NCBI RefSeq assembly: GCF_004010195.1 | Contig: NW_025214154.1 | Location: 1-39,853, forward strand | Length of the DNA: 39,853 nucleotides | From: Chiloscyllium plagiosum | Taxonomy: Eukaryota | Reading direction: 5' to 3' | Shown: positions 1-39,853 of the stretch, piece after piece | Layout: each line of letters opens with the position of its first letter | Numbering within the stretch: position 1 is the first letter of the stretch | The notes under the pieces: generated by a model | What the model was told of the DNA's origin: nothing | The model's input: only the letters and a program-made list of their open reading frames with translations | Databases searched by the model: none | Translations under genes and position numbers: made by a program

Positions 1-1
1 C

Positions 2-1975
2 TCAGCAGCCGCTCGCAGCCCTGGCCAGGGCATTCGCAACACAGTCAGGGTGACTGTGAAGAAGGTGGAGGAGCGGTCGATCGGACGGTGTTTGTGAAGA
101 AGATTTTGCTGGAGTGCTGCGGGTTTGAAGCAGTGGACGTGTACTTCCTGCAGGATTTCCCTGCGGCAGGCTATTTCGATGTGACCTTCAGGAGCTGCTC
201 GCAATTCTTCACGCTCCTGAAGGTCTTCAAGGAGAAGGAAGGGGAATCTCTGTTCTCCATTTTGTCGGCGGTCCCATTGTGTGTGCTTCCTGCGTAAAGG
301 AGTTGGGTTGTAACAATCCAGATGTACAACTCTCACGTCCCAGCAGCAGATGTCCCGACCTTCTTGAGAAGATATGTCCAGGTCGAGGGAGAGAGTACCG
401 ATGTGGTCGATCCTTTCGGGATCTGGACCAGCAAACAACAGGTCAGGGTAACCCTGAGGGTCGATGCCAGTGGGAACATCCTCCACCCACCCTCCAGCTT
501 TGCCATCGGAGGAAGCAGAGGTTACCTGACATACGCAGGGCAGCCAAAAGTGTGCCGAACCTGCGGGAGGTCAGGCCACATGGCGGCGGATTGTAAGGTG
601 ACCGTCTGCCGAAACTGCAAGCAGGAAGGCCACCCGACCAAGGAAAGTAAGGAGGCCAAAACTGTAATCTGTGCGGAGAGGCGGGCCACATCTACAAGGC
701 CTGCCGAAGACGAGGGGCCGCCACTTACGCACAGATGGCTGGAGAATTGTGAGCAGCTCCTGAAGGTCTTCAAGGAGAAGGAAGAGGAGCTGCTGTTCTC
801 CATCTTGTCGGCGGTCCCGTTGTGTGTGCTTCCTGCGCAGAGGAGTCGGGTGGTTACAATCCATATGTACAACCCCCATGTCCCAGCAGCTGATGTTCTG
901 ACCTTCCTGAGAAGATACGTCCAGGTTGAGGGAGAAAGCACTGATGTGGTCGACCCTTTCGGGATCTGGACCAGCAAACGGCAGGTCAGGATAAATCTGA
1001 GGGTCGATGCCAGTGGGAACATCCTCCATCCACCCTCCAGCTTTGCAATCGGAGGGAGCAGAGGGTACCTGACGTACGCAGGGCAGCCAAAAGTGTGCTG
1101 AACCTGCGGGAGGTCAGGCCACATGGAGGCGGACTGTAAGGTCACTATCTGTTGGAACTACAAGCAGGAGGGTCACCCAACCAAGGAATGCAAAGAGGCC
1201 AAGAACTGTAATCTGTGCGGAGAGGTGGGCCACATGTACAAGGCCTGCCCAAGATGAGGGGCCGCCACCTACACACAGATGGCCAGAGGTGGCAATGTGA
1301 GCTGTGGACTGCCAAAGGCCAGCAAGCTACCACAAACCAGCAGGGGAACGGTGTCTGAGGGCACCCAAAAGGAAGGGGCAGAGCAGGCGGCAGCCAGTGG
1401 GGAGGTGCAGCAGCCAATCCAAGCTCCCACATGTCAGACGGACGAAATGGAGGAGGAGCAAACCAAGCAGGCAGAAGACTGGATTCGTGTAAAAAACAGG
1501 ATGAGGAAATCTGGCCAGGCCCCCAAAGCCCCCCAGCAAAGGGGGAAACGACACCTGCGTGAGGAGGATACGGGCAGCTCTTCAGATGGTGAGAACTGGT
1601 GTAAGGAGGGTCGTCACCAGAGGAAGAGACAGAGTGCAGCACCCCCAAACAGGAAATGACAAACCCTCTGAGGGGGCTGGTAAAAGCACCCCCCACCTGG
1701 TGAGAACCAAGAAATACCCACCACCCAAAAGCTCCAGGTAACTGGGAGCAGCGATCCACTGACAGCCCTGCTGTCAGACAGAGAATGGGACTGTGCGAAC
1801 CCTGGGCCCTACCTGAAGACACCAGAGCAGGGAAATGCCTGCAGCGTGAAGCCAGACAGCTACCTCAGCCCTGCGAGTGTCCAGCAGTTCGCGTTCACCA
1901 CAGGAATGCAGATAGCTACCCCAGAGAGGCTGGACCAGCAGCAAGTGAACACTGGTAACCTCATAAATGGTTAAA
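2..1975 (+). pseudogene. Tx1 ORF1 (RRM-like plus CCHC zinc knuckles, ZCCHC3-like), disrupted and internally duplicated
   Basis: Translations include FLQDFPAAGYFDVTF, RVVTIHMYNPHVPAADVLTFLRRY, GIWTSKRQV, GQPKVCRTCGRSGHMAADC and CRNCKQEGH, followed by a low-complexity C-terminus. In-frame stops at 295-297 and 1099-1101. Confidence 0.85.
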
Positions 1976-2660
1976 ATGGGAATAAAAATTGCCAGTATTA
2001 ATGTGCATAGCATTAATTCTGCTACGCGATGTGTCTCTACGTTGGCCTTCCTGCAGCAGCCCCAACGGGTAAGAGTGAACGGTTGGCCATCCTGCAGCAG
2101 CTTCCACTGTTGCTGGCTATGTCCAGGCTGGACATTCTGGCCAGAGACTTCAACTGTATCATTGATGCAGATGGACGATCCGGTTGGGGGGACAGTAAAC
2201 TGGACACCACGTCCAGAGTCCTGATGGAAACGGTCAAAGATGCCAAGCTGCACGATGTCTTCAGCACCCCTGCAGATGGAGCGCAGCATAGATACACCTG
2301 GTCACGGGCAGACGGGTCTATCCGCTCAAGGATAGATTACCTGTTTGTGTCCCGAACGCTCTCGGTCAGATCCACCGACGTCAAGCCGGTGTTCTTCTCT
2401 GACCACTGCCTCCTGCTGGCCGACTGTCACCTACAGGACGAGCAGCGGCTGGTAAGGGAACGTGGAAGCTGAATACACAGCTGTTGACCCCGGGAAACAT
2501 TGAGGAGCTCAAGAGGGACTACGCAGGTTGGAGAACCGTGAAGCCCCTCTTTGAGCCCCCAGCGGACTGGTGGGAAACACTAAAAGGGAACATCAAGAGA
2601 TTCTTCATCCTCAAAGGTGTTCAGGCGGCAAGAAAGAGAGGCAGGGAAACTGTTCCACAA
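1976..2660 (+). pseudogene. Tx1 ORF2 N-terminus: APE-type endonuclease with internal deletion, plus linker
   Basis: MGIKIASINV start, then DFNC, YTW, SRIDYLFVS, FFSDH, WKLN and WWETLKGNIKRFF motifs across frames. Confidence 0.88.
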
Positions 2661-2669
2661 CTCCACTTT

Positions 2670-3358
2670 CTTTTTTTTTATTTCAAAATGTACTTTATTC
2701 ATAGAAATAAATCTTTGATACTTGTACAATTTGTCATGTCGTTCATAGATATATACATTGCGTGTCTTAAACATTACAAAGAACAGATTGAATTACTCGA
2801 ATTTACAGTTATCCTATTTACAGTTCCCTTTATTAACCATCCAGTAAATTGACATATGCAGGGCATCTCTTGTTATTTAGCTGTGGCTTCAGCAGAACCC
2901 ACCTACTGAGTGGGTGCCCTGTTATACAATAGCAAATGAACCTTTTTTAATCCCAGTTTATGGGGTTACCGTTGTCCATTTGACTGTCCTGTCTCTGGGG
3001 TAGCTGTCTGCATCCCCATAGTGAGCACGAACTGCTGGACCCTCGCTGGGCTGAGGTAGCTATTCAGGCTCTCACTGGGGTCATTTACCTGCTCTGGAGT
3101 CATTGAGCCAAGGCAAGGGTCCGCACTGTCCAGTTCTGTGTCTGACAATGGGACTGTCAGAGGATCGCAGCTCTCAGTTGTCTGTGGTTGTGGGGCAGTG
3201 GGTACCCCCTGGTTCTCACCAGGTGGAAGGTGGACTTCGGGGGGTCCGTTGTTTCCTGGTTGGGAGGAAATGCCCTCCTCTTTATCTACGGTGCTCTGTC
3301 TCTTCTTCTGGTGGTGATGACATTCTGTGCGCCCGTCTCCCCCATCCGAAGAGCTGGC
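2670..3358 (-). mobile_element. 5'-truncated, ORF2-less Tx1 derivative (ORF1 C-terminus + 3'UTR + poly(A)) inserted antisense into the host Tx1
   Basis: On the minus strand an ORF ending SYLSPARVQQFVLTMGMQTATPE matches host ORF1 SYLSPASVQQFAFTTGMQIATPE (~1855-1925). It is followed by 3'UTR blocks matching host 5400-5450 and 5525-5600, AATAAA and an A-run (T-run at 2671-2679 on +). Confidence 0.85.
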
Positions 3359-5381
3359 CGGGAAGCGACGGCTTACCGGTCGAGCTCTATTCCACTGTGT
3401 GGGACTTGATTGTGGCCAGGACCTGCTGGAGGTGTATGTCAGTATGCTTCGGGCAGGTACCGTGAGTGAATCCATGAGGAAAGGCATCATCACCCTCATC
3501 TACAAGCGGAAGGGGGAGAGGGAGGTTCTCAGAAATTGGAGACCAATCTCACTATTGAATGCGGATTACAAAATCTTGGCAAATATCATCGCCAACTGTG
3601 TCAGGTCTGCTCTGGGGTCGGTGATTCACCCTGACCAAACCTGTGCTGTGCCGGGCAGGAAGATCACTGAGAGTCTCGCACTCCTCAGGGATACGATTGC
3701 CTAGTGCTGGACAGAGGGTTGGACACCTGCCTCATCAGCCTGGACCAGGAGAAAGTCTTTGACAGGATAACATACACGTATATGAGAGATGTTCTCTCCA
3801 AAATGGGCTTTGTGGAGGGAATCTGCAATTGGATCAGACTGCTCTACACCAACATTGTCAGTGCAGTCTCAATCAATGGGTGGGAATCAGATAGCTTCCC
3901 AGTCAGATCTGGAGTCAGGCAGGGCTGCCCTCTCTCTCCTGCCTTGTTCATGTGCTGCATAGAGCCATTTGCCGAGTCCATCAGGAAAGATGCGAGCCTG
4001 AGAGGGGTGACTATTCCTGGCTGTGGGGGCCTGCAGGTTAAAGGCTCCCTGTACGTGGATGACATCGCCATTTTCTGCTCGGATCCGCTGTCCGTGCGCA
4101 GACTCATGTGCATATGTGACCAGTTCGAATGGGCCTTGGGGGCCAAGGTAAACCGAGGAAAGAGCAAGGCCATGCTCTTCGGGAACTGAGCCGACCAATC
4201 CTCCATCCCCTTCATCGTCAGGACTGACCACCTGAAGGTGCTGGGTATTTGGTTTGGAGGGGCTGGGGCGTGCGCCAAGTCTTGGGGGGAGAGTATCAAG
4301 AAAGTGAGGCAGAAACTGGGCAGATGGAAGCTATGGTCGCTCTCCTACGCGGGTAAAAACCTGGTCATCAGGTGTGAGGCACTGTCAGTGTTGTTGTATG
4401 TGGCACAGGTCTGGCTTATTCCCAGGACCTGTGCCATTGCAGTCACCCGGGCCATCTTCCATTTCATATGGAGATCAAAGATGGACCGGGTCCGAAGGGA
4501 CTCGATGTACAAAGCTCTGGGCAACATGGAAAAAAACACACCAATGCCACCCTCAGCCCGATAGCCACCTTTGTGTGTGGCTGCATCAAGCTGAGCGTGG
4601 ATCCCCGGTACGCAAACACAAAGTATCACTACGTACTGAGGTTCTACCTGTCCCCGGTGTTGCGAAGGATGGGCCTGGTTTCGCTGCCGCGCAATGCTCT
4701 AAGTAGTTGGACCGTTCCGTATCACCTGTCCTTTGTAGAGAAATTTATGAAGAAAAACACCCTTGACCACAAGTCCATCAGGAAGTGTCAGCACGTAGTG
4801 TCCTTGAGACTCTTTGGGAAAAGGAGAGGGCGGATCCTATCGAGCGGTCCCCTGAGCAGACTGTCAAAGTCATTTGGCAGAATGCCTCATCGCCAGAACT
4901 TTCCAACAAGCACCAAGACATGGCTTGGCTGGTGGTGAGAAGGGCTCTGCCTGTGAGATCCTTTATGCACGCCCGGACTCTCAGCCGCACCGCACGCTGC
5001 CCTCGAAGGGGCTGCGGGGGGGACGAGACTGTCACACACCTCCTTCTGGAATGTGCCTATGCAGAAGAAGTCTGGGGAGGAATGCAGTGGTGTTTGTCGA
5101 GGTTCGTCCCGAGCAGCTCCGTGACGTGAGACTCCGTGCTCTACGGCCTGTTCCCTGGGACGCACACCGAGACGAACATCATCTGTGCCTGGAGGATCAT
5201 CAACTCAGTCAAAGATGCTCTTTTGTCTGTCCAAAACCTGTTGATCTTCCAGCTGAAGGAGTTGACCCCGACTGAGTGTTGCAGAGTTGCACATTTCAAG
5301 GTCCAGGACTACATGTTGAGGGACGCGCTGAAGGTTGGGGCAGCTGCCGCCAAGGCACAGTTGGAAAAGACCATCGTGTAA
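3359..5381 (+). pseudogene. Tx1 ORF2 reverse transcriptase and C-terminal zinc finger, frameshifted
   Basis: PGSDGLPVELY, NWRPISLLNADYKILA, SLDQEKVFDR, GVRQGCPLSP, LYVDD (~4049-4063) and CPRRGCGGDETVTHLLLEC motifs; stop codon ends at 5381. Confidence 0.92.
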
Positions 5382-5600
5382 CGTCTGCCTGCCTAAGAAT
5401 AGGAGGCCCACGCAGTAAGTGGGCTCCACTGACGCCTCAGCTAAATATATGGATGGTAAACATACAGACTTGTATATATGAATGACTAATTCCAATCTCT
5501 GTATGTAAAGAAATGCAAGGTGTGCCTATGAATGACACCACCAATTGTACAGATCATCAAAATATTTATGAATAAAGTATATTTTTGAAATTAAAAAAAA

Positions 5601-6120
5601 GGACATTGATGGGTTAGATAGAGAAAAACTTTACCCCATTGTAGAGATGTCAATAACCAGTTTTATGGTAAGGAGCAGGGGGTTCAGAGGGAATTTGAAG
5701 AAAGATTTTATTCATCCAGAGGGTGGACCTCGCTGCCTGAAAAGGGTGGTAGAGGCATGAACCCTCAAGAAACTTAAGAAGTGGAAGGGGAAAAATTTAA
5801 AAGGGACTTATAAGGGGCAACGTTTTCATGCAGAGAGTGGTGCAGGAATGGAATAAGCTGCCAGAGGAAGTGGTAGAGGCTGGTACAGTTACAACATTTT
5901 AAAGACATCTGGATGACTACATAAATAAGAAGGGTTTGGAAGGATATGGGCTAAATGTTGGCAAATCAGACTAGATTAAGCTGGATGGGTTGGACCAAAG
6001 GGTCTGTTCCTATGCTGTACAACCCCACGACTCTACAACTCTAAGTATATAACTGAGCACTTCAAGTACCACAGCATACCTGGAATACAGGATGGAAAAG
6101 GGTCTTGAACAGATTCTTGT
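5601..6120 (+). mobile_element. Nested CR1/HER1-type LINE 3' fragments
   Basis: Typical CR1 3' ORF2/UTR sequence (tggaataagctgccagaggaagtggtagaggc...ggatgggttggaccaaagggtctgtt) with an actcta-type tail at ~6030-6043, lying within an older CR1 end. Confidence 0.75.
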
Positions 6121-6421
6121 TTGATGACCATTAAGAGCCCAATTAACCAAAGGGTGGCCTTCCATGTTGTAAAAACACTATGATTTTTCATGCTTGACAG
6201 CTGATCATTCCTTTCCCTAACTGAGTCAGAAAGTTCTTGGTCATATCCCACTCACTCTCAAAGCAAGGAGAATGTTTGCCACAGAGTTCAGTCCATAAGA
6301 ACCTTCTTGTGGAATCCTTCAACATGGGGGTGGAGTGCTGCTACACTGCAGCTAAAAAGGATTCTGCCTCACCAGGATTCTTGCATTAAAAGGATTTGCA
6401 AGTTGACAGTCAACCTGTTTG

Positions 6422-6704
6422 TTGCAGTGGGAGAGGGACTCCCTGAGATTCTTGTAGAGAGAGGAGGAAAACTTCTTCAAGGCAGGCATCCTTGCAAGAG
6501 GATTCGCAGTAGGGTTAAAATCAACGAGGTAAAAACAATGACTGCAGATGCTGGAAACCCCACCCCAACCCTCCTCTAGCTTATGTCTCCACACTTCAGG
6601 CTCACTGCCTTTATTCCTGATGAAGGGCTTTTGCCCGAAACGTCGATTTCGAAGCTCCTTGGATGCTGCCTGAACTGCTGTGCTCTTCCAGCACCACTAA
6701 TCCG
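6422..6704. mobile_element. Penelope-like element fragment: inverted 5' piece plus pseudo-LTR piece, with TSD
   Basis: 6558-6704 matches the pLTR at 12230-12360. 6422-6557 is the adjacent terminal region in reverse orientation. Flanked by GTCAACCTGTTTG (6409-6421) and GTCAACTTGTTTG (6705-6717). Confidence 0.75.
6613..6648 (+). ncRNA. Minimal type I hammerhead ribozyme motif (PLE-associated), intact core
   Basis: CTGATGA (6617-6623), A, GGGC-TTTT-GCCC stem II, GAAA (6637-6640), CGTC: palindromic helix III with a GUC cleavage triplet. Confidence 0.8.
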
Positions 6705-6984
6705 GTCAACTTGTTTGGCATTCTGTGGCCATCAAGATGTGGAATGCAGCTTAAATTCAAAGAATCTGGTTCAAATGTAGGAACTCAACTGTTGCTCTAC
6801 AAGATCTCCTCAATTCCCACTGCAGGAATTTTAGCACATAATCAAGGCTAAAAAATCCAGTTAGTAAGGACTGAATGCTGGACCCTGGGGGTATTCCATC
6901 ATTCAGATGAGATGTTAAACTGAGATCTGTCTCCTGTCTGTGTAACTATCAAAAATCTATAGTACTATTCTGATAGAGACTGGG

Positions 6985-7185
6985 AAAATTCTGAAATGAA
7001 AGCAGAGAATGCCAGAAAAAGTTTGCAGGTCTGGCAGCATCTAGTGAGAGAGAGAAACAGATTAAACATTTCAAGTCCGATGTGACTCTTCTTCAGAATG
7101 TTCCAATGGACTCGAAACATTAAATCTGTTTCTTTTTCCTCAGATCCTGTCAGAACATCCAGCACTTTCTGTTTGTATTTCTTAT
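6985..7185. mobile_element. Older second PLE-type terminal fragment in fold-back arrangement
   Basis: ~6995-7078 is an imperfect inverted repeat of ~7108-7180. It contains a hammerhead-like core on the minus strand. A related tail occurs at ~18940-18995. Confidence 0.6.
7062..7099 (-). ncRNA. Degenerate hammerhead motif, second family
   Basis: Minus strand reads CTGAAGA-A-GAGTC-ACATCG-GACTT-GAAA-TGTT. The partial plus-strand copy at ~7108-7121 reads GGACTCGAAACATT. Confidence 0.6.
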
Positions 7186-9239
7186 TCCCAGAACCATAGA
7201 TTTTTGCTTGTTATAACAGGGACATGCCACCTTCTATCTCAGATAAGATTCATCATTCAACCAACCAGCAACATGCAAGCATTGTCCTGAGTATCAAATG
7301 ATTGTGTATGGGATCTTGCCATGCTCTCGTTAGCTAATGTGATCATAGCAAGCACCTGCATTTCAAAAGTACCTCATTGGTTGTAAAGTGCTTTGAGACA
7401 TTCTGAGGTCTTGGTAAGTAATACACAGCGCTTTCTTTCTATAAGTGCCCTTCCCATCCATTGTGTTGTAACTTATAATTGGGGTCTTAGAAAAGGTGTC
7501 AAACTGTCTGGATTCAACTGTGCACAGACTGGGATCAAACCTGGAGGCTCAGTTTCACTCTGAGATGTGCAATTGTTAACAGAGCCAGCTGGACTGAGCA
7601 GCACTGCAACTTTAACAGAAAGTACAGGTTCTTTCCAAATTAGTCATCCAATTATATGGATTGTCTAAATTTGTTCACATTGACTAAATTGCTGCTATTT
7701 CCATTATTTTGTTCTCCAGCCTCATTGCTACATTCCTGCACTCAGTTAACCTGTTATTGTTTTGCCTGGATAGCAAATATGTGACTGACAAACCCCTGTG
7801 AATTTTGCTTTGATTAACTCAACTGCACTGTACTATGTTTGAAATTTACTTTTCTCCATTCTCCTCACCAACCCCAGTTCTCATTTATTCTCTCCTCATC
7901 CTTTCAGTCTCGCTAATCACAAAACACGGGTGCTGACATGACCTATGTGCTGGCCTGAACCAATATGTATGTTATAATACCTTCTCAGTTGCAGGTAGGT
8001 TTTGATTATCACAGGTACATAACAAGTAGGAGCAGGAGCAGGCTATTCAGCCCCTTGAATGCTCCATCATTCAAAGAGAACATAACTAATCTAATTGTAA
8101 TCCTAATTTCACACTCCTGTTCACCCTACAGAATTCCCTTGTCGATCAACAGATCAAATATTTGCCTGAATAGCCCCCCATGGCAGAGCTTCGGCACATA
8201 ATCTACACTTACATACTGTACAAAGGGACACTTTGGTATCCCAATGGCACTATATGAAGCAAGTTAATGTTGCAGTTATTGAACCTCTGAGTCACGTTAC
8301 CTTGGAATACAGTATCCGTAAGAATGCTCTCTGCACGTTTGTAATTCTGAAATCACATTGCTGAAGGCAATTAACTCCACATACACAGTTCTGGATCACT
8401 GTACAAATCTGAATTTTTATTGAAGGTGAAGGTTTCATCCTCATGGTTGTTTCTTTGTAAGTACCTTCTACTCTTTTAGATTGTATCCAGTTGATATCCA
8501 TTGATGGCTAGTCATAATTTTGTAGGCAACAAAATACATTTGGAATTGCTCTAGACTATTGCCGTGTCCAGGCACATGATGCAAATGCCAAAGCAATGAT
8601 GTCGGAAGCCTTTCTATAACTTCCAGTCGACTTACTCAGTATAGAAGTGACAAAAGTCAAAAGTGCATGTTAGCTGATAATAACCGAACAGCAAATTAAT
8701 AATACAGATAACTTTTGAAAGTTCAAGTGAACATGAAAGGAAGAGTACATTCATTGCTCTACCTAGAGAGAGGGAGTTAAAACAATAATGGTCCTAACTG
8801 TGGGAGCTCCAGCTACCTTAATGTCATACTGCATTTCCCAACTGGAGAAAGAGCAGCTTTCATTTCCAGTAGTGTGTTATTTAAGTGTGTTGGGAATCTA
8901 TGTTTGCCCTACTCTGACTGTTTATTTTACTATGTAAATTTAAGATAGATACACAGCACCCGAGAGAGCAGAGACATTTTATTTTTTTCTCTGAGAAGGG
9001 TAAATATTTTAAATTTCAAGATACCTTTCTCTACAATTATACTATTGATGGCTACTTAGTAAAGAAAGAAGCTGCAGCCAGTCTTTACTTGAAATAGATT
9101 AATTCACAGAATGAAACATTACTGGTATATATCTCTGCTCCTGTGTCAGTATGTATCTCTATATATCTGCTCAAGTGACTATCCAATCAATGTGCTATAC
9201 GCGTACATAATTAACGTCAAGTGACACAGTTACAGTTTT

Positions 9240-9700
9240 CAGGAATCCTTTCTCCACTCAGAGGGTGGGGAGAATGTGGAACACACTACCTGGAATGGTA
9301 GTTGAGGCCAGAAACCTTTTAAAAAGTATTTGGATGAGCACTTGAGATGTCATAACATTCAAGGTTATGGGCCTAGTGCAGGACAGTAAGACTAGTGTGG
9401 GTATTAATATATTTTTGGTGGTACAGATGTGATGAGTCAAATGGCTTCCTGTACTGTATGATTCTATGAGCTTGCAACCCATAAAGCCCTAGGTAGGCGA
9501 TTTATTTTATCAAATAGAATTAACCAGTTCCACATTATGGCTAAGCACTATGGATGCATACAGCGTGAATGATTTCAAAGCGGGAACTGGACATTAACTT
9601 GAGGATGAGCAAATTACAGTTACAAGAAAGGCTGCTCTTGAGACTGTAAGAACATGCTTGATGGGCCAAATGGCATAATTCTGTAATGTAAATCTCTATG
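9240..9700 (+). mobile_element. Two old CR1-type 3' end fragments
   Basis: cactcagagggtggggagaatgtggaacacactacctgga...atggcttcctgtactgtatgattctatga, and a second end near 9650-9700. Confidence 0.6.
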
Positions 9701-10019
9701 TTTCCACAAAACTTGTGTCAAACTGGATAACTGACAGCCAGAAGAATGAACATTTATCAAGTACCTTTAAGTAAAGAAAATGTGCTCCACAGAAGTGATA
9801 TTAGACATTAATTGACATGAAGGGGAGTTAGGCCAACTGAAGAACTGTCAAGTGCATCTAGAATACTATCTACACCCTAACAATTGGATTGTATCTGATT
9901 CAGCACATGCTGAGTGTGGATATTGAGGATTAATTTGAATGGGGCTGCTTTTCATTATCTCAGATGAATCTCCCTAACCATGCAGGAGCTTCTGCAGAGG
10001 AAGGACCAACAAGAGTGAT

Positions 10020-10655
10020 CATGAATTGTTTCAGGAGATGCAAGTGTCACTGGCAGGGGCAGTGTTTTTTGCTCATCCTTAATTGCCCTTGAGAAGGTGG
10101 TCTTGAGCTGCCTTGTTGAGCCTCTGAAGGCTGTATGGTGAATGTACATGGACAGTGCTGTTAGAGAGGAAGTTCTGGGATCTTGACTCAACAACAGTGT
10201 AGGGTATGATTCCAAATCAGGATGGTATGTGGCTTGGAGCCAAAACTTCCAGTGGTGCTGTTCCTGTTACGTATTTTCTATCCTTGACCTTCAAGATGGT
10301 AGAGGTCACAGGATTCGAAGGTGCTTTTGAAGGACCCTTGGCAAGCTGCTATAGTGCGTTTTCAGAATGGTACATCCCTCCTAACACAGTGTGGAGGGAG
10401 TGAATGTGTAACTTAGTGGATAGGTTGCTGAGTAAGCTGGCTGCTCTGTCCTGGATGGTGTCGAGCTTCTTGAGAGTCATTGGAACTGCATTCAGCCAGG
10501 CAGCTGGAGACCATTCTATCTTACTGTTGTCTTGTGTCTTGTAGATGGTGGACAGACATGGGGAATCAGTAGGTGAGTGACACACCTCAGGACTCCTAGG
10601 CTGTTCCAGCACTTGTAACCACTGTATTGATTAGCCAATCCAGTTCTGTTTCTGG
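10020..10655 (-). mobile_element. CR1-group LINE (second family) ORF2 C-terminus and 3' end; resumes at 12362-~12500 after the PLE insertion
   Basis: Minus ORF IYKTQDNSKIEWSPAAWLNAVPMTLKKLDTIQDRAASLL resembles a post-RT LINE region. Related sequence occurs at 17345-17720 (-), 18380-18680 (+) and ~34200-34440. Confidence 0.65.
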
Positions 10656-10724
10656 GCAAAAGTGAGGACTGCAGAGTTTAGATCAGAAAGCACAGCAGGT
10701 CAGGTAGCATCCGAGGAGCAGGAA

Positions 10725-10760
10725 AAGCGACGTTTTGGGCAAAAGCCCTTCATCAGGAAT
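10725..10760 (-). ncRNA. Hammerhead motif with GAAA mutated to AAAA (probably inactive)
   Basis: Minus strand reads ATTC-CTGATGA-A-GGGC-TTTT-GCCC-AAAA-CGTC. Confidence 0.65.
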
Positions 10761-11047
10761 AGAGGCAGGAAGCGTCCAGAGTGGAGAGATAAATGGGGGG
10801 TGGGGAGGTTGGGGGCTGGGGAGAAGGTAGCAAAGAGTACAATAGGTGAATGGGGGTGGAGATGGACGTGATAGGTCAGAGAGGAGGGTGAGGGAAGGTA
10901 GCAAAGAGTACAATAGGAGAATGGGGGTGGGGATGGAGGTGATAGGTCAAAGGGGATGGCGGAGTGGATAGGTGGAAAGGAAGATAGGCAGGTAGTACAA
11001 GTTAATGAGGAAACTGGTGAAGTCCACATTGATGCCCTGGGGTTGAA

Positions 11048-11228
11048 GGTTAGGTGGATCAGTCATGCTAAATTGCTCATGGTGTTCAGGGGTGTGTAGG
11101 TTAGGTGCATTGGCCAGGGGTAAATGTAATGGGGTAGGGGATTGGGTCAGGGTGGGTTACTCTACGGAGCGTTCGTGTGGACTTGTTGGGCCGAAGGGCC
11201 TGCTGCCAGACTGTAGGGAATCTATGAG
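11048..11228 (+). mobile_element. HE1-type SINE 3' half, within the PLE
   Basis: Reverse-complement match to 14167-14330; ends in tagggaatctatga next to the assembly gap. Confidence 0.75.
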
Positions 11229-11424
11229 NNNNNNNNNNNNNNNNNNNNNNNNNNNNNNNNNNNNNNNNNNNNNNNNNNNNNNNNNNNNNNNNNNNNNNNN
11301 NNNNNNNNNNNNNNNNNNNNNNNNNNNNNNNNNNNNNNNNNNNNNNNNNNNNNNNNNNNNNNNNNNNNNNNNNNNNNNNNNNNNNNNNNNNNNNNNNNNN
11401 NNNNNNNNNNNNNNNNNNNNNNNN
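11229..11424. other. Assembly gap (196 N)
   Basis: Run of n characters. Confidence 1.
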
Positions 11425-12090
11425 TATAAAGAAGGAGGCCATCTGGTGTGTTCTGTGGTAGAACTGGTCCTCCTGGAAGCAGATACGGCCGAGGCGGAGG
11501 TATTGGGAATCGGGAAGTCATTTTTGAAGGAGGTAGGGTGGGATGACGTGTTATCCAGTTAGCTGTGGGAGCCGGTGAGATTGTAAAAAATGTCAGTGTC
11601 AAGTCGGTCAAGATGGAGATGGAGAGGTCCAGGAACGGGAGAGAGGTGTCAGAGATGGTCCAGGTGAATTTAAGGTCGGGGTGGAATGTGTTGGTGAAGC
11701 TGATGAACTGCTCAACCTCCTCGCGGGAGCACGAGGTGGCGCCGATGCAGTCATCAATGTAGCAGAGGAAGACGTGGGGAGTGGTGCCAGTGTAACTACG
11801 GAAGATGGACTGTTCTACATAGCCGACAAAAGAGACAGGCATAGCTGGGGCCCATATGGGTGCCCATGGCTACCCCTTTGGTCTGGAGGAAGTGGGAGGA
11901 TTCGAAGGACCAGTTCAGCCAAACGAATGAGAGTGTCGGTGGAAGGGTACTGTTGGGGATGTCGGGAGAGGAAGAAACAGAGGGCTTGGAGGCCCTGGTC
12001 ATGGCGGATGGAGGTGTAGAGGGATTGGATGTCCATGGTGAAGATGAGGCCTTAGGGGCCAGGGAAACGGAAGTCTTGGAGGAGGTGGAG
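11425..12090 (-). pseudogene. PLE reverse transcriptase remnant (probably Neptune-like)
   Basis: MDIQSLYTSI, FLQTKGVAMGTHMGPSYACLF, YIDD (11750-11761), HPDLKFTW and LPFLDLSI motifs spread over three frames. Confidence 0.88.
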
Positions 12091-12285
12091 AGCTTAGCAC
12101 TGTCCTCATGACCTGTCCTACCTGCCAATCTCCCTTCCCACCTATCTGCTCCACCTTCCCCTCTGACCTATACCTCCATCCCCACCCCCATTCACGTACT
12201 GTACTCTTTGCTACCTTCTCCCCAGCCCCAACGCCCCCACCCCCGCCCCCCATTTATCTCTTCACTCTGGACGCTTCCTGCCTCT

Positions 12286-12321
12286 ATTCCTGATGAAGGG
12301 CTTTTGCCCGAAACATCGATT
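12286..12321 (+). ncRNA. Hammerhead motif (AUC variant)
   Basis: CTGATGA (12290-12296), A, GGGC-TTTT-GCCC, GAAA, CATC. Confidence 0.72.
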
Positions 12322-13174
12322 TTCCTGCTCCTCGGATGCTGCCTGACCTGCTGTGCTTACTCAGTTCTGTTTCTGGTCCCCTTCAGGATGTTGCTGATAG
12401 CAGGATTCAATGATGATGATACTATTAATGTCAAAGGGAGATCTTTAGAGTCTCTCTTGTTAGAGATCATCATTAGCACTTGTGTGGCCAAATAATATTT
12501 AAATTTAAATTCCATTGGTTGTAATGGTGAAATTTGAACCTATGTCCCCAAAACATTAGCTTAGGCCTCTCAATTAGTAGCCAATAAATATTTTGCAATT
12601 TAGGTAGGTTTTTAAACAAAATTATGGCACCTTTCAGGTGGTAACCTTGAAGGATGCCTTTAAGGATTGCTGGCTGAGTCTCTGATTGGCAGATTTACTG
12701 ACCATAAGATGTAAAAGCAAGCTGTTGTCAGTCCGAGTCCAATATCACAAAGGGCCTAAAACAGACGTTAGGTTCCAGAGTTGCCTATGCAGTTAACATG
12801 AACAATTCTGGATGCTTAGGAAGCAGACCAAATAAATACAGGGATGATGTACATCAAATACTAGCTCAGCACATACACACTACCGCCATGTTGAACATTT
12901 TATCCTATGCAATGGGAGCAGGCCCATTCACCTTCTAGATCAATTTTTTCAGTGACAGCAGTTGATGCAGAACTCAAATGAAGATTGAGACAAGCAGATA
13001 GCCTCAGTTTTTCTTCCCCCTCGCACCCCCTGAAGATTTAAAGGTTATTTTAGAGTCTTACTAAGGAGGAGGACTATTCTGTGGTAAGGAAACTGGAGTG
13101 GTAACTGTATGATTAGATATTCCATGTCCTCTGTCAAATTATAAGACCTACTTTACTGAAAAGAAAGAGCAAGA

Positions 13175-13530
13175 ACAGAGGAAGTGATAGAGGCAAGTAC
13201 AATTACAACATTTAAAAAGCATTTGGACAGGTACATGGATAAGAAAAGTTTAGAGGGATTTGGGCCAAATACAGGCAGTTTAGTTTAGGAAACCTGATCA
13301 GCATGGACAAGTTGGGCCGAAGGGCATGCTTCCATGCTGTATGCCTCTATAACATAGGAAATAGAAGCAGGAGTAGGCCATTCGGCCCATTGGGCATGCT
13401 CTGTCATTCAATAACACCATAGCTGATCTGGCTGTGACCTCAATTTCACTTTCCGAAGCTGACCCCTAACCGGGGACTTCCTTATGGATCAAAAATCTGT
13501 CTAACTTCACCTTGAATATAGACAAAGACT
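13175..13530. mobile_element. Tail-to-tail CR1-type 3' fragments (+ 13175-13352; - 13353-13530)
   Basis: agaggaagtgatagaggcaagtacaattacaacatttaaaaagcatttgga...gggccgaaggg, then ataggaaatagaagcaggagtaggccattcggccc. Confidence 0.65.
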
Positions 13531-14061
13531 CTGAAATGCAATGAGGCACCTTTTTAATTTTTTTGATAGCACTTTTAAAATGGCTATATAAATAGGATTC
13601 ACAGTTTATTGCAAGTAGGAAAGCTGCCAAAAATAACAACAATAATTACAAACTATAATGCTTATGTGCAGTCTTCCTGATATTCAGTTTTTATTCCCTG
13701 AATTCAGGTCAGAAAGTTAATCAGAATCAACAGTAACTAAATTTATTTTAGGGTCAAAGGCTTGGAATCAGAAAAGTTGTATAGTTGATAAAATAATTTT
13801 GAAATACATGTATGCAATATTTAAGTCATGAAGAATTGTATTGTTAAAAGGTGTTGATGTGCATCATTTGACTTGCTATCAGCATTTCTTCCCTTGCAGA
13901 GTTTGTTTAGCTATCTCTAGTGAATAAAAGGGGGCTAAAGTTGAACTCTATGTGAACCTGGCAATTGGTATGAGTGAGATGCACCCTCACTATAAACAGG
14001 GAAAGCATCATTGCAGAAAGCACTCAGTCATTGATGACGTTCCAGGTTTTAGTCAGCATCA

Positions 14062-14785
14062 CCCATGGCTTAGTGTGTAGCACAGTTGCCTCTGAGTCAC
14101 AGATTCTGGGACCAGATCCCACTCCTTTCCAGGGGTTGAGTGCAAAAGTCAAGATTGACAATCTCTTAGAATCCCTACAGTATGGAAATAGGTCCTTCAG
14201 CCCAACAAGTCCACACCAACCCTCTGAAGAGTATCCCACCCAAACCCATTCCTCTACATTTACCCCTGACGAGTGCACCTAACCTGCACACCCCTGAACA
14301 TTATGGGGCAATTCAGCTTGGCCAATTCATCTTTGGATTGTGGGAGGAAACCAGAGCACCAGGAGGAAAACCAGGCAGACACGGGGAGAATGTGCAAACT
14401 CCACACAGACAGTCACCTGAGGATGGAATCAAACCCAGGTCCCTGGCGTTGTGAGGCAGCAGTGCTAACCACTGAGCCACCATTCTGCCCTGTTAGTGCT
14501 GCACTGTTGGAGATGTGGCCTTGCAGGTGAGGTGTTAAACTAAAGCCCCTTCTGCTAGTTTAGGTACATGGGAACTGACCAACATTTATCCCTCACTCAA
14601 CATCTCTGAAGCAAATTATCTTGCCAATATTGTATTGCAGCTTGTGGGAGCTTGCTGTGCAAAATTGGCCACTGAATTTCCCACATTACAACAGTGATTA
14701 TATTTCAAACACATTTCATTGACTGTAAAGCGCTTTGAAGCATCTTGTCATTGTGAAAAGAGCTAAATAAATACAAGGTTTTATT
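14062..14785 (+). mobile_element. DeuSINE (SacSINE1-like) split by the HE1 insertion
   Basis: tRNA-like head at 14062-14160. Deu-like body and tail at 14491-14785 (aacatttatccctca...tgtgggagcttgctgtgcaaaattggc...cattgactgtaaagcgctttg). Confidence 0.72.
14167..14490 (-). mobile_element. Near full-length HE1-type (V-SINE) tRNA-derived SINE
   Basis: Minus strand has an A box TGGCTCAGTGG, a B box GGTTTGATTCC, a V-domain-like gtttgcacattctccccgtgtctg segment and a CR1-like tail ending tagggattcta. Confidence 0.88.
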
Positions 14786-14799
14786 TACAAAAAATGTAT

Positions 14800-15110
14800 T
14801 TCGATAGTGTCTTTCTTGCCCTTAGTATGACCCCAGATACATCATGTGCCAATTAAGTATTTTTGATGGGTAGTCACTGTTATAATTTGTGCAGGTTCCT
14901 ACAAATAGAATCAAGGTGGATGACCAGATAATCTGTTTTAATTCTGTTATTAAGATTAATGTTGGCTAAGCCACTGAAAGAATCCATCATACTGCACATA
15001 TCCTGCTTCTTAGCATAGTTTGTTCAAATCTTTCGCACTCATCTGAGGGGCACAGGTAGCCTTGGTTCACTGTTTCCTCTGAAAGGTGGTGCCACCAACA
15101 CTCCCACAAT
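14800..15110 (-). mobile_element. Old DeuSINE-like relic
   Basis: Reverse-complement similarity to 14491-14785 (tgaccagataatctgtttt...ctgagggg...ccttggtt). Confidence 0.55.
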
Positions 15111-15357
15111 GCGATAAATTTATCTTGAATCACTGGGGTGGTTTCAGGACCAATATTCCTGCCCTACCAGTGGTGAAGGACATCTTACTGTGGATTGGAC
15201 ATGTCTTCAAGCAGAGAATTGAAGAGAAGGTGATGTTTAGATCAAGTGGTCAGTCTGTCGAAAAAGACTATCTGGTTTCACTCCGACTTTGGAATTTGTC
15301 TATTCGAGCACTAAATTAAAAGCAGGGTTTGTGGCACTACTTGATACAATTGAACAG

Positions 15358-15956
15358 TAGAGTCATAGAGTAAGAGAGAGTTTCCAGCAGAGCAACAGAC
15401 CCTTCAGTCCATCCCGTCCATGCTGACCAGATATCCCAAATTAATCTAATCCTATTTGCCAGCAGTTGGCCCAAATCCATCTAAACTCTTCCTATTCATA
15501 TACCCATCCAAATGCCTTTTAAATGTTGTACTTGTACCAGCCACCATCACGTCCTCTAGCAACTCATTCCATAGATGCATCACCCTCTGTGTGAAAAGGT
15601 TGCCCCTTCAGGTCCCTTTTAAATATTTTCCCTCTCACTGTAAACCTATACCTTCTAGTTCTGGATTCCCCCACTCCAGGGAAAAGACCTTGTCTATTTA
15701 CCCTATCCATGCCCCTCATGGTGTTATAAACATCTATAAAGTCACCCTTTAGCCTTGACATTCCAGGGAAAACAGCCCCAGTCTATTCAGCCTCTCCCGA
15801 TGTCTCAAACCTTTCAACCCTGGCAACATCCTTGTAAATTCTTTTTTGAACCCTTTCAAGTTTCACAACTTCCTTCCTATAGGAAGGAGATCAGAATTGC
15901 ACACAATATTCCAAAAGTGGCCTAATCAATGTCCTGTACAGCCGCAACATGACCTT
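15358..15956 (-). mobile_element. CR1/HER1 LINE 3' fragment
   Basis: RLKGDFIDVYNTMRGMDRVNRQGLFP translation, tagagtcatagag tail, and strong similarity to 38965-39555. Confidence 0.88.
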
Positions 15957-16078
15957 GTTGAGTTGAGGTGAGGGAGAAATTGAGCACTATTGCAAGAGGC
16001 AAATAGCCTCATTTTAGTAATGGATAGAATAAGGCTTTAAAGTATGCCTCAGGGTAAAAGCAAACATCCAGGTTTGCT

Positions 16079-16222
16079 CCACCCCTCTCCCATTTCTCTC
16101 TCAGCCTCCTTGGGCCACCTCCTCATTCCTGATGAAGAGCTTATGCTCGAAACATCGATCCTCCTGGTCCTCGGATGCTATCTGACCAGCTGTGCTTTTC
16201 CAGCACCCCACTCTTTGACTTT
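16079..16222 (+). mobile_element. PLE pseudo-LTR fragment
   Basis: Similar to 12240-12360. Confidence 0.72.
16125..16160 (+). ncRNA. Hammerhead motif with covarying stem II
   Basis: CTGATGA (16129-16135), A, GAGC-TTAT-GCTC, GAAA (16149-16152), CATC. Confidence 0.75.
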
Positions 16223-16649
16223 TGTCTGAACTAGCCTCAGGAGGTGGCTAGGGAAAGGGTGTCAATAGCATTTTTATTGTGAGATTTGGAGAATGGAAAT
16301 ATTGTCCCATGTGGGGGTGGCTTGGGTTTATATACAATGGTTTCTCTGGTCTCTGTAGCTTCCAGCAGCTCCAAGCCTGCCCAGATACTGCATTTGTCAA
16401 TTCTAGCCTTTTCAGCAAACACGATTAAATCTCATGTTTGAATTAATCCACTATGAGTGGTCAAACTTGTTTGAGCAAATTTTCAGCCAATCAGCAAGGA
16501 TGTTTAGCAGTTCAGCATACCGGTGTTATGGAATGCGACATGGTTCAATCTCACACTGAGACCTATTCATGAAGATTTCACCGAAGTCAGTTATTCAGAA
16601 GAAGCAAACATGGATGGACATAACTGACCAGAAACCAGTATTAGCCATC

Positions 16650-17030
16650 TCAGCTATGACCCCCAGTTGATAGCACTCTCACCACCGAGTCAGAAAACTG
16701 TTGGGAGGTTAAGTGGGTTTAAGAGCAAAATATCTATGCTGACTCAACAGTGCGGTACCAAGCAAGCCTTCACTGTCAGAGGTACTGTCTTTCCAGTGAC
16801 ATGCTGGACCATTTGCCTTTTTGGATAGTGACAAAGGATCCTGTGACAATGTTTTGACATGGAAACAGAGGTATTCTGTTTGGTGTCTTGACCAACATTC
16901 ATCCCTGGAATAACATCACTACAGTAGATCAACTGGTCTTTGCATTATTATTATGGGAGCTTTCTGTTCACTAATTGTCTTTTACATTTTGTAAATTGGC
17001 TACACTTTAAAAAGTTCTTCATTCAAACGA
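16650..17030 (+). mobile_element. Old DeuSINE-like relic
   Basis: tagcactctcaccaccgagtcagaa head followed by cactgtcagaggtactgtcttt, accaacattcatccct and gggagcttt blocks. Confidence 0.55.
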
Positions 17031-17432
17031 GGTTTGGATAAGTGTTTTTGAAGGAAAATAATTTAATGAGTAATGGTGAATACAGGGGAGTGGAATTAAT
17101 TGAATAGTTCCACCATAGACATGATGGCTGAATGGCTAATGCAGACTGACTCAGGTACTGTGTGATTATAGTATTGTCAGAGGTATCAACAACACCCCAT
17201 GGTGATCTTTCAAAGATCCGGGGTGTTATCTCCAGTGTCTTGTCAGTGTTTGTCCCACTCTAAACATCATAAAAACACAGATGATATAGTCATTATCACA
17301 TTGTTTTTCCTCCTGAAAGTATGCCATACCTAATTCGCTAATATTTAATGCACATCCCTAATGGCACTTGAGAAGGTGGTAGTGAGCTGCCTTCTTGAAA
17401 CCCTGCAGTAATCTGATGTTGGTAGACTCACA

Positions 17433-17680
17433 GTGCTCTCAGAGAGGATTTTGATCTGACGACACTGAAGAAAGTATGGTATAATTCTGAGTCTGAATGG
17501 TATTTGACTTGGAGGGAATCTTGCAAGCAGTGGTTGTAGAGGTCTCGGGTTTGGGGGTGCTCTCAGAGAGGATTTTGATCTGACGACACTGAAGGAAGTA
17601 TGGTATAATTCTGAGTCTGAATGGTATTTGACTTGGAGGGAATCTTGCAAGCAGTGGTTGTAGAGGTCTCGGGTTTGGGA
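17433..17680. repeat. 124-bp tandem duplication inside a LINE relic
   Basis: 17433-17556 and 17557-17680 are identical except for about 2 positions. Confidence 0.95.
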
Positions 17681-19579
17681 AATAATGTTGAAGGTGCCTT
17701 GGTGAGTTGCTGTGTATCTTACGTTACAACAGTGACAACGTTTCATTAACAATTAGCTGCAAAATCCTTTAGGAGGGCCTAAGGTTGTGAGGGGTGTGAT
17801 ATAAATGTAGACTCTTTATTTTGTTAATCCTCTCAAAACAAGAGAGAAAGCTCCCATAATGTACTTGTGCAAACCTTTTGGGCAGATTACACAATCTGAA
17901 TCTGAATCTGAAACAAGCACTTACTAAATGTAAAAAAAAGCTCCAACAGTTAAATATCTGAGAATGTGAGGCTCTTCTGGAAAAATATTTTCTGTTGACC
18001 AGCCAGGCAGACTGGTGGATGGGTTCCAAGTCATCTGGAATCAGGGACACTCAGATCTTTAAAGATTTGGCTCACTGCTCCTGCATTAATGAGCTATCTG
18101 TTCCCTGATCCAAACTAGAGGCTTTGGTCTATTTTCACAGGCCAACAAGGGTTGCCCTAGTGTCATCAAACAAGAATCAACAGAACAAATTCCCCTTTTA
18201 AGGCACCAACAAATGTAAGGAAGGAATGAATGGGAGAATCAACCTAAACATTTCCCACCCAAAGCACAATAAAACTCTCAATAAAAGCAAATGGTAGCTT
18301 CTGAACTGAACCATCATGTTGTTCTTTGTGTTATTTCATCCACCATCTTTAACACTCATTTTCTCCACTACTGGTACAGTATGTCTGCATTGTGAGCCAT
18401 TTACCAGAAACAGTGCAGCCATGTGTCAAACTCCTTTGCCAGTTTCTTTCAGACCTGTGACTTCTACCACCTAAGAGGACAAGGGCATGAGAACAACACC
18501 ACCTGCAATTTCCCCTCCAAACCACACACCATCCTGACTTGGAACATTTAGGTGATGCTCGGTCAAAACCTCCCTCCCTAGCAGCACTGTGGGAGTACCT
18601 ATGCCATAAAAACTACAGGAAGGTAGCTGCCTCCACCTTCTCAAGTTCAACTGGGGTTGAACACATGTTATAACCTGTAGTGCCCAACAATCAATAAAGG
18701 CCTGATGCATACCATCAAGAGTTTGGAACGGAAGGGGGAATTGCACGGTATTAACAACACAGAAACAGGCAAACAGCCCAACCAGTCTTGGGTGTGCTTT
18801 GAAGGTGGGCATGAGGAAATTACTGACATAATAGAAGCCTCTAAAGACCAGTGGATACCACAGGGGCTAGGATGAACCAACATCCTTAACAATGACATTT
18901 TGATACAATTTTGAAGAGTTAAATCCGTTAATTGCTTCTATCCCCAGATGCTACCAGACCTGCTGAGTTTCTCCATTACTTTCTGTTTTTATTTCAGCTT
19001 GAAATACACAGCGAGTGGTTTGGGTCTGGAAAGCACTGCCTGTATGATTATAAGTAGGGTCAATGAGGGAATTGAAACTGAGAAAAAATATACAGAGGAA
19101 AGGTGCGGAGTGGCTCGACGTGAATTGCTCCCTCAGAGCCAGCACAGCTATGATAGACTGACTGGCCTCTTTCTGTTCTGTAACAAATCGGTGATTATAT
19201 TTTGGTCAAAACAGATGACCTAGCACTTGTCCTGCTGCTGTCTGTGGGATCTTGCTATGCACAAACTACCTGCTGCCTTTCCTGCTTCCAACAGCAATTG
19301 TAACTCATTGGCCGCAGTATATCCTGTGAAAGGTGCTATGCAAATGAAGGTCTTCATTTTCTGCTGCATCCACACAAGGAATTAAGGGATAAGGGGACAG
19401 TGTGGGTAAGTGGTGTTGAAATGCCCATCAGCCATGATTGAATGGCAGAGTGGACTCGATGGGCCAAATGGCCTTACTTCCACTCCTATTTCTCGCCTCA
19501 TCCAGCACCCCCCTCCCCCACACACACACACCTGTATCTAGCCCTTTGGGATTTTCCTCCTCACTTTTGATCATAGGAT

Positions 19580-19868
19580 GAACAGCCAGGGAAGGCAAGT
19601 CCACAACAGGACATAGGTTTAGGGTGAGAGGGGCAAGGTTTAAAAGGGACCTGTGGGACAACTTTTTCACTCAGAGGGTGGTGCGTGTATGGAATGAGCT
19701 GCCAGAGAAAGTGGTACAATTACAACATTAAAAAGGCATTTGGATGGGTATATGAATAGGAAGAGTTTAGAGGGATAAGGGCCAAACGCTGGCAAATGGG
19801 ACGAGATAGGATATCTGGACGAGTTGGACCGAAGGGTCAGTTTCCATGCTTGTACGGCTCGATGATTC
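19580..19868 (+). mobile_element. CR1/HER1 3' fragment
   Basis: ggacataggtttagggtgagaggggcaagg...tggaatgagctgccagag...ttggaccgaagggtc. Confidence 0.8.
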
Positions 19869-19869
19869 A

Positions 19870-22800
19870 TTCCCGCCTCTCTCCTACGCTGCTTCGCAGG
19901 ACTACTGTGCCCAGAGTGCTTTTCAAGGAGACTGTCTTGTGCAACTCACTGGCGCACACCCATCCATTCCCTGTCCCTCTCCCCTCCCCATTGCGATCAC
20001 CGTGGTACCGGCCTCCCTGCTTGACGTGATGCCGGAGCTGCCCTATGGAGACCGAGCTGAGTGGTTCAGCTCCGCCTGCTGCTCAGGAAGCTGTAGGCTG
20101 ATGTTAATGTAGTCGGCACGATTCAGGGGGAGAGAGAGTGAGTGAGTGAGACACACAACGCAGACACACACAGAATTACCAGCAGCTGCTCGCTCAGGGT
20201 AGCAAGCCGTGGAATGAACTTGTCGGAGACTTGAGAAGGGTAGTAACAGTAGCAATAGTCCGTTACTCTACTCCAAAGTGGATTTTAAGCCTGAGCGAAC
20301 ATTGCAAGATGCTGCTGGTCTCTCAGCGGGTTGAAGCACCTCGCATGGAGCAGCACATCTCGGTGAGTACAATCCCCCAACTTGCCTTTTATTTTAAAAA
20401 AAAATCTTCCGCACCGGCTTGTCTGCTGCTCAGGTCAATTTGAAGATTGAAAGAAAGAGAATCGGATGAGAGAGGAAAAGAGAGAGTGGGAGAGAGAGAG
20501 AGAGAGACTGATCCTGTGTAGTTAGAAATCTCCGAAGAACAGTAAGAGCCGAGAGGGCTAAACAGAATCCCTTTAGAAAGCAGCATCGCGTCGTGGATAA
20601 CCAGAATTAATCCAGACTGAGGGAGTTTGTCGTTCGTATGATTTTTTTTTAAAAAGCAGTGAAATCTCAATAGGTTCGTCCAGCATCAGCTCCCCCCGGG
20701 GGGCACTCTCTCCAGTGACAATCACTAAATGTTGCGAAAGATGTGTGTGTGTCTGTATAAATATATTTCCTGTTTTTGTCTATTGTGATCCATCTCGGCG
20801 TCTGGCACCTTGTAGTTTATCTGTGTAATTAATAATCTGTTAGCAGCTTCCGATTCAAGAACAGGCGGGGGAGAAGAAACTGCAGGCTGGTTTATCCAGG
20901 ATTAGGAATGGCTGCGCAGGGATTAAAGAGGATTTTATTATTTTTGAAACTAGCAATAAACTCTTGTTCTATAAACATTGCTTTTGTGTCGCCCTCGCTC
21001 AGTCACTCACCCTCTCAATCACTCTCTCTCTAGTTTGGGGATGTGTATTGGCCAGAGAATTTTTTTTCCCTTTTTTTTGAAAATGTGGTTGATTTTGAAG
21101 GAGCCAGCAACAAGCTCCTCTTTGTCTCTCGTTATCAGTGGGGTGTCATCAGTGTCTGAGGCGGACAGGTTACCTGGGGAGAAACGATCACGAAGAAGAT
21201 TTAAATGCCTTTTTTAAAGGAACGAAGGCTTCTAGTTCGTTCTAAATTTCCTGGCGCGCTCACACACTCTCGAGAAGGGATGCGTTTTGTTGTCAAACTG
21301 CAGCGGCGTCTAGCTCTTATTGTTGTGTATTAGGATCGTATGCAATTGGTGTTTTTTTTTAAGAAAGCAAATTGTGTGTGTGTTTGATATGGTCAGTTGA
21401 TCTTGGGTTGTGAAGTTGAATAAGGACGTGGTGGGAAGATCATTCTGACCCAAGAATACTGGATTAACTTCGGTTTGATTTCTCATTTTCACACAAGAAA
21501 ATCATTGTTGCAGATGTGTGTTTTTTTTTCAAATAGAAACGGGCCAGTGTTTGTTGTTAACTCCTGTCGTCCATTGGTTCTCGGTTGTAACATTTCAGCA
21601 CAGATTTTTTTTCTCTTGTGTAGCTAAAGAGGGCTGGACTGAGAGGGTGGGGGGAGGGAGGGAGCCGGGCTGTGTTTAAATCTTCCGAAACTTGTGGATC
21701 GGGAACAGGAGGAGACACACGCAGAGAGAGAGAGAGAAAAAAATCGCCCTCCTTATTACAGCGAAGGGGAAGCAGCGTTTAGTGTGCGGCTGGTGGCGGG
21801 CCTCTGGTATCTGTGTGGGGCTGGGTTTATGATAATGAAGTTTGCAAATGGCCTGCACTCTCGGAGCCGCGGAATATTGAGTCACCCAGATTAAAGTTGG
21901 AGAAGTGAACACTTATTCATTCAGCGAGGTGACGGCGGGGGGAGTTGCGCTGTTTCCGTGCAGAGTGCCCTTGAATGTACGTCACATTTACTCTGGCTCC
22001 CAGGAAACCGAGCAGAATGGGAGCTCAGAGCTGAAGGAGGTGGCCCCAGAAATAACAATCACAGAAAACCTGAGGCAGTGTTTCAAAACATTCTCCCTCT
22101 CCCCTCCTCCCTCTCCTTTTTAAAAAATATCCTCTTGGCTCCCTACATGTTTTGAATCACAGCCCTAGGAACCGAGAGTGTGAGGTTTTCTCTTTGATCT
22201 TTATTTGGGAGCTAATTCCAATTTTGTTCTCTGTTTCAAAAAGAGATTGCAATCATTTGCAAGATGATTTTTTTATGCCTATACATATTGTAAAGAACGC
22301 CCCCGGGATGTAAAGAGGGCCTGTGAAATGTACTGACAAGTACATAATGCAATCTGAATTTGCTGATATTTCATATTACCGCCCAGTTATTGCTGAGGGC
22401 ACTCCAGCTATTGTGTCTTTAAAGTGAGCAGGCTTCAGTGTCTGAGTCTGAAGTGCTGAGAGATGTAGGCCTATCGAAAAGGCAGGTTACAGAGGGGTGG
22501 AAGGGAGTTACATTCTGATTTCATATTTTAAAGGGAGGAAGCTTTCAGTCTCTCTCTCTGGTGAGTTCCATATCCTGTATTGCTCTAGCTTTACATTAAG
22601 CATTGGAACCGCTCACTGCAGCATATGGGCCCCGAAGTGGAGAGGAGGCTGGCATGGCCTTGAACCTAACTGGGCAGCTGTTTCCTGCCATCACAGGGAA
22701 CATGTGAGGTTCCATTGAAGGATGGCAGCCGGGCTCGGACGAATATTGGCTGGACTCAGGGGGTAGAGGGAGCCTGGGCTCTGGTCTTGTGCGTGGGAAG

Positions 22801-23200
22801 TAACGATGCACTGACTGAATGCAACTCCAATTTAGGAAGCATGACTTTTACTTATTTTTTAAAAAAGTAATGTTTTCCTGCTGACGTGCATGGCAGGGTT
22901 GTGTGGGTTGGAAACGTCACTGATCTTCCAAAGGCTTTAGGCGGAAGTATGTCTCCAGTGTATTCGAGTCAGTGTCTGGCAGTGTCAATGTTTCCTCTTG
23001 TTTGTGTCACATCTCGAGTTGCCCCATTTACAGCACAGCAGATAGATCCTCGCTCTCCGCGCAGATATGATCGCTCACTCGGTATTTTTAGTGACGAAAT
23101 CTCAACCGTGGCTTTAAACCGATCCCAACCCCTTTCAAGGGTCAGTACTTAATTGCATAACGACGCCCGGTCAAAGGGCAGTCATTTGTGAACTGCCATA
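19870..23200. promoter_or_regulatory. CpG-enriched, TE-free promoter/first-exon region
   Basis: CpG density is visibly above the flanks, no repeat relics were recognised, a CRE-like TGACGTGA lies at 20022-20029, and GA/CA microsatellites are present. Confidence 0.6.
20309..20362 (+). CDS. Candidate first coding exon (MLLVSQRVEAPRMEQHIS, phase 0) of an unidentified host gene
   Basis: ATG with A at -3 (aagATG), 18 open codons and a consensus donor CG|GTGAGT at 20363-20368, inside the CpG-rich region. The exon could instead be non-coding. Confidence 0.45.
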
Positions 23201-23398
23201 AAGGGATTATTATGGTGTTTCAAACAGGATCTAGAATGTGTGCGGTTTAAGATATATTCCCATGTTTGGGCCAACCATGATGCGTCGCTTTCACTTCTTC
23301 TGCCTTGGGTGCTGCAGACACATTCGCCTGTATTGTCTTCAAATGTATCATGGAGCAATGTTTGTTTTCTCTACACGAATAACAATCTATCCAGTATT

Positions 23399-23449
23399 TT
23401 GGATTAGTGGTGCTGGAAGAGCACAGCAGTTCAGGTAGCATCTTTACCT
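23399..23449 (-). mobile_element. 51-bp PLE terminal mini-insertion with 15-bp TSD
   Basis: Reverse complement of 6662-6703, flanked by AATCTATCCAGTATT at 23384-23398 and 23450-23464. Confidence 0.8.
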
Positions 23450-23759
23450 AATCTATCCAGTATTACTGCTTTTTTGCTTTGCTCTTATTGAGTGGTAATT
23501 TGCCTCTGAAAATCCTTGCCTATGGCAAGATTCTAGATTTTAGTGATAATGTTCCTGTGAAGCATCTTGCAACATTAAAAGGCGCCAAATAAATGTACAT
23601 CACACACTCGCAACAAATAAGTTCATTGTCATAACAGTGGCAGGAAAACGCCGCGCTACTTATTTATCCAGAGGTACACTGGCATTCTCTGGAATTGGTC
23701 ACGTGGGAACTTCTCCAACCCACTAATCATCAGAAGTCTAACAATAATTGAGTACCTGA

Positions 23760-24017
23760 ACTATCTGTTCATATCTCTGTACCTCAGGCATTGCAACATG
23801 ACAGTGTCAGTCTGGACTATCTGTTCATATGTGTCCTCTAGACAATGCAACATTGCAGTATCAGTCTGGACTATCTGTTCATATCTCTGTACCTCTGACA
23901 GTGTCAGTCTGGACTACCTGTTCATATGTGTCCCTTAGACAGTGCAACATGACAGTATCAGTCTGGACTATCTGTTCATATCTCTGTACCTCAGACAGTG
24001 CAACATGACAGTGTCAG
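23760..24017. repeat. Minisatellite, five ~54-56 bp units alternating A/B, SINE-derived
   Basis: Unit actatctgttcatatctctgtacctcagacagtgcaacatgacagtgtcagtctgg. Units 1, 3 and 5 carry ctctgtacc; units 2 and 4 carry gtgtcc. Unit 3 has an internal deletion. Confidence 0.9.
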
Positions 24018-24024
24018 GATTGGG

Positions 24025-24267
24025 TACAAATAAGGACTGCAGATGCTGGACACCAGAGTCTAGATTAGAGTGGTGCTGAAAAAGCACAGCAGGTCAGGCA
24101 GCATCCAAGGAGCAGGAGTCTGGACTACCTGTTCATATCTACTTGTTCAGGTAGTGTAGACTGACACTGTCATGTTTGAGATTGTGGTACTGGAAAAACA
24201 CAGCAGGTCAGGTATCATCTGAGGAGTAGAAGAATCAACGTTTCGGGCATAAGCCCTTCCTCAGGAA
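24025..24267 (-). mobile_element. Two PLE terminal fragments (~24025-24116 and ~24177-24267) embedded in the minisatellite
   Basis: ggactgcagatgctgga...cacagcaggtcaggcagcatcc matches 10660-10725. Confidence 0.8.
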
Positions 24268-24268
24268 G
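24233..24268 (-). ncRNA. Hammerhead motif (CUGAGGA, GUU variant)
   Basis: Minus strand reads TTC-CTGAGGA-A-GGGC-TTAT-GCCC-GAAA-CGTT-GAT. Confidence 0.75.
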
Positions 24269-24610
24269 GTACAGATATGAACAGGTAGTCCAGGCTGACA
24301 TTGTCGTGTTGCACTGTCTGAGGGACAGTTGTTTCCATGAGACATTAAACTTGAGGCCCCCTCTCTCCTTTGAATACGTGTAAAAGTTGGTATGGCACTC
24401 ATTCAGTAAAGGGCTTGGGAGTTCTTGATACCTTCAAACCACATCACTAAAGTATTATCTACTCATTAATACATTATTGATTGTGGGATTTTTTTTTGCT
24501 GTGTGCAGTTTCCTACATTACAACACATGTCTACATTTCAAAAGTACTTAATTAGTTGTAAAGTGTTTTGGGAGAAGAGGCTATGAGAAACTCTATATGA
24601 AGTGAATTTT
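24268..24610 (+). mobile_element. DeuSINE-like element whose 5' part equals an inverted minisatellite unit
   Basis: ccaggctgaca...gttgcactgtctgagg...atgagacattaaacttgaggcccc...tttcctacattacaaca...gttgtaaagtgttttggga. Confidence 0.7.
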
Positions 24611-25569
24611 TTAAAAAATGAACATTAAATTGTAACCAAAGAGCTTTCTTTTTAAAAAAAAAACTTTGGATTCGAGCAAATAGCTGCATAACTGCAGAAA
24701 ACTGGACTCCAGCATGGGTAGCATGTGATGACAAGCCACGCAAAGAATCTATTCCATCCCAGGCATCAGTGACCTCATAGTCACTTGGTGCTGTACTTAA
24801 TAGCCTGGCAGTTTGGAATGAGACTTCAGTCGGAATCTTACGAGTTGCTGGGTCTGAAATGGTACACATGTGAGTCATGGTTGTTTATATTTCTTTTGCA
24901 TTCTAAGTGCCCCTAACTGGGTACAGAACATTTCCTCCTTGTACCCCTGTACAAGCCAGGCAGTAATGTGATGCCATCTCTCTAATGTCCAGTTTGGGAG
25001 CCGGTTGCTACTTGAAAAGTGGCTGAGATTAAATTTAGTTGGTATGAATACCAGAAATAAAATTAGACCTGCAATGTAAAAAGGGATGTTGGTCGTTTTA
25101 CAGGTGTCTAGACAGATAAGGGAATACAGTTGTGCTGGTAGTGTCATGCAGTTGTTTATTGACCTGCAAAAGCCATTACATTTTCTGTAAACTAATTCAT
25201 GAATGTTTTCATTCCAAGGTGTCCCATCAGTATGTTGAGCTCATGAACTTTCAAACTGACACGCAGAAACATTCTGCAAATGGTTGCAAGTACAATGTGT
25301 CAGGAAATCACTTCAACCCAGCAGTGGATAGAATAAAACAGTTTCAGATTGGATTTGTGTAGGGACATTTTCAATGTTATGGTGATAAGGGAGTAGAATG
25401 AGGCAGTGAGGCAGTTTAGTTTGGTTTACACTGATTGATATAGCCACATTCATTTCAAGTGGCCCATCATCCCTTTATCATGAAAACAAAACCAAAATAC
25501 AGGTTAAACTTTTGCAGACTGTTTTGTGATTGGACCTACAATCTGCGTGAACTTTGTGGGGACAAAATC

Positions 25570-25845
25570 CGAGGACATAAATATCAGTCATTAATCAATC
25601 CAATAGGAAATTCAGAGGAAATGCCATTCCCTGGAGAATGGTGAGAATGAGGAACTCACTACCACATGGGGTAGTTGACAGAAGTGGCTTTGAGGTTTTT
25701 AACAGGAAACTAGGTAGCTACATGAAGGGGAAAGGACTGAAAAGGTATGCTGATGGGGTGAAATGAATAAAGATGCGAGCAGGTTGATGTTGACCAGAAA
25801 CACTGGTGAGGGCGGCTGAATGGCCTGTTGCTGTGTCATTCCTTC
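25570..25845 (+). mobile_element. Old CR1 3' fragment
   Basis: gaggacataaatat...agaatggtgagaatgaggaactcactacca...ggctgaatggcctgttgctgtg. Confidence 0.55.
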
Positions 25846-27089
25846 TTGCAATCCTATTGAACCCCTTAGGCACTGATATTCATATATTTCAGCGGAAGTC
25901 TATTGAGCTCAGCCTGCCTGCCTGAATCAGCCCTGTATAAAAGGACAGCAAATGTCATTTTAGTCTACATTGTCTTGTCAGGTATACATTTGGAGCCAGA
26001 CCCCAGTGCCTCAGTACATCTCCCTTTAGTTTACACCAACAAATGGTAATCAGACTTGGTTGCTTTTTTTGGAATGTAATAGAGAGGACTGAAATGTATC
26101 AGAAACAGACATAATAAGTCACCCATTTGTCTTGTTTAACTCATGTCATTTAACTTAACTGGTAATTCTCTAATTTTAAATGAATAATCATCTTTGCTGG
26201 GTATAATTGGAAGACAGCTTGATCTGAGCAGAAAGACTAGGTGTTTTGGGAAATGCAATACAGAGAGCATGCATAAGACAAAGCCACATGTCACTGGCTA
26301 GGAAAAGAAATGATCGATGAACAGGGACTGGTTACTATGGATCACCACAATAAACCAATCCCTCTGTCACTCAAAGGTAACCTTGGTAGCACCGTTGAAG
26401 TGCAGGATTTTTTTTTCCCCATGGAGCAGAATCACAGCCTACTGCATTTTGCCAGGCACAGAGCTTCTGTTTGATGCTTCTGACTTCGAACACCAGCTCT
26501 GAACCAGCCACTTAATGATAAGACAAATTGATGTGGGTTTTGAGGATTATTTCAGGTTCCCAATCCCGAAAAATGGATTTGCAAACATTCTGCCCTGACA
26601 CCTTTTGAATCACTTCCTTTTACCACTTGGTGTTACTAAAGGTCAGGTTAGCATGCATGTTGCACTGCAAAAAAGTGAATTCACTTTGGGAAAAACTTTT
26701 GAAATTCTTCATTTTAATTTTGATTCTGGCTATCTTATGTCAATCTGCAGGGTGTACTGGGCTGATCTTTGCGTGCAAATTGCTTTGTTGTAAACATTGT
26801 CACAATCGAACAGCCTCCACTGCTATTTGTTTCAGACAATATATCAATAAGATCATTTGTATTTTCTTTAAGACAATAGTACCTGAGTGGGGGTCACTTA
26901 GCTGAGTTGGGTGGATGGCTGCTTTGTGATACAGTGAAGTCAATTGTGTGGGTCTGATTCCCACTGAATGAGGAGCAGTCTCCTTCTCAACATCTCCCCT
27001 CATCTGAGGTATGGTGATCTGCAACATAAACCACCATTCAAATGAGAGAGTACTCCCATGGACAGTGAGACTAGGGCAACTTTATGTTT

Positions 27090-27391
27090 AGGCGAAAGTG
27101 AGCACTACAGATGCTGGAGATTAGAGTCAATATTAGAGTGGTGCTGGAAATGCACAGCATGTCAGGCAACATCCGAGGAGCAGGAAAATCGACGTTTCGG
27201 GCTGTGCATTTCCAGCACCACTCTAATCTCAACTTTATATGTAAGTAGCTGAAAATGTGTTGGTGGAAAAGCGCAGCAGGTCAGGGCATGAGTCCGATTC
27301 TCCTGTTCCTTTGATGCTGCCTGACCTGCTGCGCTTTTCCAGCAACACATTTTCAGCTCTGATCTCCAGCATCTGCAGTCCTCACTTTCTC
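27090..27391. mobile_element. Two adjacent fold-back PLE terminal insertions
   Basis: Hairpin 27132-27158/27201-27227 and hairpin 27247-27283/27321-27358. A target-like repeat occurs at 27080, 27233 and 27392. A truncated hammerhead half (cccgaaacgtcg, minus strand) lies at ~27190-27201. Confidence 0.8.
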
Positions 27392-30300
27392 CTTTATGTG
27401 TAAGTACCTGGGTTACATTAGTAATAGAATGTACAGGAAAACATGCAAGCTCATTGGAATAGGCTCAAAAAGCCTCTCAACAACGCACATACATATTGTT
27501 TTCAAAAAAGCACCTGGTATTTTTGAAAGCAAATCAGAGTGAAGTTCCCACCCTTTATCCTCTTGTTATTTGAATAGCATTGCTAATGCAGATTTGTTTG
27601 TATTTAAGTATTAGAAGTGATGAGATTATTAGTGTAATTTTTCAGTTTTTAAAACAATGTACCGAACTGTGGCCCCAAGCTTTTTGAAGATTTTTTTTTA
27701 ATTGAAGGAACAAGACTGTTTCTGATGTTTTTTCCGTTTTTAAATAATTTGTACACGCGTTCCCTACCAGGCATATTTCTAGGTCAAACACTTACTATAC
27801 TTACCTTGAACGTATTACTGGTGCCATCTCCCTATTAACAGCCTGCTAATTGAATTACAGGCTCAAGCACGCTGTGTGTTCAGAGCAGTAGGCTTCCTTG
27901 AAGATAATTAGTTGAGAATGACTCTTGGAAGTTCTGCTGATTAACAGAAGATGTCACATTGGAAAGGTACACCGTGTGCCAAAGGTTAAGAACGGATTGT
28001 CTTTGCCCTGGATAACAGACATAAAACGGTGTGCAGTCCTCAGAATCTCCATGCTTCTAATTTGTGAAAATATTGGGAAGAAACAGCAGGTCTATCAGCC
28101 TCTGACACAAATCCAGGTCAAACTTGAGGAGAACCTCCTTATTCAGAACAATTTTGCTTTTTATCTCTTCCCAGACTTCGTATAATTCTTCACCCATCCC
28201 ATTTCTTCAATTAGATTTGTTTAGTTGAAGCAGTTTTTTTGCAGTTCCATTGTTTAGCTAGCTATGTTGATATAAACGATATCGGAAGAATCAGGATTTA
28301 ATCAACATAAGAATATTTCCTTTTTGGGCCTCCTATTTCTATTTTGATTGGACACAATAGCTGTAAAAAGGTGTGAGTTGACCTGGGTTCTGCCTGTAGT
28401 TCAATGGCACGTGATATGTACAGGAAAAATGTAGCAGTTGTGCCAAGTACATTCTCAAGTATACCTGCAAAAGTGCTTCATCTGCACAAGACTCCCCCCT
28501 CCCCCACCAGCCCCCACCCGTTTGCATGAAGAATAGCAATCAATGGTCAGAAATTAAGTTCCGCGATGAACTTGTCACTTGGAGCAGTGTATTGTTGAAT
28601 CTTGTCGCTGAAGGTTTTTTCTTTGACTGACGACCCAGATCAGAGGGGAACACTATCCATTGAAAAGGAAAAGGGCTGGGACTGTTTTGGTGAGAGTTCT
28701 CGAATTTCCCAGATTGCATAGTGCGATTGGTTGGCCTCTGTATTTTATCTGACCGGCTTCGTTCCCCCCTCCCCTTCCAAGATCACAAATTTTAAAAAAC
28801 TGGAAAAGCGTAGATGTCTAAATTGAAAATTCACCTGTTCCAGTTGATTTGTGGTTTATACATGACCGTCTGATTTCACTTAGAGAGGAACATTGCTTTA
28901 ATGAAAATCTGTCCAACAGAAGTTTTTAATTTATTGGTATTTCTATATTTGTGACAAATAAAATCATTGGAGAGCGAACTCTAACCTAACAATTTGGGAG
29001 TGTATACAGCAACCTAATAGTCACTTGTTCCATGTCTTTTTTTTACCAACAGGACTGCAGCAGCGAGAGGAGCATAAGGTTCCAATAAATTCGAATTGCC
29101 ATTCCACATTGTTTGTTTCCCCAGATGCAAAAAGCCCATTACCGCGGCCTGATCTGTCCCTGTAGTATCTCTCGAGTTTCCTCCCATTTAACTGTGTCAC
29201 ATGTGGCCCAGTCTGGCACAGAGGGGGAGAAAACATATTTGAAAGTTGTCATAAACATATTGCCTTCTTTTGATGGAAGAGTCCTTCCTCCTTTGTTACA
29301 TTACTGGGATTTCAAAGTACAAATCGAAACTAGGGCTCATTACTAAACTGAAAAATGTAAAAGCATTTAAATGTACTTTTTAAAGTACTGAACTAGAGTT
29401 TGAGAGCCCCTCTGCGTGTGTTCATTATATCAGCATTGGTTCTTTTTTTTAAAAAAAGACCTTGATCTTTTTTTAAACAAAAAAGTGAATGGATCCTCAA
29501 AGGCATGAGTTTAGAATTACATTCTGCAAACCCTCCTTCCAACTTAGAAATGAGTACAAAGAGATCAAATGTCAAGGATGCAGATAATCTGCTAAATCTT
29601 TTAAAGGTCAATTTATTTGAAGCAATTTGCAAGCAGGTTACAAGCGAGCTCATGTAAACCCTGGTTATGTGGAACTGACTGATTTGCAATTCCCAGTTAA
29701 ACTGTTGTGAAAATAAAACCGCGCATCCCAATCCCGATCTGTTGGTGCTGAAAGAATCTACAAGTCTTGCCCTTCAGGCCTCATTGCCAGATTCCGCCCC
29801 CGCCACCCATTTTCGAGTTCTGTTATACACATTACATGGAACAAAGACATCACATCTCTTTTCCTACAGAAGGGTACAGTGGATAATAAATTGCTTGCCA
29901 TGTGGAGAGGCGGAGCTGTAAGTGACCCTCAACAATAACGCGCCCCCCAACCCCTGCATCCCTCCACTCTGAGACAGGTTTTTATCAGCCTCCAGCATAT
30001 CAGGGCACCTTCACTGTATCCGCGCATTCTGCGAGGTGGTGGGGGAGAGTCCCTCCTCCCCCATTAAAGTGCGTGGAGTAAGGGGTGGGATGAGCATTGA
30101 CTGAGGAAGGCATCAAGGCAAGTGCTGGAGAAATACTGCTACGAGTTGCAATGAACAGCTGTGTGGCCTTTCCACCTGATAAAGGAACTCCAAGTCCTGA
30201 AGGATTTGTGCTATCCGTGCCCTTCTGTTAGGCTAACAAGTATCACATCTGCCATAAATCTATCAAGGTTTCAACTGGGCCACGAAGAATCCTAGCAATT

Positions 30301-32889
30301 CGACCCAACAATAATGAGCGGGTAGGCAAGCTTACACTAAATGTGGTGCTCTGTATTCAAATAGAGTGCATGTAAAATGTAACTAAACAAAACCACGGCT
30401 GGTAGATGGCTACCTTGCTAATGGCAGCTTAAATCTGATTGTCACTAAAAAGGGAAAGGACAGAAGATGCTGGTACACATTGAAATTGAAGGATTGGCTC
30501 TCTATGTATTAGGAGGATAAATGAAGGGGGGTGGTGGTGCGGAGGGGAATGTGTTCAAGACAACTTATGGCTGTTTGTTATGTGTCACTTACACTGTAAG
30601 TTCTCTGCATTTCTGCTTTCCCCCCAGAAGGCTGCCTAATGGGATCTTTTCGTGCAAATTACAGCCTGTGCTGACCTACTTCGGTCTTGTCCCCGCAGGC
30701 TGTTGCAGACTGCGAGAGTGCATTGTGTGGAAATAAACAATCCGAAAGGGGATTGGGTAGTTGCTGTTGTTCCACCGCCTTTAATTAGAAAACACAGCTC
30801 CTTAGAAACGTCATGCCGATAAATATTGAATGCAATGCAAAGTGTATTTAATTGGAGTCGCCATAGACTTCTTCCGATCGTTCGTATAGGCTCAACATTG
30901 TTAACTTAAAACTGGAAAACCAGACGACCCAATCACGCCTCAAGTAATGCCTCTGAATTTGAGGATTGTGAGTAATTTGTCTCTATACTTGGTCTACAAT
31001 GAGTGCAGTCCAGCCACTACTGAATCAATTTGCACCGCACTCACAGAATTTTGCTCGTTTCTCTCAAACGTTGAAATCAATCGCGAACAAAGACCAATTC
31101 ATTTAGCTGATATCAAGCTTCAAGCGTTGAAACATTTTAAAACTGTAACGCATATCCTTTTTCATTCATCTGACTTAAGTTACGAAAGGCTCGGCACATA
31201 ACCCCGGCACTCCATGTGCAAGATAATTATTGAGATTATTTCTGTTGTGGTAGTGTCTGTTAAAGACGCTTTTGCTTATTTTGAAATGTAAATGGGTTTT
31301 CAGTACAGGAAGGCTGATTGAAGTGTGGGAAATACCAGCCAGATCTGATCAATGGCTTTGTTATGAAGGAGGTGTGGTGCTGACAGAAGCTGGTCTACCG
31401 AAAGCTTGTAACAATTTTGCGAATTTGCATGAGAAACAATTAAGACAAATTTGTGTTGCTGCCTTGGGCCTCCACTATCAATGAGCTTTACAGTGATTCC
31501 TGGCTTCATGAGGCGAATGGGCTTGGCAAATACGGGGGAAAATTAGCTGAGGAAGCTCGTGGAATTTGAAGCATTTGGTTAACTTTTAACTTTCCATTAT
31601 GCCATCTGAACCCTTTGTGAAGGCGACTTTTGTCTTTCTTCATATATCTAGTACTTTACTGTGACCTCTGTATTTCATACTTTGTTAAACTGCTGACAGG
31701 CTGATGTGTTGGATCTGTAACTGTTTTAAAACTACTCAGTGTAAACACCTCTCCTTCAGTCAGACTAACTAGTCACTGTTCAGCTGAATGGCAGCGTGTT
31801 ATATTAGACCTATCAAGATGAGGGAGCTTCTTTTCTTTAAGTCTTCTAAGCTGCTCTTGACATTTTTTTCCAGGCACTACAGCAATTCTATTCTGTTTAA
31901 ACTTACTAATGAATGAATGAAGAGAATAACTATTTACTGTGATGTTTTATTAAACATGACAGAATGTAAAATGATCAAGTTGTGATGACTGTGAGCATGT
32001 TTATTTGATTTGAGGAAATTTTATCCACACACATGGACATTTTTTAAAAGCTATGCAATGCTCAAACTGTTTCCAGTGCTGTGCCTGCTTTTGAATTGGA
32101 TTTCAATGTGTGAAATCTGTAGTCCTGTGGATTCAGATGGTTATTTCAACAGTATTCCTGTTTTTATTTGATTTTAATATGTTGTGCTTTATGGAGGGAA
32201 ACAACCAGTCACATCCAGCCCCACAATAGCATGACCAAAGTAGATCTACAATTGTGTCAGTGAATCTGTTTTTCTTTGTGGATCAGAGTAATCCATTAGT
32301 GTCTTTAATAGATCCTTTCAAAAAATGTTGATTTCAGTGTAGCAGGTGCTCCTTAAAGGGAGGAAATGAAAATATTGTTTTATTTAGCAGCTCTTAATTT
32401 TATATACTTAGCTGAGTCTGGCAGAGATTCAGATTTTGTGTGTGTGTCTTTTTGTGTGTGACAAAACTGGTATTCTGTCTTGAAGCCAGCCTTGCACAAA
32501 CTGTGCTTTCTTTGTAAACTGAAACAAAGCTGAACGCTGTTATTGTTTTCTCTGCTTCACTTCTCTGTGATGTAGTGGTTGCAATAAAAGTGTCTTTGTT
32601 TCCTCATCCAGCATCTTTCAGTAACCAGCCCATTTTTAAATGCCTTGTTTCACACTCAGCTCATTTTCTTTCATCCCTGCAATGCCATAGAGTCATTTAA
32701 GGCAGGGGGTGGGATTGTGGATTTAATTGGAAAATGCTTCTCCGAGTGTTTGTTCGGCTATCAGTTTGAAACAATATATAATTTGCTAACTGGACAAATA
32801 AACTGTTATGTTGATGCTTCTAGTATCCTGACTATTATTATTTCACCATGTATACAATTACTGTGGTCAGGACAAAATATTATATGACG

Positions 32890-33145
32890 GATGCCCCTAA
32901 AAAAACCCATGGTACTAGTTGACAACGAGCAGGGAGTTCTCCATGTTTCAAGACCAATATTTACTCCTCAAAGAGCAGTACTGAACAAATTATCTAGCCA
33001 TATATTTTATTAGTGTTTGTGGGACCTTGCTGTGTGCAAATTGGCTTCCATTCTTCCAAAATTACAATATTTAACAAAATAATTCTTTGCTTAGAATACA
33101 TTTTGGGATGTTCTAGGGTTATGAAAGTTATATAAATGTGGATCT
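32890..33145 (+). mobile_element. DeuSINE-like relic
   Basis: cccatggtacta...gagcagggagttctcc...accaatattta...gtttgtgggaccttgctgtgtgcaaattggc. Confidence 0.65.
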
Positions 33146-33544
33146 GCCTGCCATCACTCACTTACTGACGTATCACTGAGGTTTGGGACTTACCAGGAGG
33201 AATTTCCCATCATTTAACGTGAAAGTAGGCTGCTTGATATCTAACCCTTTTAGGGACCAAGCTTTAAAAGAGAGTTGTTTCTGCATTCTGCTTTTTGACT
33301 CACATCCAGGTTGAGTACTTTTGAGCTCTCAACCTGATCTGTTGCAAGTCAAAGGAATCATTTATGAACTATATTCTAGCAGCCAAAAAAAGGAAGGCCG
33401 ACTACTGGCTTTACTCAATGTTATCAGCTACTGTATATACATTTATTATATTTTTTAAAATATATTTTGCTCATGTACATAACAATAAACAAAATTGTTG
33501 CATATGTTTAAAAGGTGACACAAAAACAATTGAACTTTTAGTAT

Positions 33545-33970
33545 TATAATTACCTTTTTAGGATGTCCCAAAATCTTCAGTTAGTTAGAGACAAAAAAAC
33601 TGCAGATGCTGGAATCCAAGGTGGACAAACAGGAGGCTGAAATAAAACAGCAAGCCAGGTAGCATGTGTTTTTCCAGCCTCCTCTTTGTCTACCAAAATA
33701 CTTCACAGCCAATTTAAACTTTAAGGGTGCACCACAATTGTAATGTAGGAAAATAGCAACCAACTTGTACACAGCTAGATCCCACAGCCAGCAATGTAAT
33801 AATGACCAATTCTAAATGCTGAGGGATCTTTTGCACTGAGAAGACTTATGGGGACCTTGAATTAACATCACATCAGTACCTCAGACCAGTGCATCACTCC
33901 CCCAGTGCTAGCTTGGAGTGAACTTGAACTCATAACTTTCTGACTTGAGGTGAAAGTGCTACCAGTGACA
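33545..33970 (-). mobile_element. DeuSINE-like relic with a fold-back PLE-type mini-insertion at 33580-33692
   Basis: Minus-strand SINE blocks. Insert ctgcagatgctggaatcc...ggaggctg/cagcctcc is flanked by CCAAAATCTTCA (33568-33579) and CCAAAATACTTCA (33693-33705). Confidence 0.6.
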
Positions 33971-36900
33971 AATTGAGGTCTATGGTAATTCTAATTCTGA
34001 GTTAGCTGACACCGTCTGTGAGATTTGCCACTTTCTTTTTAGCTACAGTTGGTGAGTGCAACTTGTTGACCTAAGAAAAACAAAACTCATTTTGACAACA
34101 ACTGGGTGTATTCTAATTTAACAATTAAATGTTTTTCTTGTGGTTGAAATGGCATCTATTTACTTCAAGCTTTAATATCACAAAACAGATTCAAGATTCC
34201 AGACATTTTTAAATACATTCCTTAGTGTCGCTGGCTAGGCCAACATTTCTTACTCAACTCCAATTGCTGAGAGGGCATTTAAGAGTCAACACATTTTTGT
34301 AGGTCTGTCATCACGCATAGGTCAGACTAGGTAAGGACAGCAGATTTCCTTCCCTCAAGAGCATTAGGGAACCAAATGAGTTTTTGTGACAGTTGAGAAT
34401 GATTACACAGTTACCATCAGACTAACTTTTTAAATTTTACTCTATTTTAGTTAACTTTTTAAAAATATACTCAGTGTCAAAAAGTTCTGCCTCTGTGGGG
34501 TAGAGAATTTTAACAAATTTTCCATTTATAATCCTGGGTCAATTCCCAGTGGAAGATTTGGAAATTCTGCTGAGATTGGTGAAAGGAGGGACCATATGTT
34601 CCTATTGATTCTTAATTGAGTATTGCTCAGTTCAAACGATGCATTTTTGCACAAAATTTCTGATGCTGTGTTTGCACTGCTTAATTCAAATTATTGAATA
34701 TGTAGTGCAAACAAGACTTGGAATTATCAAAAGTACACTACAATAACAACTACTTTATAAAACAAAAAAATAACTGTTATTTTATGCAGCAGTCTTTTCT
34801 GTTTGTGCTCCTTGTGTTTGGATGTCAGTGTTTGAATGTCAGTCAGTGAATAAATCCTTTCTAAGTGCTGCTGTTTCAATATGAAGCTGGGCAGCAGGTT
34901 CTTATTAGCATTGCTGTGGCTGAAGCCTTATTGCATTATAGATTGAAGGTCATAGTAATGTACTCCACTAAAATGCAACTGTTGTAATACTAATAATTTG
35001 GATGATACAGTCATAGTATTAGGTTTTCTTGGATGGAATGGTGCATGGACACTATATGTGGTTAAAATAGCATTGTCTTTTTAATAGCCCTGGATAGGAT
35101 ACAAGAAACAGCTTAGTATCTGATTTATCTCTTCCTCTGCCTGTCTCTCATTTTCTTTATCTCTCTTTTGCCTGTACTATTTTTTTTCAGAATTTTCTTC
35201 TCCTGTTAAGCTGTAAAGATGTGTTCTTACTAACATTTGTTTCACTTGGATTGTCGAAGACTATAGTCCAGACTGTAACTGTTTCCACTGCTGAATTTGG
35301 CTTTGTGTTTTGTTCCTGAAGCAGTAATGTGGTCTTCTAATAAAAAAATCTCAAGTGAGTCCTACTGCTGTTAGCATTAGAGAACTGTACTTGATAATGT
35401 AAACATGTCAGTGTAAAATACTTTTAATATTCTCCCTTTACCGAACGTCATCACAATGTTGACATTAAGACTCATTGCATAACTTTGTGTTTTAGCTAGC
35501 ACTTTTCCAGAACCACAAAATTATGGGATTCATTTTTACCACCACTGCCTGTCTGTTGACCAGACATAGTGAATGGCCTACATATAGTAGAACGTCCCTG
35601 GCTGTCATCTTGCTGAAGTACAAAATGTATAACATCAACAAGGAGGAAAAGACTAGCTGGCCCATCAATACTGTACTACATCATGATATAGTGTCATGAA
35701 TAAATTAATCCTTCCCATCCCACACTCCATGTGCTGCATGCTTCCAACAAATGTACTGTATATTGTGAAGATGAAGAGTATTGAGGTACTTCATAGTAGA
35801 ACAGAGAAAAAAATAGAGAATAGAGAGAAAAAAAATATATTGTACATTTTGTAATATCCAATTTGAAATGTTTTACCCTTGGCTGTGCACCTATTTTGGA
35901 ATGTATTTTGTAAATATTAAGATCATTACATTCATAATAAGTGGAACATGCAGTATACAGGCAAGTTGAAATGTTGGAATGTTTTGTATTTTCTTTAAAA
36001 AATTTATAAATGAAGTTTTTTGGAAAAAAAGAGCAACACTGATGGTCTTAGGATACCAATCTTCTGAATAAATGAACTAAAAATCAAATTCTACAAAGAT
36101 GAGACAGGGGCATTGGTGTCCTGGATTCATGCCTAAGGCGTAAATTCCCTCAGTTCTTCCTTCTTAGTTTTGATAGTCATTCTTGCAAAATGCCAACCCT
36201 CAGTGTCCCCCAATCACTACTACGTACCTGCTTTATCTCATTTGTGTTATAGACCTTGACACTTGATGTAATGTTAAATGAGGGAAGTATACCCAGGAGT
36301 GTTTATTATCGAAACATTCCTGCTAACCCATTAGTCCAAATGAATGGTCTGACACCTGTGGCTTTGAATGATTAAGTGCTAATGAAGTTCATTCAAAAAC
36401 AACAAAAAAAATCACTAGCTGTTTAACGAACGTGGCCTCAGCATTAATGACTGCTGATTCAGAAGCTGTTGTTTGACTGGCATTGCTCGTAAAGGTATAA
36501 ATTTGGTTCTTCGTGTTACTAAATGATTCAGTTGGACAACAGTACAGACGAGGAGACTAAAGTTAATGCAAAACTGCTGTTAACACGAGTTTGTCCAGAG
36601 ACCAGAGGGAGTTAAAGGAATTGAATTGAGCTCAACAGTGTTTATCTTATCCCAACAAAATGATGTAACCAATGCATACAACTCAAATCGAATCAATGTC
36701 TTACAGCCAAATCCTTCTTTTGTTGAAGAACTCTGAAAAGTACTGCAGCACGCTTTGGCTATTCCTAAAACATTCCATGAATCTTAAAAGCAAAGTATTT
36801 CTGATGGTGTTGACATGATGGGAGTTCAGATCAGATGTCAGATTCTTTATTTTTGAGCCTGCTGATTCACAATCCAATGTGGTTCATCTAATTTTACGAA

Positions 36901-37619
36901 ACGTTTGAAAAATAGAGGTGAAGTTTCTTCGGGTTTAATGCTGAAGAATTGTAGCCCGATCCAATTCCAGTTCCTGTGGTTGAAACAGAACAGGTTAACT
37001 TTTTAGAGTTCCAAACTTGCATGTTTCTCAGGTGCTGAAAGAAAATCTTCCTGGTGAATTCAGACTGGGTCTCCACCCCTGGACCCTGCTACAAGGAGTA
37101 ACAAGTTCCTTGCATACTGTAAGAATCTGCAACCTTTTCAAACTGTCTTTACATTCCAACACTGGGTTACTGATGAAAAAGTGAGGTACCAATTTGACAC
37201 AAACTGATTTTGTAATTGCAAAAACTGAGAGGGCCAAGATTTTTCATCATCTAATGTATTCTACACTTTTAAAAAGGCCAGTTTAAAAAACATACTTCTC
37301 AGCATCAGAGCTTGAAAATAAAGGGTCTGTTGCAATTTGTAGATTATGATTTATTTGGGGAGAACCTTCGAGCCTATTTTTGACAAGACTTGGCTATGAT
37401 TCACTGTTATCTCTTCAAATACCAGTGACCATGACTGTCGGTGAAGGGGGGTGATGTCACGCCAGTAGCATGTTGCACAGAAAGCCTATGTGCTTCTAAC
37501 TGCCTTTAGCTTTTGATGAAACTAGTTGCTTTTCTGGGGGTGTGCGAATAGGTAGAAACAAACAAGGGCACATACCTCCCAGAAATAGGTAAAGGGAGAT
37601 TGTAAGCCACCACTGGGTA

Positions 37620-37905
37620 AACAAAACTTGCATTTATATATTTCACAGTCTCAGGGCATTTTGCAGCCCATGAATTGTTTTTAAAGTGTAATCACTGTGT
37701 TAATATAGGAAGCACAGCATGCGCACAGCAAGATTACACAAACAACAATGTGATAAGGAACAGAGAATCTGTTTCTTTTTGGTGATAATGACTGAAGGAT
37801 AAAGAATAGCCTGCACAAGTGATAACTCTTTTAGTCATCAATATAGTGACATGGTTCACCTAAGAGGGCAGAACTAACCTTGGTTTAATGTCTCCTCTGA
37901 AAGAT
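37620..37905 (-). mobile_element. DeuSINE-like relic
   Basis: acttgcatttatat...aagtgtaatcactgt...gcgcacagcaagat...ccttggtttaatgtctc. Confidence 0.65.
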
Positions 37906-38964
37906 CCACGAAACAAAATACTACAGAGGAACTAATTTTCTTATTCTGACACACAGCTGTCTATAAATCTGCCTTAGTCCTTTTGATTTTGTTTGCCACT
38001 CCTTTTAAATCTGATAAACAACTAAGCATTTTAAGTAGTGATTAATGGCTGTAGAACTAAAAACTAAAGATGGGGAATACTTCTCTCTAGGGTTTACATA
38101 GGTCTAAGAGTGATGGGTATTTGGCCTCTCAGGCCTGACCTACTATGCAGTTAAATCGTGGCTATTCTGTACCTTAACTTCATTTTCCCAGCTTGGGTCT
38201 GTAACTCTTAATAATCTTGCCTCACAACCATCTATCAATCTCAATAGTGAAGTTTTCATTTGATTAAGGCATTTTAGATCAAAAAGAGTTTGCAGATTTT
38301 CATTAGCTACTTTTAGCTGTTTAATTTTATTGGGATGAATTGGAGAGTTTTTCTGGTGGTTGATTCAAGAGCCACAAATAGCACAGGAGATCTGAATTAA
38401 GATGGTCGGCAATGTCTGTTTGGTTTGCCTGCTGAGATGATTGGCTCAAAGCCTGCTATTCTTGTTCACATTCAGCTCTTCGCATTCTATCCATCATGTC
38501 CAAGGAGCAACATGTTTGTTATTTGTACAGAAAATCAGATGGAATCAACCATTTTATTATTCGTTATTTATCTGTTTGACAAGTCAGGTGGTTGACTCTC
38601 GCTATTAAAAAACTGTTGCACCTTCAATTTCTTCCAGTAACTTGACTCCATGAGTGTTTAAGACAGCCTTGTTTATGTCGGTTTCTGAGATGGTCTACAG
38701 ACAGTTGAATGACAGGGAAGTTTTTGAAATTCAGTGTTGATTAATAACAAGACTATTTTTGACAGGCACGTGCACTTATGACTAATTATTGCTGCTTTCA
38801 GTTACCATAAGCCCATTTAAGATAAATAGCATATTTTTAACCAGTTCCCTCTGTGTTTGAGAACTTTTGTTTTCAACCATGAGGTGAGAAAATACTGTTA
38901 AACTTGCTTATGTTTTTAATTATTAAGTGCAGGTTTAGCTTTGGTTCAGTGAGAAATAATTACA

Positions 38965-39853
38965 CATAGAGTCAGAGGGCTGGACAGCACAGAAACAGAT
39001 CTTTTGGTCCAATTCGTCCATGTCGACCAGGTATCCTAAAGTAATCCAGTCCCATATGCCAGCATTTGGTCCATATCCCTCTAAATCCTTCCCAATCATT
39101 TACCTATCCTGATGTATTTTAAATGTTGTAATTGTACCGGACTTCACCACTTCATCTGGCAGTTTATTCCATACATGCACCACCCACTGCATGAAAAAGT
39201 TGTCCCTTTGTCCCCTTCTAAATCTTTCCCCTCTCATCTTAAACCTATGGCTTCTTGTTTTGGACTCCCCCACCCCAGGAAAAAGACCTTGACTATTCAC
39301 CCTATCCATGCCCCTCATGATTTTATAAACTTCTATTGTGTCACCCCTCAACCTCCAACACTCCAGGGAAAATAGCCCTAGTCTATTCAGCCTCTCCGTA
39401 TAGCTCAAACCCTCCAACCATGGCAACATCCTTGTAAATCTGTTCTGAATCCTTTCAAGTTTAACAACATCTTTCCTAAAGCAAGGCGACCAGAATTGGA
39501 AGCAGTATTCCAAAAGTCATCTAATCAATATCCTGTATAGCTGCAACATGACCTCCCAACTCCTATACTCAATGTACTGACCAATAAAGGCAAGCGTGCC
39601 AAATGCCTTCCTTCACTCTCCTGTCTACCTGCAGTTCCACTTTCAAGGAACCTGACTCCAAGGTTTCCTTGTTTGGCAACACTCCCCAGGACAATAGCAT
39701 TAAGTGTATAAGTCCTGCCCTGATTTGCCCTACCAAAATGTAGCACCTCAGATTTATCTAGATCAAACTCCATCTGCCACTCCTCAGCCCATCGGACTAG
39801 CTGATCAATGTCCTGCTGTACTTTACGGTAACCTTCTTTGCTGTCCATAACAC
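38965..39853 (-). mobile_element. CR1/HER1 LINE ORF2 C-terminus and 3' end, running off the window
   Basis: QQDIDQLVRWAEEWQMEFDLDKSEVLHFG and EYCFQFWSP...LERIQNRFTRMLP...LGLFSLE...LRGD translations; catagagtcagag tail. Confidence 0.92.

Follow-up and report, generated by a model that had tools for sequence, protein, structure and literature searches.

We identified, in the shark Chiloscyllium plagiosum, a family of retrotransposed elements that retain ORF1 and lack ORF2. Our reading, to which we assign a probability of roughly 85%, is that this ORF1-only LINE family derives from a Tx1-like parent, has an ORF1 maintained by selection and is likely copied in trans by the ORF2 protein (ORF2p) of a co-resident autonomous element. 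The starting point was a stretch of 39,853 nucleotides (assembly GCF_004010195.1, contig NW_025214154.1, positions 1 to 39,853, forward strand), referred to below as the window, which contains one copy of the family inside a Tx1-like host LINE.

An ORF1-only copy inserted in an autonomous LINE

The features of the window copy and its host, in window positions, are as follows.

1..2665, plus strand: 5' part of the host autonomous Tx1-like LINE, with a decayed ORF1 (93.6% to the U1-headed subfamily) and the start of ORF2 (endonuclease)
135..152, plus strand: ORF1 hotspot site, empty in the window host; about 95-150 is homologous to 5' tags on some copies
2666..3358, minus strand: 5'-truncated copy of the ORF1-only family, the 3' 0.67 kb of the 1.9-kb element
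2966..3358, minus strand: C-terminal 130 codons of ORF1 plus stop, outside the RRM/zinc-knuckle part and with no Pfam hit
2941..2965, minus strand: relic of the inter-ORF spacer and the first ORF2 codons, the ORF2-start relic itself being 2956-2941
2924..2940, minus strand: 17 nt at the deletion junction, common to the family
2680..2923, minus strand: 3'UTR, homologous to the autonomous 3'UTR (about 69% overall, 80% over the last 80 nt)
2846..2866, minus strand: 21-nt insertion private to the window copy, absent from the other 29 aligned loci and from all loci fetched
2699-2694, minus strand: AATAAA within the 3'UTR of the window copy
2666..2679, minus strand: A-rich tail
3359..5599, plus strand: 3' part of the host LINE, with RT, zf-RVT, 3'UTR and A-tail, starting again 432-440 bp beyond the end of the 5' part

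On the minus strand, the reading frame was open from 3499 to a TAA at 2966-2968, and 130 codons of it (3358-2969) lay inside the insert. The insert aligned with host ORF1 at 1687-1976 with 77% identity (226/295 nt, E 5e-52), an alignment that ran through the relic of the ORF1/ORF2 junction, and with the host 3'UTR at 5407-5447 (34/41) and 5526-5601 (65/81). A preliminary description of the window had reported an ORF1 C-terminus ending at 2966 on the minus strand, about 130 open codons diverged from the host, a host-like ORF1/ORF2 junction, and a 3'UTR resembling host 5400-5600 with AATAAA and an A-tail; all of these were recovered at the positions given here. The window copy was 97.6% identical to the majority sequence of the young subfamily (650 matches, 16 mismatches). 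It lies antisense within the host LINE, which has lost 432-440 bp of ORF2 at the insertion site, as measured against eight autonomous copies (a ninth, L079, was excluded because its alignment starts too late). No target-site duplication was found. The window copy is a dead product, inserted antisense with a target deletion.

The host itself is rearranged elsewhere. Its ORF1 contains a 543-bp tandem duplication at 213-1298 (213-512 versus 756-1055, 89% alike), which spans the second RRM and the zinc knuckles, and its endonuclease region has an apparent second internal deletion at about 2050-2110, where matches to autonomous copies break after about 2053. Autonomous fragments starting near one ORF2 position (about 2994-3015 of the reference) recur, at window 3359, L064, L234 and L396, and in three cases, the window included, such a fragment stands head-to-head with an ORF1-only copy; this recurrent start may reflect either the edge of an alignment or a site of stalling. 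The remainder of the window contains dispersed repeats (5600-6030, 15385-15955 and 38985-39554; 6528-6698, 10634-10805, 24028-24267 and 27096-27349), which may represent CR1-type LINE 3' ends and a shark SINE, and short tandem arrays at 17433-17679 and 23756-24017, with periods of 124 and 54/97.

One junction shared by many independent insertions

A search of the source genome with the junction region returned 849 candidates, and all 40 scored hits spanned the junction. The ORF1-to-3'UTR junction was identical in 30/30 aligned loci, and a 27-nt junction pattern allowing up to one mismatch gave 82 genomic matches, versus 0 for the reversed control. When older copies were used as queries, 36/36 further non-duplicate loci also spanned the junction. 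In total, we obtained at least 129 aligned rows, a lower bound because more matches were listed than fetched. Omitted from the counts were L086a, a partial duplicate, and 24 of the 60 loci from two older-copy searches, which were duplicates; 11 intermediate or poorly aligned rows were left out of the subfamily test, and rows with less than 85-88% coverage were left out of the trees. Thus ORF1 is kept and ORF2 is absent across the family.

A poly(A) tail, 5' truncation, target duplications and separate flanks are the marks of target-primed reverse transcription, and all of them were found among these copies. Readable 3' flanks in 127 rows included a single shared pair (L205/L295), and junction-bearing copies were spread over dozens of contigs. 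Their 5' ends were scattered from position 1 to 1640 of the 1.9-kb reference; 23 of the 79 ends not bounded by gaps reached the head, a share somewhat inflated by the few rows from a head search. Duplication candidates of at least 12 nt were present in 27/95 census records, a few of them probably by chance, and clean 12-19-bp duplications were seen, for example, in L051, L054, L058, L062, L066, L179, L195, L196 and L227. Most full-length copies had their own flanks and their own duplications. Several groups of copies (L177/L217/L295, L175/L203, L002/L222, L285/L296 and L302/L303) share a chimeric or truncated 5' junction and differ in the 3' flank, which suggests that they derive from secondary source copies.

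These observations bear on whether the junction arose through a single deletion that one copy suffered after its insertion, with segmental duplication possibly multiplying it. Although the window copy, with no target duplication and in a deleted host, and the common 3' flank of L205 and L295 are what such an event could leave behind, the flank census already refutes it, with one shared pair among 127 3' flanks, and the scattered 5' ends, individual duplications and dozens of contigs speak against it as well; we give it next to no chance. A junction unique to this locus, the case named beforehand as the one that would overturn the proposed family, is excluded by the same junction in at least 129 rows, and many independent poly(A)-tailed loci share it (82 pattern matches and 129 rows), as had been expected of a family.

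Structure, clade and origin of the family

The full-length element is about 1.9 kb long and consists of a U2-snRNA-derived head, an ORF1 of 480 codons and a 3'UTR. At the start of young full-length copies stands U2 snRNA sequence (nt 1 to about 52) missing a 5-nt stretch; the Rfam U2 model recognised this head in 6/6 copies tested at E 0.0002-0.04, with scores that fall short of the gathering threshold, as a fragment would be expected to. ORF1 is open over 480 codons in the young majority and over 483-490 in the majorities of three autonomous subfamilies; it contains two ZCCHC3-type RRMs followed by CCHC knuckles (Pfam). A single-sequence fold of the N-terminal part had a pLDDT of 39.9, too low to use. 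The closest named homologue of ORF1 was from Chiloscyllium punctatum (68%), followed by those of other sharks and rays. None of the 16 near-full-length copies had an intact ORF1, the longest being 426 codons, and accordingly no source copy was found.

A tree of the 3' part of ORF1 placed 40/40 ORF2-less rows in one clade, apart from 53 autonomous rows (support 0.89), and older, longer-branched ORF1-only copies were basal in it. A single ancestral deletion joined the end of ORF1 to the 3'UTR, and successive subfamilies followed. A pattern combining the ORF1-only C-terminus with an ORF2 start, used to find a closer autonomous parent, matched one locus; its relatives were 76-83% alike, and the locus itself fell outside the clade. 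Neither the ORF1-end pattern and the tree nor one comparison of the 3'UTR revealed an autonomous family with a closely matching ORF1 or 3'UTR; therefore, the parent is extinct or unsampled, and we infer the partner.

The host LINE contains Exo_endo_phos, RVT_1 and zf-RVT domains, that is, an APE endonuclease, an RT and a C-terminal zinc domain in a two-ORF arrangement, as in the Tx1 architecture. The best named match of the partner ORF2 was a Danio rerio "transposon TX1 uncharacterized 149 kDa protein" (42%, E 4e-99, 351 bits); the match to human L1 ORF2p scored 191 bits, far below both Tx1-named and unnamed fish and amphibian proteins. Judging from the named homologues and the architecture, membership in the Tx1 clade is likely. 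HAL1 in its strict form has an L1-clade parent and an L1-type ORF1p; this is not what we found, and ORF1 had no match to any L1 ORF1 family.

The RNA-binding domains of ORF1 bear on another explanation, in which the source would be a domesticated host gene, ZCCHC3-like and derived from a deleted LINE, the copies would be its processed pseudogenes, and selection would serve the host rather than mobility. ORF1 has the domains of ZCCHC3, ray homologues are annotated as ZCCHC3-like genes, and ZCCHC3 is reported to suppress L1 (PMC10351740, PMC9580041). However, the family comprises successive subfamilies with different heads (U2, U1 and layered), none of the 16 near-full-length copies is intact, and most full-length copies have flanks and duplications of their own; we regard domestication as very unlikely.

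Selection on ORF1 after the loss of ORF2

Between the ORF1-only and autonomous majority sequences, dN/dS was 0.24-0.26 (intervals 0.17-0.36), and on the family's own stem, which may predate the loss of ORF2, it was 0.17. Between the old and young ORF2-less subfamilies, dN/dS was 0.24. Fixed differences between the old and young majorities numbered 19.8 nonsynonymous to 23.2 synonymous, versus 404:148 among private mutations (p=0.0004). By part, the N-terminal portion gave p=0.0009; in the C-terminal portion alone, which is the part present in the window, selection was not significant (p=0.11). Of the 46 bases that differ between old and young, 33 carried new states that none of the three autonomous majorities has, and 4 matched the autonomous state alone; import by recombination therefore does not explain the differences. 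When the new states were polarised on the autonomous sequences, the 32 classifiable ones gave 15N:17S, again versus 404:148 (p=0.002), and this depletion of replacements indicates that source copies kept a working ORF1 without ORF2. There was no stop codon in any subfamily-majority ORF1. Purifying selection after ORF2 loss was thus detected over the whole ORF and over its N-terminal part.

By these data we could also weigh a passive, SINE-like origin, in which a bipartite LINE derivative owes its copying to nothing but its 3' end, and autonomous elements supply the ORF1 signal by descent or by recombination. An exchange of the head and 5'UTR with an autonomous subfamily is clear, and the stem value of 0.17 may predate ORF2 loss, as such an origin would allow. 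By contrast, the new states (33 of 46, with only 4 autonomous-state alone) were not imported, the 32 classifiable changes are depleted of replacements, and no subfamily majority contains a stop, and we consider a passive derivative very unlikely. The retention of ORF1 after ORF2 was lost points to an ORF1 protein (ORF1p) working for its own RNA, on which it would act. The dN/dS below 1 that the preliminary description had named as a sign of a family was thus seen against autonomous subfamilies (0.24-0.26) and between old and young ORF2-less subfamilies (0.24). Together with the junction shared across poly(A)-tailed loci, it supports the "half-Tx1" parasite family, spread as an ORF1-only RNA, that had been proposed there.

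A probable autonomous partner

Over their first 200 nt, young ORF1-only copies and the majority sequence of a U2-headed autonomous subfamily were 100% identical; beyond about nt 300, ORF1 was 66-90% alike. Such an identical start in front of a diverged ORF1 indicates that the head was exchanged between the ORF1-only and the autonomous subfamily. We had considered whether the U2 head is specific to the parasite, and rejected this since autonomous copies have it too. Median divergence was 2.7% for the young ORF1-only copies and 3.3% for the U2-headed autonomous subfamily, and the last 80 nt of the window copy were 80% identical to those of its host. The U2-headed autonomous subfamily is likely the partner, and the common head, 3' end, targets and age suggest that its ORF2p would mobilise the family in trans.

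Other ORF1-only copies have U1 heads (L378 and L393) or a layered head (L245). Stacked heads of up to four layers were seen in L398, L400, L245 and L386, with U1 pieces of varied length over U2 pieces and hotspot tags. L142 and L155 each contain three occurrences of one target duplication, around an ORF1-only copy and the adjoining autonomous fragment, and no duplication enclosing the whole chimera was found in L230-L234 or L057.

By the mechanism that we propose, ORF1p would coat its own RNA and join the partner's particle, and the partner's ORF2p would grip the common 3' end and poly(A) and prime reverse transcription at a nick. Heads and tags would be gained either when reverse transcription switches template or when transcription of a target reads through into a copy nested in it.

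Insertion at an ORF1 hotspot and in U1 genes

We then analysed what follows the A-tail. An A-tail joined to the ORF1 hotspot (homologous to window 135-152) gave 9 and 47 exact matches for two 3'-end types, with 0 in the controls. The hotspot was occupied by an ORF1-only copy in an autonomous host in L086, L120 and L208, and by an autonomous copy in an ORF1-only host in L373, L385 and L393. In seven loci (L086, L120, L208, L362, L365, L373 and L375), the host 5' part lies upstream together with a readable 11-18-bp duplication, which points to DNA cutting at the hotspot; template jumping as the only cause of hotspot junctions was rejected on the same seven. The host 5' part was missing at the hotspot junctions of L057, L150, L359 and L369, and many others lie behind assembly gaps.

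An A-tail followed by U1 from nt 38-44 gave 9 matches, 3 of them ORF1-only, with 0 in the controls; some of the C37 cases are members of a tandem array and possibly not independent events. The U1 identity in L298 was confirmed by Rfam (U1, 83.9 bits). A clean case is L382, in which a U1 gene with a shared upstream flank is interrupted by a truncated autonomous copy that shows a 10-bp duplication. At 10 of the 23 U1-matching loci (L401, L402, L405, L409, L410 and L415-L419), Tx1 or ORF1-only sequence starts 260-470 nt past U1 nt 40, just downstream of the U1 gene. In L377-L378, every A-tail is followed by a repeat of the U1 3' part and flank, a pattern resembling a very long duplication or a read-through unit.

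For U2, there was a single exact genome match, the autonomous copy L397, followed after its A-tail by U2 from about nt 39, which we take to be the Keno insertion site. None of the 127 ORF1-only 3' flanks, screened against Tx1, U1 and a U2 pattern, was seen as U2. After the A-tail, 11 of these copies had the hotspot (L220 being ambiguous), 2 had U1 and 95 had other DNA, and 15 had inserted into other Tx1 sequence in the same direction and 4, the window copy included, in the opposite direction. A tenth of the ORF1-only copies are therefore at sites also used by autonomous elements (hotspot and U1). Two antisense copies, L052 and L199, lie at nearly the same position of the Tx1 5'UTR, a possible second hotspot.

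No motif was found in the dispersed sites among 94 flanks of the 95, just G/T at the first positions; GTWCT occurred twice versus 0-2 times in control windows, and a shared target motif was rejected. Targeting is therefore a preference and not a rule. The preference itself was evident (56 hotspot and 9 U1 matches, controls 0) and weak overall, most ORF1-only copies being dispersed.

5' tags derived from the hotspot

Eight copies (L051, L052, L053, L056, L058, L060, L062 and L119) carry, upstream of the U2 head, a tag that corresponds to the ORF1 piece just before the hotspot. Wherever the duplication was readable (L051, L058, L062 and L119), the tag lay inside it. The tags begin 30-46 nt before the hotspot core and have variable ends, and 6/8 best match the layered-head subfamily, with a tie or near-tie in L056 and L058. 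That ORF1 piece is also a fixed component of the layered head, and L225 and L164 have each acquired it anew. In L118, the host 5' part and the nested element moved as one unit, which supports read-through from nested sources, and the varied tag junctions support template switching. Folding of one host 5' region (with no shuffle control) gave no explanation for the clustered tag start.

Tentatively, these sites may form a self-targeting system, in which autonomous and ORF1-only elements would both cut one site in their own ORF1 and one U1 site, an insertion would kill a rival and land behind its promoter, and the 5' ends of subfamilies would be stacked from U1, U2 and hotspot pieces. We put this forward as one possibility, more doubtful than not.

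Transcripts across the junction

In the poly(A) RNA run X22, of which about 2% was read, 311 reads mapped to the window copy, strongly on one strand. Twenty reads had loose poly(T) ends at 2685, and depth was 45-89 across the junction. Near-fixed differences and 35 reads that leave the copy at 3103 indicate that one short source predominates, and depth fell to about 1 further upstream. The X22 reads thus come mostly from one short source ending near 3103 and, with a depth of about 1 upstream, are not evidence of a full-length mRNA. Contigs spanning the junction were found in organism B (X10, 2773-3059) and organism C (X16, 2897-2999); organism D (X18) had depth at the junction and no spanning piece among the matches listed.

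Comparison with known elements

Non-autonomous LINEs that retain ORF1 are a named class, comprising HAL1 (from L1), HeT-A (from Jockey) and Ag-Sponge (from CR1), whose protein has been proposed to multimerise with that of the autonomous partner (PMC5786205). The origins given in that passage are Jockey, L1 and CR1, and Tx1 is not named in it; the shark family is Tx1-like. HeT-A and Ag-Sponge, as described there, resemble it in having retained ORF1 and lost ORF2; the shark family is dispersed and not telomeric. If our reading is right, the ORF1-only parasite strategy, known from the L1, Jockey and CR1 clades, is also used in a Tx1-like clade, with no new kind of element, and the retention of ORF1 after ORF2 loss can be tested within one family. 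Our searches of published papers showed no ORF1-only Tx1 element and no shark report.

The crocodilian element Tx1-Mar has U1/U2 heads, recurrent head addition and target-derived 5' extensions; it has a weak target preference in common with SINEU, and there are tandem insertions that sandwich a duplication (PMC4494074). The shark elements share with Tx1-Mar and SINEU the snRNA heads, head addition, target-derived 5' extensions, a preference common to both partners and the sandwiched duplication. Unlike SINEU, which is shorter than 500 bp, non-coding and targets Mariner (PMC4494074), the shark element is 1.9 kb long, codes for ORF1 behind its snRNA head and targets its own ORF1 and U1. The origin of snRNA heads, left open in that account, becomes approachable via the hotspot and the U1 site, and the same two sites provide defined substrates for the target choice of a Tx1 endonuclease.

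Among elements that target snRNA genes, Keno belongs to the Tx1 clade and targets U2 (PMC4494074, PMC4640811). L397, an autonomous copy followed by U2 from about nt 39, resembles it; the shark group differs in having one U2 case versus 9 for U1 and 56 for the ORF1 site, so that specific insertion into U2 was not observed. The snRNA-targeting elements listed in PMC4640811 are Keno and Utopia (U2), Dada-U1 and Dada-U6, with no non-LTR element for U1, and the DNA transposon Dada targets U1 (PMC3706591). If the self-targeting reading is true, the Tx1 clade would gain its first ORF1-only element in this family, and the group would be the first non-LTR elements that target U1 genes.

A close parallel is the mammalian half-L1, HAL1, which is non-autonomous and encodes ORF1p only (PMC5753468, PMC5786205). 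Both are ORF1p-only LINE derivatives in which loss of internal sequence has brought the 5' part next to the 3' tail; the shark family differs in its Tx1-like parent, its RRM-RRM-CCHC ORF1, its snRNA heads and the targets that it has in common with its partner. Taken together, the shark family works like HAL1, and is distinct from strict HAL1, Keno and SINEU.

Follow-up and report, generated by a model that had tools for sequence, protein, structure and literature searches.

Minimal type I hammerhead motifs of Penelope-like elements in a shark, probably inert where they sit

Minimal hammerhead RNAs (min-HHRs) were described in the pseudo-LTRs (pLTRs) of metazoan Penelope-like elements (PLEs) by Cervera and De la Pena (2014, PMC4209133), whose species list is without any shark. 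A stretch of 39,853 nucleotides of Chiloscyllium plagiosum DNA, here called the window, was found to hold five motifs that agree with min-HHRs in the type I order and the CUGANGA core, in the extra base between positions 9 and 10.1, in the G10.1-C11.1 pair and in the palindromic 15.2-16.2 with no loop 3. The two also agree in genomic habit; they are mostly solo truncated copies, form opposite-strand pairs and occur in both pLTR contexts (PMC4209133). The published consensus was matched, and the Acropora digitifera PLE example was nearly identical, sharing both CGUC and the 5' arm of stem II with the window motifs (PMC4209133). In contrast, helix I has 2 contiguous pairs in the window motifs, versus 3 in the published descriptor. 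The motifs are of an already known kind, the Penelope pLTR minimal hammerhead, and are a new member of it in a shark family, mildly notable just for how weak helix I is and how abundant the family is.

Further similarities were found to other PLE-associated systems. The small PLE hammerhead variants of Lunse, Weinberg and Breaker (RNA Biol, PMC5785218), as a review (PMC6765202) describes them, share the very short palindromic stem III, the PLE association and cleavage as a dimer, which is predicted here. Insertions of endonuclease-bearing PLEs of the Penelope/Poseidon type (Craig et al. 2021, PMC8557442) share 5' truncation, an inverted truncated copy at the 5' end, a one-sided tail, a reverse transcriptase (RT) followed by GIY-YIG, and a pLTR hammerhead, although the window holds remnants only and the likeness is one of insertion features, not of a tree. 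Animal non-LTR retrozymes, reported in one chondrichthyan genome, also carry a PLE-derived type I hammerhead (PMC7229834; bioRxiv 10.64898/2026.07.22.740005). Unlike retrozymes, which are head-to-tail tandem units, the window copies are tied to PLE coding remnants, and no tandem array overlapped a motif in the window. A retrozyme and a conserved amniote intronic hammerhead were both rejected as identities because tandem units and a real helix III are lacking and because the 6617 insertion is seemingly absent from a related organism.

A pattern scan placed C3 of the CUGANGA core at 6617(+), 10756(-), 12290(+), 16129(+) and 24264(-), which confirmed the five positions of the initial annotation; four copies were clean and one (10756) had a dead core. 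The half copy noted near 27195 was recovered too; its first element, from 27202(-), is the 3' arm of stem II. The variants named for stem II, the loop, the free core position and the decay changes were correct. The clean scan, which required the core, a stem II of at least 4 bp and a helix I of at least 2 bp, gave 4 matches in the window versus a mean and a maximum of 0 in 30 dinucleotide shuffles. When one core mismatch was allowed, 5 matches were found (10756 being gained) versus a mean of 0.6 and a maximum of 2 in 8 shuffles. Bare CUGANGA was not enriched in the window (34 versus 27.3 +/- 5.2). The five motifs are real copies of a small hammerhead RNA motif known from the end repeats of PLEs. 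They derive from four insertion events, which corrects the earlier set of five, and are scattered, broken insertions in shark-type DNA.

The best preserved copy spans 6613-6648(+), with the core at 6617, stem II at 6625-6628/6633-6636, GAAA at 6637-6640 and the ACGU palindrome at 6640-6643; its helix I consists of 2 bp, a U.U and an A-U. C6644 is position 17 of this motif, and the predicted cut falls directly after it. The copy at 10725-10760(-) lies in a 3' pLTR and is dead, with G12>A, a helix I broken at 1.2 and N17 at 10729. The helix III palindrome is broken (ACAU) in the copy at 12286-12321(+), which lies in an inverted arm (12094-12361). Helix III is likewise broken (ACAU) at 16125-16160(+); this copy, the sole one of the five with an A-U pair in stem II, lies in a solo pLTR fragment that has diverged (about 16082-16214). 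The copy at 24233-24267(-) has N7=G and a helix I of 2 bp only, and it is less intact than was initially stated because position 17 is U and its fragment breaks off 3 nt upstream of the core. The half copy (27137-27202, minus strand), located at a foldback junction, comprises the 3' arm of stem II, GAAA, ACGUC and the tail, without CUGANGA. GAAA-NN-UH, the CUGANGA core and a stem II of 3-7 bp were exact in four of the five copies, with G12>A in the other, and all five had the extra base after A9 and the G10.1-C11.1 pair. With no loop 3, the palindromic 15.1-16.1 was ACGU in three of the five full copies and in the half copy, and ACAU, at a CpG, in two; the earlier statement that helix III is the ACGU palindrome only held.

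The 6617 copy sits in a pLTR fragment with the common 3' tail (6560-6704, plus strand), next to an inverted piece of the same Penelope element (6422-6559, minus strand) that contains the pLTR tail end, the 5' leader and the first 23 ORF codons, with the ATG at 6489. A target-site duplication of 13 nt with 1 mismatch flanks the insertion (6409-6421 on the plus strand and 6705-6717). All of the first 23 residues were identical to the N-terminus of the RT-bearing protein P0205 (source name Chiloscyllium punctatum), and the opposite-strand 6559/6703 joint was present in 22 and 33 DNA contigs and in 84 RNA reads. The 10756(-) and 12290(+) copies are the two arms of a single 5'-truncated Penelope insertion with its 3' end inverted (10658-12361, with an assembly gap at 11229-11424), arranged around an RT and GIY-YIG remnant and flanked by a 17-nt target duplication with 1 mismatch (10641-10657 / 12362-12378). 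The frameshifted RT remnant (11428-12093, minus strand) gave a tblastn E of 1e-74 to P0121, a protein with RVT_1 whose relatives P0127, P0129 and P0130 have GIY-YIG. The C-terminus of the GIY-YIG endonuclease region was recognized at 11001-11048(-), with 81% over 16 aa to residues 438-453 of P0127 (E 0.004). The order is that of a PLE, RT and then GIY-YIG, with the GIY-YIG core itself missing or within the assembly gap. Both insertions combine 5' truncation, an inverted end and a target duplication; no convincing target duplication was found for 16129 and 24264, and no full-length Penelope element within the window. In intact order the ORF starts about 135 nt downstream of the motif, and the endonuclease ends about 270 nt upstream of it. 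From the ORF start beside 6617 and the RT and GIY-YIG before 10756 it follows that the motif both precedes the start codon and trails the endonuclease, in agreement with the 2014 description. A Stegostoma gene model of the RT/GIY-YIG type ends in the reading frame of the motif (P0130 residues 509-516). The coding remnants and the ORF start thus establish the Penelope link that the initial annotation had drawn.

CpG decay, proposed earlier for the changes outside stem II, loop and free position, accounted for all four core, helix III and N17 changes, which lie at CpG columns (G12>A in 10756, G16.2>A in 12290 and 16129, and C17>U in 24264), but not for the change at 1.2 in 10756, which is non-CpG and breaks helix I. 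Four of the five copies carry CpG-type damage, and the CpG o/e of the window is 0.33. Non-CpG changes affected 1 of 65 cells in the core and helix I, whereas the 3' tail had 18 of 185 (Fisher p 0.03, from five copies that are not independent). Family-wide, among the best-supported within-motif differences listed, the top two were at the free position 7 (295 of 896 RNA reads) and in loop 2 (317 of 1023). The core is exactly the catalytic consensus, and the positions that vary are those where hammerheads tolerate any base.

The expectation of a very large number of motifs was borne out, as 44,304 and 53,375 assembly contigs (contigs, not copies) of two DNA runs matched one 501-nt stretch. The motif density of 5 in 39.7 kb suggests, when extrapolated from this one window, a copy number far above the 4,000-9,000 counted in coelacanth and Xenopus (PMC4209133). 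A contig from organism A crosses the right junction of the 6617 insertion with 0 differences, and a contig from organism B ceases to match at 6705 but continues for about 400 letters, as expected of an empty site. The 6617 insertion therefore looks young and seems to be absent from a related organism.

We put the probability at about 0.88 that these are minimal type I hammerheads in the pLTR of an endonuclease-bearing Penelope-like element of a shark, whose likely role was to cleave, as dimers, the RNA of the element itself, with the five copies as probably inert leftovers of truncated insertions. Motif position, target duplications, inverted ends and CpG damage were read directly from the DNA; the dimer step is carried over from published work. 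The motifs of the two pLTRs of a full element would join by their ACGU palindromes to form a double hammerhead, which would cut after C17 to give unit-length RNA for reverse transcription. Reverse transcription would begin at the 3' end and usually halt early, so that most genomic copies would be partnerless, decaying solo pLTR scraps.

The initial annotation had suggested that 6617 and 24264 could cleave transcripts that read through them. The best copies (6617, perhaps 24264) might be active in place, cutting host or read-through transcripts alone or paired in cis or trans, a reading to which we give very little credence. The 6617 copy does retain every core base and the ACGU palindrome in an insertion that looks young, and RNA of the family exists from both strands, with 2019 reads among about 2% of one run. 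However, 6617 and 24264 lie on opposite strands, the closest copies on their own strands, at distances of 5.7 and 13.5 kb, carry damage in helix III or the core, and within 40 kb no intact partner shares the strand of 6617. Tandem motif pairs were absent from the window, where same-strand spacing was 3.8-13.5 kb. In one poly(A) RNA run, zero reads fell on the unique flank of the insertion (6723-6900), which is weak evidence, and no read ends piled up at C6644 in a library ill-suited for cleavage ends; a sequencing-run search listed no RNA run as holder. Energetics also argue against activity in place. In all five copies the monomer hammerhead fold was less stable than the minimum fold, by 2.4-7.9 kcal/mol, the monomer preferred a fold that buries the core (and that A at position 7, the common form in the family, weakens), RNAalifold favoured a core-burying helix over helix I, and the helix III duplex amounted to just -1.7 kcal/mol and helix I to +1.4. 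Counting against the dimer step in the preferred reading, the cofold minimum of two 6617 copies was not the double hammerhead, by nearest-neighbour energies that omit core tertiary contacts. Published monomers showed no cleavage and published dimers were weak, with no product in 8/9 Xenopus dimers. No host exon was recognized by Pfam among 138 open frames of at least 55 aa outside masked repeats, a search that short exons would escape; one weak match (E 0.007, below the cutoff) was rejected. With no tandem pair, no intact partner and no flank reads or end pile-up, host read-through cleavage is unsupported; the five copies are likely inert where they sit, and nothing here suggests a host function for them. 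It is similarly improbable that dispersed copies of a young family with a 2-bp helix I, in long introns or in different transcripts, pair by way of the ACGU palindrome and cleave RNA as it is made. If they did, the carpet-shark retroelement load (about one motif per 8 kb) would be a genome-wide source of RNA breaks, and selection would thin RNA-cutting copies by strand and CpG decay.

Helix I, with 2 contiguous pairs, then a U.U and at most one A-U, is a feature that the initial annotation had missed. The 3-7 contiguous pairs of the strict RNAmotif descriptor were found in 0/5 copies, so all five escape it, and the family is grouped with 2-bp variants printed as PLE hammerheads for Drosophila virilis, Culex and Oikopleura, which escape it too (PMC4209133). 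Because helix I is below the published 3-bp minimum in every copy, even full elements of this family may carry a ribozyme that works poorly or not at all. The motif could even be a vestige or have another job, with self-cleavage gone in full elements also; we regard this as unlikely, though it deserves more weight than activity in place. Candidate jobs include protein binding, a pLTR promoter or intron signal, and a template-switch hotspot. Of 30 distinct metagenome motifs, 22 had at least 3 contiguous helix I pairs, truncation and inversion junctions cluster at the motif edges (loose ends at 6613 occurred in hundreds of contigs and reads), and Cervera and De la Pena admit non-cleavage functions (PMC4209133). 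Against a vestige stand the exact catalytic consensus of the core, the variation at hammerhead-free positions, the printed 2-bp motifs and the U.U after two pairs, which recurs in 3/30 unrelated metagenome motifs. That a common repeat merely happens to contain this hairpin, with its stem II double change due to drift or DNA-level hairpin correction, appears most improbable of all. The stem II covariation claimed within the five copies was not significant, being one pair in one copy that 101/500 shuffles matched; this single event has a drift probability of about 0.01-0.2, depending on the assumed divergence. Chance can explain that double change but not the motif, whose chance origin is already refuted by the absence of matches in 30 shuffles, its place in both pLTR contexts and the published consensus. 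A search for stem II coupling in spurious shark gene models through the motif gave no usable matches, the single match being chance. Across unrelated motifs with a common core, stem covariation is strong; with stem II unconstrained, a stem of at least 4 bp was found in 21/30 distinct metagenome motifs versus a shuffle mean of 1.3. These come from 39 metagenome loci that inform architecture only, as the search pattern derived from the window's own core; with no BLAST match to the window and no PLE protein match in 300-nt flanks, the loci lie outside the shark family. The family pattern had 0 matches in prokaryote genomes, and a looser one had 1, unrelated, in viral contigs. The Rfam check proposed earlier gave no hammerhead match in the window, even at E 10, nor in 6560-6720, which could favour a chance hairpin, but Rfam at E 1 likewise missed 20/20 of the similar loci (20 of the 39), so the blank is uninformative.

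The Penelope reading extends the 2014 min-HHR finding to a shark family and shows that standard searches undercount PLE hammerheads with a short helix I. Naiad PLEs thrive without hammerheads, so the role in transposition is itself putative, and the motif would gain weight if the shark family proved to cleave. Being young and very abundant, and with its two pLTR contexts established, the family is good material for testing what PLE hammerheads do in vivo. The window also contains a sixth motif, absent from the initial annotation, which is a decayed minimal hammerhead of a second family (7061-7096, minus strand) with a 5-bp stem II, a lost helix I and an inverted half copy at about 7108-7135.

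The minimal type I hammerhead motifs claimed in the initial annotation were all found, at 6617(+), 10756(-), 12290(+), 16129(+) and 24264(-), each named here by C3 of its CUGANGA core, together with a half copy starting at 27202(-). The sequence variants described for them were correct, and C6644, the proposed cut position, is position 17 of the 6617 copy. When the window was scanned with a descriptor specifying the core, a stem II of at least 4 bp and a helix I of at least 2 bp, four motifs were recovered compared to none in 30 dinucleotide shuffles, and with one core mismatch permitted there were five, where 8 shuffles averaged 0.6. The bare core heptamer was not enriched in the window (34 vs 27.3). 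Pairwise BLAST placed the copies in a single repeat family, 80-90% alike over 66-212 nt. All four changes at G12, G16.2 and C17 fell on CpG columns, in agreement with the suggested CpG-type damage; hammerhead positions are numbered, and G12 is assigned its role, as in PMC4209133 and PMC6155905 and as is customary. The observation is real and the motifs are rightly identified, as members of a kind that is already known.

Around the 6617 motif is an insertion of 283 nt (6422-6704), flanked by a 13-nt duplication. The translation of its inverted part is identical to the N-terminal 23 residues of P0205, a shark Penelope ORF of full length, and contigs and reads from other copies showed an opposite-strand joint between 6703 and 6559. 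From this joint we infer that the cut site of an intact element would lie ~135 nt upstream of the start codon. The insertion at 10658-12361, which has a 17-nt duplication (one mismatch) on both sides, contains a frameshifted reverse transcriptase (12093 to 11428, minus strand; E 1e-74 to the protein P0121) whose best named homologs were from Chiloscyllium, Rhincodon and Stegostoma, with GIY-YIG present in three RT homologs, and a GIY-YIG C-terminal region (11048-11001, minus strand; E 0.004). The 10756 motif lies 3' of this remnant, ~270 nt downstream of the endonuclease match, and the RT is broken off at 12093, where it adjoins an inverted 3'-end copy containing the 12290 motif; the two motifs are a single insertion and point away from each other. 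With an ORF start near 6617 and an endonuclease before 10756, the motif therefore occurs ahead of the ORF as well as behind the endonuclease, which bears out the proposed origin in the pseudo-LTR (pLTR) of a Penelope-like element (PLE). The published PLE scheme has the same two motif positions (PMC4209133 and PMC8557442), and a Stegostoma gene model bearing GIY-YIG (P0130) terminates in the motif's own frame. The origin of the best named RT homologs makes a carpet shark the probable host. Another short repeat at 11050-11228, with an inverted relative at 14163-14305, breaks the endonuclease region beside an assembly gap (11229-11424). A protein with the source label Proteus mirabilis (P0038; contig of 474 nt), 79% identical to the window RT, is probably host DNA contamination.

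In two DNA sequencing runs, 44,304 and 53,375 contigs matched 6400-6900 at 82% likeness, and these counts, which are of contigs and not of copies, indicate a very large family, as had been supposed. The unique flank of this region was found in single contigs only, at depth 6-11. A contig from the organism of one run spanned the right junction of the 6617 insertion with zero differences, and one contig from the organism of the other run matched only from 6705, followed by ~400 non-matching letters, which suggests an empty site and a young insertion.

The stem II covariation proposed for these copies was not significant among them: a two-sided change was limited to pair 10.2-11.2 in copy 16129 alone. 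This single change was equalled in 101 of 500 shuffles, and drift by itself yields it with a probability of ~0.01-0.2; it may mark a subfamily. Better evidence of constraint came from three other comparisons. Non-CpG changes occurred in 1/65 cells of the core and helix I vs 18/185 of the tail (p 0.03, with non-independent copies). Among the best 40 of the 102 rows of the read table, the two family-wide differences with most support within 6613-6649 were one at position 7, which is free to vary, and one in loop 2. A metagenome scan that kept the motif's core and left stem II free gave 39 loci; of their 30 distinct inner sequences, 21 had at least four stem II pairs vs a shuffle mean of 1.3; none of the 39 loci belonged to the window's repeat family. 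Paired copies of one minimal hammerhead were seen on the same strand of metagenome contigs, 0.9-4.8 kb apart (L005/L006, L036/L037 and L003/L013), a spacing that fits the expectation for two pLTRs of one element.

Helix I had at most two contiguous pairs in all copies, followed by U.U and, in three of five, one A-U pair. The published min-HHR descriptor demands three helix I pairs (PMC4209133) and recovered 0/5 copies when applied to the window. The same paper lists motifs with a two-pair helix I from D. virilis, Culex and Oikopleura. The Rfam search suggested as a check returned no hammerhead in the window, nor in any of the 20 metagenome loci searched. Stem II formed in folding, with pair probabilities of 0.44-1.0 depending on context, but the hammerhead-shaped monomer was less stable than the minimum fold by 2.4-7.9 kcal/mol. 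In that minimum fold, the core of four of the five copies was paired to a CGUCG stretch. This core/CGUCG pairing was noted at 6610-6645 and in other copies, and an A at position 7, the common family variant, abolishes one of its pairs.

Judging from the literature, the motif would most likely be functional only within the full element, where two pLTR motifs would dimerise and cut after C17, freeing RNA for retrotransposition. The window's copies are probably truncated by-products undergoing CpG decay (probability about 0.88). The weak helix I makes a real rival of the idea that the motif is a non-cleaving vestige even within full elements, which we consider rather improbable and which overlaps with the claim that the window's copies are inert. 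A double hammerhead consists of two motifs in one RNA joined through ACGU. The plus-strand partners of 6617 are 5.7 and 9.5 kb off and both carry ACAU, and the minus-strand partner of 24264 is 13.5 kb off and has both the G12>A change and a disrupted helix I. No recognisable exon was found among 138 open frames, a search that short exons would escape. In a poly(A) single-cell run sampled at ~2%, 2019 reads fell on the family, on both strands and spanning the cut site, with none on 6723-6900 and no pile-up of read ends anywhere; the RNA result is weak evidence because such a library shows 5'-OH ends poorly. With damaged same-strand partners, no exon and no end pile-up, the suggestion that 6617 and 24264 cleave read-through transcripts found no support, and cutting of host RNA by motifs at these loci is very unlikely. 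In earlier assays, minimal monomers failed to cleave and dimers showed weak activity (PMC4209133), and 8/9 Xenopus dimer elements were without product (bioRxiv 10.64898/2026.07.22.740005).

A literature search on hammerhead ribozymes of Penelope elements in sharks, of Chiloscyllium and of elasmobranchs, which covered few subscription papers, turned up no description of the family. The bioRxiv study has one chondrichthyan in its sampling and may include shark motifs. Other papers drawn on were PMC6765202, PMC6466107 and PMC7229834.

Other features were seen in the window. A second-family minimal hammerhead at 7096(-) (7061-7135), with a 5-bp stem II and without helix I, is joined to an inverted half copy, and together they form one long hairpin. 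At 23745-24330, tandem units of 54-97 nt alternate with three Penelope tail fragments, among which the 24264 motif lies, and one unit is inverted (24273-24327). Penelope tails also form a nested foldback with an 11-nt flanking duplication at 27091-27391; the 27137-27222 hairpin gave a weak score with a miRNA model, which was attributed to chance. A decayed LINE occupies 1-5300, with a ZCCHC3-like RNA-binding domain, zinc knuckle, AP endonuclease and RT, and its ZCCHC3-like domain and zinc knuckle are duplicated at a spacing of 543 nt. Finally, a near-perfect (99%) tandem duplication of 124 nt is present at 17433-17679.
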